From positions 3,987-67,986 of the forward strand of contig JBLIOI010000007.1 of the NCBI GenBank assembly GCA_047639675.1: DNA of 64,000 bases, written 5' to 3'. The notes under the pieces were generated by a model. It was not told the DNA's origin. It saw nothing but the letters and a program-made list of their open reading frames with translations, and made no database searches. Position 1 is the first letter of the stretch. Each line of letters begins with the position of its first letter. Both the position numbers and the translations under genes were made by a program. This document shows positions 1 to 64,000 of the stretch, one piece after another. The DNA comes from Planctomycetota bacterium. GTDB lineage: Bacteria > Planctomycetota > UBA1135 > GCA-002686595.

Positions 1-25
1 CGGACGCTGGGAAGCTCCGTTGCCT

Positions 26-2260
26 TTACTGGGGGTCGTCTTCCTCGGACAATTCCGTAGTGGGGTCGGCGGGACGAGCCTCGAGCACAACAGAGACATG
101 TTCGCCGACGCGAACATCCACCTCCATGCTCGTTGCTACCGGCTTCTCCTCGCCACGGGCATCAAGGCTCACTTGATACCTACCCGGCCCCAAACTCGAA
201 CGTTCACAACGCCCCATAGAATCTGTCGTCATCCTTACGCCACTCCTCTGCCCGTCAGGCCGGAACAGGACGTGGCGATTTCCGACTTGCCCAATCGAGG
301 CGCCCAACTGAACGGCTATGCGCGCCTCCGGGCGAAGGAGAACTTCAATTTGGTTGAGATCCTCCCCGGGTGGCACCACGACCAACACTTCGGGGCTATG
401 GCCATAGCCACTGCTCCGGGCAACGAAGGTCCATTGCCCACCGGCGACATAGCGAAAAGTGAACCTCCCTCGCTCGTCAGTCTCGGCTCCCCGCCCCCAA
501 GAACTTCCCGTCTCCTCCACACCAGGGGTCTGATTGGCGGACGCCGGAACACTCATCCGAACTCTCGCGCCTTCCACGGGCTCGCCCATCGGATCCCTGA
601 CGATGCCCCTCAGTTTTGATACTAAGGGAACCACCAGCGTGATCTGCCTTGCAGCTGGCATTGCAATCCGAACTCCCTTAGACCCTCTGCCAAACTGCGC
701 CTCCGCTTCGATGATCCATTCGCCATCACCAAGCCCATCAATAGTGAACGAGCCATCTTCACTCTCAATCTTGCGTGTCAGGCGATGATCTCGGGGCTGT
801 TTTATTGCGTGCTTCTGATAAGGAAGAGCCCTAATCGTGAAGCCCGTCAAGGGCTGACCCAAGTCGTCGATGACTCGCCCGCTTAGCTTTCCGCCTTTGT
901 CAAGGACAACGACCAGCCCGGAAGTTGCTGGCTGCAATTCCGTCAGCTTGGCTTTGTAGTCCGGGCCGCGCGCTTTCAGTGGGTGCTTGCCGCCCTCCGC
1001 CTTCTCGAAGTCCTCTTTGAGAAAGGCCCGTGCTGACACATCAAGCACGCATGGAGTCGGTCTCAGGCCACTGATTCGGAAGGCGCCATCTTCCGCCGTC
1101 TTGATGTTGCTTCCGCTGTAGAGCGAAGACCCGGACTGAGTCACTCGAACTGTCGCGTCACGGACCGGCGAGCCGTCTGCCCAACGAACGAGACCTTCGA
1201 TGAATTCACCCTCTGTCATGGTCAGGGTGAGGTCTCTCAGATGGCTGCCATCAGCTAAGATACCGAGATCTCGCCCCATTGGCAGTTTGCCATCCAATTG
1301 TGCTCTCACATTTATCACTCCCGGGGAAACCCCCTTAATGTGAAAGCTACCGTCATCCGCCGTCTTCACGTTTCTCGACCACATCCTGCCAATGCTGACA
1401 TCAACCGCGGCAATCCCAGCGCCGTTCACATTCACAACCCGCCCAGAGAGCGAAGCTCCGACTGACATATTAGAGACGAGCTTAGTCAGTTCGCCATCCT
1501 GGACCTTGATCTCGTCTTGCGTGAAGTGGCACCAATCCTCCGACTGAACATCGAGCGCGTAATCGCTGCTCTTGGGTACGCCGGTAAACTCAAAGCGCCC
1601 CTCGGAGTCCAGGTTCATTGAGACCGAATATCCACGCCCGTCGAGCGTGACCCTTGTTTTCTCGGGCACACCGTCACCCCAGGTGAATCCTTTCGGCGCG
1701 AGGACCACGCCCGAAAGCACGCCAGCCAGTGCCGGTTCAAGCACGATCTCAGCAGGCAAGTCGCGCAGGTCGAGCCTCAGCTTCTTCACCTTGCGCAAGA
1801 AGCGACCGCTGGCTTCCAGTGTCCCAAGCTTGCACAGCTTTGAGATTACCACTCGAAACTTTCCGTCATGTCCGACAGAAACGCGAAACTCACTCTTCCC
1901 GCGAGAGCTCTGGCCCTTGGCGATTACGATGACATCGCTCAAGGCGTATGGCATCCCTTCGGGGAAGACAACTCGGCCCTCGATCCAGTAGTCGTCGGAA
2001 GTGAAGTGCTCGCGAGTGGAGGTGGAGGCTTCATCACCAAGAGGAGTCGTCGCCGCAATTTCGCGCACCTGGGCTTCGTCTGTGTTCTCCGTCAACTCCG
2101 GCAACTTCGAGAGTGAGTCCTCATTACCAAGCAACTTTGGTACGAGCGCCGTGTCCTTATCTACGCCCCGCAGCACTTCCGAGCTCTGCGCGTGCCACAG
2201 ACAAAACAGTGCGACTCCAACGATGCCGAGGATCCAAAGAATGCGTTGGTTCTTCATCAT
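26..2260 (-). CDS. Membrane-anchored protein with repeated carboxypeptidase-regulatory-like (CarboxypepD_reg, Ig-like beta-sandwich) modules
   Basis: 744-aa ORF. N-terminal signal anchor MMKNQRILWILGIVGVALFCLW. Recurring GRVV/GIVR-x-x-x-G-x-P-x-x-GA-x-V modules (SGRVVNVNGAGIAAVDV, LRGIVRDPMGEPVEGARV). Clear paralog of the next ORF. Confidence 0.6.
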   Translation of the reverse strand: MMKNQRILWILGIVGVALFCLWHAQSSEVLRGVDKDTALVPKLLGNEDSLSKLPELTENTDEAQVREIAATTPLGDEASTSTREHFTSDDYWIEGRVVFPEGMPYALSDVIVIAKGQSSRGKSEFRVSVGHDGKFRVVISKLCKLGTLEASGRFLRKVKKLRLDLRDLPAEIVLEPALAGVLSGVVLAPKGFTWGDGVPEKTRVTLDGRGYSVSMNLDSEGRFEFTGVPKSSDYALDVQSEDWCHFTQDEIKVQDGELTKLVSNMSVGASLSGRVVNVNGAGIAAVDVSIGRMWSRNVKTADDGSFHIKGVSPGVINVRAQLDGKLPMGRDLGILADGSHLRDLTLTMTEGEFIEGLVRWADGSPVRDATVRVTQSGSSLYSGSNIKTAEDGAFRISGLRPTPCVLDVSARAFLKEDFEKAEGGKHPLKARGPDYKAKLTELQPATSGLVVVLDKGGKLSGRVIDDLGQPLTGFTIRALPYQKHAIKQPRDHRLTRKIESEDGSFTIDGLGDGEWIIEAEAQFGRGSKGVRIAMPAARQITLVVPLVSKLRGIVRDPMGEPVEGARVRMSVPASANQTPGVEETGSSWGRGAETDERGRFTFRYVAGGQWTFVARSSGYGHSPEVLVVVPPGEDLNQIEVLLRPEARIAVQLGASIGQVGNRHVLFRPDGQRSGVRMTTDSMGRCERSSLGPGRYQVSLDARGEEKPVATSMEVDVRVGEHVSVVLEARPADPTTELSEEDDPQ

Positions 2261-2456
2261 GAGTCAGCGACCTTCAATCCTCACCCAGAATGTCCGCATG
2301 TTCGATTTCCAATGTAGAAGAGAATAGGAAAGGCCCGGCCCAGCCATCTTGATCAAGACTTGCGGTAAGGCCGCACATGGAACACGTCGCTGCTCTTATT
2401 GGCAGTCACGACAGCTATGAATAGGCGCTTCGAGGGCAAACTGACCACGTCACGGC

Positions 2457-5400
2457 CTAGTGGCTATCTACTTGAAAGTCCCGGTCCGAGATCCCACCCG
2501 ATTGCAAGCGGACCTCAACCGACTTGGTCTCACTTCCTTCGTAGATAGCACGGACGAGCACACGCCCATCAGCGAGCCCGGTGAATTCGTACTTGCCGCC
2601 AGCGTCCGTAGTGAAAGCACGATTTCGATAAATCCGGTGGCCCGAAAGTGTGGTGACTTCGACATGTGCCCTCTGTAGGGGCATACCATCCGAACCTGTC
2701 ACTTGGCCTTTGAGGACAGCCTCTTCTTCGAGAGTGAAATCCATTCCATCCAGTTGGGACCCTTTATCAATCTTGATTCCGTCACGAATGATCACCGCAT
2801 CCGAATTCTTTGAGCGTCGCCCCCATGAGCGGCCATGATCATTGACGCGGATGAAAAAGGTCCCAGCCGGAACGTGGGTGAATTCGTAACGACCTTCACC
2901 ATTTGTGGAGATCGTCATTGTCCCAAAGTCTGAAGTGTCGCCCTGCGCGGCTTCCAACCGTTCCAGGTGCATCGAACAACTAGCCTTGGGTTCGCCATCG
3001 CTCCCCATCACACGGCCAGCAATCCGCCCCACGGGAAGCTCAAAGTCAACGCCCGGGTTGTCACCACTAGTCAATTCTCGGGTTGTCTGCGTCACGCCTG
3101 TTTGACGGTTGCCGACATGGAACCAGAAGAGTCCCGAGCCACTCACGTTCATCGCGTAGACGCCGTCGCCGTCCGTTTGTGTCGCATCATTATTGAACTG
3201 CTCTCCCTCAGCCTTTCCGCAACTGATGCGCACGTTAGCTAGTGGCACGCCTCCAGCGAGCACACGTCCCGTCACTCGGGTTGGATTGGCCGGCGGCGCC
3301 CCCAGAACTACAGACTCCTTCTGGCCGGCTTTCACGTCCACGTCAAGCCCTATGGATCGCCCTGGGCTTGCAATCGAGAGTGCACCGTTACCCGAAGAGG
3401 AACTCACGTTCTGGAGAGTGAGCCGATAGCTTCCTGGATCGAGCCCGTCCAATTCCGCTTCACCTCGGCTGTCCGTCTCAATTCTGTTCCAGTAGTTACC
3501 AGAGCTCGTACCCTGGATGTTGATCTGACGGCCTTCGACCTCTCCAACCGAAGCGTGCAGTTGAACATTCAAGCTTCCACCTGGGCGCAACTGGAGGCTA
3601 ATCCCTTTTACGGTCTCCCCTGCGAGAGCCTCGATCAGCTCGTTGTTACTGGTTCCAAAACCGTCTGCCCGGGCGCGCACCACGGATCGACCGCTGCGCG
3701 CATCCTTGACGGTGAACTCACCATCCTCATTTGTAGTAGCGTCCTCTCCCCAGCGGGATGCCAGCGCATTGGGGTCGAACTTCTCGCCCTCTTCGAGGCG
3801 CTCCACCCAGACATCGGCGCCGGAAATAGGATCACCGCCAGGCCCGCGTACCACACCTTTGACCTCTGCCCAACGCGAGACGGTCAAATCGACCTTGCCA
3901 GCACCGGGCAGATTGACCGTCATCTCCTGTGAAGTGCTGTGTTTGGAAGCACTGGCTTCGATTTGCCATGTGCCTTCACTCAGCCCGTCGATGGTAAAGG
4001 CTCCATCCATACTGACGACCAAGCGTTCGACGCTATCCGAGCGTCCAAAATCATCTCCGGATCCTTCTACGGGTTCTGCACTGATCTTGAAGCGTTTGAC
4101 CCCTTCGCCGAGGTCATCGAGCACGCGACCGCTCAAGCTGTCTCCTTGTTCAAGTACGAGCACCAAACCGCGAGTTCCCGGTGAAACGTCATCCTCACGA
4201 GTTTTATAAATCGGTCCTCGCGCCCTTAGCTTGTAGCTGCGGCCTTCCTTTTCGCGCTCCTTAGCTTTATCGAGTTCTTGCTTTCGGAAGGACTTGGCAG
4301 AAGCACGCACGACACACTTAGAGCTTTCAAGTCCCGTAATTCTAAAGGTGCCGTCTGCGCCGGACTTATCGCTAACCCCGTCCCGAAAATCAAACATGGG
4401 ACTATCCTTCTCGCGCTCTTGCATCGCACTGACCACAGCCCCAGCAGCTGCGGAACCATCCGGCCATTGCACGATTCCTTCGATGAAGTTGCCTTCGCCA
4501 ATGGTCAACAGCACGCCTCGACGCTCGCTGCCATCTGCGAGCCTTCCCAGTTCCTCTTCTGTGGACAAGTGATCGGCGAGCCCAGCCTTCAATACGACAT
4601 CTTCTTCACCGACCCCCTTGAACTCGAAACTACCGTCGTCCTTTGTTTGAGTCGATTCCTGAGACCAGGACCCCATGCCACTCACTCTGACTTCGACAAT
4701 CACTCCCGCTCGCCCGACGTTGTCAGAGTTCACGACGCGTCCGGATACGATCGCTCCAAGCTTAAGCTGCAAGTCGAGTCGCTCGGCCTCACCGGAACGA
4801 ACCTTGATGTCACCCCTTCGTTGATCGCACCACTCCGGCATTGCCGCATGGAAATTGAAGTTGCTCCCGGGGGGAATCGCCGTGAGCACATAGTGACCCT
4901 TGGAATCCACATCGGCCCCACGCTGAATCATGCCGGAGCCGTCCCAACGAGAGAGTGAAACGCGAGCGTCATCGGCCAGCGCTGCGGTCCAACTTCTGCC
5001 GACAGGAGCCAAGAGATGCCCCTCAAGAACTCCACCCATTTCGGGCTCGACCAAAACCTCGCCCTCAACGTCATCCAGCTCAAGACTTAGCTTCTCAGGC
5101 ATATAGAGGTAACGCCCTCGCACATCAAGCCAACCCCTCTCCGTTGACTCGGAGAAGGCCACTCTAAATTTTCCGTCCCGATCAATGGAGACCGTGTGCT
5201 CCCGGCGACCGTCAGTCTTGTCACCGAATCGCCGACCACGTGCCGTGACTTTGATCTCGCCCATATCGGTCGGCATGCGCTCTGGAAACACTACGCGACC
5301 GTTGATCCAGCGAGCATTCGACGCAGGTGCGGCACTCGATGAAGTGACTACGCGGCTGGGCTCCTTTACGGGCGCAACTTCCGCCCTCTCGGTTTGGGTC

Positions 5401-5579
5401 TCAATCTTCTGCGCGAGTTCTGGAAGGATCGTTCCGGTCGCGGCCTCGATTGAGGATTGCCGAACGAGCTCAACGCCATCTTCCTCAGTAGGAAGTTCAT
5501 CCACCATGGCGAACTGCCAAAGCACGAACAAACCAATCCCTACGAGAGCTAGAATTGGCAAGAGCAGTTGGTTCTTCAT
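2457..5579 (-). CDS. Membrane-anchored CarboxypepD_reg-repeat protein (larger tandem paralog)
   Basis: ORF 2457..5594; likely start is the ATG at 5579 (MKNQLLLPILALVGIGLFVLW). Same N-terminal architecture as 26..2260 (WINGRVVFPERMP vs WIEGRVVFPEGMP). Many GRV(L/V/M)-x-x-x-G-x-P modules (TGRVLAGGVPLANVRI, AGRVMGSDGEPKASC, KGQVTGSDGMPLQRAHV). Confidence 0.6.
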   Translation of the reverse strand: MKNQLLLPILALVGIGLFVLWQFAMVDELPTEEDGVELVRQSSIEAATGTILPELAQKIETQTERAEVAPVKEPSRVVTSSSAAPASNARWINGRVVFPERMPTDMGEIKVTARGRRFGDKTDGRREHTVSIDRDGKFRVAFSESTERGWLDVRGRYLYMPEKLSLELDDVEGEVLVEPEMGGVLEGHLLAPVGRSWTAALADDARVSLSRWDGSGMIQRGADVDSKGHYVLTAIPPGSNFNFHAAMPEWCDQRRGDIKVRSGEAERLDLQLKLGAIVSGRVVNSDNVGRAGVIVEVRVSGMGSWSQESTQTKDDGSFEFKGVGEEDVVLKAGLADHLSTEEELGRLADGSERRGVLLTIGEGNFIEGIVQWPDGSAAAGAVVSAMQEREKDSPMFDFRDGVSDKSGADGTFRITGLESSKCVVRASAKSFRKQELDKAKEREKEGRSYKLRARGPIYKTREDDVSPGTRGLVLVLEQGDSLSGRVLDDLGEGVKRFKISAEPVEGSGDDFGRSDSVERLVVSMDGAFTIDGLSEGTWQIEASASKHSTSQEMTVNLPGAGKVDLTVSRWAEVKGVVRGPGGDPISGADVWVERLEEGEKFDPNALASRWGEDATTNEDGEFTVKDARSGRSVVRARADGFGTSNNELIEALAGETVKGISLQLRPGGSLNVQLHASVGEVEGRQINIQGTSSGNYWNRIETDSRGEAELDGLDPGSYRLTLQNVSSSSGNGALSIASPGRSIGLDVDVKAGQKESVVLGAPPANPTRVTGRVLAGGVPLANVRISCGKAEGEQFNNDATQTDGDGVYAMNVSGSGLFWFHVGNRQTGVTQTTRELTSGDNPGVDFELPVGRIAGRVMGSDGEPKASCSMHLERLEAAQGDTSDFGTMTISTNGEGRYEFTHVPAGTFFIRVNDHGRSWGRRSKNSDAVIIRDGIKIDKGSQLDGMDFTLEEEAVLKGQVTGSDGMPLQRAHVEVTTLSGHRIYRNRAFTTDAGGKYEFTGLADGRVLVRAIYEGSETKSVEVRLQSGGISDRDFQVDSH

Positions 5580-5747
5580 GTCACCGATTGTCACCCTGGA
5601 GTCCCTATTGGGGAAGGCTCCTGCAGGAGGAATGATCGCTTTGGTACCTCAGCCCAGTTGATGTGCGTAAGATGCGTGTTGCCTGGGCCCTCCAGTACAA
5701 GTCTCCCCGGCTAACCCATCCCAGCACAACCCAGCGCGAATTCGATC

Positions 5748-6008
5748 ATGGATATGGAACCCGAACAACTTGCCGCTTTTCTCACCATCGGTGCCGTCGC
5801 CGGTTGGCTCGCCGGACAGCTTTCAAAAGGTGGAGGTTTTGGACTCGTCCGGAACATCATCCTCGGCGTCCTCGGTGCGGTCGTGGGCGGCTGGCTATTC
5901 GGCGTCCTTGAAATCGAAGTTGGCGGCAAATGGCTCGGCCCAATCGTGACTGCTACGGCAGGAGCGTTGGTGCTTGTGTTCGGTCTCGGACTGTTGAAGA
6001 AGAAGTAA
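5748..6008 (+). CDS. GlsB/YeaQ/YmgE-family (transglycosylase-associated) small membrane protein
   Basis: 86 aa, three hydrophobic Gly-rich segments with a family-typical pattern: IGAVAGWLAGQL...GLVRNIILGVLGAVVGGWLFG...IVTATAGALVLVFG. Confidence 0.8.
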   Translation: MDMEPEQLAAFLTIGAVAGWLAGQLSKGGGFGLVRNIILGVLGAVVGGWLFGVLEIEVGGKWLGPIVTATAGALVLVFGLGLLKKK

Positions 6009-6030
6009 TACGCCGCCTTCCGGCGCATTA
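6006..6030. terminator. Candidate bidirectional hairpin between convergent genes
   Basis: TAATACGCCG-CCTTC-CGGCGCATTA: 10-nt arms with one mismatch and a GC core CGCCG/CGGCG. It lies exactly between the stop at 6008 (+) and the stop at 6032 (-). There is no clean U tract. Confidence 0.4.
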
Positions 6031-6031
6031 C

Positions 6032-7303
6032 TTACGGGCACTCGTCAGGCACCAGGTTCTCATCGATGTCGGCCCTCGTCCCGGCAATGATCTCGAGGTA
6101 GTCATTGATTCCGTTGTTGTTGCAGTCTGGTCCCGTCACGGGGTCCAGGGGCAACAGGTGACGAACTCCGGACAACCAGCGTGAACCTTGTCCAACTGCC
6201 AAGCCTTGAATAGCTACGGGAGCCGGTGAGAGCGGCGCGGCGATGGCCGAGAAATCGAGGGGAACCATCAAGTTGCCGGATGCCGGGAGCACTCCGCTTT
6301 GGGTTGGTAACGGAAAAGCCACATCCAGCAACTGGACTCCTATCGGGAGCAACCAACGGAACTTGGGCGCCAAAGATGTCAATGCCCACAGCCCGTCACC
6401 AGTGCTGCCTGCGAAGACCAGATCGCCGGGACTCGCCCATGAGGCAACTGTATCTGTCAAAGCGCTGCGCGCGGCGCCGGAGAGCTGATTGATCGTTCCC
6501 GCGCCGCTTACGCCGGCCGGCCCCGAGAAGAGGCAGTCTCTGTAGTCGAAGCCGCTCGGGGATTCCACGAAGATCCCGGAGTGCGGATATCCAGGCTCGC
6601 TAGCGATGTCGGAACCCGACGCGTAGGCCGTGGACCCACGCAAATAGATACCGTATCTCCAATCCTGTTGGTCGTTGTCTTCTTGACCGCCACGAACCAA
6701 ACACTTATTCAGAGTGATCGTGGAGTTCACAGAATAGATCCCGTGGCCGCCCTGCCCGAGACCCCATCCACAGCATTCATCTGTGTAGAGACCCGCCCCT
6801 CCAAAGAGGCTGCAGTTCGAAAACGCAACCTGATCGGAATCGTGAATCCGAGCGCCATCTTCGCCGCTGTAGTAGTAACAATTGAGAGTCAATACACTCT
6901 CCTGAGCAGCCTTAAATTCGCAGTCCTGGAAGTAGACGTAGCCGCGATTTGTATAGAGATACAGAGCCCTCTTGGGATTGAAGCTCGTTGCGATTTCTAC
7001 ATCGATTCCGCTGACGATGACGCGTTCCCCGAGGTCAATACCAACCACGCTGAGAGTGCCGTGCACAATGACGGAAGCTGATGGCATGGCAAAAACCGAG
7101 AGGGGCTTGTCGATCACGAATCCAGCGTAGGATCCATTGCCCACCAGTAGCACATCTCCTGGCGCCGCGGCGTCAACGGCAGCTTAGAGATCTCCATGAA
7201 CGGTCGGGTTAGCACCCGAGATGTTGTGAATGGTTTGACCTGATACTGCGCTTGCGAAAATAGGAAGGGCGAGCAAGGTCATGGCCATCTTGAGATTCAG
7301 CAT
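6032..7303 (-). pseudogene. Secreted right-handed beta-helix-like protein interrupted by an in-frame TAA just after the signal peptide
   Basis: ATG at 7303 encodes MLNLKMAMTLLALPIFASAVSGQTIHNISGANPTVHGDL. A TAA follows at 7184..7186. The same frame then continues AAVDAAAPGDVLLVGNGSYAGF... for 373 further codons (ORF 6032..7153). The body has a Gly/Asn/Ser-rich repetitive pattern and a C-terminal DCNNNGINDYLEI...PDECP motif. Confidence 0.6.
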
Positions 7304-7416
7304 GTGATCCTTCTTGAGGGCGGGCGAACGAGGTCGTGACCTGCGACTCGCACATTCAACGCCCGATTCACACGTTGCGATACCAACGTGGGGTCACATC
7401 TACAGGACGAAGGCTC

Positions 7417-8163
7417 CTAGCCCCTCGCCCTAGCGACCATGAGCACCCCAACTCGTTGCACCCCTGCGCGGCGCAAGGTACGCGCGCACTCGGAAGCTGT
7501 AGCACCTGACGTCAACACATCATCAACAAGCCAGATCTGCGCACCTTCCAGTTTTTGGCGATGGCGCTTGCGGGTTTCAAAGACTCCCGCAACATTCGCC
7601 CGGCGGGAAACGCTTCCGGCGGTGCCTTGGGGAGCACTCCATCGCTTGCGCTTCAGTGCGCGCACGAGCGGAAGGTCTAATTCTTGGGCTACCGAACGTG
7701 CCAAGAGTAGGGCTTGATCATAGCCGCGCTCGAAATGGCGCAAGGGGTGCAAGGGGACTGGCACGATCAACACTCGCTCGGCCTTGGCCGGATGCTCGGC
7801 TCTCCAGACCTGCGCCATGGCACGTCCCAATAGAGCCGCCAGCTCGCTACGTCCGCCGTGCTTGAGCGCCAAGACCCAATCGCGCAGTGGACTCGACCCG
7901 TGGTAGTCGCCCACAGCAAGCGACATTTGAAAGCCCGGCGGTTTGCAAGCGCACTTATCACAACGAAAGCCTGCGGGCAGGCTTGGCGCGAGTCGGCACG
8001 CGCAGCGACCACAACGCGGTACGTTCACCTCAATCTCTAATCGATGGCTCGCGCAAGGGCCGAGTGCGTGTACACCAATCCCACAAACCAGGCAACGGCG
8101 TGGAAAGATCGCGTCGAGAAAACAACAGAGTGGTGTAGGGCTCCCCATGAATACAGGGCCCAA
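7417..8163 (-). CDS. comF: ComF-family protein (amidophosphoribosyltransferase-like)
   Basis: N-terminal Cys clusters (CLVCG...C..H; CGRCACR...CDKC) and a C-terminal PRTase motif IWLVDDVLTSGATASECARTLRRAG. Confidence 0.75.
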   Translation of the reverse strand: MGPVFMGSPTPLCCFLDAIFPRRCLVCGIGVHALGPCASHRLEIEVNVPRCGRCACRLAPSLPAGFRCDKCACKPPGFQMSLAVGDYHGSSPLRDWVLALKHGGRSELAALLGRAMAQVWRAEHPAKAERVLIVPVPLHPLRHFERGYDQALLLARSVAQELDLPLVRALKRKRWSAPQGTAGSVSRRANVAGVFETRKRHRQKLEGAQIWLVDDVLTSGATASECARTLRRAGVQRVGVLMVARARG

Positions 8164-8221
8164 GAACTCTATTCGCGCGCCCTATCTACCAGGACGATCG
8201 GCGCGCGCGTTGGTCACCGCT

Positions 8222-8839
8222 CTAGGCGATGCCTTCTTCTAACTCTGCTTCCTCTTCCGCAGTCGTGCCACGTGCAGCACGCGGGAGCTCGGGTCCGCAG
8301 GCAACCAAGCGCAGGCGCGCCACGTACGACTCAACGGTGTCGTCTTCGTGTGCGGTCAAGCCAAACAGCTCACCAACTTCGCGGGCCAAGGAGAGGTCCG
8401 CCTCGAAGTCCGGCGGACTCGTGCGGAAGTACTCGCGCACATAGGTACGGAATGCGCGCAGTGACCACCACCAGCTGGCAAGCAAGAGGAGCACTGCGAG
8501 TACCACGACAATCCCAATCCACATGGCGGGGAATTCTTTCTCAACACCAATCGGCAGGGGCTTGTAGTGCCCGAGCAATTGCATGCCGAAGCCGCCCAAC
8601 AAGAATCCAAATCCAACGTTCACCTGTACGCGGTGAAATATGTACTCGCGAATGTTGCGCAGTTGCTGAACTTCACTTCCAAAGCGCTCGATCACAAGTT
8701 GCCGCGGGTGGCGGAACAAGATCGAGTTGGCCAGCAGGAAGGAGCCAACAATTGCCAATACCAAGCCTATGCCCATCCAGTCCGGGTGAGCGAGGGCGCT
8801 CTCGTCCATGAGGAGAGCTGTTCTTGCGAGGAGGATCAT
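8222..8839 (-). CDS. Hypothetical integral membrane protein
   Basis: 205-aa ORF with about 4 hydrophobic segments (GIGLVLAIVGSFLLA, VGFGFLLGGFGMQLL, WIGIVVVLAVLLLLASWWW) and an acidic C-terminus. No recognisable family. Confidence 0.5.
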   Translation of the reverse strand: MILLARTALLMDESALAHPDWMGIGLVLAIVGSFLLANSILFRHPRQLVIERFGSEVQQLRNIREYIFHRVQVNVGFGFLLGGFGMQLLGHYKPLPIGVEKEFPAMWIGIVVVLAVLLLLASWWWSLRAFRTYVREYFRTSPPDFEADLSLAREVGELFGLTAHEDDTVESYVARLRLVACGPELPRAARGTTAEEEAELEEGIA

Positions 8840-9062
8840 CGTGCCGGGAAAGTAGATTGGAGAGGGCTCTGACGCAAGGGCCAGTCTTGCGAGGTTTGCA
8901 CGTAATCCTCACAAAACGATAATATCTGACCCCGACCCCGCCCTGTAGCGCCTTCCAGGGAGTTCTAGCTCTGGTTCGCAGCCGGGAGTTGCGTAGAATC
9001 CTCGACTCAAAGGGGGCAATCGTTCCCCTAACTGCCTCACCGCCCTGGCCCTCCGCCGCCCC

Positions 9063-9362
9063 ATGTCCGACCCCAAATTGGAGCTTTTGAAGAAAACCGC
9101 CGAACTGGCGCGCCTTCAGCTCTCCGACGCCGAAGCCCAGTCCCTCGCGCCGCAATTCGATGCGATCCTGGAACACTTTGAGGTCCTGTCACAAGTCGAT
9201 GTGGAAGGTGTCGAACCCACCTTTGGCGCCTTCGGGTTACTCGATGTGAAGCGTCCCGACGTTCCCCATGAATCGGGGCCCTTCGATGCTCTGCTCGATA
9301 ACTCACCGGACAGGCACGACGAACACTTCGGTGTACCGAAAGTCATTGGAGGTGCAGAATGA
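9063..9362 (+). CDS. gatC: Asp/Glu-tRNA(Asn/Gln) amidotransferase subunit C
   Basis: 99 aa with a typical GatC pattern (LARLQLSDAEAQSLAPQFDAILEHFEVLSQVDVEGVEP). ATGA overlap with gatA. Confidence 0.85.
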   Translation: MSDPKLELLKKTAELARLQLSDAEAQSLAPQFDAILEHFEVLSQVDVEGVEPTFGAFGLLDVKRPDVPHESGPFDALLDNSPDRHDEHFGVPKVIGGAE

Positions 9363-10861
9363 GCGCGGACATTTCGGGCTCGTCGCCCTTGCAGCTCTCC
9401 GCGTGGGAACTCCGCGACAAGGTGGTTGCGGGCGACTTCACCCCACTCGAAGTTGTCGACGCTCACTTGCAGCACGCCGCGCAACTCGGCAAAGAACTAG
9501 GCGCCTTTCAATCCATCGATGCTGAAGGTGCGCGCAGTCGCGCGAGCGAACTTCAAGCCGCTCGCGATGCGGGCGACACACCTGGGCCTTTGTTCGGTGT
9601 GCCGATCGCACTCAAAGCCAATATGTGTTTGGCGGGTAGTGAAGCCAACTGCGGCAGCCAAATTCTGGCGGGCTACAAGGCGCCTTACACCGCGACCTTC
9701 GTACAGCGGGCGCTGGACGCCGGCGCGATTCCCTTCGGCATCACCGAGATGGACGAATTTGCCATGGGCTCATCCGGCGAGAATTCATCCTACGGATGTT
9801 CGCGCAACCCGTGGGACACAACGCGCACCGCTGGCGGTTCGTCAAGCGGCAGCGCCGTCGCCGTCGCTGCGGGGCTCGCTCCAATTTCATTGGGTTCCGA
9901 CACCGGCGGTTCCGTTCGCCAACCGGCCGCCTTCTGCGGTATCTATGGTTTAAAGCCCACGTACGGCCGTGTGTCGCGTTATGGCTTGGTGGCTTTTGGT
10001 TCGTCCCTCGATCAAGTCAGCCCCTTTGCACGTACCGTGCGCGACTTGGAGATCATGCTCGAAGCAATTTCTGGTCATGACGTTCGGGACTCAACCAGCC
10101 TGCCCTTGAGTGCATTCCAACCGGAGCGTTCCGACAGTCAGAGTGATCTCAAAGGGCTGCGCATTGGCGTACCCCAAGAGTACAGCGGCGATGGCGTCGA
10201 CACGGGAGTCCGAGAAGCATGCGACGCAGCCCTTGCGCAATTCGAAGCGCTCGGCGCCGAACTCGTCCCGATTCAATTACCGCACACCAAATACGCGATC
10301 TCCACCTACTACGTGATCGCCACCGCCGAAGCTTCCAGCAACCTAGGCCGCTTCGATGGCAGCTTGTACGGCAAGCGCGACTTGGGCGACGGTAGCCTGC
10401 AAGGCATGTTCGCAGCGACACGCGATAGCGGTTTCGGCGACGAGGTCAAACGCCGCATCATGTTGGGCACCTACGTTCTCTCCGCGGGCTACTACGACGC
10501 GTGGTACGGCAAGGCACTCAAAGTCCGCACCTTATTGCGACAAGACTTTGAACAAGCCTTCGAGTCGGTTGACGTCATCGCTGGCCCGACTGCCCCCACC
10601 ACGCCCTTCGCCCTCGGCGAACGAGTCTCCGATCCTTTGGCCATGTACCTCAGCGACATCTTTACTGTGCCCGCATCGCTAGCAGGCGTTCCTGCTCTAA
10701 GCTTGCCCGCTGGCTTCGCGAATGGCTTACCTGTTGGATTGCAACTGATCGGCCCGACGCTTTCGGAAGGCCGCCTCTTGCGCGTGGCCGCTGCTTTTGA
10801 ACAAGCGACGACGCATCACTCAAAGCAACCAGAACTAGCCTCAAAGGGAGGTGCCGTATGA
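9359..10861 (+). CDS. gatA: Glutamyl-tRNA(Gln) amidotransferase subunit A
   Basis: 500 aa with the amidase signature GGSSSGSAVAVAAGLAPISLGSDTGGSVRQPAAFCG. Sits between gatC and gatB with 4-nt overlaps. Confidence 0.95.
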   Translation: MSADISGSSPLQLSAWELRDKVVAGDFTPLEVVDAHLQHAAQLGKELGAFQSIDAEGARSRASELQAARDAGDTPGPLFGVPIALKANMCLAGSEANCGSQILAGYKAPYTATFVQRALDAGAIPFGITEMDEFAMGSSGENSSYGCSRNPWDTTRTAGGSSSGSAVAVAAGLAPISLGSDTGGSVRQPAAFCGIYGLKPTYGRVSRYGLVAFGSSLDQVSPFARTVRDLEIMLEAISGHDVRDSTSLPLSAFQPERSDSQSDLKGLRIGVPQEYSGDGVDTGVREACDAALAQFEALGAELVPIQLPHTKYAISTYYVIATAEASSNLGRFDGSLYGKRDLGDGSLQGMFAATRDSGFGDEVKRRIMLGTYVLSAGYYDAWYGKALKVRTLLRQDFEQAFESVDVIAGPTAPTTPFALGERVSDPLAMYLSDIFTVPASLAGVPALSLPAGFANGLPVGLQLIGPTLSEGRLLRVAAAFEQATTHHSKQPELASKGGAV

Positions 10862-12354
10862 GCACGCAAAAGATCGCCGGCTTCACGCGCGAAGGTTCCG
10901 ATTGGATTTCCGAAGCGACAGGTACCCGCTGGATCCCCGTCATTGGCTTGGAGGTGCACGCACAACTGCGCACGCGTACCAAACTCTTCTGTAGTTGTGA
11001 GAGCCGCTTCGCCGCTCCGCCGAACAGTTTGACCTGCCCCGTTTGTACGGGCCAGCCCGGAACCCTGCCGGTGCTCAACGCCGACGCCTTGGAACTCGCC
11101 GTGCGCGCCGCCCTGGCGGTCGGGGCCGAGATCAATCCGCTTTCCAAGTTTGATCGCAAGAATTACTTCTACTGCGACGTCCCGAAGAACTATCAGATCA
11201 CCCAGTACGACGAGCCCTATTGCCGCGGCGGTTCGATCCGATTGGCATCGGGACGCACGGTGCGTCTGAACCGCATCCATATCGAAGAAGACGCGGGCAA
11301 ATCGATTCACAACCAAGGCACCGCGACCCTTGTCGACCTCAACCGCGCCGGCGTGCCGCTAATCGAGTCTGTAACCGAAGCTGATCTCGACAACTCCGCC
11401 GACGCCGCCGCTTATCTAACGGCTCTGCGCGAAATCCTCGTTTACTGCGGAGTTTCAAACGCGGACATGGAAAAGGGCGAGATGCGTTGCGACGTCAACA
11501 TCTCCGTGCATCCCGCCGGTGAAGAGTGGCGCACCAAGGTCGAGATCAAGAACCTCAACTCAGTCTCCAACGTCATCGGATCCATCGAACACGAGATCCC
11601 GCGCCAAATCGCCGCCTGGGAAACCGGCGATCCCGCCCAGGCTCCTGTGCAGGAAACGCGCCTCTTTGACGTCGACAAGAACGCCACTCGCAGCATGCGC
11701 AAAAAGGAAGGGGAAGCCGATTACCGCTACTTCCCCGACCCGGACCTGCCCCCGCTCAGCGCTCCCGAGGCCTTCATTGAGGAGCAACGCAGCCTACTCC
11801 CCGAGTTGCCCGCCGCCCGCCGCGAACTCTATCAAGAGAGGATGGGACTCTCCGCCTACGACGCGGACGTGTTGACGGCGTCGCGCGACGTGTCCGACTT
11901 CTTTGAAGCTGTGGTCAAGCTCTGTAACGAACCCAAGGAAGCCGCCAACTGGATCTCCAACGAAATCCTACGCGCCCTATCCGGCGATGAATTCGAAGCT
12001 CAGCAGATCGACGAGTTGCCCCTCAAGCCCTTCGATTTATCCGAGTTGATCGGCCTCTCCACCAAAGGCGTCGTCAACAGCTCCGCCGCGCGCCAAGTGA
12101 TGCGCGAGATGATGAAGACTGGTAAGGCAGCTGGGCAGTTGGTGATGGAACTGGGTCTTGAACAGGTTCAAGACGACGGACAGCTCGAAGTTTGGTGCCA
12201 GGAAGCCCTGGTCGGCCGAGAGTCCGTCATTGAGGACGTGCGCGCCGGCAACCACAAGGCGGTCGGCGCACTGATGGGCGCCGTGATGAAAGCATCGGGC
12301 GGGAAAGCCAACCCACAGAAGACGCGCGAGATCCTGATTCGGCTCATCGGTTAG
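10858..12354 (+). CDS. gatB: Asp/Glu-tRNA amidotransferase subunit B
   Basis: 498 aa: VIGLEVHAQL..., CPVCTGQPGTLPVLN, HIEEDAGKSIH, RCDVNISV, and a C-terminal GatB/YqeY tail. Confidence 0.95.
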   Translation: MSTQKIAGFTREGSDWISEATGTRWIPVIGLEVHAQLRTRTKLFCSCESRFAAPPNSLTCPVCTGQPGTLPVLNADALELAVRAALAVGAEINPLSKFDRKNYFYCDVPKNYQITQYDEPYCRGGSIRLASGRTVRLNRIHIEEDAGKSIHNQGTATLVDLNRAGVPLIESVTEADLDNSADAAAYLTALREILVYCGVSNADMEKGEMRCDVNISVHPAGEEWRTKVEIKNLNSVSNVIGSIEHEIPRQIAAWETGDPAQAPVQETRLFDVDKNATRSMRKKEGEADYRYFPDPDLPPLSAPEAFIEEQRSLLPELPAARRELYQERMGLSAYDADVLTASRDVSDFFEAVVKLCNEPKEAANWISNEILRALSGDEFEAQQIDELPLKPFDLSELIGLSTKGVVNSSAARQVMREMMKTGKAAGQLVMELGLEQVQDDGQLEVWCQEALVGRESVIEDVRAGNHKAVGALMGAVMKASGGKANPQKTREILIRLIG

Positions 12355-12362
12355 CTTCGGCC

Positions 12363-12497
12363 GGAAGACGGCGGTACCGAGCGCGGGTAATCTCCGCCAC
12401 CATCGCAACTGGCCCCAGGCCAGAATCCGGAGGACTCTGATCTGGGGCCAGTTGCGAAGGTGACGGAGACTGCCCGGGCTCGCTACCGCCGTCTTCC
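12363..12497. repeat. 135-nt near-perfect palindromic element (56-nt arms, 23-nt loop) between convergent genes
   Basis: Left arm GGAAGACGGCGGTACCGAGCGCGGGTAATCTCCGCCACCATCGCAACTGGCCCCAG. Reverse complement of right arm GGAAGACGGCGGTAGCGAGCCCGGGCAGTCTCCGTCACCTTCGCAACTGGCCCCAG. 50 of 56 positions match, counted by hand. Confidence 0.85.
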
Positions 12498-12512
12498 AAT
12501 TGTCGTCGCCGC

Positions 12513-13577
12513 TTATTCGTCGTCGCCGCCTTTGACTACGAGTTCCCAAGCAGCTTCGCCGGAGATCTCTGCGGAGAGTTCCATCGAGTGGGACTGACCA
12601 GCCATGTCCATCTCGCCTTCCATGTCCATGAAAGTCGTAACGTCGGTGCTCATCTCAAAACCCTGTACATGGGAACCTCGCAGGTTCCAGAGCAAGGTGC
12701 CTTCACCTTCCATCTCGAGCCCGATGGTTGCTGTCAGACTGACTTCCAAGCCTTGCTCACCGGCCTGAAGGTCGATCACGCTCTGGATCACGTCGGAGAG
12801 GTCGAGGCTCGCCTCGCTTTCAAACTTGAAGGTGATAACGCCAACGTTGACACCATCCTCGTCACGCGATCCGGCGTAGGTACAGGTGATCGCGAAATCG
12901 CCGAAGGCCTCAGCCATCTGCTCCTCCATGGCTTCCTCGACGAGTTCCGTAATCTCTTCTGCGTTCTCGTCCTCTCCACCACCGAGGTCAGCGGGCATGC
13001 CGCCAGGGAAGAAGATATTCCCCAGGTCGTCGCCAGAGACTTCCCATGTGTCGCCTTCGGAGACTTCGCCGTCAGGCAAGAGGGCGAGGAAGTCCATGTC
13101 GACCTCTAGGTTCTCAAGCACGTCTTCGTTGCCTTCGCTTTCGTGGAAAGACTTGATGTACTCGTCGGCTTCGCCGTCCCAAACAAAGGCAACCGTCGAG
13201 TCTTCGAGTTCAGCGAAGTCATCGACTGACTCCGGCTCGCTCTCAGGTCCAGCCTCAAGGGTCAGCTCGTCGTAGGTGCGGTGCAATACAGACTGACGAC
13301 CCTCTCTGGTCTTCACGTAATCATCGGTAACGCCAACCAAAGCGGTGACCATCATGCCTTCTTCCATGGCAGCCCCCAGCATCTCGGCGGGAAGCTCCTG
13401 GCCGTCAACAACCACGTTGAGGTCGTCGACGTAGAAAGTAGCTTCCAAGCTCAGCTCTTTGGAAACTGTGGCGCCTTCTGCGGGGCTGAAAGAAACCTTG
13501 TCTTCGCGGCTCGCGAAAGCGAGAAGCGGAAGGACGATCAGAGGCAGGGCGACGGAAAGCGTCTTCGTAATGTTCAT
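12513..13577 (-). CDS. Secreted, strongly acidic hypothetical protein
   Basis: ORF 12513..13631; probable start is the ATG at 13577 (MNITKTLSVALPLIVLPLLAFASRE signal peptide). The rest is very D/E-rich with no recognisable domain. Confidence 0.6.
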   Translation of the reverse strand: MNITKTLSVALPLIVLPLLAFASREDKVSFSPAEGATVSKELSLEATFYVDDLNVVVDGQELPAEMLGAAMEEGMMVTALVGVTDDYVKTREGRQSVLHRTYDELTLEAGPESEPESVDDFAELEDSTVAFVWDGEADEYIKSFHESEGNEDVLENLEVDMDFLALLPDGEVSEGDTWEVSGDDLGNIFFPGGMPADLGGGEDENAEEITELVEEAMEEQMAEAFGDFAITCTYAGSRDEDGVNVGVITFKFESEASLDLSDVIQSVIDLQAGEQGLEVSLTATIGLEMEGEGTLLWNLRGSHVQGFEMSTDVTTFMDMEGEMDMAGQSHSMELSAEISGEAAWELVVKGGDDE

Positions 13578-13736
13578 CTGTTTTCTGAGGAGAGCTCTAG
13601 GGCTAGTTGAAGCACCGGTTTGCCCTGGCAAGAGGGCGCACTGGCGGGGATTTCATTGGCACAATAGCTCCCTTTCGGAGCTAAGTGCCTGCCATTTCTG
13701 GCTGTCTTGAAGAGAAGTTGGGGCAAAAACCGGTCC

Positions 13737-15287
13737 CTACTCCCACTCGATAGTGGAGGGCGGCTTGCTACTGATGTCGAGGACCACGCGGTTGATCCCC
13801 GGAACCTGGTTGATGATGCGGCCTGAGATGCGCTGGAGCAGCTCCCGAGGTAGATAACCCCAGTCTGCTGTCATACCATCGGAGGACTCCACGATGCGCA
13901 GGGCGCAGGTGGCCTCGTAGGTGCGACGGTCGCCCATCACCCCCACTGTTTTTACAGGCAGGAGCACGGCGAAGTACTGCCACAGATCCTTGTGCTCGCC
14001 GGCAGCTTCAATCTCGCCGGTGCAGATCGCGTCCGCTTCCTGCAAGAGGGCGACTTTTTCACGCGTGACCTCGCCGAGGATTCTGACCGCCAGGCCCGGA
14101 CCGGGAAAGGGTTGGCGCAGGACGATGCGATCCGCCAAGCCGAGGAAGCGGCCGATCACTCGAACCTCATCCTTGAACAGCTCGCGCAAGGGCTCGACCA
14201 GTTCCATGTCAAGGTCGTCGGGCAGTCCGCCGACGTTGTGGTGACTCTTGATCACAGCCGTGTTGCCGCCGTGAACATTGACGGACTCGATCACATCGGG
14301 ATAGAGCGTGCCTTGACCGAGGAAGTTGGAGTTCTTGAATCGCTTGGCTTCTTCACGGAAGACCTCAACGAACTCATTCCCGATTACCTTGCGTTTCTGT
14401 TCGGGATCCGTGACACCGGCGAGGGCATCAAGGAAACGTTTGGATGCATCCACCACGGTCAGGTCCATGCCGAGGTGTTCAGCGAATTCCGACTCGACGT
14501 CTTCGCGTTCACCTTTGCGCAACAATCCGTTGTCGACGAAGATGCAGTGCAAGCGCTTGCCGATGGCCTTGTTCAGGATCATCGCCGCGACAGAAGAATC
14601 GACGCCACCGGACAAGCCGAGTATGACTTCGCCGTCTACACCGACAATTTCATGAATGCGTTCGATTTCGCGGTCGACAATTGAACCCGGCTTCCAGTCG
14701 CCCTTTAAGTTGCAGATGCGCATCAGGAAGTTGTCGATCACTTCGCGACCGCGCACTGAGTGCGAAACCTCCGGGTGGAATTGAACACCCCACAGATTGC
14801 GCTTGGGATCGGCGATGGCGGCCTCCGGACAATCGTCGGACTGCGCCATGGTCACAAAGCCTTCCGGCAAGCGTGTCACGGAGTCGCCATGACTCATCCA
14901 TACCACCGTGTGCCCACCGATCTCAGCGAACAACCCTTCGGAGAGCATCACGCGAATCGAGGTACGGCCGTACTCGCGCGTTTCCGAAGCGACCACTTCT
15001 CCTCCAAGAGTGCGGCACATCCAATGCATGCCATAGCAGATTCCCAGCACGGGCACGTCGAGATCGAGCAACCCCTCTGGAACCACCGGCGCGTCATCGT
15101 CGTAAACAGAAGAGGGACCACCAGAGAGAATGATTCCTCCCAAGTTCATGCCCGCAGCCGCTTCGAGAGCGTTTTCAGGAATCGTGATCTGACAGAAAGT
15201 GCCAGCCTCGCGCACGCGGCGCGCGATCAATTGCGTGTACTGCGTGCCGAGATCGACAATCAGTACTCCCTGCAAGTCCATACTCAT
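13737..15287 (-). CDS. guaA: GMP synthase (glutamine-hydrolysing)
   Basis: 516 aa. N-terminal GATase (LGICYGMHWM), ATP-PPase loop GLSGGVDSSV, and a conserved C-terminal end ...PPSTIEWE. Confidence 0.95.
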   Translation of the reverse strand: MSMDLQGVLIVDLGTQYTQLIARRVREAGTFCQITIPENALEAAAGMNLGGIILSGGPSSVYDDDAPVVPEGLLDLDVPVLGICYGMHWMCRTLGGEVVASETREYGRTSIRVMLSEGLFAEIGGHTVVWMSHGDSVTRLPEGFVTMAQSDDCPEAAIADPKRNLWGVQFHPEVSHSVRGREVIDNFLMRICNLKGDWKPGSIVDREIERIHEIVGVDGEVILGLSGGVDSSVAAMILNKAIGKRLHCIFVDNGLLRKGEREDVESEFAEHLGMDLTVVDASKRFLDALAGVTDPEQKRKVIGNEFVEVFREEAKRFKNSNFLGQGTLYPDVIESVNVHGGNTAVIKSHHNVGGLPDDLDMELVEPLRELFKDEVRVIGRFLGLADRIVLRQPFPGPGLAVRILGEVTREKVALLQEADAICTGEIEAAGEHKDLWQYFAVLLPVKTVGVMGDRRTYEATCALRIVESSDGMTADWGYLPRELLQRISGRIINQVPGINRVVLDISSKPPSTIEWE

Positions 15288-16735
15288 TGGTCGTGGAAGT
15301 AGTTGGGGGCTTCCTTGGTGATTGTCACATCATGCGGGTGCGCTTCGCGCATGCCAGCGGCTGTGATACGAATAAATTGGGCGCGTTCCCACAGATCGGT
15401 GAGAGTACGCGACCCGGTGTAACCGAGCCCGGCTTGGATACCGCCGGTCAGTTGGTGAACGAAGCCTGAAAGGGGTCCCTTGGTCGGGACCATGCCTTCA
15501 ATGCCTTCCGGTACGAGTTTTTCCGTCTCGGTCACGTGTCCCTGGCGATAGCGCTCCTTCGAGCCCTTTTGCATCGCACCGATCGAGCCCATGCCACGTA
15601 CGCTTTTGAACGAACGACCCTTGTAGAGGATCTTCTCTCCGGGGCTCTCATCGAGTCCGGCAAAGAGACTGCCTAGCATCACACACGAAGCACCGGCTGC
15701 CAGAGCTTTGACTATGTCTCCGGAGAAACGAATGCCGCCGTCAGCGATGACGGGAATGTCGTACTTGCCCTTGAGCGCTTCAACCACGTCAAGTACCGCA
15801 GTCAACTGCGGTACGCCGATGCCAGCAACGATGCGTGTGGTACAGATCGAACCAGGGCCGATGCCGACTTTGACACCGTCGGCGCCAGCTTCGGCAAGTT
15901 CCAAGGCGGCTTCGCCCGTAGCGATGTTTCCCGCGATCACATCGACGTCGAACATCTTCTTCAAGCTGCGAACGGTTTCGATCACGTTACTACTGTGACC
16001 GTGCGCCGTATCGACAACGAGGACATCAACGCCGGCATCTACGAGTCCGGCTGCGCTTTCGGGATGGTTGACACCAATCGCGGCGCCCACTCGCAATCGT
16101 CCGCGCGAGTCGGTTGCCGACTGCGGGAACTTGGCGAGCATGTTCAAGTCCTTCATCGTGATCAAACCCTGCAGGCAGTTGTCATCATCAACGATGATCA
16201 GCTTCTCCACCTTGTGGCGGAAAAGCAGTGTGCGTGCTTGATCTAAGCTGGTGCCCGGGGGCGCCGTAATCAAGTTCTCCGAAGTCATGATGCCGCCGAC
16301 TGGAGTCTCGTCATCCATTTCGAATCGGCAATCACGACTGGTCAGAATTCCAACCACGCGATTCTTGTCGACAATTGGCAAGCCCGAGATGTGTTGACGC
16401 GCCATGATCTCGCGCGCCTCGCCGATCGTCGCGGTCGGCGCCAGCGTCAGCGGATCTAAGATCACACCATTGGCCGAACGCTTGACCTTGTCCACTTCTG
16501 CAATCTGACCTTCGAGGCCAAGATTGCGGTGAATCACGCCGAGGCCGCCTTCACGCGCCAAAGCCACAGCCAGCTCCCATTCCGTCACCGTGTCCATAGC
16601 GGCGGACACAAGCGGACACTTGAGTTGGACGTTACGCGACACACGCGTTCCCAAGTCGACGTCCGACGGCAGAACGTCGGAGTGGCGAGGCACCAAGAGG
16701 ACGTCGTCAAACGTCAGCCCTTCCTTCAGCTCCAT
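15284..16735 (-). CDS. guaB: IMP dehydrogenase
   Basis: 483 aa: [10 protein letters not shown], a CBS pair, the catalytic loop [11 protein letters not shown], and [21 protein letters not shown] overlap with guaA. Confidence 0.95.
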
Positions 16736-17078
16736 GCGATCACAAGTCTCTCAGGGTGAACCCGAGGTATTCGAAGAGTGGGGTGGAAAAGGCCGATCGT
16801 AGCGACTTCGGGCCCCACCTTCCACGTTCGTGCCCCGCTTCCGCGCCGCTGAGCGATTAAATTAAGAGGGGCCAACCCCGCCACCGAAGTGATGAGATGG
16901 GCCCCAAGAAGGAGGAGATGGCTTATTTGTCGGATGGGAAGCCCCTGAGCCTGAGCATTCGTTTTGGAAAGTTCGTGTCACTTTCCTCCGAATACGGTGC
17001 AGCATGGCCTTCCCATACCCGAAATGGTGCATATCGGGGCTTTGGAGTCCCATGTGTGACCCCTAGGATTACCCCCCC

Positions 17079-19316
17079 ATGAAGATCGAGACCCAGGCGA
17101 CGAAAGCCGCCAGCTCTAGTGAGAGCCCCCTGACAAACGCCGTGAGCAGCACCCCCCAGCCAGAATCGCCTGCATTCGAGCTCATCTCGAAAAAGCCCAC
17201 CCGCGTCGCCCTCGTGGGCGCCGGCTTCATCGCAGACTTTCACCTGGAGATCCTGACCAAGATGCAGGAGGTCGAAGTCGTCGCGGTTTGTGACCCTGTC
17301 TTGGGAAGGGCGCGCAGCCTGGCGGACAAATGGTCGGTGCCAGTGGCTGTCGCCAGCATTGCTGAGCTCGCGGAACATGGCATTCAAATTGCACATCTCC
17401 TAACTCCGCCGGACCTGCACATGCGTTTGGCCAAGGAGGTCTTGGAGTTAGGTATTGGGCTTTACGTGGAGAAGCCCCTGGTACTTTCAGCAAGCGATGC
17501 ACGTGAGTTGGTGGAGCTAGCCGCGAAACGCAAGCTACCGCTCGGTGTGAACCACAACCATGTCTTTCAACCGGCCTTCGTACGTTTGATGGAGAAGGTC
17601 AATGCGGGCGAGATCGGTGCGGTGGAACACGTGCAAGTCACTTGGAGTGTTCCGCTCATGCAACTCGACGCGGAACAGTACTCACACTGGATGTTCCGCT
17701 CGCCGCGCAACATCATGTTTGAACAAGGCCCCCACCCGCTTAGCCAAGTTCATCGTTTGGTCGGTGCCGTGCAGGATTGTCACACAGAGATATTGAGCTC
17801 GCGGGAATTGCTCCCCGGTCAAACATTCGTCGACAGGTGGCTCGTTTCTGCTCGCGGGGAACGCGCTACCGCAGAAATCTACTTGGCCTTTGGTCAAGGA
17901 TTCACGCGCAACACAATACAGGTAATCGGCAGCGATGGAACGCTGGAAGCCGACTTCACTCACGACACACTCGCCGGCGAACGCAAGACGCTTTGGCTTG
18001 AGTTTTGGAACTCGTTCCTGGCGGCCTGGCGCCGCGGAAAGATGTACAAGAAGGACGCACGCCGTGTGCTCAAGAACTATCTCTCAGCGACATTAGGATT
18101 AGCAGAACGCAAGGATGCTTTCTTTGCTGGCATGCGCTCCTCGATAGGGTCCTTTCATCAGAGCCTGCGGGCCGGGACTGCCTTACCCGTAGACGGCGCG
18201 CAAGCGGCTGAAGTCCTGGATTGGTGCGATGCCGTAGCCAAGGAAGTCAAAGATGTGGAAGCGCCGAATTCGGAGCTCTCGGCGGAAAGTGCGCGCCCTG
18301 GCGAAGTCGTAGTCCTCGGCGGGACGGGATTCATAGGCAAGCGCGTCGTTCGTGGCTTGCTCGATGCGGGCGTGCCGGTCACATGCGTTGTGCGCCGTAC
18401 GCATTCTTTGCCCGAAATAGTCGAGGAGGGCGCACGCGATGGTCGCATTCGCTTGTTACGCGGCAGCCTCGAAAAAGCCGAAGACCTCGAAGCCCTATTT
18501 GATGGCGCCCACGCCGTTGTGCACCTGGCCACGGGTAGCGGCGACACCTGGGATGACGTCGAGAGAGTCATGGTCCAAGGCTCAGTAAAAGTTGCCGAAG
18601 CCTGCTTGCGCAAGGACATCAAACGCTTCGTCTACATCTCCTCGGTTGCCTCACTCTACACCGGCGACGAAGGCGCTTCGCCCCTGGCGGATGCGCCCAG
18701 CACGGATCCTGAAGCCGCAACGCGTTCAGTTTACTCACGCGGCAAGGCGGCGACGGAAGACGCGCTCTTCGAACTCGCCAAGGAACATCAGTTGCCCTTG
18801 ATCGTGTTACGACCCGGCATAGTCGTTGGGGACGGAACTCCAATGCAACACTCGGGCTATGGACTTTGGGCCCGCGACAACCACTGCGTGGGTTGGGGAC
18901 TCGGCGAACATCCCTTACCGCTAGTTTGGGTTCAAGATGTGGCCGACGCGATCGTCTCTGCAACACTGCACAAGGAAAACAATTTGCACGGCAAGGCCTT
19001 AAACCTGTGCTCCAAGGTTCAGCTCAACGCACGCGAGGTTGTTGAAGAACTGCGCCATGTCACGGGCCGCGACTTGCACTTCCATGCGCGCGCACTGCCC
19101 CGCAGTCAGGCGATGGAAATCGGTAAGTACTTCGTCAAGCTGGCCGGAGGCCGCGCTGGACTGGAGTGGCCGGACTACCGCGACTTGCGTGCACGAGGTC
19201 TTTTCACGGTCTTCGAGAGCAACCTCGCTCGCGAAGTGCTCGGCTGGACCCCCGTCGAAGATCGTGAAGAGTTCCTCGACAAGACGGTTCGCATCTACGG
19301 CAAGAAAGCTCAGTGA
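17079..19316 (+). CDS. Fusion protein: Gfo/Idh/MocA-type oxidoreductase + NAD-dependent epimerase/dehydratase (extended SDR)
   Basis: 745 aa. First Rossmann motif VALVGAGFIADFHLE with a Gfo/Idh/MocA-like layout. Second Rossmann motif VVVLGGTGFIGKRVVRGLLDAG at about residue 410, followed by an SDR-type YSRGK segment. Confidence 0.75.
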   Translation: MKIETQATKAASSSESPLTNAVSSTPQPESPAFELISKKPTRVALVGAGFIADFHLEILTKMQEVEVVAVCDPVLGRARSLADKWSVPVAVASIAELAEHGIQIAHLLTPPDLHMRLAKEVLELGIGLYVEKPLVLSASDARELVELAAKRKLPLGVNHNHVFQPAFVRLMEKVNAGEIGAVEHVQVTWSVPLMQLDAEQYSHWMFRSPRNIMFEQGPHPLSQVHRLVGAVQDCHTEILSSRELLPGQTFVDRWLVSARGERATAEIYLAFGQGFTRNTIQVIGSDGTLEADFTHDTLAGERKTLWLEFWNSFLAAWRRGKMYKKDARRVLKNYLSATLGLAERKDAFFAGMRSSIGSFHQSLRAGTALPVDGAQAAEVLDWCDAVAKEVKDVEAPNSELSAESARPGEVVVLGGTGFIGKRVVRGLLDAGVPVTCVVRRTHSLPEIVEEGARDGRIRLLRGSLEKAEDLEALFDGAHAVVHLATGSGDTWDDVERVMVQGSVKVAEACLRKDIKRFVYISSVASLYTGDEGASPLADAPSTDPEAATRSVYSRGKAATEDALFELAKEHQLPLIVLRPGIVVGDGTPMQHSGYGLWARDNHCVGWGLGEHPLPLVWVQDVADAIVSATLHKENNLHGKALNLCSKVQLNAREVVEELRHVTGRDLHFHARALPRSQAMEIGKYFVKLAGGRAGLEWPDYRDLRARGLFTVFESNLAREVLGWTPVEDREEFLDKTVRIYGKKAQ

Positions 19317-20452
19317 AGAAGGCGGCGGGCACCCCCCACCTGCTGCACGTTTTTTCAACCTTCGTGCCCGCCGGTCCGGAGATGCGTACAGTGCGCATGA
19401 TCAATGCCCTTGGCGAGAGCTATCGGCACTCCATCTTGGCGATCGATGACCGTACGGATGCGCAAACAGAATTTGATGCGACTGCCCCCGTACGAATCCT
19501 GCCGGGTCTGCCGCGTGCGGGCACGGCGAGCACGGTTAGCGCCCTGCGCAGATTGATTCGAAGGGAGCAGCCCGACCTGCTGCTTTCCTACAACTGGGGC
19601 GCCTTTGACAGCGTATTCGCTTCGCGCAGTTTGTACCGGGGGAATCGTCACTTGCATCATGAGGACGGTTTCAACGCGGACGAAGCGGACAGCTTCAAGT
19701 CTCGCCGAGTTTGGACAAGGCGGCTTTTGCTGCCAGGCGTCGCGCGCACCGTCGTCCCCTCAGAAGTGCTGATGGGCGTCGCAACCAAGACTTGGAAACT
19801 GAAGCCCAAACACATTCAGCTCATTCCAAACGGTATCGACCTCGACAGCTTCACTGAACGCGATGGAAACCCAGCCTTGCGCGCTGAACTAGGCATCTCA
19901 CCGGAAACGCCAGTGATCGGTTTCGTCGGACACTTACGACCGGTCAAGAATACGCAGAGATTGCTGCGCGCTTTCGCAGCGGTTCGCTGCGATCCTATGC
20001 CAGAGCTCGTCATGCTAGGCGAAGGTGAGGAGCGCGAGGCAATAGCGAAGGCCGCGATCGCTCTGAACATCCAAGATCGTCTACACCTCGTCGGTCACAA
20101 GTCCGACACCGCCCCTTGGTATCGTTTGATGGATCTATTCGCGATCAGTTCGGACAGCGAGCAGATGCCCGTCGCGCTCCTGGAGGCGATGGCGACTTCC
20201 TTGCCGGTCGTATCCACGGGAGTCGGTGACGTGGCTCATATGCTCTGCGCAGACCAAGCTCCATTCGTCAGCGCCGGAGCACCTTCCTCTTGGGAGTCTC
20301 AACTCACCAGTGGCTTCGAGAAAATGATCGCTTCGGTAGCCCAGCGGCAGACTCTTGGAAAAGCCAATCGCGAGCGAGTCGAAGAGCACTACTCCTTCGA
20401 TAGCATGCTGGAAAGCTACCGCACGCTCTACGATTCGATTCTCGGTAACTAA
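19313..20452 (+). CDS. Glycosyltransferase family 4 (GT-B, RfaG-like)
   Basis: 379 aa. C-terminal E-x7-E region SDSEQMPVALLEAMATSLPVVSTGVGDV. GTGA overlap with the upstream fusion gene. Confidence 0.8.
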   Translation: MKKAAGTPHLLHVFSTFVPAGPEMRTVRMINALGESYRHSILAIDDRTDAQTEFDATAPVRILPGLPRAGTASTVSALRRLIRREQPDLLLSYNWGAFDSVFASRSLYRGNRHLHHEDGFNADEADSFKSRRVWTRRLLLPGVARTVVPSEVLMGVATKTWKLKPKHIQLIPNGIDLDSFTERDGNPALRAELGISPETPVIGFVGHLRPVKNTQRLLRAFAAVRCDPMPELVMLGEGEEREAIAKAAIALNIQDRLHLVGHKSDTAPWYRLMDLFAISSDSEQMPVALLEAMATSLPVVSTGVGDVAHMLCADQAPFVSAGAPSSWESQLTSGFEKMIASVAQRQTLGKANRERVEEHYSFDSMLESYRTLYDSILGN

Positions 20453-20460
20453 TCTCCCCC

Positions 20461-21039
20461 ATGGCCGACATCCCCGCTAACCCGCCCCCCTTTCCGCCCT
20501 TCGAGGTAGCCGAATCCAAGCGGGTGTACGACTCACACTGGTGCGCTTTACGCCGCGACCAAGTCGTCTTGCCCAACGGCAAGCTCCAGGAGTACCACGT
20601 CTTCGAAGTTCCGAACGCGGTAGTCGTCGTACCTGTGCGCAAGGACGGTTCGATCATCATGCTCGGCCAATACCGCTATCCTCACGGTAATACACACTGG
20701 GAGATTCCCGCTGGCCGCATCGATGCAGGGGAAGAGCCCATCGCCGCCGCTGAGCGTGAATTGCGCGAAGAGACCGGGCATCGCGCCGGCCGCCTATTGC
20801 CCTTGCCCGGCTTCTACCCGACGAATGGTATCAGTGCGCATTACGCCCATGCTTACGTCGCACTCGACTGCGAAGCAGTAGGCGAACTGGAACTCGATGA
20901 GTCCGAACAGATCTTCGTCAAGATTTTCGAGCGCACCGAAGTCGAAGCTCTACTCGACGCGGGCCGCCTGGCGGACGCCTTCACTGCGCTTCCGTTGATG
21001 TACTACTTGCGCGGCGTGCACGAAGGCCCGCTGCGTTAG
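20461..21039 (+). CDS. NUDIX hydrolase (ADP-ribose/nucleotide-sugar pyrophosphatase-like)
   Basis: NUDIX box GRIDAGEEPIAAAERELREETG. 192 aa. Confidence 0.85.
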   Translation: MADIPANPPPFPPFEVAESKRVYDSHWCALRRDQVVLPNGKLQEYHVFEVPNAVVVVPVRKDGSIIMLGQYRYPHGNTHWEIPAGRIDAGEEPIAAAERELREETGHRAGRLLPLPGFYPTNGISAHYAHAYVALDCEAVGELELDESEQIFVKIFERTEVEALLDAGRLADAFTALPLMYYLRGVHEGPLR

Positions 21040-21058
21040 CGCGGCAAGGCTCGATGAG

Positions 21059-22063
21059 TTAGCGCGACAGGGCCCGTAAGAAACTGACTAGATTCGCAGC
21101 ATCTGCTTCCGACAGCGTGAAGGGCTTCAGCTTGTCCGACAACTGCGCATTTGCCACCCCGCCCGTACGATAGTACTCGACGACCTCTTCCAAAGTCGCT
21201 TGACTGCCATCGTGCATGTACGGCGCCGTCTTCGTCAACATTCGCAGTCCTGGCGTGCGGAACTTTCCGTGATCGCCTGCTTCGCCGGTGATCGCGCCAC
21301 GACCTTCTTCAGCGACTTCATCAAGGACACCGATACCCGTATTGTGGAAGTCCTCATCACTGAAGTTCGGGCCCTTGTGACAACGCCAGCATCCTCCGCG
21401 TCCTTGGAACAACCAAAGTCCCGAACGCTCTTGCGCTGTCAGGGCCTTGAACTCCCCCGCCTCAAAGCGGTCGACCGGAGAATTCCCCACGGACAGGGCG
21501 CGCACGAAAGCCGCTAATGCGCTCGCCAAGTTCTCTGCGGTCGGCGCGCTGCCGAAGGCGCCCTCGAATTCGTTCGTGTAGACCTCGTCTGCAGCAAGTT
21601 GCTCGATCGCGGGCTCCACACCGAGTCCCATTTCGCTCGGGTTCTCGATCGGCATGAGCACCTGATCCTCGAGTCTCGCCGCACGCCCATCCCAAAGCAC
21701 ATGGGTACTGAGGCTCTTGTTGAGCAAGCTGGGTGAATTGCGCAACGTGGGCTGGCCATTGATTCCGAGGGAATAGCGGCGGTTGTCGGCAAAAGCGAAC
21801 TCAGGTCGGTGGCAGCTTGCGCAGGCAACAGTTCCACCCTTCGATAATTTTGGATCGAAGAATAAGCGTCGCCCAAGGGCAACTTGCTTATCCGTTGCCG
21901 TCCAACCAGCGGCCAGCCCCTCAACACCGAGCAACTCCACACGTTCAAGTGGACGCGGCAGTCCGTCCACGGGAACACCCAAACCTGAGGCGCCATCATC
22001 CCTCGCCACAGCAAGTGCGGCGAGGGTGAATAGCGCACCCAAGGCGGCCCCGAAAGGAGTCAA
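21059..22063 (-). CDS. Di-haem cytochrome c peroxidase (CCP/MauG family)
   Basis: Two CxxCH haem sites (ACASCH and CWRCH). Conserved ...APYMHDGS... near the C-terminus. The ORF extends to 22168, but the signal peptide (TPFGAALGALFTLAALAVA) follows a TTG at 22063, which has GGAG 7 nt upstream and avoids overlap with the upstream gene. Confidence 0.85.
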   Translation of the reverse strand: MTPFGAALGALFTLAALAVARDDGASGLGVPVDGLPRPLERVELLGVEGLAAGWTATDKQVALGRRLFFDPKLSKGGTVACASCHRPEFAFADNRRYSLGINGQPTLRNSPSLLNKSLSTHVLWDGRAARLEDQVLMPIENPSEMGLGVEPAIEQLAADEVYTNEFEGAFGSAPTAENLASALAAFVRALSVGNSPVDRFEAGEFKALTAQERSGLWLFQGRGGCWRCHKGPNFSDEDFHNTGIGVLDEVAEEGRGAITGEAGDHGKFRTPGLRMLTKTAPYMHDGSQATLEEVVEYYRTGGVANAQLSDKLKPFTLSEADAANLVSFLRALSR

Positions 22064-22079
22064 AGAGTGACTCCGCTGA

Positions 22080-23132
22080 TTACTGTTTGGCCTCAGCCAA
22101 AAGCTCGGCGATGGTCTCATCCATCGCTTCACCATTGTGACCACGTGCACGGATCTTGCCATTGGCATCGATCAGGACGTAGGTCGGGTAGCCGGTCACT
22201 TGATACATCTTGGCGATGGCGCTCTCCGCGCCCTGGTAAGCACTCAGCCAAGTCACACCATAAGTCTCAAGCCCAGCGCTGTAGGCCTCGGGCGAATCGC
22301 CCGTGTTGACACCGATCAATTCAAAAGCATCGTCTTGATGACGCTCAACGAGCGTCTGCAGGTGGGGCATTCCCTTCCTGCACGGGCCTCACCAAAAGCC
22401 GTAGAAGTCGAGCAGCACAACTTTGCCGCGATAGTCGGACAAGTTGAAATCGAAGTCATCGTGGGTACTGCCCTCGAAGTCGGGAGCCATATCTCCGACG
22501 AAGACGTGAGATGCGGCTAATTTTTTGCCCCAGGTTGTCGATGCGAATTCCGCTTCGACTCGGGCCAGGAAGGTGATGCCGCGCGCCTTGGACTTCTCAT
22601 CCTCGGACTTCTTCAGCATGGTTCCCGCGAAATAAAGCGCGCCAGCACGATTCTCGGCTGTCTTACTTGTCTCTACGGTGGCCGCGAAGAGTGCCAAAGC
22701 TGACTCATCGCCGATCGATCGGTGATTCTTGCTGATCGATTCCAGCGCTGTGCCAAACCACTCGGCATCCTTGTGCTCTGCGACGAGCTTGTTGTAGTGC
22801 GTTCGAAGTACATCGCCGCGCTCACCCATCTTGACGCCGGTTTCGCGAACGTGCATAGCCATCCACAAGAGTGCGCGGCCATTGCCCGCATCGCTCAGCG
22901 CCTTAAACCTTGGCAAGAACGCGATGGCCGGATTCGCCTTCCGTAATTCCTTGCGCTCATCTTTTGTGGCAGCCTCCATGGCTTTGGACCACTTCGCCAC
23001 TGCGGCATTGCATTCGGCAGTAAGAGCCACAGCATCGTCGTCAACGACGACAAGACTGAGCGGTTCCGCGACTGGAACGGTTCCGGCTCCTCCGAAAAGG
23101 AAGAGCGCGGGGAACAACAGAGATTTCATCAT
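22080..23132 (-). CDS. Candidate selenoprotein: periplasmic TlpA/ResA-like thiol:disulfide oxidoreductase with Sec (UGA) in the W-U-G-P-C active site
   Basis: ORFs 22389..23132 and 22080..22370 share one frame, separated by TGA plus 18 nt. Read-through gives ...GKVVLLDFYGFW-U-GPCRKGMPHLQTLVERH...IGVN...VTGYPTYVLID..., i.e. a complete thioredoxin fold with CxxC and a cis-Pro region. N-terminal signal peptide MMKSLLFPALFLFGGAG. selB lies in the same window. Confidence 0.7.
22357..22382 (-). promoter_or_regulatory. Candidate bacterial SECIS hairpin
   Basis: 5'-UGCAGG AA GGG AAUG CCC CA CCUGCA-3' begins 6 nt after the UGA. 6-bp lower stem, 2x2 internal loop, 3-bp upper stem. The apical loop starts 17 nt after UGA and contains G/U. 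Folded by eye only. Confidence 0.45.
22389..22391 (-). other. In-frame UGA, proposed selenocysteine codon
   Basis: Minus-strand reading GGC TTT TGG TGA GGC CCG TGC = G F W * G P C. The stop occupies the position of the first Cys of WCGPC. Confidence 0.65.
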
Positions 23133-23290
23133 GATCGGGTCACCTTCGGGTTAGAACGGCGCGAGTACGCGACGATAACTCTTCTCGTGACTTGCTTTCT
23201 CTGACCAAAGCCGTTTTACCTCTTTATTTCAGAGCGGCGAGCTCTTCTCTGTGCAACTCGCAGCCACATGCCCTTTAGGAAAGCGGCAAT

Positions 23291-25087
23291 CTACTCCTTC
23301 AGCTCGAACAGTCCCATCCAGGGTCCAGGCCGTTCCATGGCCCAGATCGATGTTGCGGGAGAATCCAACTCCATCGGTAGGCGAGCCTCGCCACCCTCGG
23401 AGCCCACTGCGTAGGGACCGATCGTGATTAGCGCCTGACGCTGCTTCCCAAAGCCCTCGAATAGGCTGCCCTCGATTCCCGTTTGCAAGCGGTTGACGAG
23501 CAGGAAGTGAGTGACTCCAAGCCGCTTGAAGGCTTCAGCGGTTCCCTCTCCCAAGCGCTCGCCCAATCCCTTCCTGATAGTCACGCTGGCCCCCTGCTCA
23601 TCGATTTCGAATAGGTCGGAGACGTAGACACCGTGGACCCCACCCTCGATCACTCCCGCACGCAAAGCTTCCAAGCGTCGGGCTTCCCTTTGATAGAGGG
23701 ACGATCCGGAGGCTGTACGCAATTCGTTCAAGAGCTCCAAACTGCTCTGATCCAAGTCGACGATCGGCCCGTAGCGATCAATCGCCACGAAGGAATCAGA
23801 GGGCAAGTCGAGCAGGGCCAATTCGCCCTCGACGCGTGTGTCGTCTCGCTCTAGTAGCGAGCCCAAGCGGAGAGCTTGAATCATCGGCAGCAGAGACAGA
23901 GCAACGATTGCAACTCGCACGGCAGTCCCTCGTTGCCACACGCTTTCCACGAAGCTGCCGGCAGCGAAGGCCAAGAAGGCTCCAAGCGGCAATAAGTAGC
24001 GCACGTGTTCATTGGAGTGCGTCATGAAGAACGCGGCCCAAGCCAGAGCAAAGAGGCCCGCGGGAAGCGCTGCACGCCGCTTGAGTAAAGAGACGATTCC
24101 GAACAGCCCGAACAACGTCAAGACCGGATCGTAGAGGAAGAACGCTCGCGCCAAGTGCGGGAAAGTTTCCCAGCGCCTTGCGAAGTTTATCGACTGCCCA
24201 CCGAGGGAAAGGTCCGCTTGATCGCCCCCAATGGTTTGTGCCGCGCTCGGCACACCGTGGAGCAAGTATGCAGGATAACCGACCAGGAGTACCAACAAGC
24301 CAAAGGCCGCGACGCACAGTGTCCCCTGCTTCAAGCGCTTGACCAGGTCATCGCCAACGAAGCCCAAGGGCGACACTAGCCAAGCCAGCCCTGGAATTCC
24401 CAAGGCGAATAAACCCGATTGATGACAGGCCCCTGCAAGTGCCGCCAGCAAACCCGAAAGAAGCAATTGGCGCCCTTCTGGCTTCCTTACGTAGTTCGCT
24501 GCGGGCCACGCAGCGAGCACCATGAAAAACACAACAGCCACCCAGGGCCGTTCTTGCACGGAGAAGTGCAAGTGCATCATGCCCGTAGCAACGAACCATG
24601 CCGCCGCCCATGCGCCTTCGCGCAATCCTGCCGCGCGCGCCGCTTTGAAAGCAGCGAGTGCTGAGAGTGCACCGATGAAAACCATCAGCCAACGGGCCAG
24701 TAGATGCACCTCGCCCGGCTTTTCGAGCACGAAGTTCTTGTAGCCATCGGTACTGTCCCAGCGCCCGCTGATCCGTCCCGACATGAATTGCGTCGCGTAG
24801 ATAGGTAACAAGGCGTAGGGCAACAGATTCGGATAGCTCGAATACTGTCCCACCGGCGGCGCCAAGCTCTTTTCTTTGGCCATGCCGAGCGCCGAGCGCA
24901 CGACATGCGTGTCCGGCACGTAGTTGCGTGGAAGTCCGTGCTCCACCGCTCGCCCCCGCAAACCTAGTGCGAGCACGAAGAGTAGCAGACCAAAAAAGAG
25001 TTGTCTGCCGCCCGTCACTCCGGTCGCCTTGCGCGAGGCGCCGGTCTCTCCTTTGCCAAGCGTGTCAGGCTTCCGGGTCGACATCAA
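23291..25087 (-). CDS. Polytopic membrane protein, ArnT/PMT-like (GT39/GT83-type) glycosyltransferase candidate
   Basis: 598 aa. About 10 or more hydrophobic helices in the N-terminal two thirds, then a soluble C-terminal domain. Family-like early loop (RNYVPDTHVVRSALGM). Assignment by architecture only. Confidence 0.5.
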   Translation of the reverse strand: MMSTRKPDTLGKGETGASRKATGVTGGRQLFFGLLLFVLALGLRGRAVEHGLPRNYVPDTHVVRSALGMAKEKSLAPPVGQYSSYPNLLPYALLPIYATQFMSGRISGRWDSTDGYKNFVLEKPGEVHLLARWLMVFIGALSALAAFKAARAAGLREGAWAAAWFVATGMMHLHFSVQERPWVAVVFFMVLAAWPAANYVRKPEGRQLLLSGLLAALAGACHQSGLFALGIPGLAWLVSPLGFVGDDLVKRLKQGTLCVAAFGLLVLLVGYPAYLLHGVPSAAQTIGGDQADLSLGGQSINFARRWETFPHLARAFFLYDPVLTLFGLFGIVSLLKRRAALPAGLFALAWAAFFMTHSNEHVRYLLPLGAFLAFAAGSFVESVWQRGTAVRVAIVALSLLPMIQALRLGSLLERDDTRVEGELALLDLPSDSFVAIDRYGPIVDLDQSSLELLNELRTASGSSLYQREARRLEALRAGVIEGGVHGVYVSDLFEIDEQGASVTIRKGLGERLGEGTAEAFKRLGVTHFLLVNRLQTGIEGSLFEGFGKQRQALITIGPYAVGSEGGEARLPMELDSPATSIWAMERPGPWMGLFELKE

Positions 25088-26687
25088 AGCGCTGCAAGAA
25101 GTCGTCCGTTTTTTCTACGTCGAGCAGTTTTTCGCTCAGAAGCTCCATCGCCTCGACGAAATTCATGCGTAGAAGCACGCGACGCAAGACGTTGATACGC
25201 GTCAGACGACGACTCGAGATTAGCTTCTCTTCCTTTCGCGTACCCGACTTCTCAATGTCGATGGCCGGGAAGATGCGACGGTCCGCCAACTTACGGTTGA
25301 GCATCACTTCCATGTTGCCCGTGCCTTTGAACTCCTCGAAGATCAGTTGGTCCATACGGCTGCCCGTATCGATCAAGGCCGTGCCTAGAATCGTCAAACT
25401 ACCGGCGTCTTCCGTGTTGCGTGCGCTTCCAAAGATTTGGCGCGGACGCTCCATTGCACGCGAATCAAGACCGCCACTCATAGTGCGGCCACTGCCGCCA
25501 CCGATATTGTTGTAAGCGCGTGCCAGTCGGGTGACCGAGTCGAGGATCAAAACGACATCCTCACCCAACTCCACCAAGCGCTGGCAACGCTTCCAAACAG
25601 CTTCAGCCAGCTTGACGTGGTTCTTGGGCGATTCATCGCTCGTCGAAACAAAGACCTGGGCGCCGGTGCTGCGCTGCCAATCAGTGGCTTCCTCGGGGCG
25701 TTCATCCACCAAGAGAACCATGAGGTGCACATCGGGATAGCCCTTCTCAATGCCATCCGCAAATTGACGCATGAGCGTCGTCTTGCCCGTTCGCGGTTGC
25801 GCGACGATCAGGCCGCGCTGGCCGCGACCGACGGGAGAGAGGATGTCCAGGATGCGCATGGAAACGTCACCTGTGACATCCCCTACCTGATAGTGAAAGT
25901 CCGGATCGATCGTGGTCAGACTTTTGAAAGCACGTAGCCGGTCGTACTTGCCGGGCTCCTCGCCGTCGATAGACGTGACGCCCTCGAGTTCAAATTTGTA
26001 CTTCTTGCCCTTACTGATCGGGCCCTCGACGATTGAGCCATCGCGCAACTTGAAGCGCTGGATCATTCGTTGCGAGACAAAGACATCCTCGTTGGACGGG
26101 ATGTACATCTTGTCCAAGTTGCGCAGGGTCCCAAAGCCGCCCTTCTCCTCGATGAACAAGCCGACGGCCGTCTGCGCTATCTTCGTGCTAGCTTCTCGGT
26201 TCTCGCCGCTCTCCGCATTGCGCGAATCTTGAGGACGACCGTGGGGCCTGGAACGGCCGCGCCTCCGGCGCCCTCGACGTTGGCCACCTTCGCCGTCTCT
26301 ATCTGATGCCTGGTCGTTTTGACGGGGAGCCTCGTTTTGACGAGGAGCCTCGTTCGAGTTGCTGTTCTCTTCGGAACCTTCCGGCCGGCGCTTGCGGCGA
26401 CGGCGTCCACCACGGCGCGAATTGCCGCGCCGACTATCGGACTGTCCACCGCTATCTTCGCTGCCCCGTTGGCGTTGCGGAGAGGAGTCCGAACTACTGC
26501 TAGTGGTCGACTCACTATTCGCGGGACGTCCACGCCGGCGCCGAGTCTCGGGCTGCGCCTCGGGACTCTTGCTACGCGGCTCCTTGACAGAGTCGTCCTT
26601 CTTCGGCTTCTCTGGCTGCCTGGTGGTAGTTCGGCGAGGAGTCGACTTGCGCTTTGCACTTCGGCTTCCTTTCGCGGGTTGTTCCAT
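25065..26687 (-). CDS. rho: Transcription termination factor Rho with a long Arg/Ser/Glu-rich N-terminal extension
   Basis: CSD-like RNA-binding part (GFGTLRNLDKMYIPSNEDVFVSQRMIQRFKLRDGSIVEG), Walker A (GLIVAQPRTGKTTLM), Walker B (VLILDSVTRLARAYN). Probable start is the ATG at 26687 (MEQPAKGSRSAKRK...); the ORF extends to 26867. Confidence 0.9.
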   Translation of the reverse strand: MEQPAKGSRSAKRKSTPRRTTTRQPEKPKKDDSVKEPRSKSPEAQPETRRRRGRPANSESTTSSSSDSSPQRQRGSEDSGGQSDSRRGNSRRGGRRRRKRRPEGSEENSNSNEAPRQNEAPRQNDQASDRDGEGGQRRGRRRRGRSRPHGRPQDSRNAESGENREASTKIAQTAVGLFIEEKGGFGTLRNLDKMYIPSNEDVFVSQRMIQRFKLRDGSIVEGPISKGKKYKFELEGVTSIDGEEPGKYDRLRAFKSLTTIDPDFHYQVGDVTGDVSMRILDILSPVGRGQRGLIVAQPRTGKTTLMRQFADGIEKGYPDVHLMVLLVDERPEEATDWQRSTGAQVFVSTSDESPKNHVKLAEAVWKRCQRLVELGEDVVLILDSVTRLARAYNNIGGGSGRTMSGGLDSRAMERPRQIFGSARNTEDAGSLTILGTALIDTGSRMDQLIFEEFKGTGNMEVMLNRKLADRRIFPAIDIEKSGTRKEEKLISSRRLTRINVLRRVLLRMNFVEAMELLSEKLLDVEKTDDFLQRFDVDPEA

Positions 26688-27300
26688 CGATCCGAAGGGA
26701 ATCGAACCGGTGGTTGATGCTGAATCGTCTTTGGGGGCCAAGCGGATCCTCCGAATGGCAAGGGAGAGAATGGACTTCAAATGAACTGAAGACCGGCAAG
26801 ACCCGAGCTCGGCTCGGGCGTGCCCACAGGGGGCGGCAGCAAAGCTGCTTGGGTAGCACGGCATCACACCGTGCCTTTTCGTTCGTCCTCATGAAGTTCC
26901 GGGGAACGATCAGTGAAGATTCCGGTAAAGCGCTCGATCTTCGAACACCCTTCGGAGTGGCTCTCGAGTAATCGAGAGAGCCGAGGGGGGTCCAACGGTC
27001 GGCGGCGGCCTCTACCGGTTGAACTCGGTTCTGCCCGTTCTCCAAACCTACGCGAGCTATTCGCGCTAGAAGGGAAAAGGTGATCGAGTTCGTCGCTCAG
27101 CCAGCCTGTCGGAGCAATGCTCCAATCCGGTTGGCCTCAAGCTCTACCCACCCTACCGGACCGCAGCCTGGGAGCAATGGGGCAATTTCATCTAACCCCA
27201 TATATCGGCCGTCGGATGGCCTAAAATTAGCCTGAGTCGTCTCAGAGGGTGGTTTTTTTGTATCTGGAAGCGCTTCCGACCGTAAGAACTCGGTCCAGAA

Positions 27301-27665
27301 TCAATCCTCGCCCACGTAGCCCAGCTCTTTTAGCCGCTCGAGGTTCTGTTTGGGCTCGACCGGACGGGCGCTGTGTTGTTGCCGGAGCTCAGCGTCGATG
27401 CGCCGTTGGCTGCGCAAGAGGTCGCGCAACTTCGTGGCGATTCCCGGCCGAGATGTGGAGAGGTCATGCGCCTCATCAGGGTCGCTAGCGAGATCAAAAT
27501 CAATTCACCACCTGCCCCCTCATCCATCATCAGGCGCCAGCCGCCGAGGCGTACTGAGTGCTGTTGGTTCTCCGGAGTAAGCGCTTGGCTAAAGGAAGGC
27601 GACTCGGAGAGCTCCTCACCACAAAGCAGAGGCACCAGGCTACGCCCCTGAACGTGAACCCGAAA
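27301..27665 (-). pseudogene. Sulfatase C-terminal remnant with an internal frameshift
   Basis: One frame (27665 to about 27510) reads ...GRSLVPLLCGEELSESP...SVRLGGWRLMMDEGAGGEL. A second frame (27504..27301) reads IDFDLASDPDEAHDLSTSRPGIATKLRDLLRSQRR...LERLKELGYVGED*. Together they rebuild the usual sulfatase tail (G-x-W-K-L...ELYDL..DP.E..NL). No catalytic N-terminal domain is present. Confidence 0.5.
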
Positions 27666-28106
27666 TCAGGCGATTGGCCGCATGTTGAAAGGCAATGTCC
27701 TTCTGTACGAGTCGCCCGTTGGCAAATAAGCGCACCGAGCCCATCGACGTCAGTAGATCTCCGAGCGTCACCGTTAGGTGATAGGTTCCCGGCTGTACGT
27801 CGATCCTAAACGTCAGCTGCACGCCACGCACGCCGTCGCGATTGAGATCGTCTGCCAAGAGCTTGAAGTGCTCCGACAGCGAATAGGCGCTGTCCTTTGG
27901 ATTGCCCGCGACCTTCTCTAATAAGAACGAAGCCGGAGCACTCCCTTCGAAACCCCATCCACGATCGGGTCATAGGAATCCTTGCCTTGAACCCGGACAT
28001 GGCCTGCCACGAGGGGGCTCGCCTCTGTCTCCATGTCAAAGTAGATCGGCGTGCTGATCTGACAGGCGCTCGCCGCCATCAGTACTCCGAGAAGCTCGAT
28101 GATCAT
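27640..28106 (-). pseudogene. Lipoprotein-like gene disrupted by a frameshift near 27970
   Basis: Frame 1 reads MIIELLGVLMAASACQISTPIYFDMETEASPLVAGHVRVQGKDSYDP. A second frame, opening at 27969, reads PDRGWGFEGSAPASFLLEKVAGNP...GVQLTFRIDVQPGTYHLTVTLGDLL...RLFANGRLVQKD. The joined text matches a common carbohydrate-esterase-associated beta-sandwich pattern (FD.G...GY..V....Y....GWGF...G.Y.VTV..GD). Confidence 0.5.
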
Positions 28107-28174
28107 CTAACCCCCTGGTCTCGGGAAGACGTCGGTCTTGCTCTCGCGCGGTCTCTAGCCGCTGAAGCGAAAAA

Positions 28175-28251
<77 letters not shown>

Positions 28252-28351
28252 ACACATTGAGCGGAGGAAGATAGGGCCAGTACAGGGGGCCGTCAAGATC
28301 AGCTTGGGAGACCGGGGGAATTCGGGAGGGTATTTATAGCGGTGCGAGAGC

Positions 28352-29926
28352 TCAGCGGCCCAAATCCACGAACATTCCGCCGTTCTCCTCTGCCAGATCG
28401 CGCATGAACTTACGCTGGAATTCCCCAATGGCGATCGAGTGGATGAGCACCTTGCGCAGGCCGTTGGCGGCGCGCACTTCCTTGAGAATATCATTGGGAT
28501 CGACCAATTCCCCCACGGTCGGGCGGCCGTCGGAGAGGAAGAAGATCGTATCGACGGAGACTTCGTAGGATTTATTCCGTGCGCCGCTGGAGCCGCGAGT
28601 GGCGACACCCAAGGCTTCCATCAGGGCGCCGTAGGTGTTGGTCTTGCCAGCTTCCAAGTTGGCCGAGCCGCCCAGACCGACAGCAGCCAGCTCTTCCTTG
28701 GAGCTTCCACCAATAGCCTCCAAGCGATCGACCCAATCGAGAGCGCTGCGCTTGTTCAAGACGTTGCAAGTCGAGAGCTTCTTCTTCCACGGCTTCACAT
28801 CTGTGGCGAAGGCGAGGATGTTGAGCTTCACGTAGGGCTCAAGGGTTTCGATTGTGCGCTTCAATTCGGTTTTGACAATGTCGATGCGCCGCAGCGAAGG
28901 GTAGCCGCCGTCTTTGAAGCGTTCCTTTTCGACAACTTGATTTTCCATCGATCCGGAGACATCGATGATGTAAATCACTGAGCGACTTGGAGTCTCGATG
29001 CCGTGGTAGGAAGAGGTACCTTGCGGGGTGTAGAGAGCGCGATTCTCTGCGCGCTTGGCCTTGGCCTTGGCCAAGGCTTCGTCGCTCGGAATCTCAAAGC
29101 GGCTCTCAATACCTATCCACCACTTGCGCCACATCTCTGTGCGCAAGCCGTAACCCTTCGCCGTAATCTCCTCGAGGGCCTTTGAGTAGTCCTCTAGCAA
29201 ACGGCCTTCTTCCTGCTCCATTCGTGAGATCAGAGGATCGATCGAACGTTTGGCACGCATCACATACAGTGCTTTGGCCGCGCTCGAGCGCACTTGCCAG
29301 ATCTTGTCGTTCAAAGCCAGGATGGCGATCTCGACAACCGGCTCGTGCTTCATGGTGGTTAGTGCTTCAATCGAAGCACTACGGATCGCGGACTCCTTAT
29401 CCTTCGTCAACTCAACGATCGCCGGAATCGCGCTGCGCTCCCCACGCGCCTCCAAGGCTTGAACAGTTCGGTAGCGAATCGCCCATGACTTGTCGGCCAG
29501 GCACTCGATCAAGGCGCCATTATCACCCTGGTAGCCGGCTTCACCAATCGTCATCAACAGGCCAAGGCGAATGGGCTCCTTCTTCTCCTCGGCTAGCCTG
29601 ATAAAGATGGCATCGATCGCCTCTCGGTTCTGGAGAGTTCCAAGGATCTTGATGGCGGCAGCGACCACTTCCGGATCGGAATCTGCCAAGACCGGAATCA
29701 GGACCTTAACCATCGCCGGCGAATCTGCGTCTTCGAGCGAGTAGATCGCCTCGACGCGCGTGGCGCTGTCCTTGAACTTGCGGAAGTACTTCTTGAACTC
29801 TTTGACGATCTCGTCGTCGACCGGTTGAAATTCCAAACCTGCCAGTGCGCTCGGCGGGGTGATCGCCAAAAGGGCAAATAGGAAGATCGGGAGCAGGGCC
29901 GATGCTCTGGTAGAGAAGCGCTTCAT
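28352..29926 (-). CDS. Secreted HEAT-repeat + von Willebrand factor A (VWA) domain protein
   Basis: Signal peptide MKRFSTRASALLPIFLFALLAITPPSALA. HEAT-like repeats (DPEVVAAAIKILGTL, SWAIRYRTVQALEA, ESAIRSASIEALT, IWQVRSSAAKALY). VWA MIDAS motif YIIDVSGSM. Confidence 0.75.
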   Translation of the reverse strand: MKRFSTRASALLPIFLFALLAITPPSALAGLEFQPVDDEIVKEFKKYFRKFKDSATRVEAIYSLEDADSPAMVKVLIPVLADSDPEVVAAAIKILGTLQNREAIDAIFIRLAEEKKEPIRLGLLMTIGEAGYQGDNGALIECLADKSWAIRYRTVQALEARGERSAIPAIVELTKDKESAIRSASIEALTTMKHEPVVEIAILALNDKIWQVRSSAAKALYVMRAKRSIDPLISRMEQEEGRLLEDYSKALEEITAKGYGLRTEMWRKWWIGIESRFEIPSDEALAKAKAKRAENRALYTPQGTSSYHGIETPSRSVIYIIDVSGSMENQVVEKERFKDGGYPSLRRIDIVKTELKRTIETLEPYVKLNILAFATDVKPWKKKLSTCNVLNKRSALDWVDRLEAIGGSSKEELAAVGLGGSANLEAGKTNTYGALMEALGVATRGSSGARNKSYEVSVDTIFFLSDGRPTVGELVDPNDILKEVRAANGLRKVLIHSIAIGEFQRKFMRDLAEENGGMFVDLGR

Positions 29927-30051
29927 GGAGGCTGAGGGGACAGGACGACGGTGAGGAGTCCTCCTGTTTTACCCCCTTCCGCTCGCAGTGCTACGAACGG
30001 ATGGGCCTCGAAAACGAATTGGCTCGGGTTCGATGCCCCGATTTCCCGCTT

Positions 30052-31590
30052 CTAGTTGGCGCTAGGGTCCATTATGGCCCCTGAAGCGTCAATCAGGTGC
30101 GTTGCGGTCCTGCCCGCGATGTCTACCTTCGCGCCCTTCAGACTGATGCGCGCACCCGCTTCGGTCACGATTGTCACCTCGTCGGCGACTTGGGATAGAA
30201 GCTTGCCGTAGAAAACGCCTCCAACTGTGGTCACGCGCACGCTCTTGAGGCCGGCAAGGTCTTGAGACCCGTTTTCGCCAAGAACTGCGGAGCCTTCCGA
30301 AGTGAGAATGTGCTCCACTCGATCGATCTGCCAATCCATCAAGGCCATTTTGCCCAGATTGGTCTCGATCCAAACGCGCTTCTTGCCAACGGCGTAAAGC
30401 TCGCCTTCAAAGATCTCACCATCGGCAAGGACGACTCGCACTCGGCCTACGTTGGGCGTTAGGACACGATCAGTTTTGGAGATCGCCTCGACAGGAATTC
30501 CGGCGTCAAGCCAGAGTGCCGCCAACTCTACTTCCGATGCCTCACGCAACTCCCCGCCCAAGTCTTCGGGGGTCAAGTTCAGAGCCTCATCACCGTTCGC
30601 CTGTGTGGCCGTATCGAGACTCCAGTCCTGGATTGGGCTCGTCGCATTCCAATCGATTTGAATCGGTGAAGAGTCAGGTTCGGAAACCACTTCGATCGGA
30701 GTCGTGCCCGCGACAAAGACCTCGGTCATTTCTGGCTCAGCGCTAATTCCCGGGGCAATGAGTTCGAGGGCCGGCGCCTGCGAATCGTCCGTAGCTATGG
30801 ATTCAAAGGGACTGACCAGTCCTCCGCCAACTTGTTCCGCTGGCTTCGACGCCACCAGGGCTTCGTCCGTATTGGGAGACTCCTGCGGTTTGTTCTGTTG
30901 ATTGGGCTTGTTCTGGGCTACTCGCGGCCTGATCTCCGGAGTGGCGTCCTTGCCCACGGGCACAAACTTCGCACCGACAACGCCAATAAAGACGGAGACG
31001 GCAGCGATAAGCGTTCGAGCTAACCAAGGCGAAGCTGCAGCAACAGGCTCGTCATCCTCATACTCGTTTTCGTACTCGACATCCAGATCGAGTTCTTCTG
31101 AACCCAGCTCTGCTTCCAAACCCTCTAAGGGTTCTTCGTCGACGTATTCCGTGTCCTCCCCATCATCGGAGAGCTCGAACTCCATCAGCCAGCCGTCATC
31201 CTGGTCAGCTGGTTGGTACTCGCCCTCGCTTTCGAACTCCGCTACGTGCGCACTGAGCTCGTTGTCTTCGAGGGGATTTTCTTCAATGGATTGCAGCGAT
31301 TGAAGCGAATCCAAGACTTCAGCTGCCCCCGGATAGTTCTCGTTGGATCCAAACTCGGCGAATTCTGTTTCGCCATCCTCGAAAACTTCGTCTTCGAGTT
31401 CGAGCTGACCCAGTTCCTCATCCGTGGGCGAATTTAGGATTGGCGCATCCGGGAGTTCACCCGTTAGCGCACTTTGCAATTCCGAGTCGTCTTCGTCATC
31501 ACCAACTCGTAAGTACTCTTCGTTAGAGAACTCTTGGTTCGAGGATTCGTCTCCCTCGGGAGAATCGGGGCTGGTGGGGTCTATGGACAT
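30052..31590 (-). CDS. Hypothetical single-pass membrane protein with a highly acidic N-terminal region
   Basis: 512-aa ORF. About 180 aa of D/E-rich low complexity, a TM segment (WLARTLIAAVSVFIGVVGAKFV), then a Pro/Ser-rich linker and a C-terminal globular part. No family recognised. Confidence 0.55.
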   Translation of the reverse strand: MSIDPTSPDSPEGDESSNQEFSNEEYLRVGDDEDDSELQSALTGELPDAPILNSPTDEELGQLELEDEVFEDGETEFAEFGSNENYPGAAEVLDSLQSLQSIEENPLEDNELSAHVAEFESEGEYQPADQDDGWLMEFELSDDGEDTEYVDEEPLEGLEAELGSEELDLDVEYENEYEDDEPVAAASPWLARTLIAAVSVFIGVVGAKFVPVGKDATPEIRPRVAQNKPNQQNKPQESPNTDEALVASKPAEQVGGGLVSPFESIATDDSQAPALELIAPGISAEPEMTEVFVAGTTPIEVVSEPDSSPIQIDWNATSPIQDWSLDTATQANGDEALNLTPEDLGGELREASEVELAALWLDAGIPVEAISKTDRVLTPNVGRVRVVLADGEIFEGELYAVGKKRVWIETNLGKMALMDWQIDRVEHILTSEGSAVLGENGSQDLAGLKSVRVTTVGGVFYGKLLSQVADEVTIVTEAGARISLKGAKVDIAGRTATHLIDASGAIMDPSAN

Positions 31591-31776
31591 GACCGGTTTC
31601 TAATCTAGCGCTGCGGAAGAGAAGTCGTGAGCCCTGGCAACCAAGCCAGGGACCCGCCTTTCATCGGCACTCGCGGTACCTGGAGCTTTGCCCCACCTGG
31701 AGGAAATCCCCCGCGCAAAGGGAGCAAGAAACGGCGAAGTCCGCTTCTGTCCGGAATCATTTTCCCGGTGCCGCCC

Positions 31777-33693
31777 CTAGCGCTTCTTCAGGACGCGATT
31801 TCCGCCTTGGCGCAGGGTCACGCCTTCCAAGTCCATGCGTTCCAAAATCGGGATAAGAAACTTGCGACTCGTGCTCAAAACATCCCGCAGCTCGGGGATT
31901 ACGAGCTGCCCGTTCTTCTCGCAGTTCGAAACGACAGCTGTTCGGGCCTGCTCAGCCGTGGCGGCGGTCAAGAACAAGCCGTTCTTGAGCGGCACCAAGC
32001 GCCCCGCATCCACCAGCATCTCGAGCACCGAATTCAGCTCCTTCTCTGCGGTACCGAGAGTCGTCGCCAACTCCGCTTCTGCCGGGGGCTGGAAGGCTGC
32101 CTCCTCCAAGTGCGCCTCGATCTTCTGTATCAGCTCGCGCTTCGATTCATCGAGGGCTACCTTGCGCCCCGCCAAGCGAACCTTGCCACCCGCTTCCAAT
32201 TCGATCCCGCCACGCGTGCGCTCTTCCTCCAAGAGGAAGTTCAGGAAGCTCGGCTCGTAACCCAAGTCTTTGCGCAACTCGCCTACGGGAACCACCTCGC
32301 GCAGAGCATTTTTGTCGAACCAGGCTGCGATCGTGTCGCGCAACTTTTCTAGCGACGACTCCAGCGTCTCAATGTGAAGCCATTTTTGGCCCTTCGGCTC
32401 TTCGACAACCGCACCGCGCCCGGCTAGGTCGCCCAAGATCGCGCGGGTTTCCGCGAGGGAACGCTTGATCGCAACGGACAAGTCTTGAGCACTCTGTAGG
32501 GTTTCGCCACGTCGTGCCAAAATCACTTCCAAGAGATCCGTCGGCGACTCCAAGCTGCTCTCTTGTCGTCCGAGTTCTTCGAGCACGAAGCCCTTGAAGC
32601 GTTTGAGGCGGTGACGGCTTTCCTCGAGAATTTTGCCTCCGCCCAAGGTAATCAGCGGTGAAGCCAATCGCAGAATAAAGGGATCCCCGGGCGCACAAAC
32701 CACAGGTTTCTCCAATCGCAGTTGTATCAAACCGGTCTCCCCCGGCTTCAATTCCGTTGAGTCCAATAGCACTGCTTGCCCCACGACTTCTACAGTTCCC
32801 GTGTGCAAACGCACCTGCGCACGATCCTTCAAACTGCACTCCACCTTAGCAAGCATCGTCATGCGCGCGCCCACCATGCGCATCGCACGAAAGTAACCGG
32901 GCACGGCCGCGACGCTTCCGCGATCAGCATCCTTGCGCGACACATCCGAGATGTTTATGGCCGTCGAATGTCCGGCTCGAGCCGTTTCCGTCGCCTGCCG
33001 GTAGGCTTGCAATCCACGCACCTTGCCCTTGTGGCCGCCCGGCAAGATTTCAAGTGTGTCACCAATGGAGAGGGTCCCGGAAACGGGTATCCCTGTGATC
33101 ACAGTGCCAAAGCCCTTCGAACTAAAGATCCGTTGCACCGGCATGCGAAAGACCCCGTCTGTCGCCCGCGGCTCGACTTCCATCGCCGCTTTGAACAGAG
33201 CCTCTTTGAAAGCATCCATACCGATGCCTTTCAAAGCCGAGATGCGAAAGATGGGCGCATCGTCCAAAAAGGTGCCGGCGATCGACTCACGCACATCCTC
33301 TTCCGCGAGTTCGATGAGCTCCTCCTCCACCATGTCCACCTTGGTCAGGCAGATCATCCCGCGGGAAACTCCCATTAATTCCATGATCGAAAGGTGCTCG
33401 CGAGTCTGCGGCATGACCCCGTCATCCGCTGCGACCACCAAGACCACCAGATCGATTCCTGAAGCCCCCGCCACCATATTCTTGATGAAGCGCTCGTGCC
33501 CCGGCACGTCCACAATGCCCACTAGGCGCCCGTCCGGCAGTTCTAGGGGCGCAAAACCCAAATCGATGGTCACGCCGCGCTCCTTCTCCTCTTTCAGGCG
33601 ATCGGGGTCGATCCCGGTCAGGGCGCGCACCAAAGTAGATTTGCCGTGGTCGATGTGCCCGGCGGTTCCGATGACAATAGGCTGGATCTCCAT
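31777..33693 (-). CDS. selB: Selenocysteine-specific translation elongation factor SelB
   Basis: GTPase motifs GTAGHIDHGKSTL, DVPGHERF, LTKVD. About 638 aa, with the long C-terminal winged-helix extension typical of bacterial SelB rather than EF-Tu. Probable start is the ATG at 33693 (MEIQPIVIG...). Confidence 0.9.
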   Translation of the reverse strand: MEIQPIVIGTAGHIDHGKSTLVRALTGIDPDRLKEEKERGVTIDLGFAPLELPDGRLVGIVDVPGHERFIKNMVAGASGIDLVVLVVAADDGVMPQTREHLSIMELMGVSRGMICLTKVDMVEEELIELAEEDVRESIAGTFLDDAPIFRISALKGIGMDAFKEALFKAAMEVEPRATDGVFRMPVQRIFSSKGFGTVITGIPVSGTLSIGDTLEILPGGHKGKVRGLQAYRQATETARAGHSTAINISDVSRKDADRGSVAAVPGYFRAMRMVGARMTMLAKVECSLKDRAQVRLHTGTVEVVGQAVLLDSTELKPGETGLIQLRLEKPVVCAPGDPFILRLASPLITLGGGKILEESRHRLKRFKGFVLEELGRQESSLESPTDLLEVILARRGETLQSAQDLSVAIKRSLAETRAILGDLAGRGAVVEEPKGQKWLHIETLESSLEKLRDTIAAWFDKNALREVVPVGELRKDLGYEPSFLNFLLEEERTRGGIELEAGGKVRLAGRKVALDESKRELIQKIEAHLEEAAFQPPAEAELATTLGTAEKELNSVLEMLVDAGRLVPLKNGLFLTAATAEQARTAVVSNCEKNGQLVIPELRDVLSTSRKFLIPILERMDLEGVTLRQGGNRVLKKR

Positions 33694-33736
33694 GTCGCGC
33701 ACCTTACCAGGATCCGAATCGGATATCGTTTGCGGC

Positions 33737-34708
33737 GTGACCTCTCTACCTTTCAATCCGCTCCGTCCGCATTTGCGCGAACTCTACGGACGCAATGTTT
33801 ACCGCGTGGCCCTCGACGCCGGCTCCACCTGTCCCAATCGCGATGGCGCGAAAGGCTTTGGTGGCTGCGTTTATTGTGACGTGGAAGGCTCGGGGACCGG
33901 CGAGCTCAAAAGCGGCACGCAGTTGGCTGTGCAACTCGAGGAAGGCATCGAGCGCATCCGGCGGCGCGAGCCCGATCCTGGAATCATCGCCTACTTCCAG
34001 TCCTACTCGAATACCTACGTGGCGCCCAAGCGCCTGCGCGAGGTCCTCGCTGTCTTGGATAAGCACCTGGGCGACCCAATCGTTGCCGTCAGCATTGCGA
34101 CTCGCCCGGATACGATTTCGCCGGAAGCCCTCGACATTTTAGCCGAGCTCAATGAGCGCGTTCCGGTTTGGCTGGAGCTCGGTCTAGAGGTTGCGGATGA
34201 TGCCTTGCTCGACAAGATTCAGCGCTATCACACGGTGGATGACTTCCTTGTGGCGGTTGAGCGCGTGCACCGTGTGGGCTTGCAAGTTGTAGGGCATGCA
34301 ATCCTCGGCATCCCAGGCGACGGTCGCGAGGGCGCGCGGCGCACGGCGGACTGTTTAGCGCAGAGTGGAATCGCTGGCATCAAGGTCCACAACTTGATGA
34401 TCCTGCGCCGCACGATACTCGAAAAGTGGTGGCGCGCCGGGGAAGTGCCGGTGCTTGAGCCGGCCGCTTATGTTTCGTGGTTAGCGGACTTCATCGAGCG
34501 CTTACACCCGGATCAAATTGTGCACCGCATGACCGGTGACGCGGCGCCCGAAGAGTTACTCGCGCCCCTTTGGGATGTGCGCATGAATGGCATTAGGCAC
34601 AGGCTAATCCAGGAGCTGGAAGCGCGTGGGACACGCCAGGGGTCACTTTTCGCTGGGGCAGGAGTATCGAATCCTGCGAGTTTCTCGGAGAAGCAGCGAA
34701 CAGACTGA
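33737..34708 (+). CDS. Radical SAM protein, TIGR01212 (YhcC-like) family
   Basis: LYGRNVYRVALDAGSTCPNRDGAKGFGGCVYCDVEGSG matches the N-terminal signature of this family. Start is uncertain: GTG at 33737 or ATG at 33692. The ORF track extends it to 33023, but that part is antisense to selB. Confidence 0.8.
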   Translation: MTSLPFNPLRPHLRELYGRNVYRVALDAGSTCPNRDGAKGFGGCVYCDVEGSGTGELKSGTQLAVQLEEGIERIRRREPDPGIIAYFQSYSNTYVAPKRLREVLAVLDKHLGDPIVAVSIATRPDTISPEALDILAELNERVPVWLELGLEVADDALLDKIQRYHTVDDFLVAVERVHRVGLQVVGHAILGIPGDGREGARRTADCLAQSGIAGIKVHNLMILRRTILEKWWRAGEVPVLEPAAYVSWLADFIERLHPDQIVHRMTGDAAPEELLAPLWDVRMNGIRHRLIQELEARGTRQGSLFAGAGVSNPASFSEKQRTD

Positions 34709-34760
34709 GCAGGCAAGGCACTGGGAGAGGAGGTCGCCGTCTACCCCTTCCCGTCTTGCC

Positions 34761-35015
34761 GTGAAGCGTCATCAACTAGCTTTCATCCTGCTCGCGCTCC
34801 TCGCATTGCCGTCCTGCAAAGTCCAGAACCAATGGTCCTTCCCCGTTTCTCGCTCAGCCTACGGCAGCGCTGAGAGCGGATCCGGGAGTGGATTCGGGTC
34901 CTGCAACGGCAGCGAAGCGGAAGCCATCTTCGTGCTCGCCATCATTCTGCTCCCAATCGCCATCGACTTGGTCATTCTCCCGGTCACACTTCTGCACGAT
35001 CTGACGGAGAGTTGA
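34761..35015 (+). CDS. Small putative lipoprotein/membrane protein
   Basis: GTG at 34761 gives VKRHQLAFILLALLALPSC (lipobox-like LPSC), then a Gly/Ser-rich stretch and one TM helix (IFVLAIILLPIAIDLVILPV). Weak support. Confidence 0.35.
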   Translation: MKRHQLAFILLALLALPSCKVQNQWSFPVSRSAYGSAESGSGSGFGSCNGSEAEAIFVLAIILLPIAIDLVILPVTLLHDLTES

Positions 35016-35079
35016 GAAAGGGCAGCGGGTGAGGCTTGTCAATTGCTCAACAGGAGCGACAATAGCCGCAGGAGTAATA

Positions 35080-35454
35080 ATGATGACGACACCTTCAGAA
35101 GACTACGCCCTGTTGATCCCCGCAGCCACTGCAGTGGAAGCGGATCTCGCCAAAGAACTACTTGAGTCTAAGGGGATTCCGGTCCTATTGGACTCAATGG
35201 ATCGCGACATGGCTGAACTAGGATCGGCGGCCCACATGCAAACCTCGCATCCGGACGTTTATGTTCCCAAAACCGCCTTCGAGACGGCCATGGCCATCCT
35301 GAGTGCGACGTGGGAGAACTTTGAAGCGCCGGATGAGGCTGAAGCGTCCGACGAGACCACAGCGTCTGACGAGACTACAGCGCCTGACGAGACCGCAGCG
35401 TCTGACGAGACTACAGCGCCTGACGAGACTAAAGAGGCTACCGAAGAGAGCTAG
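35080..35454 (+). CDS. Small acidic protein, DUF2007-like N-terminus with an (A-S/P-D-E-T-T) repeat tail
   Basis: ATG at 35080 is preceded by GGAG 5 nt upstream. LLIPAATAVEADLAKELLESKGIPVLLDS resembles the putative signal-transducing DUF2007 fold. The C-terminus is a 5-unit hexapeptide repeat. Confidence 0.5.
   Translation: MMTTPSEDYALLIPAATAVEADLAKELLESKGIPVLLDSMDRDMAELGSAAHMQTSHPDVYVPKTAFETAMAILSATWENFEAPDEAEASDETTASDETTAPDETAASDETTAPDETKEATEES
35344..35433 (+). repeat. Tandem 18-nt coding repeat, 5 units
   Basis: GCGTCCGACGAGACCACA / GCGTCTGACGAGACTACA / GCGCCTGACGAGACCGCA / GCGTCTGACGAGACTACA / GCGCCTGACGAGACTAAA. Confidence 0.85.
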
Positions 35455-35472
35455 CGACCAGTTCTGAAACTG

Positions 35473-37281
35473 CTAGCGCTCTTTTTCAATGTCTTCGCGA
35501 GGTAGGAGCGTGTGATCATCAAGGATGATGCGCCCATTCTCCCCCGCCATGCTGCTGAGGTTCGTGGGGTCGGCGATTAGGAATGGATCGAGGGTGAAGT
35601 CGCTGCTGGACACCTTGGCGTTGTGCCCCTCGATGGCGATCACAATGGCATCCCCTTCGATCAAATCGCGCCAATTCGGTATCGGGAAATAGGCGAAGCA
35701 AGTCCTGGCCTCGTGGGACTCCACATCCGTCGCTTGCGCGCCGGCTCCGCCACCGACCTTCGACCGGCAGAATTCTGTGCCATTGATGTAGGCGATGAAG
35801 GCATCGTCGTAGCGGATCATTAGCGCGAGGTCTTTGTAACCCTTGAGATCCGCGGCTTGCACCGACTTGCGCAGATAGACCCGTTGGTAGGAGCCGCGCA
35901 TGCCATCGAGCACGGTTGTGTCATCGTCATCCCCAAAGCCGAAGCCCGCCTGGCCCGTGTTCCAAGAGCTCGCGTCAAAACTGGGATCAGTCCAGTTCCC
36001 CGTCGGATCCTCCCCAGCCAAGTAGCTCCAACTCGACTGGGCTTCAATCACAGAACTGAAGCCCTCTGGCATGAAAGCGTCGATAGCCAACGGCGGCCCC
36101 TGGGAGACCATGTGTAACTTGTCTGGCGAGAATTCGAGCAAGGTGATGTGGTGCGCGCTAGCCGTCATGCCCGGCGCCTTCAGGTACCAACGCTCCGAGT
36201 CGGGATTGCGTTGCGGTACTCCGAGTCCTCCCTCACCGATATAGGTGACACCTGTTGGATCGAATTTCTCAGAGCGAATCGGCATGGTCCGCTTAAGCAC
36301 GTGGCCATCGGATTCAAGCACGAGATCGAGGTCGTAGTGCTCGAAGAGCGGTACCCAAGTTGATTTGGCAGGGCCGGGGGTCTTGACCGCGGGATACAAG
36401 GGTCTGTGAAACTGCGCCACGAGCCAAGTGTGTGTCGGGCGCAAATAGCTGAGTGCCTCTTCGAGCCAAACAGCCTGGTCTCCGGTAGTGCTGGTCTCCG
36501 AGTTGAGCGTAATCAGCGCCAACTCCGTGCCAATCTCAGTCACGTAGTAGTTGTTGTTGTCACCACCTGGAGTGTCAAAGATCTCATTGAATAACGGACC
36601 GGAGTCGTGATTACCTCGGACCGGAATGATCGGCAGGACTCGCCCATTGTCCAAAACGCCCAACTCATGATGGCTAAGCCATTGGCCCCAATCCCCCCAT
36701 AGGCGGCCGCTATAGATAAAGTCGCCTCCATGGGCAAAGGCCAAGATCGAGGGATCCTCCAAGGCCAGACTGGCCATCAAGCGATACATCACTTGGCGCG
36801 CAATGTGACCGGAACGCGAGTCGCCGCCGTAGAGCAGTTTGAAGGGGCGCGCATCCTCGGGAGCTGTGACGAAGTGCATCTCGGGTGATGCTTCGCCATT
36901 ACTCAAGATCACGAAGTAGTAGGTCGTCGAGGGCTTGAGGTTATCCAGAGTCGCGTGGTGGTACCAAGCGCCTTCGAGCTTGCCAATCTCTGAAGGATCT
37001 AGGCTGTACTTGCCGTTACGCCGAGCGGTAAAGCTCTGCGGATAATCTTCGATGATGCCGTTCATTGCCGATTCAGAGGCGAGCACACGATGATCGTTTC
37101 CCTCTGCTTCTGTACTCCAGGAAACCGTCGCTTCATGCGCAGGGTCTTCGTGCCAGATCACTCGCCATTGAGCTGGACGCACACCTTCCAACTCTCTCCA
37201 TGTGGGCGCCGCCTCCTGTGCTAAGAGAGGAGCGACCGAAGATAAAAGCAAGCAGAGGAATCGCAGTGGATGGAATCTCAA
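35473..37281 (-). CDS. Secreted metallophosphoesterase (purple-acid-phosphatase-like) with a C-terminal beta-sandwich module
   Basis: Motifs YGGDSRSG, HGGDFIYS, VRGNHD, GEGGLG. An N-terminal FN3-like segment precedes the catalytic domain. C-terminal W...W...GFG...YLR...DDAFIAYINGTE pattern. TTG at 37281 gives MRFHPLRFLCLLLSSVAPLLAQE and avoids overlap with the upstream gene; the ORF runs to 37395. Confidence 0.7.
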   Translation of the reverse strand: MRFHPLRFLCLLLSSVAPLLAQEAAPTWRELEGVRPAQWRVIWHEDPAHEATVSWSTEAEGNDHRVLASESAMNGIIEDYPQSFTARRNGKYSLDPSEIGKLEGAWYHHATLDNLKPSTTYYFVILSNGEASPEMHFVTAPEDARPFKLLYGGDSRSGHIARQVMYRLMASLALEDPSILAFAHGGDFIYSGRLWGDWGQWLSHHELGVLDNGRVLPIIPVRGNHDSGPLFNEIFDTPGGDNNNYYVTEIGTELALITLNSETSTTGDQAVWLEEALSYLRPTHTWLVAQFHRPLYPAVKTPGPAKSTWVPLFEHYDLDLVLESDGHVLKRTMPIRSEKFDPTGVTYIGEGGLGVPQRNPDSERWYLKAPGMTASAHHITLLEFSPDKLHMVSQGPPLAIDAFMPEGFSSVIEAQSSWSYLAGEDPTGNWTDPSFDASSWNTGQAGFGFGDDDDTTVLDGMRGSYQRVYLRKSVQAADLKGYKDLALMIRYDDAFIAYINGTEFCRSKVGGGAGAQATDVESHEARTCFAYFPIPNWRDLIEGDAIVIAIEGHNAKVSSSDFTLDPFLIADPTNLSSMAGENGRIILDDHTLLPREDIEKER

Positions 37282-37282
37282 A

Positions 37283-38068
37283 TTATCGGGAGGAGGCTGG
37301 AGGTTTGACTCGGGCGAGATCGCGCCAATAGTAGTATAGCGCCAACGGCGCGCCAAAGTTTGCGAGGCGCGTTGCGGACTCCGGCCAGCGCTCAAGGCCC
37401 CACGCGGACATACGGCTTACAAGGGTAATCGCCCCCCAGGCGGCCATATAAGCCGCAATCCAACGCCATCGTCTAAAGCAAAGAGCCGCCGCGAGAGCGA
37501 TGTCGATGCAACCGATGAGTGACAAGATCAAGCGCGCATCGTCTTCTCGCAACCGAACGCCAAACTGACGGCGCACACTCGGAATCAGGAGGTCTATGAA
37601 CTGCGGATGATGCTGCAGAGCTTCGTAGCCGTGGGCAACGAAAGTGATCGCGATCGCAAAGCGCAGGAATCCGAAGGCCAAGCCACTGCGGCCGAGATGC
37701 AGGAGCATCAGGGAGATGGGTGCCACAAAGCGAATCGCATGAGAAGCCGGAGCTAAGTAAGCAAAGGCTTCGCCAGCTTGGATGCGCGTCGTAACAGCGA
37801 GCATCAGGAGCCAGGCAAAGATCAAGCCGCAGGCGATCCAAGTCGGCTTCCACATGAGACTCAATGAAGAAAACAGCAGCACGAGGGCTGCCCAGCGTTC
37901 GACATTGACAGCGAAGGCTTCGGATGTTCCGAGCCCCATGAACAACCAGCCGTTGACAGAGGATTGATGACTCCACGCCACCCAGCCAGCGCTTAGCGCG
38001 CTCAACACGACTGTGAGTCGAAGAATAATGGCGCCTACGCTGCCACGTGTTGAAGGCTCGGTCGTCAT
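37283..38068 (-). CDS. Hypothetical polytopic membrane protein
   Basis: 261-aa ORF with about 7 hydrophobic helices. No family recognised. Confidence 0.5.
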   Translation of the reverse strand: MTTEPSTRGSVGAIILRLTVVLSALSAGWVAWSHQSSVNGWLFMGLGTSEAFAVNVERWAALVLLFSSLSLMWKPTWIACGLIFAWLLMLAVTTRIQAGEAFAYLAPASHAIRFVAPISLMLLHLGRSGLAFGFLRFAIAITFVAHGYEALQHHPQFIDLLIPSVRRQFGVRLREDDARLILSLIGCIDIALAAALCFRRWRWIAAYMAAWGAITLVSRMSAWGLERWPESATRLANFGAPLALYYYWRDLARVKPPASSR

Positions 38069-38105
38069 GCAATTCTAGGCTGGGTTATTCTTGCGGACAG
38101 GGCTT

Positions 38106-38612
38106 CTAACTGCCCTCCGCTGATTCCATCTCAAGAACCGTCAAGTGCAAGCGCAAATCGAATTCGAGCTGATGATAGTCGGGCTCCATATAAGTGCAAA
38201 GCTTGTAGAAGTCACGATCGTGCTCCGTGTGCTTCATATGAGCCAGCTCGTGAACGACGATCATGTGCAAGAACTCCGGTGCAGTATCCTTGAATAAGCT
38301 GGCGATCCGCATTTCGCGGCGCTTCTTCAATTTGGATCCCTGGACGACGGTCGAGGTGGTGTGCAATCCCAATGCGTTGTGTGCCTGGTGCAAGCGATTG
38401 TCGAAGGCCACAGACTTGAGCGGCGCGGCGCTGCGCATGCGCAGCGCCTTGAGTTCTTGCACGTAGGTGTTCAGCGCTTTGCTTGAATGTACCTCGTGCT
38501 TGTCGGGATACTTGTTGAACAAGTAACCGGCGAGCTCGCCACTCTCCACCAAAGCTTCGGCTTTCGCCTGCAGCTCTGGCGGGTAGCCTTGAATGTAACG
38601 CAATCTGTCCAT
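38106..38612 (-). CDS. YgjP/DUF45-type (M48-like) zinc metallopeptidase
   Basis: HExxH motif in MIVVHELAHMKHTEHDRDFYKL. Size (168 aa) fits the DUF45 family. Confidence 0.7.
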   Translation of the reverse strand: MDRLRYIQGYPPELQAKAEALVESGELAGYLFNKYPDKHEVHSSKALNTYVQELKALRMRSAAPLKSVAFDNRLHQAHNALGLHTTSTVVQGSKLKKRREMRIASLFKDTAPEFLHMIVVHELAHMKHTEHDRDFYKLCTYMEPDYHQLEFDLRLHLTVLEMESAEGS

Positions 38613-38636
38613 GGTGCCCTTTCGCTTACTCCAGGG

Positions 38637-39335
38637 CTACTCGCAGTAGATCACGGACAAGCCGCCAGTGAGCCCCGTACCAAAGCCGGCGGGCTCTGTG
38701 GGGTCGCGGTACCAAACTTGGTAGTACTCCGTGTCGCCAGCTGTTTTGCCCGCTAAATCAACGGGCCATGCCCCACTGCCCAGGATTCCAGTCGTGAACG
38801 GTGTGCCACGGGTTATCGGGGCCTGCACGCATAAAGTTGCGCCCTGGAAGGGAGCCGAGCCAGCCGCCGGTCCCCAGAAGACCAAAGCAGTTTTGTTCGG
38901 TACTGCGTTCGTGATCGTGATTTCGAAATCAGTCGAGGTCAGTGCCTGCTCGCCATTCCAACCGATGGAGGGCACCTGGCCCAACGAAGAGATCTTACCG
39001 GTGCAATAGGTCGTCGGCGGGACGCAAATCACCGGGCCCTCGACACCATTGATGACCAAGGCGTAGTCCGTATCGAGCGCACCCGTCTCCACGTGACCAT
39101 CTTGATTGATCTCGTCGGCAAGAACCTCAATCGTCCAGGTCCCCGCACTAGCGTTCTGCACGTATCCATCTCCCTCTGGAAAATTGATATAACGCAAGCC
39201 CTCAACGGAAAACGGCGTGCGATGAAACACCTCGCCTTCCAGTGAGAGGAGCGCGCTCTCACCCTCCGACTTCAGAACCTGAACGGACTGCGGGGCGAAA
39301 GCAGCAAGAAGAAGGAGGGTTGTGTAAAGGACCAT
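38637..39335 (-). CDS. Secreted hypothetical protein
   Basis: 232 aa. Signal peptide MVLYTTLLLLAAFAPQSVQV. C-terminal half is Gly/Thr/Pro-rich with conserved Cys. No family recognised. Confidence 0.5.
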   Translation of the reverse strand: MVLYTTLLLLAAFAPQSVQVLKSEGESALLSLEGEVFHRTPFSVEGLRYINFPEGDGYVQNASAGTWTIEVLADEINQDGHVETGALDTDYALVINGVEGPVICVPPTTYCTGKISSLGQVPSIGWNGEQALTSTDFEITITNAVPNKTALVFWGPAAGSAPFQGATLCVQAPITRGTPFTTGILGSGAWPVDLAGKTAGDTEYYQVWYRDPTEPAGFGTGLTGGLSVIYCE

Positions 39336-39735
39336 TGAGGGACTCGGAGACGATTCGGAAGGGTACGGCTACCGCCATTGTGGATGAAGAAGGGCAGGAT
39401 TGGGCCTTCCGGGGTACAAAATCGAGTTCGGAGCTTAACGCGCGACACGTAGTCTTATGGTTACCCATGAAGGAAGACCAGATAGAGACCCTCCTCGCAG
39501 CCCTATCCCACAGGGGAAGGTGACCACTAATTATGTCCAGATGGGCGTGCGCTCATCGCCGCCCGATTGAATCAGTAATGAAATCAGAGCCAAGCAAAGA
39601 GTGGAATAGGTTTGCATGGTCGCGAGGTCCATCTGCAGGAACTATCGGGTCGAGAGACAAATCACGGACCCTCTAATGTAGGGTTCAAGCCGATTGCCAA
39701 CAGCCCCCTCTACGGTATAGTTGTCCGCCAACACC

Positions 39736-40791
39736 ATGCCGAACAATCGACCCATCAAGACGCTGCCGGAATCGGCCGTGGACACTGCGGAACGCAATGT
39801 TCGCGATGTTCTAGCCCAAGCCTTTGAGCATACGGACGAGCACAAAGCCGTTGTCGTCTGGGACGGGCAGTGCGATTTATCTTTGGCCCTTGCCCAGGCC
39901 TATCGGCGTGCCTTGCCGCTGGCTCAATTCATAGAATTCGACAGCGTAGAACCCGAGGCGGTTCTGGCTGCCTTTGAACCGCTAGTGCCGGGCGACTTGG
40001 TTGTGCTGGTTCAGTCCACGAGTTTTCGATTGCACTCTTTTCGTATTCGAGTCGAGCTGTTTCGGCGCTCACTCAAAGTCCTTGAGCACCCGCATCTGGC
40101 ACGAATGCAAGGGGATGAAAGCTTGGTCTATATCGACTCATTAGCCTACGACCGCGACTACTATCGCGGGGTTGGCGCGGCCTTGAAAGGACGACTTGAT
40201 TGCGGCCACGAAGGCGTTGTGGATAGCGGCGGAGAGCAACTGCACTTTCCCGTCGGCTTCTCCCCCGCCAAGCTAAACGTGGGTGACTACCGAGAGATGA
40301 AGAACATTGGAGGCCAGTATCCCATCGGCGAAGTCTTCACTGAGTCCGCAGACTTAGAGGCTGTCCACGGACGCGTACGAATCTCCATTTTTGGCGACAC
40401 CTCCTATAGAGTCAACAAACCGGCCAAACCGATCACTCTAATCGTTGAGATGGGACGGGTCGTCGGTACGGAAAACTCAACGCTGGAGTTTGACCAGGTG
40501 CTGGATAGCATTCGAGCTACGGAAGGTCAGGTTTGGTTGCGCGAACTGGGTTTTGGTATGAATCGTGCCTTCACACAGGAACGTTTGGTTAGCGATGTAG
40601 GCACCTTCGAGCGCATGTGCGGCGTTCATCTTTCCCTCGGATCGAAACACGTGATGTACAACAAGCCGAACATCAAGAAGAAGGTCGCAAGGCAGCACGT
40701 TGACGTATTTGTACTCACCCATGATGTGCGGATTGATGACGAGCCGCTCTTTCGCAACGGCGAATGGATCGTGAATCGGGTTCAGAGCTAG
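39736..40791 (+). CDS. M29 (aminopeptidase T/PepS)-like protein
   Basis: GGQYPIGEVFTES..., LRELGFGMNRAF and ERMCGVHLSLGS resemble the conserved NLPGGEVFTAP / GE.G.GTN / H.A.G blocks of thermophilic-type aminopeptidases. Judged by eye. First ATG at 39736; the ORF opens at a TTG at 39721. Confidence 0.5.
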   Translation: MPNNRPIKTLPESAVDTAERNVRDVLAQAFEHTDEHKAVVVWDGQCDLSLALAQAYRRALPLAQFIEFDSVEPEAVLAAFEPLVPGDLVVLVQSTSFRLHSFRIRVELFRRSLKVLEHPHLARMQGDESLVYIDSLAYDRDYYRGVGAALKGRLDCGHEGVVDSGGEQLHFPVGFSPAKLNVGDYREMKNIGGQYPIGEVFTESADLEAVHGRVRISIFGDTSYRVNKPAKPITLIVEMGRVVGTENSTLEFDQVLDSIRATEGQVWLRELGFGMNRAFTQERLVSDVGTFERMCGVHLSLGSKHVMYNKPNIKKKVARQHVDVFVLTHDVRIDDEPLFRNGEWIVNRVQS

Positions 40792-40996
40792 TCACTCGCG
40801 TAACCTGCTTCCCAGTGCTTTGCGCGGCAGCTCGTAGCGATCCAGAGACACGACTCCGGCGGTCATCGGAACCACAAGCCCAGGCTGGAAACTGGTGACG
40901 CGCACTTCATTCGCCATCTGGGCAGCGCCTTCACGGAGAATCGCAATTTCACCGTTGAAGATGGGCGGCTCGATGTAGTTCTCGACCGGATGCAGA

Positions 40997-41839
40997 TTAG
41001 AGGCCCAGGTGCGCGAAGCTTGTCCCTGCGGGAAGACAGATCCCAAACTCTTCCCGCAGAGTCTCCAAGACCTCCTCGTCACTTCGCAGTAGGCGGATCA
41101 CAACCTCAGCGCCCTTGCCGCGCTTCTTGAGTTCTCGATCTAGAAGGGTTATGCGGCCTGTCCCAGTCGAACGCGAAACTTTGATTTGACTGCGAAACTG
41201 CGAATCGGGATGTGCGCTGGTGAACCAGTTCCCAAGCTCTCGGTCAACCGGTTGCATTTCTTCGAGAGTGAACTCGCAGATGTCTTCCCAAGCGTCACCG
41301 AGCAGAACTTGGTGATACAGAACTGCGTCCGGTGCCCGCCGATCGAGTCCCGACCAATCTCCCACCGAAACGATTCGCCTCATCTCATGCGGAGTTATTT
41401 GCGGATCATTGAGCACCAAGCGCAGGGCGCATGTAGGCGAGAAACTGCCAACTCCGACATCAGCCAACCAGGCTTCTCCATCCAACTCCACCCGCAAGAA
41501 TAGGTGCGTTCGGGGAGCCGTGAAACTACGCGGTTTCTGAATGCAAACGCGCGCGCTGATTGGCTGAACTGCATAGCCGAGCGCAATCAACACAAACTGC
41601 AGCAGACTGTTCTGCTCGAAGCAGTAGCCGCCGCGTCCTCGGTGAACGAGCTTGCGCTCAATGTCCGCGGGCTGGACAGAGATCGGATGCCCCAAGACCA
41701 CATCCAGGTTCTCAAATGGAATCGTCCTGATGTGCGCTTCGACAATACGGTTGAGGGTTGCGAGATTTGGGTCCCGCGAACCTGTATCGCCAATGCGCTC
41801 AAAGTAAGCATCTAGATCCGGATTAAAGCTCTCCTTCAC
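40997..41839 (-). CDS. Arylamine N-acetyltransferase (NAT family)
   Basis: YFERIG..., IPFENLDV, the catalytic-Cys block RGGYCFEQN, then HL and a later Asp, in the usual NAT order. 280 aa. Confidence 0.8.
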   Translation of the reverse strand: MKESFNPDLDAYFERIGDTGSRDPNLATLNRIVEAHIRTIPFENLDVVLGHPISVQPADIERKLVHRGRGGYCFEQNSLLQFVLIALGYAVQPISARVCIQKPRSFTAPRTHLFLRVELDGEAWLADVGVGSFSPTCALRLVLNDPQITPHEMRRIVSVGDWSGLDRRAPDAVLYHQVLLGDAWEDICEFTLEEMQPVDRELGNWFTSAHPDSQFRSQIKVSRSTGTGRITLLDRELKKRGKGAEVVIRLLRSDEEVLETLREEFGICLPAGTSFAHLGL

Positions 41840-41842
41840 AAG

Positions 41843-42322
41843 CTACTCGCCCGGCGGCAATTCGTAGGTCCCGATGTGGTCAGCGACCAAACGGCCTTGT
41901 CGCGCGAGTTCGCGCCAAACGGGGGTTGGATAACGCGGAGGAGGTTGAATCCCGACGATCTCAGAATCGTTACCGCCCGACAAGGGCCCACCACCGAGCT
42001 TGGAATCGTGAGCTAAGCGTGTCACCTTGAGACTCTTGCGAAAGGCCTTCATAGCACGCTTAAGGACGCCGCGATCGGAAAGGGGCAAAATTCGCTTGCC
42101 GGCCGCCCACTGTTCCGCAATCTGTCTCAGCTGCTCCAAGTCCTGTTCGTCGATTGCCTGCGCAAGCTCGGCGTCCTCATCTTCAAAGAGCGCGCAAGCA
42201 CTCTTCATTTCTGTCCAAGGCTCAGCGTTACCAGGTTCTTCGTCAAGCCGAGTAATAGCCGCCACGACCACCGTACTCAGGAGCTCCTTCTTGGGATCAA
42301 TCATGCTCAAAATGATACCCAA
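41843..42322 (-). CDS. Hypothetical protein
   Basis: 159-aa ORF ending 3 nt before the NAT start. Acidic helical N-half, basic C-half. No family recognised. Confidence 0.45.
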   Translation of the reverse strand: MGIILSMIDPKKELLSTVVVAAITRLDEEPGNAEPWTEMKSACALFEDEDAELAQAIDEQDLEQLRQIAEQWAAGKRILPLSDRGVLKRAMKAFRKSLKVTRLAHDSKLGGGPLSGGNDSEIVGIQPPPRYPTPVWRELARQGRLVADHIGTYELPPGE

Positions 42323-42495
42323 ATCTCCCCCCGTACGGTTGGGTCAACGTGACGTGATCACGACCTGCGGGGTAGTCTGATGTCCATGGGCCCTCTCCCC
42401 AATGCACAGCGCAACTGGGAGCGTAGCGCAGGACTACAGGCATGCGAGCATCATGAAGTTACGGAGCGCATGGGCCCTCTTGCGAACCGCTGGAA

Positions 42496-42957
42496 TTGCT
42501 CTCTGGCGGTCTCGCCAACCTGAATATTCGGGTTGGAGCCGCCCGCGCGCTTCGTATCCTCCGGCAAGATGTCAGCGCATTGCAAAAGGAAGCGCAGCGG
42601 CTCGTGCGCTCTTGGCGAAACTTCCGTACGCCGTATGCCCACCAGGTGGGAACTGACTCCTTACTGATCGATTTTGTGGAGCACAAGCAACGACTCAATG
42701 ACGCACTGAGCGGAGTTATCGCCTTTAGCCACCTCGAACCATCGACCATCTGCACAAGTACTGCCACTATCGGCTTGCTGCAATCACAACCCGGTCATCT
42801 CCGTCATCGGGCGCGCTTGACATCGACTGAAGACGTCAACCCTGAGCTGTACCCTTGGTTGAAGTTGCCTGGCTCGGCTTCGTTAGTGGGAGATCGCCTC
42901 GACTCTGAAGCGCAGGTTCTCCTGCTCCTCCCCACATGGCCAGTCCGCGCGGACTGA
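42496..42957 (+). CDS. Possible hypothetical protein (weak)
   Basis: The only ORF with coding-like composition in the 760-nt gap 42323..43083. TTG start, no motif, no visible SD. Confidence 0.25.
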   Translation: MLSGGLANLNIRVGAARALRILRQDVSALQKEAQRLVRSWRNFRTPYAHQVGTDSLLIDFVEHKQRLNDALSGVIAFSHLEPSTICTSTATIGLLQSQPGHLRHRARLTSTEDVNPELYPWLKLPGSASLVGDRLDSEAQVLLLLPTWPVRAD

Positions 42958-43083
42958 ACCGAACGCCAAATAGAGTGCAAGATCAAGCCAATTGAAACGC
43001 ACAGCTTGTCACTAGGAGGCTAGTAAAAAGCCACAGGAGTAAGCTTTCCGCTGTACCCGCTCAGAGCACTCAGTCACTGCGCG

Positions 43084-43788
43084 TTAGCGCTGATACATGA
43101 TCCGATCGCAGCTCGAACACTGAATGACTGCGTTGCCGCGGGCGAGTCGAACCACCAAGTTCGGCGGGACTCGCATAAAGCAGGACTGGCAGACGCCGCC
43201 ATCGAGGGTCGCCAGGGCTTCGCCGTTGCGGGCGATGAGTAGGCGCTCGTAGAGGTCCAAGGTATTGCGGTCGAGGTCCTTGTCCATCTTCAGCTCACGT
43301 CGCGCGGTCAGGTCCCCTTGGCGGGTCTGGGCAGTGGCGAGCTCGGAATCGACGTTCTTGCAGAACTCCGCGAAGACTTCGAGTTCAGCTTTTAGGCGCT
43401 TATCAATCTCTTCGATTTCAAAGTTCGTGCGCTCGATGCTCTCCATGTAGCCGAGCTCTTCGCGTTCGGCTTCATCGATCTGGCGCTTGAGGCCGCGAAC
43501 TTCGTAGCGGCATGCTTCGACAACGGTCATGTCCCTGTTGGACATTGACTCCTTTTCGAGCTTAGTGATGCGCTGCCTCTGAACGGTCACCGTGTCGTCG
43601 AGCTCCTTGATGCGCACCTTATGAACCAGGATGGCTTGGCGCTTCTCCTCTAGGACTTCTTGGGCCCGATCCAGTTTTTCCTGGCGACGATCCCTCTCTT
43701 CGGGGAGACGCTTGATTTCGGAATTGACACGGAACAGGTCCTTGTCGATTTCTTGGAGGGCACGAAGAGCTTGTACGGAATTGGCCAT
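43084..43788 (-). CDS. Coiled-coil C4-type zinc-ribbon protein (COG1579/DUF164-like)
   Basis: 234 aa. Long heptad-like E/R/K/L region, then CQSCFMRVPP...IQCSSCDRI. Confidence 0.7.
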   Translation of the reverse strand: MANSVQALRALQEIDKDLFRVNSEIKRLPEERDRRQEKLDRAQEVLEEKRQAILVHKVRIKELDDTVTVQRQRITKLEKESMSNRDMTVVEACRYEVRGLKRQIDEAEREELGYMESIERTNFEIEEIDKRLKAELEVFAEFCKNVDSELATAQTRQGDLTARRELKMDKDLDRNTLDLYERLLIARNGEALATLDGGVCQSCFMRVPPNLVVRLARGNAVIQCSSCDRIMYQR

Positions 43789-43890
43789 AATGTTGTCGGT
43801 CGCTGAGAATCGAGGGCGAACAGTCTACGCCCTGGATTAGGCGGAACAAGGGGCGAACTGGTGCACAATTATTGAGACCGCCAGATACGA

Positions 43891-43926
43891 AAGCGCCCCG
43901 CTCGCCGATTGGCGAGCGGGGCGCTT
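43891..43926 (-). terminator. Strong hairpin downstream of rpoD
   Basis: AAGCGCCCCGCTCGCC-GATT-GGCGAGCGGGGCGCTT: perfect 16-bp stem, 25 nt after the rpoD stop. On the minus strand it is followed by TCGTATCTGG, a T-containing but non-canonical tract. Confidence 0.7.
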
Positions 43927-43950
43927 GTGGTTGTTAGCCCCGGGCAGGCT

Positions 43951-45672
43951 CTAAAGCACGCCCTCAGACTCGTCAGGCAGGACCGCGCCGTCCAAGAAGC
44001 TCGCCAATTGGCGGGCACGGACGGGGTGGCGCAGCTTGCGGACAGCCTTGGCTTCGATCTGACGCACGCGTTCGCGGGTCACTCGGAAAATTCGGCCGAC
44101 CTCCTCGAGGGTGTAGGTATAGCCGTCGCCGATGCCGTAACGCAGCTTGACGATCTCTCGCTCACGGAAAGTGAGGGTTGAGAGAACCTCGTCGATGCGC
44201 TCCTTGAGCATTTCGTGGCCAGCCGCCTGCAAGGGGCTCTCCGCTGAATCATCCTCGATGAAGTCACCGAAGTAGCTGTCGTCGGAATCGCCAATCGGGC
44301 GGTCGAGACTGATCGGGTGCTTGCTGATCTTCATCACGCGCTTGGCCTCTTCGACCGTGATCTCTGTCGCCTCGGCGACTTCCTCCACGCTCGGCTCGCG
44401 ACCCTTCTGCTGCAATAAGCGCTTGCTCACGTTACGCAGCTTGCTCATGGTTTCAATCATGTGCACCGGGATACGAATCGTACGAGCCTGATCCGCGATC
44501 GAACGCGTGATGGCCTGACGAATCCACCAAGTGGCATAGGTCGAGAACTTGTAACCGCGACGGTACTCATACTTCTCCACCGCCTTCATCAGACCGGTGT
44601 TGCCTTCCTGAATCAAGTCGAGGAACGACAAGCCACGGTTGCGGTACTTCTTAGCGATCGAAACCACCAGACGGAGGTTGCCGCTAGACAGCTTGCGCTT
44701 GGCATCTTCGTACTCTTCGTGATGCAAGCGCACTTGGTCGATACGACGCTTGAGACGTGAGCTGGGCTCCAGGGTCTGAAGCTCCATCTCGCGCAAACGC
44801 ACCTGCAACTCGGCGAGTTGTTCGGCGCCCTTCTTGTTGCCTTTGAAGGCCGCAAACTTGCGCTCTACCGAGCGCATCTCGCGATAGAAGTCCTCGAGTG
44901 ATTCGAGGTACGGGCCGACCTTTTTGACTTGCAAGTGACACTCTTCGATCAGGATCACGAGCTTGCGTCGCAGACCTTGAACTACGACTAGCTGGGCCGA
45001 ACGTGCTTGGCCTTGGAGATCGTCGCCGAGCAGCGGCTTGTACTCCTCACGAATGCGCGCCACCAGGCGGCGGATCGTCACCAAGTTGACCGGCAGGCGC
45101 TTGGCCAGGAATGCCTTACCAAGGGTTTCAACGATTTTCGGATCGTCGTCGGGCTTGGGGTTCGGATTGACCTTCAAGGTCCGATCAAAGGCCAGCTCGC
45201 CAGCTGCAACCTTCTCAAGGGTCTCGAGGGACTCGTCCATGCAGATGCCCGATGCGATCGACTTCTTACGGAAGCGCTTGCGGGTAATCTCAATGGTCTT
45301 GGCCAAGTAGATCTCCTCGGGACGCGTCAAGAGCGGAATCTCGCCCATCTGCGTCAGGTACATGCGCACCGGGTCGTCGATCTTCTCGGGCAGCGCAACG
45401 CTGCGCGCCAAGGCCGCTTCAGCAGCTGCAGTTTTCTGCGCAACGGTCTCCGCCGGGGTCTTATTTTGGCCGATCTTCGAGTCGAGGCTTTCCTCGTTCT
45501 CGTCCACCACCTCAACACCGGCCTCCTCGAGGGCCACAAAGACCTGGTCGAGTTGATCCGGGGGGATGAACTGGTCCTCCAAGAGACGGCTCATGTCTCC
45601 AAAGGTAAGGAAGCCGCGTGACTGCCCCTCATCTACCAGTGTTTTGATTGCTTCGTCGAATTTGCCTGACAT
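43951..45672 (-). CDS. rpoD: RNA polymerase primary sigma factor (sigma-70)
   Basis: Regions 1.1 to 4.2 are recognisable: [90 protein letters not shown]. Confidence 0.95.
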
Positions 45673-45680
45673 ACGTTCCT

Positions 45681-47714
45681 CTACTGGGCCGTTTGTGATT
45701 GGGCCGTTTGTGGCTGTGTCGTTTGTGGAAAGTCGGGGGTGCTCACCCCCCCGACCGGGGACAGCGCATCCGAAGATACGCTCGTTTCGACGTCCCGTTC
45801 CTCTGACTCATCCGTGGGGATGCGTCCTAGGCGCAGGACCTCGTTAAGCTCTAGCAAAACCCTCTCTTGTTCTGCCTGAGCTGCTGTTTGCGCGACCTCA
45901 TCGGCCGCTTCAAAGATTTGTTGTTCAAGCGCAAGGAATTCTGCCTTGAGCTGTGCTTCGCGCCGACCATCGTTACGACGGCGCAGACTGTTGAGACTAC
46001 CCTCCAAAAGTTCCTTGGGGCTTGCAGCACTGCTCGCATATTCGGCAAGGCTGGCAACTTTCTTTCTGGCGGGGTGATCTCCAAGCGCCGTCAACACTGA
46101 AGACGTGTTGATTACGGCATCTAGGTCTTCGTACATCTCTAGAACGACCTCAAGTATCCGACTCAGGTCTTCATCCTTGCAGACGTTTGAATGGGGTCTC
46201 ACTAGCGGGACAAGACTTGCGTCCAAAAGCACAGCTCCGACCATTTCGGCGAAGAGCTTGCGCAGGATCGGGTCCTCGGGAGCCTGGATAACGGGCTCCT
46301 GGTTCGGACCAGCATCGTCGCCGTCTTGGGCGTAGGCTGCAGCCTCGGCTTCGCTGTCCTCATCGGAGCTGGAGCTCGCGGAGGCATTCTGGACGGCAGC
46401 CTGGCGCTTGGGACGCCGGCGTCCGCCGGTTGACGTTCGCCATTGTTCACGCAGATCGTCGACCGGAATGCTCAGGGTCTCGGCCAGCTCCTGAATGAGC
46501 GAGGAGCGGTGGACGGGGCGCTTGACGCGCGTGACCAACTCCAAGATCTCATCAACGGCCTCGCTGAGCTCGGCGCCGCGCTTGCCGGCTAAATCGCTGC
46601 AGAGCAGAGCGAACCAATCCAAAGCGGCATCGACGAGCCCCATGAAGGCATCGGCACCATCGGCCAGGAGCAGGTCGCAGGGATCGGCGCCCTTGGGCAA
46701 GCGGACGATTTGAATTTCGATGTCGAGCGGCACAAGTCCGTGCAGCGCGCGCTTGGCGGCCTTGCCACCTGCCTCGTCGCCGTCGAAAACCAGACTCACG
46801 CGCCTTGCGCCCGCTCGCCGCACGAGTTTTGCGTGGCTATCGGTCGTGGACGTTCCAAGCACAGCTCCGACACGCGTCAAGCCCACTTGGTGTGCGGCCA
46901 TCACATCGGTGTAGCCCTCCATCAAGATCACATGGCGCTCACGGCGCGCCTCGAGCAGCGCCAAGTCGAAGCCGTAGACCAGTTGGCTTTTCTTGAAAAG
47001 CGGGGTCTCCGGCGTGTTGATATATTTAGGTCCGCCGCCATCGTCGCCCAGTCGACGCGCACCAAAGCCCACCGTACGGCCGTCCAGGTCCCGAATCGGA
47101 ATCATCAGCCTCCCACGGAAGAAATCGTAGCCGTGGCCGGAGTCGTTCTTACGAGCCAAGCCCCCGCGCTCCAGAAGCTCTAGTCCTAAACCCTGGTCGC
47201 GCGCAAAGCCGACAAGCTCACGGCCGTTCGCCGGCGACCAGCCCAAGCAAAACCTCTCGATGGTCTCCTCGCTCAAGCCGCGGCCAAGCAAGTATTTGAG
47301 GGCCTGACGCCCTTCCGATCCGTACAGCGCTTTGGCGTAGAACTCCGTCGCACGCTTCAGCATGTCGATGGCCGGATCGTCCTTGCGCTTTTCCTCTCGA
47401 TCGCGGCCGCCCATTTTCGGCATCTCAACGCCAGTTCGCGCCGCGAGGATTTCCATGGCCTCGATGAACTGTAGACCACTGAAGCGCTCCAAAAAGGCAA
47501 TTTGATCGCCACCTTCAGCGCAGGCGCCATAGCAATGCCACGTCCCACGCCGCGGATCGACCTTGAACGACGGGCTCTTCTCCTGGTGAAAAGGGCAACA
47601 CGCAGTCCACAGGGATCCCGCTTTTTTAAGCGTGGGGATATACTCGCGCACCACATCCTCGATGGGTGCGCGCAGCTTGATCTCCTCAATAGCTCGGCGG
47701 AAATCTTGTGACAA
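45681..47714 (-). CDS. dnaG: DNA primase
   Basis: Zinc finger [26 protein letters not shown] and TOPRIM region (ILMEGYTDV...[12 protein letters not shown]). Directly upstream of rpoD. Confidence 0.9.
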
Positions 47715-48166
47715 GACGAATGGGTAAGCTCGGGGCTTGTGGAAGATGGCTCTGAGTCCGAAAACGAGGGGCGAATTCGTCAGGGTGGGGATCAGAGGGA
47801 TGGACTTGTGGAACTTCGTGGCCGCGCCTGCTCGGTCGGAACCTCGCGGTACCGAGCACTACGGTCAAGCTGCGCTAGAACAAGTTTTTCGCATGAAAAC
47901 ACTCGCGCCGGCGCTAAGAACCGATTCCGTGCCGAGGCTCGACATCCGCTGGAGAGGCCCGACTCGACAGGTCGGGTGTAGCGCGGAGCAGCCAATCACG
48001 GACTCTTCCAGGTTGTCGGAGGGGGGTCATGAGCTTTGTTGACTCCCCCAATCCTCGACGTCACCTGTTCTGTAGCCTGCATTCTAGAATAGCACATAGA
48101 ATCCTCAAAGACCACGCGGTATAGCCAAGCCTTTTTAAAAAGTGCGAATAACCGCCCAAATCCGGC

Positions 48167-49048
48167 TCAATCTGGTAATCCACGCCAGAGTTCTGAGTCG
48201 GCCAGGCACCGTAATTGTTTAAGGCTCAGGGTCTCCGCTCGCAGTCCAGAATCGATGCCCAAGCCCTCCAAGAGAGCCTTCGCTTGATCGCGACTGCCCA
48301 CCAGCTCCCCCAGCACGCGAGCCAAAGCCTGACGACGACGCTGAAAGAGCGCCGAACACAATTTTGACAACCTGGCCAATTCTTCACCCGCCAGCCCATC
48401 GGGTTGCCGTAAGAGGTGCGCAACGGCGCTGTCCACCTTTGGTCTGGGCCAAAACATACCTGGGCCCACTCTACGGCCCATTTCTACGGAGTAGACGGCC
48501 TGCAGGCGGGCGGAAATCGGCCCCCAATTGCGCGAACCGGCAGCAGCGCAGATTCGTTCGGCGACCTCAAGCTGCACCAGGACACTCATCGACTCGGGCG
48601 GATTTGGAAGTTCCGAGAGGACCACCATCAAGGGTGCGCTAATCGCATAGGGCAGATTCGCAACCAAGCTCCATTTACCCTCCGCGGGCAAAAGAGCGAG
48701 GACTTCCGGAGCCAGGGTATGCTTGGTCGCGAGAGCGTCCGTATGAATAGTGGTCAGGCCCTCGTGTTCGCCATAGCTTTCTAGCAAGGACTCCAACAGG
48801 CGCCCGTCAATTTCCACCGCGAGAACCTTGGCTCCCGCATCCAATAGCGGCGCGGTCAAGAATCCAAGGCCCGGACCGATTTCTAGGACGAAATCCCCAG
48901 GGCCAACCTGGGCATCGCGCACCATCGCCTTGGTCAGGTTCTCGTCCAATAGAAAATTCTGCCCCAAGCGCCGCGAGGGCCGAAAGCCCGCAGCAGCGAG
49001 CCGAGCCTTCAACGGTCCCCAAGCCTCGCGTTCGGTATCGCCGCTCAA
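48167..49048 (-). CDS. rsmA: 16S rRNA (adenine1518/1519-N6)-dimethyltransferase
   Basis: LGQNFLLD, SAM motif VLEIGPGLGFLT, and NLPYAISAP. TTG start in a TTGA overlap with the upstream gene. Confidence 0.9.
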   Translation of the reverse strand: MSGDTEREAWGPLKARLAAAGFRPSRRLGQNFLLDENLTKAMVRDAQVGPGDFVLEIGPGLGFLTAPLLDAGAKVLAVEIDGRLLESLLESYGEHEGLTTIHTDALATKHTLAPEVLALLPAEGKWSLVANLPYAISAPLMVVLSELPNPPESMSVLVQLEVAERICAAAGSRNWGPISARLQAVYSVEMGRRVGPGMFWPRPKVDSAVAHLLRQPDGLAGEELARLSKLCSALFQRRRQALARVLGELVGSRDQAKALLEGLGIDSGLRAETLSLKQLRCLADSELWRGLPD

Positions 49049-50004
49049 GACTGCGCTCCCCGCAAGAGCTCTGCGAGTCCCTGCGCCGCCCCCGATTCTC
49101 CTTCTAACTTTTTAAGGAGCGGCACCGCCTGGCTCCCCCAAGAATTCCCAATGCGCTGCAAGCGCTTGATGGATTCTGGCGTGAGATCCCAGGCCTTCGA
49201 CTCGACCCGTAACCACTCCTCTGCATCCACGATCAATCGTAAGCCCAAGTCACGACTCCGATGACCCTCGTGCAGGGCCCGGCGATTAAAGGAAGTATTC
49301 CCATCGCCATCACCGTCGTTGCCGAGGTCCGCCTGATAGTCCAACCAGTAAATTTGCCGGCGATTCGAGAGGTATCCGCCCCCCATCGCCCAAGCCTCAA
49401 AGCGCTCGCGCCCGTCCTCTTGCACGACAATATCGTCGATCAGCACCCACTCAGCCACGTTACCCAAAAGGTCGTAAACTCCAGAAGGTGTGCATCCCTT
49501 GTCAAAAGTCCCGACCGGCGCCAAGGTCCCCAGCTTCAACTCCAATGTATTGGCTACGGACTCAGCTGCCTGCCGACCCCAGGGGTAGTACTGAGCACGA
49601 GTTCCGGTCGCGACACGAATCCACTCGCGGGCAGTGGGAACTCGCATCCGGTTCTTTTCGGCGAACTCGCGAGCCTCGGTTAGGGTCATGCCAGTGGCTG
49701 GCAGAGTCGGCGCTAGATCGGGCCAGTAGGTTTGACACTCCAACGCAGAGCTATTGGAACCCTGGTTTTCCAGCCAGGCCTGCCACTCGTCTTGGGTCAC
49801 CTCGAAGCGGTCCACAAGTAGCGCGCGGTCGTTGGAGCAAACCACCGGCGCGACAGTCTCCGGCAGGAGCACACAGGGCAGGGGTGCCACGAAAACCAAA
49901 CGCTCGAGACGCAGAACGCGCCCCTCCTCTTCGCCATTACACGAAGAGAATAGGAGCGCGCATAGAAGGGCGTACCACGGAAGCTGTTGGCGAAGATTGA
50001 TCAC
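49045..50004 (-). CDS. Lipoprotein with a formylglycine-generating-enzyme (SUMF1/FGE-sulfatase) domain
   Basis: Lipobox LLFSSC. FGE-like blocks FEVTQDEW, MTLTEAREFAE...MRVPTAREW, LLGNVAEWV, and a C-terminal R...GLRL. Confidence 0.7.
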   Translation of the reverse strand: MINLRQQLPWYALLCALLFSSCNGEEEGRVLRLERLVFVAPLPCVLLPETVAPVVCSNDRALLVDRFEVTQDEWQAWLENQGSNSSALECQTYWPDLAPTLPATGMTLTEAREFAEKNRMRVPTAREWIRVATGTRAQYYPWGRQAAESVANTLELKLGTLAPVGTFDKGCTPSGVYDLLGNVAEWVLIDDIVVQEDGRERFEAWAMGGGYLSNRRQIYWLDYQADLGNDGDGDGNTSFNRRALHEGHRSRDLGLRLIVDAEEWLRVESKAWDLTPESIKRLQRIGNSWGSQAVPLLKKLEGESGAAQGLAELLRGAQS

Positions 50005-50031
50005 GCCGCTCAGCTTAACTCGTGGGACGGG

Positions 50032-50742
50032 CTACTTCGGGGGCGAAACGAAAATCTCGACGCGCCGATTGAGGGCACGGTTGGAAGCTGTGTCATTGGC
50101 GGCCAAGGGATCGAGGGGGCCAAAGCCTGCGACGACGACTTGGTCTTTGGAGACTCCGCCGCCACCGGTCAGGATCGCTGCGACCTCGATCGCGCGACTC
50201 GTGGAGAGTTGCAGATTGCCGTGGGGAAAGCGCTTGAGAGTCGAAGCCTTGGCAACCGGAACGCTGTCCGTATGCCCGCGCACCCAAATGCGACCGTGGC
50301 CGCCACGCTTGATGTCTGCGGCGACAGTATTGATCAGCGCCTTACGACCCTCCTCGCCCACATCGGAGGAGCCTGACTTGAAGAGCACCGCATCGGGCAC
50401 CATGTAGACGTAAGCGCCGTCATTGAGGTCGATGCGCGTGATGCCGCCGGGGTTATTCGAGAGGCCAGCGAGGCGCTTCTCGTAGTCTGCCAAGCGTTCC
50501 TCGAAGTCACCTTCTCCCGAACTGGCCTCGAGAGCATTGACCTGACTATTCGTCAGTTCGCTCGTCAGGCGATCGTTGCGGGCTTTCATGCGCGCGTGGT
50601 CAAGTTCCAAGGCGAGCAATTCGTCCTGGTAGTGCTTGGCCAGATCGACCGCCTGCTTGTACTGCTGCTGGGTCGCGCAGGAGGAGAACATAAGAGCGCC
50701 GAGTACCAGAAGGATCGGGCGTGTGAACGTGTTGCGTTTCAT
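50032..50742 (-). CDS. OmpA/MotB-family peptidoglycan-associated lipoprotein-like protein
   Basis: Lipobox MFSSC, coiled-coil linker, OmpA_C block VRGHTDSVP...NLQLSTSRAIEVAAIL...NRALNRRVEI. Confidence 0.8.
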   Translation of the reverse strand: MKRNTFTRPILLVLGALMFSSCATQQQYKQAVDLAKHYQDELLALELDHARMKARNDRLTSELTNSQVNALEASSGEGDFEERLADYEKRLAGLSNNPGGITRIDLNDGAYVYMVPDAVLFKSGSSDVGEEGRKALINTVAADIKRGGHGRIWVRGHTDSVPVAKASTLKRFPHGNLQLSTSRAIEVAAILTGGGGVSKDQVVVAGFGPLDPLAANDTASNRALNRRVEIFVSPPK

Positions 50743-51005
50743 GAATCGATTCCGTCGGAAATGCCGTCGTTCGGGGGAATTGGGCCTGATCCGGATCTCG
50801 TCCGGTCAGGTTGCCCGGTGCACATGCGCCCCCCGGTCCTACTCATCCTAGAGACCCAACGCTCCCGATCCAAAGCTCCTTCTGGGTACGACTCGAGGAT
50901 TGCCATAAGTCCTCGCCAAAGGTCGAACTACGCCACTTCGGCAAGGTTCAAAAAACGGCGAAATTTCCCGCTTCGCGTCCCCCTTGACTCGCCCAAATAC
51001 GAACA

Positions 51006-51059
51006 CGCCCGGCGCGGGGAGATTTCAGATTTCGCTGATGATCTCCCCCGCGCCGGGCG
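51006..51059 (-). terminator. Long GC-rich hairpin after the 51081..51629 gene
   Basis: CGCCCGGCGCGGGGAGAT ... ATCTCCCCCGCGCCGGGCG: about 18 bp with one bulged C, plus an inner TCAG/CTGA pairing. It begins 22 nt after the stop codon. Confidence 0.5.
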
Positions 51060-51080
51060 GATGCTAGTGGCAGAGACCTA

Positions 51081-51629
51081 CTAGAAGCTGTCGCCGAAGA
51101 ACATCGATGCGATGCCCTTTGCGATGCCGCTCGTCTCGCCGGAAGAGATGGAGAACAGGAGCGGCAAGGAACCGATCATGACCACAGTGGTGATCAGGAC
51201 CGCAGCCAGAACCCCCATGGATTCCGTTGCTTCTTCTTCCTGGGCGGCGCCAGCGGCACGCGGAGCGCTGCGACGAAGGGGCGTGGCCTCCTCGATATCA
51301 TCATCTTCGATTTCGATCTCGCCGACGTCTTCGATGTCGTCCTCGATGATCGTGTCGACGTCCGAGATCTCCTCGGTCGCCATGCCGGCCTCGTCAGCCA
51401 TGTTGTCGTCCTCAAAGACGATTTCCTCGCTGGGCTCGCCGAGGTCAATGACTTCGGATCCGCCAAGATCGCTGCGTAGAGCTTCCACGTCTCCTTTGCG
51501 AAGTTTCATGGTCTCGCCTTCGCGAAAAGCGCGGATCTCACCTTCGGAAACGAGGCGCTTGAGCTCCTCTTCTTTTAGGCGTAGCTCCGACAGGGCCTCA
51601 TCAAAGCTAAAGAATTCGTCGTTGGACAC
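51081..51629 (-). CDS. Hypothetical protein: N-terminal excisionase/MerR-like HTH, acidic linker, C-terminal TM helix
   Basis: FSFDEALSELRLKEEELKRLVSEGEIRAFREGETMKLRKGDVEAL resembles helix-turn-helix_17-type DNA-binding modules. It is followed by a D/E/I-rich stretch and the TM segment GVLAAVLITTVVMIGSLPLLF. Confidence 0.5.
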   Translation of the reverse strand: MSNDEFFSFDEALSELRLKEEELKRLVSEGEIRAFREGETMKLRKGDVEALRSDLGGSEVIDLGEPSEEIVFEDDNMADEAGMATEEISDVDTIIEDDIEDVGEIEIEDDDIEEATPLRRSAPRAAGAAQEEEATESMGVLAAVLITTVVMIGSLPLLFSISSGETSGIAKGIASMFFGDSF

Positions 51630-51785
51630 AGGCGTGGCTCCTTGGGGGTCGGCGAGACAGAAACATCGGGGCTCTGCCTTAGGTCGCTGGGGATTTCGAG
51701 TGGGATATTCTAGCGTGGTGGGCGTTAGCAGCCCAAGCCCTATTTCCGAGCCCTGAGGCCGGATCGAGGGCTAAGAGAGACCGAA

Positions 51786-52232
51786 CTACTCGTCTTCGAG
51801 TAGCCCGTCCTCGATGAACCTCTCTTCGAGGTCCTCGTACGTGTGGTCGGAATCGTCATTGAATCCGTTGAGTCGCAAGTCGAGGCCAATGTTGCGGGCA
51901 GCCACGAGCTTAATGCCTTGGGTGCCCTTGGAGCCTCCGTTGGCCTGATAGACAGCTAAGTGCGCGCTGATCGTGTCGATCACGTAGAGCACATTGTTGC
52001 CGGTAACATCGATACCAGTGACCGCGATCATGCGGTGATTGGAATCAGAGTTGCCCAAAACAGCGCTGGGCAAGTTGACCTCGAGGTTGAACCCATCACC
52101 ATCATCTTGAGCGAACTTAGTCGGCTCCAGAGCGTAGCCCCCGGCGGCAAGCAGAGAGCCAGCGATCAGCATCCAGAGACCGCCTTCGCGTCGCTTGGCT
52201 CCGAGGCCAGCATTCTGTGTGTGCAATTCCAT
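51786..52232 (-). CDS. Hypothetical membrane-anchored protein
   Basis: 148 aa. N-terminal TM segment (GGLWMLIAGSLLAAGGYAL), then a small beta-rich domain. No family recognised. Confidence 0.45.
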   Translation of the reverse strand: MELHTQNAGLGAKRREGGLWMLIAGSLLAAGGYALEPTKFAQDDGDGFNLEVNLPSAVLGNSDSNHRMIAVTGIDVTGNNVLYVIDTISAHLAVYQANGGSKGTQGIKLVAARNIGLDLRLNGFNDDSDHTYEDLEERFIEDGLLEDE

Positions 52233-52336
52233 GATCAGAGTGGGGAGAGTGGGGTCTTCGGACAGGCATCTGAATGCCTGATGCTGAGCCTATCCTAGCG
52301 GCAAGCTCTGGTTGCGGGCAACCTGCTGAATTCCGG

Positions 52337-53308
52337 CTACCAACCGCCCAAGTCGCCGGAAATCTCCTCGACGAGGTCCTTGAGGGTCAAAAGACCTACG
52401 GGCTCCTCGGGATTGCCCACAGCTGCCATGCGCAAGCCGGCGACGCGCAGCTGGCGTAGAGCCCTGTCGACAGAGAGATCGGGTTCCAAGAAAAGCAGCT
52501 CGCGAATATCCTGGAGCACGGGTATCCCGGACCCCGCTTGTAAGACTCCCAGTTGGTGAACGTAGCCCACGACGCAGGCTCCCTCGCAAACCGGCAGGCG
52601 TGTGAAGTTGGACTTCTCAACTTGCTCTCGCTGCCTGGCGTCGCCCGCCTCTGTTTGCAGCTTGAGAACTTCGCCCCAGGGAATCATCGCGCGCGTAATC
52701 GGCAAGGTTCGCAGGCGCAGGGCGTTGCGTGCCAATTCCTCCGCGTGCGGTTCTAGAGCACCCGCTGCGCGACCCTCGGCCAAAACCGAGAGAAGCTCCA
52801 TGCGGCCCGCACGTTCCACGATTTGCTCAGGCTCAAACCCCAGGAGTTTCTCAAGCCCACGCGTTAGCAATCCGAGCACCAATTGAAGCGGCCAGAAAAC
52901 CCAACGGAAGAAAGTGAGAAGCGGCGCACTGAGACGCATCAAGTCGTGAGGACGGCGGCGATAGAGATCTTTGGGCAAGAGCTCACCAAATAGAAACACC
53001 ACAGGCGTCATCACAAGAGCAAGAAAGATGTCCCGCTTCCAATCGTCAACTCCGTTGCTCTCAAAGGAGTATTCAACGCTGATCGTCATCAACTCAAGGG
53101 TCAAGTTGTTGCCGATTAGGATCGTGATCAAAACCGCAGCGCGCTTCTCGGTTAGCGCGCGCACGAGCTGTGCCCAAGGCGCCCCGCGCCGCGCTTCAAT
53201 CTCCAAGCGTGAGCGCTTGACAGAGTACAAACCCGTCTCCGAACCGGAGAACATCGCCGACAGGAAGAGACCCGCCCCCAAGATCAACGCTAGAACGAAG
53301 AAGGTCAA
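52337..53308 (-). CDS. CNNM-family (DUF21 + CBS pair) membrane protein lacking the CorC_HlyC C-terminal domain
   Basis: 323 aa. DUF21 helices (FFVLALILGAGLFLSAMFSGSETGL...), GELLPK motif, CBS pair. Ends right after the CBS pair. TTG start in a TTGA overlap. Confidence 0.8.
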   Translation of the reverse strand: MTFFVLALILGAGLFLSAMFSGSETGLYSVKRSRLEIEARRGAPWAQLVRALTEKRAAVLITILIGNNLTLELMTISVEYSFESNGVDDWKRDIFLALVMTPVVFLFGELLPKDLYRRRPHDLMRLSAPLLTFFRWVFWPLQLVLGLLTRGLEKLLGFEPEQIVERAGRMELLSVLAEGRAAGALEPHAEELARNALRLRTLPITRAMIPWGEVLKLQTEAGDARQREQVEKSNFTRLPVCEGACVVGYVHQLGVLQAGSGIPVLQDIRELLFLEPDLSVDRALRQLRVAGLRMAAVGNPEEPVGLLTLKDLVEEISGDLGGW

Positions 53309-54528
53309 GCGACTGACTCCGGCTCGCGCTCTACGTACATGTCAACTGTCACGATTCGCCGGCCGCGCACTTCATGAACATCGAAGACCAAGGATCCAAC
53401 ACGGGCTTCGTCACCAGCTTTTGGGATGCGCCCAAGTTGTGCTGTGACAAAACCGCCAACGGTTTCAAACTCGATAGGAACGACTTGGAAACCAAAGAGG
53501 TCATTCCAATCGCGAATCGAGAGTCCGCCAGATACACGAAAGCGGTTCTCCCCCAGTGGCACAACCGGCCTCTCGCGCTCTTCTCCTTCGACCCGCAACT
53601 CCCCCACGATCTCTTCGAAGACGTCTTCGATGGTCACCACGCCAGCCGTGCCGCCCCACTCGTCGACGACGACAGCTTCGGCGGTACGATCAGCACGGAA
53701 CTCACGCAAGAGATCCAGAGCGTGGGCGACTTCGGGCACGAATTTGACAGGCATCACCAGCTCACGCACCGAACGATCGGCGCGTGTGTAGAGATCACGT
53801 AATCTAACGTAGCCCAAGACGTGGTCCGCGTCCTCCTCGATCACGGGCAGCCAAGTCAGTCGACGCTTGCTCGCTTCCTCCAAGATTGCGGCTGGATCCT
53901 CGTCCACATCCAACATTAAAGCGTCAACACGCGGTGTCATGATTTCACGTATGCGAATGCCGCCGAGTTCGACGATCTCCGCAAGCATGTCCGCCTCTGC
54001 GCGTTCTAGATGTCCAGCCTGAGCACTGACCGAAAGAACCTTAGCCAAGTCATCGGGAGAGATGGCGCGTTCTTCGCCACCGGACTCGCCGAGCGCTCTT
54101 GCAATCACATCAAGGGTCTTGGAGAAGGTCGTGGTGACCGGCTTCAGGGTCCGAACAAGGGCGGTCATCGGTAGAGCGCCCATGCTCGAAATCGCCATCG
54201 GGATGCGCAGTGCCAAGGTCTTTGGCAAAATTTCGCCGACGATCAGAATCGTCAGCAAGGGCGCCAGCACGCCAACAAGCGGTTCGTACTTTCCAGCGCC
54301 CCAAGAGATGCGCACGGCAATGGAAAAGTAGGCCACGTTGGTGAACAGGTTGCCAAGAAGCACCGTGACCAAGAGCTTGCGCGAGTCCTCGAGCAGGCGC
54401 TGCACCCGTTGCGGGGAACGTTCGAGCTGCTCAGCGGTCAGGCTAAATAGCGCTGCTTCGAATCCACTGAAGCTGGCGGAGAGCGCCAGCAACAAGGGGA
54501 AGAGCATGAAAAAGTAAACGTCGTCCAT
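53305..54528 (-). CDS. CNNM/HlyC/CorC-family transporter (DUF21 + CBS pair + CorC_HlyC)
   Basis: SGFEAALFSL, GEILPKTLA, CBS pair, and a CorC_HlyC domain (FRVSGGLSIRDWNDLFG...GGFVTAQLGRIPKAGDE). The ATG at 54528 overlaps the kinase stop (TGATG). Confidence 0.85.
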   Translation of the reverse strand: MDDVYFFMLFPLLLALSASFSGFEAALFSLTAEQLERSPQRVQRLLEDSRKLLVTVLLGNLFTNVAYFSIAVRISWGAGKYEPLVGVLAPLLTILIVGEILPKTLALRIPMAISSMGALPMTALVRTLKPVTTTFSKTLDVIARALGESGGEERAISPDDLAKVLSVSAQAGHLERAEADMLAEIVELGGIRIREIMTPRVDALMLDVDEDPAAILEEASKRRLTWLPVIEEDADHVLGYVRLRDLYTRADRSVRELVMPVKFVPEVAHALDLLREFRADRTAEAVVVDEWGGTAGVVTIEDVFEEIVGELRVEGEERERPVVPLGENRFRVSGGLSIRDWNDLFGFQVVPIEFETVGGFVTAQLGRIPKAGDEARVGSLVFDVHEVRGRRIVTVDMYVEREPESVA

Positions 54529-55982
54529 CAAGGAGTCAGGGCGCCTAGCGCCCCTGAGCTTGGCAAGATCAATTCAACCCACAAACCACCGCGTGGTTCA
54601 TTGCGCAGGACGACCTTCCCATCGTGAGCATCGACAACATTGTGGACCAGCGCAAGGCCAAGCCCAGTCCCTCGTCCAACTTCTTTGGTGGTGTAGAAGA
54701 GGTCTGCGACGTGCTCTAGATTCTCCGCGAGAATTCCTGTGCCATTATCGATCACGGACAGGACGACTTCGCTCCCCTTCTGCTGCAAGCTGACTTCGAT
54801 CCTCGACCCCTCCTGCTTATCCTCGAGCGCATCGAGCGCATTCACCAGTAAATTGAGAACTGCCTGCCCCAGTTCCGAGGCCTGACCAAGAACGATACAG
54901 GGCTCTCTGGGTAGCTCCTCGACCAGTGTCACACCCTGTTCCCGCGCTCGATGTTGCACCAATTCTAGAGCATCGCGGACAGGCCCACCGAAATCCATAG
55001 GCACAAGTTCTGCTGTGCGCGGAGTGAAGCGCAAGAGCTTGCCAACCGTCGCTTGAATGCGTTCCAGACCACCTTGTAGAAGAGCGTGGTAGCGCCTGCG
55101 CTTTTCAGGCCCCGTCGATTCCCGGTCGAGGACCTCGACCGCGTTCAACATTCCGCCGAGCGGATTATTAATCTCGTGGGCAATTCCTGCGGCGAGCTCG
55201 CCCATCGCCGCCAATCGACGCTGACGCATGGCAGCAGCCTCCGCGTGCGTGGCCTTTTCCGTCGCAGCCTGGACCTCATTTGCCAAGTGTTCTTGAAAGC
55301 CATGCACATCCGCGGACATCTTGTTGAAGTTCAGGATTAGATCCGTCAGCTCATCCGAGTGCCGTGGAACTCGAACTTGGAACTCCGATTCTCCATCCGA
55401 AACACGCCTCGCTCCCGCGGTCAGTAAACGCACTGGCTGCAAAACGTAGAGCCGTACAACGGAGAAGGTCCCGAAGAACAAGAGTAAGGTCATAAGCGAA
55501 AACCACGGCAAGAGTCCAAGCCAAACAGACTCTGTGTTGCTGGCAATGCGAACCCAGCAACCGCCCCAGACATTTCCAGAGTCATCTATGATCGGAAGAG
55601 CCTGCCCGTCCATAGCGCTGATGACTTTCTTGGTCCTGATTGCGAGCTCAATGACCTCGCTGATCGCTTCCTTATCGAATAAGACATCTCGCTGTGACGA
55701 GCCCACCGGATTGAGTGACACGCCGTCAGGGTTGCGATCCACAATCACGGCATCAGAAACCACATCCCAAGCGGGCCACTTCAGGATATTCCCGACGCGT
55801 AGCTCGCTGCGCTCATTGATGGAGTTACTAAGAATATAGAGCAAGCGCTCACCATTCTTCTGCTCCGTAGCTGCACGCTCGCTGCCGATCGTGTCGGTCA
55901 AGTAATAGAGCCCAGCTCCGAACACCGCCAGGTTGATGGTGCCGACCAAGGTCAGCACGCGTAGTCCAAGAGATATCCTCAA
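54528..55982 (-). CDS. Sensor histidine kinase (2 TM, HAMP, HisKA, HATPase_c)
   Basis: H-box ELAAGIAHEINNPLGG, N-box LLVNALDAL, G-boxes DNGTGI and GRGTGLGLALV. HAMP-like segment LTDLILNFNKMSADV. Confidence 0.85.
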   Translation of the reverse strand: MRISLGLRVLTLVGTINLAVFGAGLYYLTDTIGSERAATEQKNGERLLYILSNSINERSELRVGNILKWPAWDVVSDAVIVDRNPDGVSLNPVGSSQRDVLFDKEAISEVIELAIRTKKVISAMDGQALPIIDDSGNVWGGCWVRIASNTESVWLGLLPWFSLMTLLLFFGTFSVVRLYVLQPVRLLTAGARRVSDGESEFQVRVPRHSDELTDLILNFNKMSADVHGFQEHLANEVQAATEKATHAEAAAMRQRRLAAMGELAAGIAHEINNPLGGMLNAVEVLDRESTGPEKRRRYHALLQGGLERIQATVGKLLRFTPRTAELVPMDFGGPVRDALELVQHRAREQGVTLVEELPREPCIVLGQASELGQAVLNLLVNALDALEDKQEGSRIEVSLQQKGSEVVLSVIDNGTGILAENLEHVADLFYTTKEVGRGTGLGLALVHNVVDAHDGKVVLRNEPRGGLWVELILPSSGALGALTP

Positions 55983-55994
55983 GAGCTTCCCACT

Positions 55995-57128
55995 CTACAT
56001 ATTGCCCAGTTCCGACATGATGCCGAGAAGCGGCATGAAGAGCGCTACAACTATGAATCCAACCATGGCCGAAATCACGATGAGAAGCAGCGGCTCAAGC
56101 AGTTTGAATAGGCCGTCAATCTTGCGGTCGACTTGCTTTTCGTAAGCATCGGCCACCTTGACAAGCATACGGTCCAATTCACCGGTTTCCTCGCCCACGT
56201 CGACCATGTTGACCACCAAGTCATCGAACAGACCAGTTGCACCCATGGGACGCGCCAAGCCCTCACCTTCGCGCACGGTACGACGCACGTGCTCGACTGC
56301 ATCACGCATCACATCATTGCCCGTGGAATCACGCACGATTTCGAGAGCGTCCAGGTGCGGCACACCCGCCTGCATCAGTGTTCCGAAGGTACGCGCAAAG
56401 GCTGCGACCAAGGTGTACGAGACCAAATTACCGGCAACCGGTAAACGCAGAGCCATTTTATGCATGAAGTAACGGTAGCCACCGGGTTTCCCCATCATCG
56501 CCACGTGTCCAAAGAATGCCAAGATCGGCACGCCAAAGACCAGGTACCAATAGTTGACCGCAACATTCGAGATGTCGAGCAGAATCTGCGTCATGCGCGG
56601 CAACTCAACATTGAACGAGGCGAAGATCTCCTCAAAGCGCGGGATGACAAAGACGATCACCGCCGACATGATGCCCACGGCAACGACGAAGATCACTGAG
56701 GGATAAATCATCGCTCCCTTGACCGTCGCACGAAACTCTGCCGCCTTTTCACGAAAGGTCGCCAAGCGGTTCAAAATCGTGTCGAGCACACCACCGGCCT
56801 CGCCAGCGCGCACCATCGAGGTGTACAGCTCGTCAAAGACTTTTTCGTGTTTGCCCATCGCCTCGGACAAGCGCGTTCCGCCGGAGACATCCTCAACCAG
56901 GTCGCCCAAGATGTATTTGAACGGTCCGGGACGCGTCTGTCCCTCCAAAATCGAAAGCGACTTGACCACAGGAATACCCGCTTCGCTCAGAGTTGCGAGC
57001 TGCACGGTAAAATCTGTGATGAGCTGCCCCGCTACGCGTCCACGGCGTTTGCCTTGCTTCGCAGTGGCACCGCCAGCCGATTTTTGAGCTTGTGCCGGTG
57101 CGGAGGTGCGTCGAATCTTCTTTGCCAT
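55995..57128 (-). CDS. pilC: Type II secretion / type IV pilus platform protein (GspF/PilC family)
   Basis: 377 aa. Two T2SSF repeats (LATLSEAGIPVVKSLSIL..., FARTFGTLMQAGVPHLDALEIV...). 3 TM segments. Confidence 0.9.
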   Translation of the reverse strand: MAKKIRRTSAPAQAQKSAGGATAKQGKRRGRVAGQLITDFTVQLATLSEAGIPVVKSLSILEGQTRPGPFKYILGDLVEDVSGGTRLSEAMGKHEKVFDELYTSMVRAGEAGGVLDTILNRLATFREKAAEFRATVKGAMIYPSVIFVVAVGIMSAVIVFVIPRFEEIFASFNVELPRMTQILLDISNVAVNYWYLVFGVPILAFFGHVAMMGKPGGYRYFMHKMALRLPVAGNLVSYTLVAAFARTFGTLMQAGVPHLDALEIVRDSTGNDVMRDAVEHVRRTVREGEGLARPMGATGLFDDLVVNMVDVGEETGELDRMLVKVADAYEKQVDRKIDGLFKLLEPLLLIVISAMVGFIVVALFMPLLGIMSELGNM

Positions 57129-57138
57129 TGGGGGTCGC

Positions 57139-58821
57139 TTATAGAGTGGTTTCGCGCAGGACTTCTTCGATTGTCGTCAGCCCGCTCAGCACCGCTTGGA
57201 TACCGCTAGACCTTAGAGTGTTCATGCCGGCGCGCAGGGCAATGTCCCGCAATTCTGTCGAAGAGTTGCCGTCGAGAATTGCCTGCCTGACTAGGTCATC
57301 GACAATCAGAATCTCAAAGATGGCCGTGCGGCCCTTATGACCTGTGTGAAAGCAGTTTTCGCAGCCCCGGCCGAAGTAGAATGTCGCGCCACGCAGCTTC
57401 TCGGCCTCGTCTCCAAATTCGTGCAGTATCTCGTCATCGGGCTCATAGGACTCGCGGCAATCCGGGCAGATGGTGCGTACCAAGCGTTGGGCGACGACAG
57501 CTTCTAGGGTCGCAGAGATGAGGAACGGCGCGATACCAATATCGACCAAGCGCGTCACCGTCGAGGGCGCGTCATTGGTGTGTACAGTCGAGAAGACTGT
57601 GTGGCCCGTCAAACTCGCCTCAACTGCGACCGATGCCGTTTCCTCGTCGCGAATCTCTCCCACCAGAATTTTGTCCGGGTCCTGTCGCAGGACGGCGCGC
57701 AGGATCGATGAGTAAGTCACTCCAATGTCAGGATTGACCGGAACCTGCACGATACCTTCAATGTCATATTCGACGGGGTCCTCGGAAGTGATGATTTTCA
57801 CATCCGGCTTATTGGCCTCTTGTAGCATCGCGTAAAGCGTTGTCGTCTTGCCCGAACCCGTTGGTCCCGTGACCAATACGATGCCGTGGGGCAACTCAGT
57901 CAACTGGCGCAAGACCGTCTCCTCTTCCGACTGCAATCCGAGAGCAGCAAGATCGAGATTGACCGAGCTTCGGTCCAGGATACGCATCACACAGCCTTCG
58001 CCAGAGATACCGGGAAGCGTAGCAACCCGCAAGTCCACCGAGCGTCCATCAATTACTAACTCGATGCGACCGTCTTGCGGCACACGAGTCTCCGTAATGT
58101 CGAGGCTGCTCATGACCTTGATGCGCGAGATCAAGGGCAAAGCCAGGTGCGGTGGCGGCGCTTCCACTTCGTAGAGCGTTCCATCCACTCGATAGCGCAC
58201 GCGAAACTCGTCAGGAAAGACCTCGAAATGAATATCACTGGCGCGATCCTTGATCGCGCGGTGCAAGAGCGAATTGAGCAATCGTGCAACCGGCTGACTG
58301 GCCGCCGCGCTGGCTGGATCAGCACCCATTGCCGCCGTAGCTGCCTCAGCCATCGCGTCAGCAACACTGGTTTCCTCGCCGTAGTTCTCAAGTACCGCAG
58401 TCTTGATTGCCTCTCCCTCTGCAATGGCTCCGCGCACCTCCATCCCGGTGCTGAAGCCCAAGTCTTGTAGCACAGCAGTGTTTTGCGGGTCGCCCAAGGC
58501 AACAACCAGCACATCACCTTCGATCCGCAGTGGTAGCACCCCGAATGCGTGGGCCAGGGACGAGTCAACAAGGTCGAGAGCCGCCGGTTCAGGCGTGACC
58601 ATCGCAAGATCCACGGTTTCCATTCCCGCTTGCTCCGCAACAGCCATGATCACATCCGACTGGGTGCAAGCGCCATTCGCCACGAGGCACTGTCCGAGCA
58701 GGCCGCCGTTAGTGCGCTGTTCACGTAAAGCCTCTTGAATCTGGCCCTCGCGGACGACGCCGCGGTCCTTCAGGACTTGGCCGAGCAATCGGCGCCCCGA
58801 ACTTGAAGCGGCTGAACTCAC
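57139..58821 (-). CDS. pilB: GspE/PilB-family secretion ATPase
   Basis: N-terminal T2SSE_N domain, Walker A GPTGSGKTTTLYAML, Asp/His boxes (GEIRDEETA, TGHTVFSTVHTNDA), tetracysteine CPDC...CENC. GTG start in a GTGA overlap with pilT. Confidence 0.9.
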   Translation of the reverse strand: MSSAASSSGRRLLGQVLKDRGVVREGQIQEALREQRTNGGLLGQCLVANGACTQSDVIMAVAEQAGMETVDLAMVTPEPAALDLVDSSLAHAFGVLPLRIEGDVLVVALGDPQNTAVLQDLGFSTGMEVRGAIAEGEAIKTAVLENYGEETSVADAMAEAATAAMGADPASAAASQPVARLLNSLLHRAIKDRASDIHFEVFPDEFRVRYRVDGTLYEVEAPPPHLALPLISRIKVMSSLDITETRVPQDGRIELVIDGRSVDLRVATLPGISGEGCVMRILDRSSVNLDLAALGLQSEEETVLRQLTELPHGIVLVTGPTGSGKTTTLYAMLQEANKPDVKIITSEDPVEYDIEGIVQVPVNPDIGVTYSSILRAVLRQDPDKILVGEIRDEETASVAVEASLTGHTVFSTVHTNDAPSTVTRLVDIGIAPFLISATLEAVVAQRLVRTICPDCRESYEPDDEILHEFGDEAEKLRGATFYFGRGCENCFHTGHKGRTAIFEILIVDDLVRQAILDGNSSTELRDIALRAGMNTLRSSGIQAVLSGLTTIEEVLRETTL

Positions 58822-59867
58822 AGGCGCGTCTCCAAGTCTCTACGGTCCTGGGCAAATTCCAGAGCGCTAGCCGGCGTGATCATCTCACGCTTGACCAGAT
58901 CCAGCAAACTGTCGTCAAGAGTGATCATGCCCATCCGTCTCGAAGTTTGAATCGTCGATTGAATCTTAGCTGTCTCGTTCTTGCGGATCAGGTTCGAGAT
59001 GGCGGGCGTCATCAACATGATCTCAAAAGCCGCCACACGCCCCCCGCCGATCTTGGGCACCAAGACCTGCGAAACCACGGCAACCAAGGAGACCGAGAGC
59101 TGGGCGCGGATCTGCTCCTGTTGAGTCGACGGGAACGCATCAATCATCCTGTTGACTGTTCGGGCGCTACCGGTCGTGTGCAAAGTTCCAAAGACCAAGT
59201 GGCCCGTCTCCGCGGCAGTGATTGCGGCAGAAATAGTGTCCAGGTCGCGCATCTCACCGAGCAGAATCACATCCGGATCTTGGCGCAAGGCACGCCGCAT
59301 AGCTTCAGGGAAGTCCGGCACGTCCTCGCCTATTTCGCGTTGACTAACGAGTCCTAACCCGTGGCTGTGGTAGTACTCGATCGGATCCTCGATCGTGATG
59401 ATGTGGCGTGAGAGGTTGTTGTTGATCCAATCTACCATGGTCGCCAGGGTGGTCGTCTTACCTGAACCCGTCGGGCCAGTGACGAGCACCAATCCCCGCG
59501 GCCGACTCAACAAGTCATGGACAGAGCCGGGCAGTCCAATCTGATCGAAGGTAAGCAGCTTTGAGGGAATCAAGCGCATCACCGCCGAAAAGCGACCTCG
59601 TTGGCGGTAAACATTGACACGGAACCGGTTGCCATCATGATGGGCTCGACCGAAGTCTGTCGAGCCGACGTCCTCGACTTCCTTCCAATGGCGCTCGTCG
59701 CAAACTTCGCGCACCAGGCGCTCGGCCCGAGCATCATCGAGTATTTCGTCCTCGAGTGAAACCAACACGCCATCGATCCGCCCCACCGCCGGTCGGCCCG
59801 GATTGAGGTGCAAGTCGGAAGCTTTGCGCTTCACAATGAGGTCCAGGAGTTCTGTGATGTTCGTCAA
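58818..59867 (-). CDS. pilT: Twitching-motility retraction ATPase PilT
   Basis: 349 aa: ASDLHL, GPTGSGKTTTLATMVDWIN, ITIEDPIEY, GEMRDLDTI, TGHLVFGTLHT and a PilT-type C-terminus. Confidence 0.9.
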   Translation of the reverse strand: MTNITELLDLIVKRKASDLHLNPGRPAVGRIDGVLVSLEDEILDDARAERLVREVCDERHWKEVEDVGSTDFGRAHHDGNRFRVNVYRQRGRFSAVMRLIPSKLLTFDQIGLPGSVHDLLSRPRGLVLVTGPTGSGKTTTLATMVDWINNNLSRHIITIEDPIEYYHSHGLGLVSQREIGEDVPDFPEAMRRALRQDPDVILLGEMRDLDTISAAITAAETGHLVFGTLHTTGSARTVNRMIDAFPSTQQEQIRAQLSVSLVAVVSQVLVPKIGGGRVAAFEIMLMTPAISNLIRKNETAKIQSTIQTSRRMGMITLDDSLLDLVKREMITPASALEFAQDRRDLETRL

Positions 59868-59961
59868 CGGAAAGTCTTCTGCTTGGAGTCTATAGAGATC
59901 GACCCGCTCGGTCCCTGAGAGATCAGTTGCGGGAAAATTGAATTGAAGTGAAGCCCTGGAG

Positions 59962-61641
59962 TCATTCGAGCTCGAGGGTTGAGTGCGCGGATTTCTCTTC
60001 GCGACAAACGCGCAAGATCTCCGTCACGGTCGTTGAGCCACGGATCACCTTGCGTGCACCGTCCTCAATCAGCGGGCGCAGCTGACCAGAACTCAAGGCC
60101 GCCCGGCGGATCGCATCAAGAGGCTCCGCCCGGAAGGTCATGTCGCGCAGCGCAGGGTCCATTTCGAGCAGCTCGAACAGCGCAATTCGCCCGTGGTAAC
60201 CAACGCCTTCACAGACTCTACAACCACGGTTGCGCTTGAACATTTGCCCAGCCATGTTGCGTGGATCGAGCCCGATCGCTCTCAGTTCTTCTTCGTGGGG
60301 CTCGTAATCCTCGGCGCACTCCGAGCACAGTCGCCGAACCAATCGCTGGGCGATCACAAATTGCACGGCCGCCGACACCAAGAAGGGTTTGACCCCTAGG
60401 TCCTGCAAGCGAGTCAATGCGCTGGGCGCGTCGTTCGTGTGCACCGTCGAGAACACCAGGTGTCCAGTCAAAGCGGCTTGGATAGCGATATTTGCGGTTT
60501 CAAGGTCGCGAATCTCACCCACGAGGATGACGTTCGGTGCACAACGCAGCATGGCCTTCAATATCCGCGAGAAGGTCACGCCAATGCGCGCGTTGACTTG
60601 CACCTGATTGATCCCAGCCAAGTGGTACTCGACGGGATCCTCGGCAGTGATGATCTTGACATCGGGACGATTCAACTCCGAGAGCGCTGCGTAGAGCGTC
60701 GTCGTCTTACCAGAACCCGTCGGGCCCGTAACCAAGCAGATCCCGTTGGGTCGCTTGATGACGCGACGGAACCATTTGTAGTCCTCATCATCAAAGCCCA
60801 ACTCGCGCAGTCCAATCAAACTCGCGCCGCGGTCGAGCAAACGCATGACCATCGCTTCGCCGTGATTAGACGGCAAGATCGAGGCACGCACGTCGATCTC
60901 ACGCCCTTCGATTGTGATTCCAATGCGACCGTCCTGGGGCTTGCGCTTCTCCGAGATGTCCATCTGCGCCATGATCTTCAAGCGCGAGATCAAGGGAGCG
61001 TGCAAGTGCTCGGGATGTTCGGCCACGTTACGTAGCATGCCATCCACCCGAAAACGTACGCGTACCCGGCCGTGGCCTGGTTCGATGTGAATATCACTCG
61101 CTCGTTCCTTCAGCGCATCTTGAAACATGCGCGTGACGAGCCGCACAATCGGCGCGTCGTCTTCATCGCCAGTGGAACCACCCAGGCTGCTGGCAACCGC
61201 ATCTTCAGCGCTGTCTCCGTAGAACTTTCGAATCGCCCGTCGCAGGGCGCCCGGTGCCGCCAAGGCACATGCAATCTCGGAGCCGGTTGAGAAGGACAAC
61301 TGATCTGCGATCATGCGCTTGAACGGATCATCGATCGCGATGATCAACTTACCATTGCGTTCGACCACCGGCAGCAAACCCTGGTCGGTTGCGATCTCCG
61401 CAGGCACCTTCTCCAAAATTTCGTCCGAGATACGCAGGCCAGCCTTGGCCAGGTCAACGAAGGGCATGCCCTCAACCTTGGCTTGAGCGCGAGCGACGAT
61501 CATCTCGTCCGCAAAGCCCAGCTTGACAAGCGCCGGCCCCAAGGCCAGATCGCCGTTGCGGGCTAGGGCGTGAGCCTCCTTAATCTGACCCTCTGTGATC
61601 TCGCGCGTAGCGAGCAGTTGGTCCTCCAGGGAACGTGTCAC
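59962..61641 (-). CDS. Second GspE/PilB-family secretion ATPase
   Basis: T2SSE_N-type N-terminus (LLATREITEGQIKEAHALARNG...GPALVKLGF), Walker A GPTGSGKTTTLYAAL, GEIRDLETA, TGHLVFSTVHTNDA, CSEC...CRVC. Probable GTG start at 61641; the ORF runs to 61734. Confidence 0.85.
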   Translation of the reverse strand: MTRSLEDQLLATREITEGQIKEAHALARNGDLALGPALVKLGFADEMIVARAQAKVEGMPFVDLAKAGLRISDEILEKVPAEIATDQGLLPVVERNGKLIIAIDDPFKRMIADQLSFSTGSEIACALAAPGALRRAIRKFYGDSAEDAVASSLGGSTGDEDDAPIVRLVTRMFQDALKERASDIHIEPGHGRVRVRFRVDGMLRNVAEHPEHLHAPLISRLKIMAQMDISEKRKPQDGRIGITIEGREIDVRASILPSNHGEAMVMRLLDRGASLIGLRELGFDDEDYKWFRRVIKRPNGICLVTGPTGSGKTTTLYAALSELNRPDVKIITAEDPVEYHLAGINQVQVNARIGVTFSRILKAMLRCAPNVILVGEIRDLETANIAIQAALTGHLVFSTVHTNDAPSALTRLQDLGVKPFLVSAAVQFVIAQRLVRRLCSECAEDYEPHEEELRAIGLDPRNMAGQMFKRNRGCRVCEGVGYHGRIALFELLEMDPALRDMTFRAEPLDAIRRAALSSGQLRPLIEDGARKVIRGSTTVTEILRVCREEKSAHSTLELE

Positions 61642-61805
61642 AGGCGAATCGAGGTTTGAGGCAGCATGGATTGGGAGAAGGGAGGCAGGAGGATAGCCTC
61701 TACCTGCGCAAGGTGCCACGGCTACGCATCTCACACAAAAAGAGCTGGCCGGGAAATTCCCGGCCAGCTCTCATTTCTAGTTAGAGCCCAAAGGCTCTTG
61801 ACGCC

Positions 61806-63308
61806 CTACTTCTTGGAAGGACCGCCGCGGCAGACGCCCGTGATGACCAGGCTGATCTCGGGCTTGTCCTCGTGGGCCAGCTCGATTACGAGCGTGCCTC
61901 GGAAGGAACCAGTGGCATTATCAGGCATGCCTTCGAGACGCAATTCGATCTCCACAGCATTCTTGCCCTCCACCGGACGGATCGTCGGGGTAAAACGGTC
62001 GGCGTATTCCCACTCGCGGTAGGTCGTCTCTCCGCCGGGGTTGGCAGCCGGATCCTGCAGACCGACGATTTTCACCACCGGTACGCTGTCGGCGAATGAG
62101 AAGTCAGGGTCATGGCTTTCGATGGTCACCGTACGCGTAGCCACTTGGCCGGGACGCACGAGGCCCATTGAAAGGTAAGGCGGGTTGAAGGAGAAAGGAC
62201 CAACGACTTGAGCGCTCAAGGTGATCGTCGCCTGGTACTTCGATGCGGCGCCGTCGACGGTCACATCAGAGCCGGGAATCTCTTCATCACCCGTCAGGCT
62301 GATAGCACGGGCCAAGTTACCTTCGATCAGGTCCGGGCCGAGGGAAACGGAAAGTTCCCAGCGCGCAGCGCGGCCTTCGCTATCGGGATTGATCGGAACC
62401 AGGTCAGCGACCGTTCCTTGGGGAAGACTCTGCTCGACCATACTCAGGCCAACCGGAGTTCCTTTGGAAGTCGAGATGACTGCCTTCTTCTCAACGACGT
62501 CGCCAACCGAAATCTGACCGAAGTTCAGGAAGCGCGGTGCGATGTTGAAGAAGGGGTCGATGTCAGCTTCAAGACCGAGCTGGATGGTTCCGCGCGGGTC
62601 GTTGGAGAAGACGTTGACGCGTGTGGTCTGGTGACCGGACTTGTTCTTTGTGTGCAGCTTCGCGGGGAAGTGAACTCGGCGTCCCGGCGGAATCGGATCG
62701 CCGAAGGTGTAGTCAACCACTACGCCCGTCTCGTCTTCCCACTGAACAGCAGCGACCGTGCAACCACAAGTGGGCTTGACCTGCTTGATGATCAAGTCCT
62801 CGGTACCGTCGTTGCTCAACTCGAATGTGTGCTCGGCAACCGTGCCTTGCATAACGCGGCCGAATTTGTGGTTCTCTTCGCCAATGCGGTAGACCAGGCG
62901 CGGGCCTTGTCCATCACCAAGCGGCGGGTTATTGATCGCGCCGGTCGGGGCTTCATCGTGCTCGCCGGGGGCGTGGTCGTGACCAGCGTGGTCATCGACA
63001 GCCTTGACGACGTCAAGCTTCTCGCCAGCGGGGGCTTGCTTGATGTCATTACTGGCCTTCTCAAGCTCCTCGTTCATCTCGTGGACGTTGGTCAACGCCC
63101 CTTCATCACCGCCATGGGCGTGATCATCGCCATCAGCATGGTCGTGACCTGCGTGGTCATGAGCTGCATCATCGTCATGCCCTGCATCGGATGTGTTGGC
63201 GGACTCGGTAGAAGTCCCTGTGCCGGCTGAATCGCCAGAGCAACCTGCGGCGAAAAGCGCGATAGGCGCGGCGAGGAACAGGGTACTTAGAAGCTTGGTG
63301 TTGGACAT
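61806..63308 (-). CDS. DUF1573-domain lipoprotein with a His/Asp-rich N-terminal tract
   Basis: Lipobox LFAAGC. HDDDAAHDHAGHDHADGDDHAHGGDEG and DDHAGHDHAPGEHDE tracts. DUF1573 signature HTFELSNDGTEDLIIKQVKPTCGCTVA, followed by further Ig-like repeats. Confidence 0.7.
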   Translation of the reverse strand: MSNTKLLSTLFLAAPIALFAAGCSGDSAGTGTSTESANTSDAGHDDDAAHDHAGHDHADGDDHAHGGDEGALTNVHEMNEELEKASNDIKQAPAGEKLDVVKAVDDHAGHDHAPGEHDEAPTGAINNPPLGDGQGPRLVYRIGEENHKFGRVMQGTVAEHTFELSNDGTEDLIIKQVKPTCGCTVAAVQWEDETGVVVDYTFGDPIPPGRRVHFPAKLHTKNKSGHQTTRVNVFSNDPRGTIQLGLEADIDPFFNIAPRFLNFGQISVGDVVEKKAVISTSKGTPVGLSMVEQSLPQGTVADLVPINPDSEGRAARWELSVSLGPDLIEGNLARAISLTGDEEIPGSDVTVDGAASKYQATITLSAQVVGPFSFNPPYLSMGLVRPGQVATRTVTIESHDPDFSFADSVPVVKIVGLQDPAANPGGETTYREWEYADRFTPTIRPVEGKNAVEIELRLEGMPDNATGSFRGTLVIELAHEDKPEISLVITGVCRGGPSKK

Positions 63309-63644
63309 CGGATTCTGCTGAGCGGTCTTGAGGACTCGTAATGAGTGAAAGATGTTGATACTCCCCCTGGGAGGGACTTGGGTGCCGCGGAGGACGAGTA
63401 TCGTTCTCGTACACTGGCCTTACGTTGACGGATTTCTCTCGACTAGAAGAGATTCCATCTTTTTGTGCTCCTCACAGTAAATCCGCTATGCACGGCGCGG
63501 TCTTGTGAGAAGTGGAAGGAAGATTTTGGAGAGTGTAAGCGGAAGTTACCTGAGCCGTCGAGTCCAGGCTCCACAAGGATGTAATCCTTGCGCGTTAATT
63601 CACGTGAGGGGGGTTCCTTCGAGTCGGTTACTATCGCCTCCGAT

Positions 63645-64000
63645 ATGAAGCCAAGCTCCCATCTCATTCCCATTATCGTGCTCGTGAGCCACATCTCCAT
63701 GAGTTGTGTCTCCGCTCCGACGGCCCAGGAAATCCTAGATACTGGCTTCAGGACCCCTGAAATGACCTTTCGGACGCTCCAGGTCGGTGTTGCCTCGGAA
63801 TTACCTCGACTCGAATACAGCTGCTTGTCGAGTCGTTTACGCGCCGAGGGCTTGGACGGCCGGACTTCACTCTCACAGTTCGCCTACCGCGAGCTACGCG
63901 ACCAGGTGCTTTCGAAGCGCATGGAGTTTTGGCTAGGCATCCCCGACGCAGAAATTATCGAAACCGTGCCTCTCGACGAAGGACGGGTCTTGTTGCGAGC
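63645..64000 (+). CDS. Partial CDS (5' end), putative secreted/lipoprotein, runs off the window
   Basis: The ATG at 63645 opens a frame with no stop to 64000: MKPSSHLIPIIVLVSHISMSCVSAPTAQEILDTGF... This is a signal-peptide-like start. It is not in the supplied ORF track, probably because it lacks a stop. Confidence 0.4.
   Translation, partial: MKPSSHLIPIIVLVSHISMSCVSAPTAQEILDTGFRTPEMTFRTLQVGVASELPRLEYSCLSSRLRAEGLDGRTSLSQFAYRELRDQVLSKRMEFWLGIPDAEIIETVPLDEGRVLLR

Follow-up and report, generated by a model that had tools for sequence, protein, structure and literature searches.

Background

ResA of Bacillus subtilis, CcmG/DsbE and TlpA of Bradyrhizobium are extracytoplasmic thiol:disulfide reductases that serve in the maturation of cytochrome c and cytochrome oxidase. 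All are Cys-based proteins held by a single transmembrane helix anchor, and none carries a helical-repeat domain. A selenocysteine (Sec) counterpart, the "thiol-disulfide isomerase-like protein" (TlpA-like, cd02966, with a UxxC centre), was first described in the Sargasso Sea selenoproteome by Zhang, Fomenko & Gladyshev in 2005 (PMC1088965) and also appears in the table of a 2026 review (PMC13188914). A second group, the "Prx-like thiol:disulfide oxidoreductase" selenoproteins, is assigned to PF00578 with UxxC or UxxU centres (PMC13188914, Table 1), and a "Prx-like protein" is found in PMC1088965. NCBIfam holds a further model, NF041054 (354 positions), for a ResA-like WAxxUGC selenoprotein, and there are general reports of Sec use in Planctomycetota (PMC4807772).

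The locus considered here lies on the minus strand of a 64-kb stretch of DNA from a Planctomycetota bacterium, the whole of which was analysed and is referred to below as the window. We read positions 22080-23132 as one gene for a 350-residue exported TlpA/ResA-like selenoprotein with a W-U-G-P-C centre, in which UGA is decoded as Sec, and we put the probability of this reading at roughly 0.93. The initial annotation had taken the product for a selenocysteine-containing relative of TlpA and ResA, a thiol:disulfide oxidoreductase in which UGA replaces the first Cys codon of a W-C-G-P-C motif, and this is supported by codon conservation, by Cys homologues and by the presence of SelB. It had also cautioned that the class is not new, correctly so, as UxxC TlpA-like selenoproteins have been known since 2005 (PMC1088965, PMC13188914); for that reason the conceptual gain is modest.

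Like the published thiol-disulfide isomerase-like protein (exemplar MGB1650493.1, compared by description), the window protein has a TlpA-like thioredoxin fold with Sec as the first residue of UxxC, has Cys homologues and belongs to environmental bacteria. The published protein consists of the thioredoxin domain only and was represented by 4 sequences in 2005, whereas here a helical-repeat domain of ~180 residues is fused to that domain behind a probable signal peptide, and Sec forms make up ~90%. Shared with ResA, CcmG and TlpA are a W-C-x-x-C-type centre, a cis-Pro loop and export (predicted here), and a gene for a c-type haem protein adjoins the window gene. The scores against the NCBIfam models for ResA (NF002854, 86.5 against a cut-off of 170) and TlpA (NF047696, 65.4 against 230) nevertheless fall below threshold, which makes the window protein a relative of both and an orthologue of neither.

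The best Pfam match, PF00578 (AhpC-TSA), is that of the Prx-like thiol:disulfide oxidoreductases, with which the window protein also shares UxxC and the lack of a peroxiredoxin TxxU motif; for the Prx-like protein (WP_010940744.1, compared by description) no N-terminal helical domain is described. Assignment to the peroxiredoxins or PrxU was rejected, as there is no PxxxTxxC/U motif (Y-G-F-W precedes U248, with no Thr at -3) and the PrxU model NF040737 scored 20.1 against a cut-off of 270. The ResA-like WAxxUGC selenoprotein is similar in being TlpA/ResA-like and of comparable length, but this family too was set aside, as the score is 31.9 bits where the cut-off is 300 and the motif reads W-U-G-P-C and not W-A-x-x-U-G-C. 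A search of the literature found no description of a helical-repeat plus TlpA-like selenoprotein architecture in Planctomycetota.

Gene layout and domain architecture

The complete gene comprises 350 codons, from the ATG at 23130-23132 to the TAA at 22080-22082, and the sole interruption of this minus-strand frame is a TGA at 22389-22391. As originally reported, there are two minus-strand ORFs in one frame, 22389..23132 (247 aa) and 22080..22370 (96 aa), separated by the TGA and 18 nt. Read through, the translation runs ...RGKVVLLDFYGFW*GPCRKGMPHLQTLVERHQDDAFELIGVN...VTGYPTYVLIDANGKI..., with the motif DFYGFW-[UGA]-GPC around the interruption. The UGA occupies codon 248 and opens the U-G-P-C redox motif, the active site being W247-U248-G-P-C251. 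The prediction that standard gene calling would break the locus into two fragments also proved accurate: the public annotation consists of a 247-aa "hypothetical protein", and orthologues have been called as pieces of ~250 aa and ~100 aa.

With the stop replaced by C, the product matches the Pfam families AhpC-TSA (E=1.8e-22, 80 bits, cut-off 26), Redoxin (70.5 bits, cut-off 26.6) and Thioredoxin_8 (54.5 bits, cut-off 27). These matches cover residues 212-335 (22128..22499, minus strand) and cross the TGA at residue 248, so neither ORF piece is a complete fold and the domain can be recognised in the read-through frame only. The downstream piece had been credited with supplying the resolving Cys and the cis-Pro loop, and both are indeed there: the UGC codon of Cys 251 of the UxxC centre lies at 22380..22382, and the loop GYPT (G314-Y-P-T) is encoded at 22182-22193. 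The Cys 251 position is invariant across the 160 distinct Sec-type sites compared. The nearest solved structures to this TlpA/ResA-like thioredoxin-fold domain are 2ls5, ResA 1st9 (2e-15), the DsbE-like protein 3gl3 and TlpA 1jfu (3e-11).

The hydrophobic N-terminus MMKSLLFPALFLFGGAGTVPVA (23067..23132, minus strand) is a probable signal peptide; in an AlphaFold2 model of the 247-aa upstream fragment, residues 1-26 lack structure and are of low pLDDT. Residues 27-208 (22509..23054, minus strand) form an all-alpha helical-repeat domain of 12 helices in the same model, with a pLDDT of 94-99 per 10-residue block over residues 31-200. That this N-terminal region of ~200 residues is not recognisable, as first noted, holds for Pfam, where it has no match, and a Foldseek search against the PDB gave a best E of 0.07, with matches to generic 14-3-3, TPR and designed repeats and none that is specific.

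Conservation of the TGA among homologues

The codon at the position of the UGA was read at 178 homologous sites taken from other species-representative genomes and from metagenomes. It is TGA at 163 sites, TGC or TGT at 11 and another sense codon at 4, while TAA and TAG occur at none, and the reading frame stays open past the homologous position at all sites. Two kinds of relative that would lend weight to a Sec codon, UGA-containing orthologues and full-length Cys homologues, were both recovered: the former are abundant (the 163 sites above, and all 21 sites in the subfamily to which the window protein belongs), and in the latter C aligns to the UGA position without a gap. The motif GFW-C-xx-C is found in P0004, P0007, P0008, P0013, P0016-23, P0030 and P0040, and BLASTP aligns residues 32-347 of the read-through product collinearly with P0007, a Cys homologue of 341 aa, and sets X248 opposite C.

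Most members of this helical-domain/TlpA-like subfamily are, in the searches run, stored as stubs of ~250 aa that end at the motif Trp. All 26 of the ~250-aa homologues that were fetched terminate at ...F[YF]GFW, and 135 of the best 150 representatives in a search with an N-domain profile stop exactly at this Trp; the same profile recovers 805 clusters at E<=1e-30. About 90% of the subfamily appears to be of the Sec type. In the larger subfamily alone ~146 TGA sites are distinct in sequence, and every one of the paralogues terminates 102-118 codons past its own UGA. Identity to orthologues is 46-75% over the 102 residues after the UGA, as compared with 32-55% over the preceding 200, and judging from these alignments the frame downstream of the UGA is under purifying selection.

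RNA structure downstream of the UGA

In the fdhF type of bacterial SECIS element, SelB binds a stem-loop that lies inside the ORF and directly follows the UGA. The initial annotation had drawn attention to a hairpin (UGCAGG-AA-GGG-AAUG-CCC-CA-CCUGCA; 22357..22382, minus strand, here hairpin 1) that begins 6 nt past the UGA and has its loop 17 nt downstream, and this hairpin is present as described in the minimum-free-energy fold. A second hairpin (GACGCUC-GUU-GAGCGUC; 22340..22356, minus strand, hairpin 2), found in the same fold, abuts it. Measured from the U of UGA, the apical loop of hairpin 1 lies at 20-23 nt, which is the loop spacing of G23/U24 in the E. coli fdhF SECIS, and that of hairpin 2 lies at 42-44 nt. 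The 65-nt stretch has a folding z of -2.25, and 4 of 200 shuffles were as stable.

Both hairpins were examined at the 21 orthologous sites. Hairpin 1 is 77.2% paired there, with 2 compensatory pairs, and its inner stem changes register between orthologues; hairpin 2 reaches 91.8% pairing and has 3 compensatory pairs, namely pair 44-56 (AU at 9 sites, CG at 9), pair 43-57 (GC 15, AU 5) and pair 42-58 (GC 16, AU 2, GU 2). Taken together the two are 83.6% paired, as against 78.5 +/- 1.0% in phylogeny-blind shuffles (0 of 500 reach the observed value) and no more than 50% when the register is slid, and their covariation score is 0.215 as against 0.129 in phylogeny-blind shuffles (again 0 of 500). 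In two Cys-type relatives, 5-6 of the 9 pairs of hairpin 1 are kept, compared with 9 of 9 in the window, and 4-5 of the 7 pairs of hairpin 2. The fold of the 60 nt that follow TGA is also more stable than its counterpart after TGC (-21.2 versus -16.7 kcal/mol, p=0.02).

In the large sister subfamily, RNAalifold found no consensus structure among 146 sequences, and per-helix pair counts and synonymous-site entropy were used there instead. Synonymous variation is all but absent from codons +9 to +13, with Ser as UCG in 123 of 123 cases, Arg as CGG in 131 of 134 and Leu as CUC in 151 of 156, which points to selection at the RNA level right after the UGA. The constrained hairpin of that subfamily has a GGUC loop, as does fdhF. 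Rfam, searched over the whole window at the gathering threshold and over 22250-22450 at E<=10, gave nothing except a tRNA-Pro and a CRISPR-DR match due to chance. The initial annotation had named the lack of a SECIS model match as a refuting outcome; to our knowledge Rfam has no general bacterial SECIS model, and this result therefore carries little weight against a SECIS element.

The proposal that hairpin 1 is the SECIS element calls for refinement. The hairpin is real, but its conservation is moderate (77%) and the stronger covariation lies in the adjacent hairpin 2, and so the element is better described as a two-hairpin region, 22340-22382. Like the E. coli fdhF SECIS, it is a structured element inside the ORF that begins 6 nt after the UGA; unlike fdhF it has two abutting conserved hairpins, with the stronger loop ~42 nt from the UGA, and the window hairpins have no sequence similarity to fdhF. 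The loop of hairpin 2, at 42 nt, is outside the range of 16-37 nt from the UGA that bSECISearch allows, which counts against the explanation, as does the 77% pairing of the hairpin whose spacing is canonical.

It is possible, though we think it rather unlikely, that hairpin 1 alone is the SECIS and that hairpin 2 has been kept for something else, for instance to stabilise the mRNA or to make ribosomes pause. The fdhF-like spacing of the hairpin 1 loop and the 9 of 9 pairs with which it folds in the window speak for this, while the 77% pairing of hairpin 1 in orthologues, set beside the 92% and three covarying pairs of hairpin 2, speaks against it. As the two Cys-type relatives have lost pairs from each of the hairpins, computation does not tell the two structures apart. 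The question is one of mechanism within the selenoprotein explanation, and its probability is not additive with those of the alternatives considered below.

Decoding of the UGA

In the selenoprotein reading, the UGA at 22389-22391 would be translated as selenocysteine by way of SelB and Sec-tRNA(Sec), with the two abutting hairpins just past it as the putative decoding signal. The gene for SelB, the selenocysteine-specific elongation factor, had been placed about 9 kb from the selenoprotein gene, and it is in fact encoded 9.4 kb away, at 31777..33756 on the minus strand, where the product scores 346.4 bits against TIGR00475 (cut-off 242.25) and is full length (model positions 1-580 of 581). 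We know of no role for SelB except Sec insertion.

Some bacterial lineages decode UGA in other ways, and here too the codon might be translated as an amino acid other than selenocysteine, whether because UGA is reassigned throughout the genome (to Trp or Gly) or because a near-cognate tRNA suppresses it (with Trp or Cys). Besides this precedent, such a reading has in its favour that the other components of Sec synthesis were not seen in the window: ARAGORN found no tRNA-Sec in the 64 kb, and neither selA nor selD is among its large ORFs. We nevertheless consider it very improbable. TGA is the ordinary stop, at the expected ends, of 7 of the 15 confidently identified housekeeping genes in the window (rho, gatA, guaB and ksgA included), so that UGA is not reassigned genome-wide, and SelB is present and intact. 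The UGA falls exactly on the nucleophilic Cys of the CxxC centre and alternates with Cys codons among relatives, which is the signature of Sec, and the conserved structure past the UGA decays in the two Cys forms compared.

Less probable again is that the TGA is a real stop, so that the locus would be a pseudogene or two genes, one for a 247-aa helical protein and one for a 96-aa fragment starting from the ATG at 22370. Gene callers and the public annotation do treat the locus in this way, and the ATG lies 18 nt past the TGA. Against these points, the Pfam domain crosses the TGA and leaves neither piece complete, the codon is TGA at the 163 diverged sites and TAA or TAG at none, and the downstream piece is in frame and better conserved than the upstream one. 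The Cys homologues are single collinear proteins, no truncation at the UGA position was seen among the relatives compared, and the intact frame of a pseudogene would not survive divergence at the level of a phylum.

An error of sequencing or assembly, with TGC or TGT (one base from TGA in the case of TGC) as the true codon, could be imagined for a metagenome-assembled genome but is the least probable of all, as a separate Logan assembly shows the identical TGA, which is therefore not an assembly artefact, the 247-aa fragment is deposited in three sources (NCBI, JGI and Logan), and the feature is seen again at 163 sites, in loci independent of one another.

The neighbouring peroxidase gene and possible function

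Directly downstream of the selenoprotein gene lies a gene for a di-haem cytochrome c peroxidase with two CxxCH motifs (21059..22063, minus strand); its start codon is uncertain, a possible start being the TTG at 22063, 17 nt past the selenoprotein stop. The product matches the bacterial cytochrome c peroxidases 3o5c and 1iqc at E~1e-44 and MauG at 1e-21. A MauG/MauD-type pairing for protein maturation, which was prompted by MauG/MbnH-like NCBIfam matches, was dropped in view of these values, the partner being far closer to true peroxidases. Of the 9 closest orthologues examined, 8 have the peroxidase gene directly downstream, as do L002 and L102, at 53-68% identity, and in the closest orthologues the outer flanks vary around the selenoprotein-peroxidase pair. 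The peroxidase neighbour is absent in the more distant subfamily members L003, L082-L085 and L168, and nothing consistent was found in the way of another conserved downstream partner in the members that lack it.

The protein would thus have a signal peptide, a helical-repeat domain of ~180 residues and a TlpA/ResA-like thioredoxin-fold domain, and its most likely role may be that of a periplasmic thiol:disulfide reductase, both the location and the reductase direction being predicted. The selenolate of U248 would attack a substrate disulfide, and C251 would resolve the mixed selenenylsulfide. A functional tie to the peroxidase is our best guess from gene order: the selenoprotein might serve its neighbour by keeping the haem-attachment cysteines of the CxxCH motifs reduced during maturation, as ResA and CcmG do, or the two might share a periplasmic pathway of peroxide defence, and the helical domain could be a docking module for the peroxidase.

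More speculatively, the helical-repeat plus U-x-x-C proteins may constitute a subfamily centred on Planctomycetota, ~90% Sec, with 805 or more clusters at the 50% identity level and without a curated model, in which the window's own orthologues form a fixed cassette with the peroxidase. This cassette would be a new periplasmic module that depends on selenium and serves either to mature the peroxidase or to defend against peroxide, with an unusual two-hairpin SECIS, a proposal that we advance tentatively and hold to be doubtful as a whole.

For annotation, the outcome is one functional 350-residue selenoprotein in place of a "hypothetical protein" and an uncalled fragment, and the same miscalling touches hundreds of database clusters. 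Since the subfamily is mostly stored as stubs, the selenoproteomes of Planctomycetota and their neighbours are probably undercounted wherever the family is without a model. That a thiol:disulfide reductase predicted to be exported uses Sec almost exclusively, and is in fixed pairing with a periplasmic haem peroxidase, offers a system for probing the advantage of Sec over Cys in an oxidising periplasm.

Other in-frame TGAs of the window were also considered as Sec codons and rejected. The 131 candidates are long spurious frames of the sort typical of a GC-rich genome, and a redox-motif context is found in the gene at 22080-23132 alone.

Reading frame and homologues

On the minus strand of the window, a single frame runs from an ATG at 23130-23132 to a TAA at 22080-22082 and is interrupted only by a TGA at 22389-22391, which leaves two listed ORFs of 247 aa (22389..23132) and 96 aa (22080..22370) in a common frame with an 18-nt gap, just as the initial annotation had described. 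The read-through product has the form ...LSDYRGKVVLLDFYGFW-[UGA]-GPCRKGMPHLQTLVERH...VTGYPTYVLIDANGKI... With the stop replaced by Cys, the joined sequence matches the Pfam families AhpC-TSA (E=1.8e-22), Redoxin, Thioredoxin_8 and Thioredoxin over residues 212-335, a range that crosses the UGA (residue 248). The resolving Cys (22380-22382, minus strand) and the cis-Pro loop GYPT (22182-22193, minus strand) both lie 3' of the UGA, as had been claimed, and neither fragment holds a complete fold. The 247-aa fragment occurs, identical, in NCBI, JGI and Logan; its NCBI label is MAG Planctomycetota "hypothetical protein", and the miscalling that had been predicted for this locus is thus on record. 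The Logan contig reads TGG TGA GGC at the site, as in the window, with TGA again rather than TGC or TGT.

A search of the joined sequence against 5.8 billion proteins returned 444 matches in two length classes: homologues of ~250 aa, for which ...F[YF]GFW is the C-terminal end in 26/26 fetched (35-53% identity), and homologues of 341-374 aa, in which GFW runs on into GFW-C-x-x-C. At the DNA level, the sample comprised 80 loci of species-representative genomes plus 80 metagenomic loci; most of the named genomes belong to Planctomycetota, and a few bear the label Verrucomicrobiota, Fimbriimonadales or Brocadiaceae. Scanning these loci for the motif yielded 178 homologous sites, at which the codon in the Sec position is TGA in 163, TGC in 10, TGT in one, another sense codon in four and TAA or TAG in none, and the frame that follows is open at all sites as [G/P]PC... 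(GGC... at locus L071). Nine further close orthologues found by exact-protein look-up all have the TGA, the 18-nt gap and a separately called ~100-aa "Redoxin" fragment. Downstream of the UGA in the window, identity to orthologues is 46-75% (102 residues), as compared to 32-55% over the preceding 200, and paralogues all terminate 102-118 codons past their own UGA. A full-length Cys homologue matching the UGA position had been named as support; the database protein P0007 is one, collinear with residues 32-347 and carrying its Cys opposite residue 248.

This pattern of TGA never exchanged for TAA or TAG, a maintained frame, downstream conservation and collinear Cys rules out a genuine stop as well as a pseudogene and an error of assembly. 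Genome-wide reassignment of UGA is rejected because TGA is the normal stop of 7/15 confidently identified window genes, including rho, gatA, guaB and ksgA. We therefore regard the locus as a genuine selenoprotein gene, with a probability of roughly 93%, and the original selenoprotein interpretation is upheld.

Selenocysteine machinery

SelB is encoded nearby, as had been noted, at 31777-33756 (minus strand; 346 bits, cut-off 242, full model length matched), and from it we infer a complete Sec pathway in the genome. The 64-kb window contains a single tRNA-Pro as its tRNA content and neither selA nor selD among its large ORFs. The selB gene is solitary, with selA, selD and tRNA-Sec not adjoining (window 31777-34708); it is divergent from a radical-SAM tRNA-modification gene (MnmL/YtqA, TIGR01212, 256 bits), and the 512-aa ORF downstream of it (30052-31590) has no family match.

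Candidate RNA elements

The hairpin initially proposed as the SECIS element (hairpin 1, UGCAGG-AA-GGG-AAUG-CCC-CA-CCUGCA, 22357-22382, minus strand) is present in the minimum-free-energy fold and is directly abutted by hairpin 2 (GACGCUC-GUU-GAGCGUC, 22340-22356, minus strand); the 65-nt stretch with both has a folding z of -2.25. When the 21 sites from the window's own subfamily are aligned without gaps, 83.6% of cells are paired over both hairpins, as compared to 78.5 +/- 1.0% in shuffles and <=50% in slid registers, and the covariation score is 0.215 as compared to 0.129 in shuffles (0/500 shuffles reach either observed value). Hairpin 1 is 77.2% paired with two compensatory pairs, and hairpin 2 is 91.8% paired with three: 44-56 (AU 9 / CG 9), 43-57 (GC 15 / AU 5 / GU 1) and 42-58 (GC 16 / AU 2 / GU 2). 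The changes in hairpin 2 couple codon 12 (Thr/Ala/Glu) with codon 16 (Arg/Leu), third-position site included, which argues for selection at the RNA rather than the protein level. In two Cys-type members of the subfamily, hairpin 1 retains 5-6/9 pairs and hairpin 2 4-5/7; taken over all sites, the 60-nt segment 3' of the codon folds more stably behind TGA than behind TGC/TGT (-21.2 as compared to -16.7 kcal/mol, p=0.02). Rfam gave no match on the hairpin region, which is uninformative because no general model of bacterial SECIS elements is known to us in that database. Hairpin 1 has the canonical spacing, and hairpin 2 has the stronger evolutionary support; both are candidates for the SelB-bound element.

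Protein architecture and known selenoproteins

Residues 1-22 are hydrophobic and form a putative signal peptide. The N-terminal region had been described as helical and not recognizable; residues 27-208 indeed match no Pfam family, and are confidently predicted to fold as a 12-helix all-alpha repeat domain (81-sequence alignment; mean pLDDT 89; 94-99 in 10-residue blocks across residues 31-200), for which Foldseek against PDB finds generic helical-repeat matches only (14-3-3, TPR, designed repeats; best E=0.07). The closest solved relatives of the Trx domain are 2ls5, ResA (2e-15), DsbE-like proteins and TlpA (3e-11). The protein scores under the cut-offs of the NCBIfam ResA and TlpA models and reaches 31.9 against a cut-off of 300 for the selenoprotein-specific WAxxUGC model, and no curated model would flag the gene. 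A profile covering essentially the N-domain alone, run against 1.84 billion representatives, recovered 805 clusters (50% identity) at E<=1e-30. In 135 of the top 150 the last residue is precisely the Trp that precedes the UGA, and roughly twelve extend as full-length Cys forms, which suggests that some 90% of the subfamily is Sec-type.

Thioredoxin-fold UxxC selenoproteins are already established, as the initial annotation had acknowledged: a 2005 Sargasso Sea study (PMC1088965) reported a "Prx-like protein" and a "thiol-disulfide isomerase-like protein", and Sec machinery and selenoproteins were noted in Planctomycetes in 2016 (PMC4807772). The window protein is therefore filed under this known kind, by likeness to descriptions rather than to exemplar or BSepDB (PMC13326102) sequences. 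The literature search turned up no account of the helical-domain architecture, the Sec dominance or the peroxidase pairing. The locus yields a solid annotation correction, valid across the whole subfamily, and a testable functional link to the peroxidase; no new principle emerges from it.

Peroxidase neighbor

The next gene (21059..22063, minus strand) probably starts at a TTG (22063) 17 nt past the selenoprotein stop. Its di-haem product carries two CxxCH motifs and resembles bacterial cytochrome c peroxidases (3o5c, 1iqc; E~1e-44) far more closely than MauG (1e-21). It lies immediately downstream in 8/9 of the closest orthologues looked up and in loci L002 and L102 (53-68% identity), with varying outer flanks (Rho, pyruvate:ferredoxin oxidoreductase, HMA-ATPase and others); the pairing is absent in the more distant subfamily members examined. 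ResA, CcmG and TlpA are extracytoplasmic reductases that maintain the reduced state of cysteines at the CxxCH or copper sites of respiratory proteins, and by analogy we infer that the window protein is probably a periplasmic reductase, in which U248 would make the nucleophilic attack and C251 would then resolve. Gene order and homology suggest that it may act in maturation of the peroxidase or in a shared peroxide-defence pathway, and that the helical domain may serve as its docking module.

Between rho and the selenoprotein gene lies a 598-aa ORF (23291-25087, minus strand) with no NCBIfam family match and a 68%-identical homologue in the same position in L162. Beyond the peroxidase gene (19313-21039, plus strand) are a GT4 glycosyltransferase and a 192-aa ORF (20461-21039), the latter matched by position alone to the NUDIX gene of other loci; this order is kept in L162 and L164, so the synteny of the closest relatives reaches beyond the two-gene cassette. 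Two very large ORFs at 26-5594 (minus strand; 744 and 1045 aa) consist largely of CarboxypepD_reg / prealbumin-like repeats.

Sister subfamily and paralogues

A larger sister subfamily (...W-U-[G/P]PCRAM[I/Y/F]PHERSLV; L004-L161, e.g., L011:6667, L017:6667 and L105:3445) has a different RNA element, CACGAGC-GGUC-GCUCGUG, which spans nt 27-44 past the UGA (loop at 34-37 nt). Synonymous-site entropy drops to almost nothing over codons +9 to +13 (Ser UCG 123/123, Arg CGG 131/134, Leu CUC 151/156), whereas elsewhere in these genes three or four codons are in use for the same residues. The GGUC loop is common to this hairpin and the E. coli fdhF SECIS.

Tandem arrays of two or three Sec-type paralogues are found at L114 (329, 1448, 2802) and L042 (5581, 6712, 7886), and further at L151, L153, L082, L029, L044 and L055. 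Most are separate genes; the lack of a stop between consecutive units in L114 (329->1448) and L126 (TGC 3121 -> TGA 4117), and a database protein (P0062) that spans from the Met after one UGA up to the next, suggest that two units, both Sec or one Cys and one Sec, are occasionally fused in one protein. Other paralogues, located directly upstream of a Sec copy, have Asn at the Sec/Cys position (L007:5589 and L104:373), Val (GTG) with the resolving Cys lost too (L097:2598, L101:143) or Ser (P0070); they share the architecture but are apparently redox-dead or altered.
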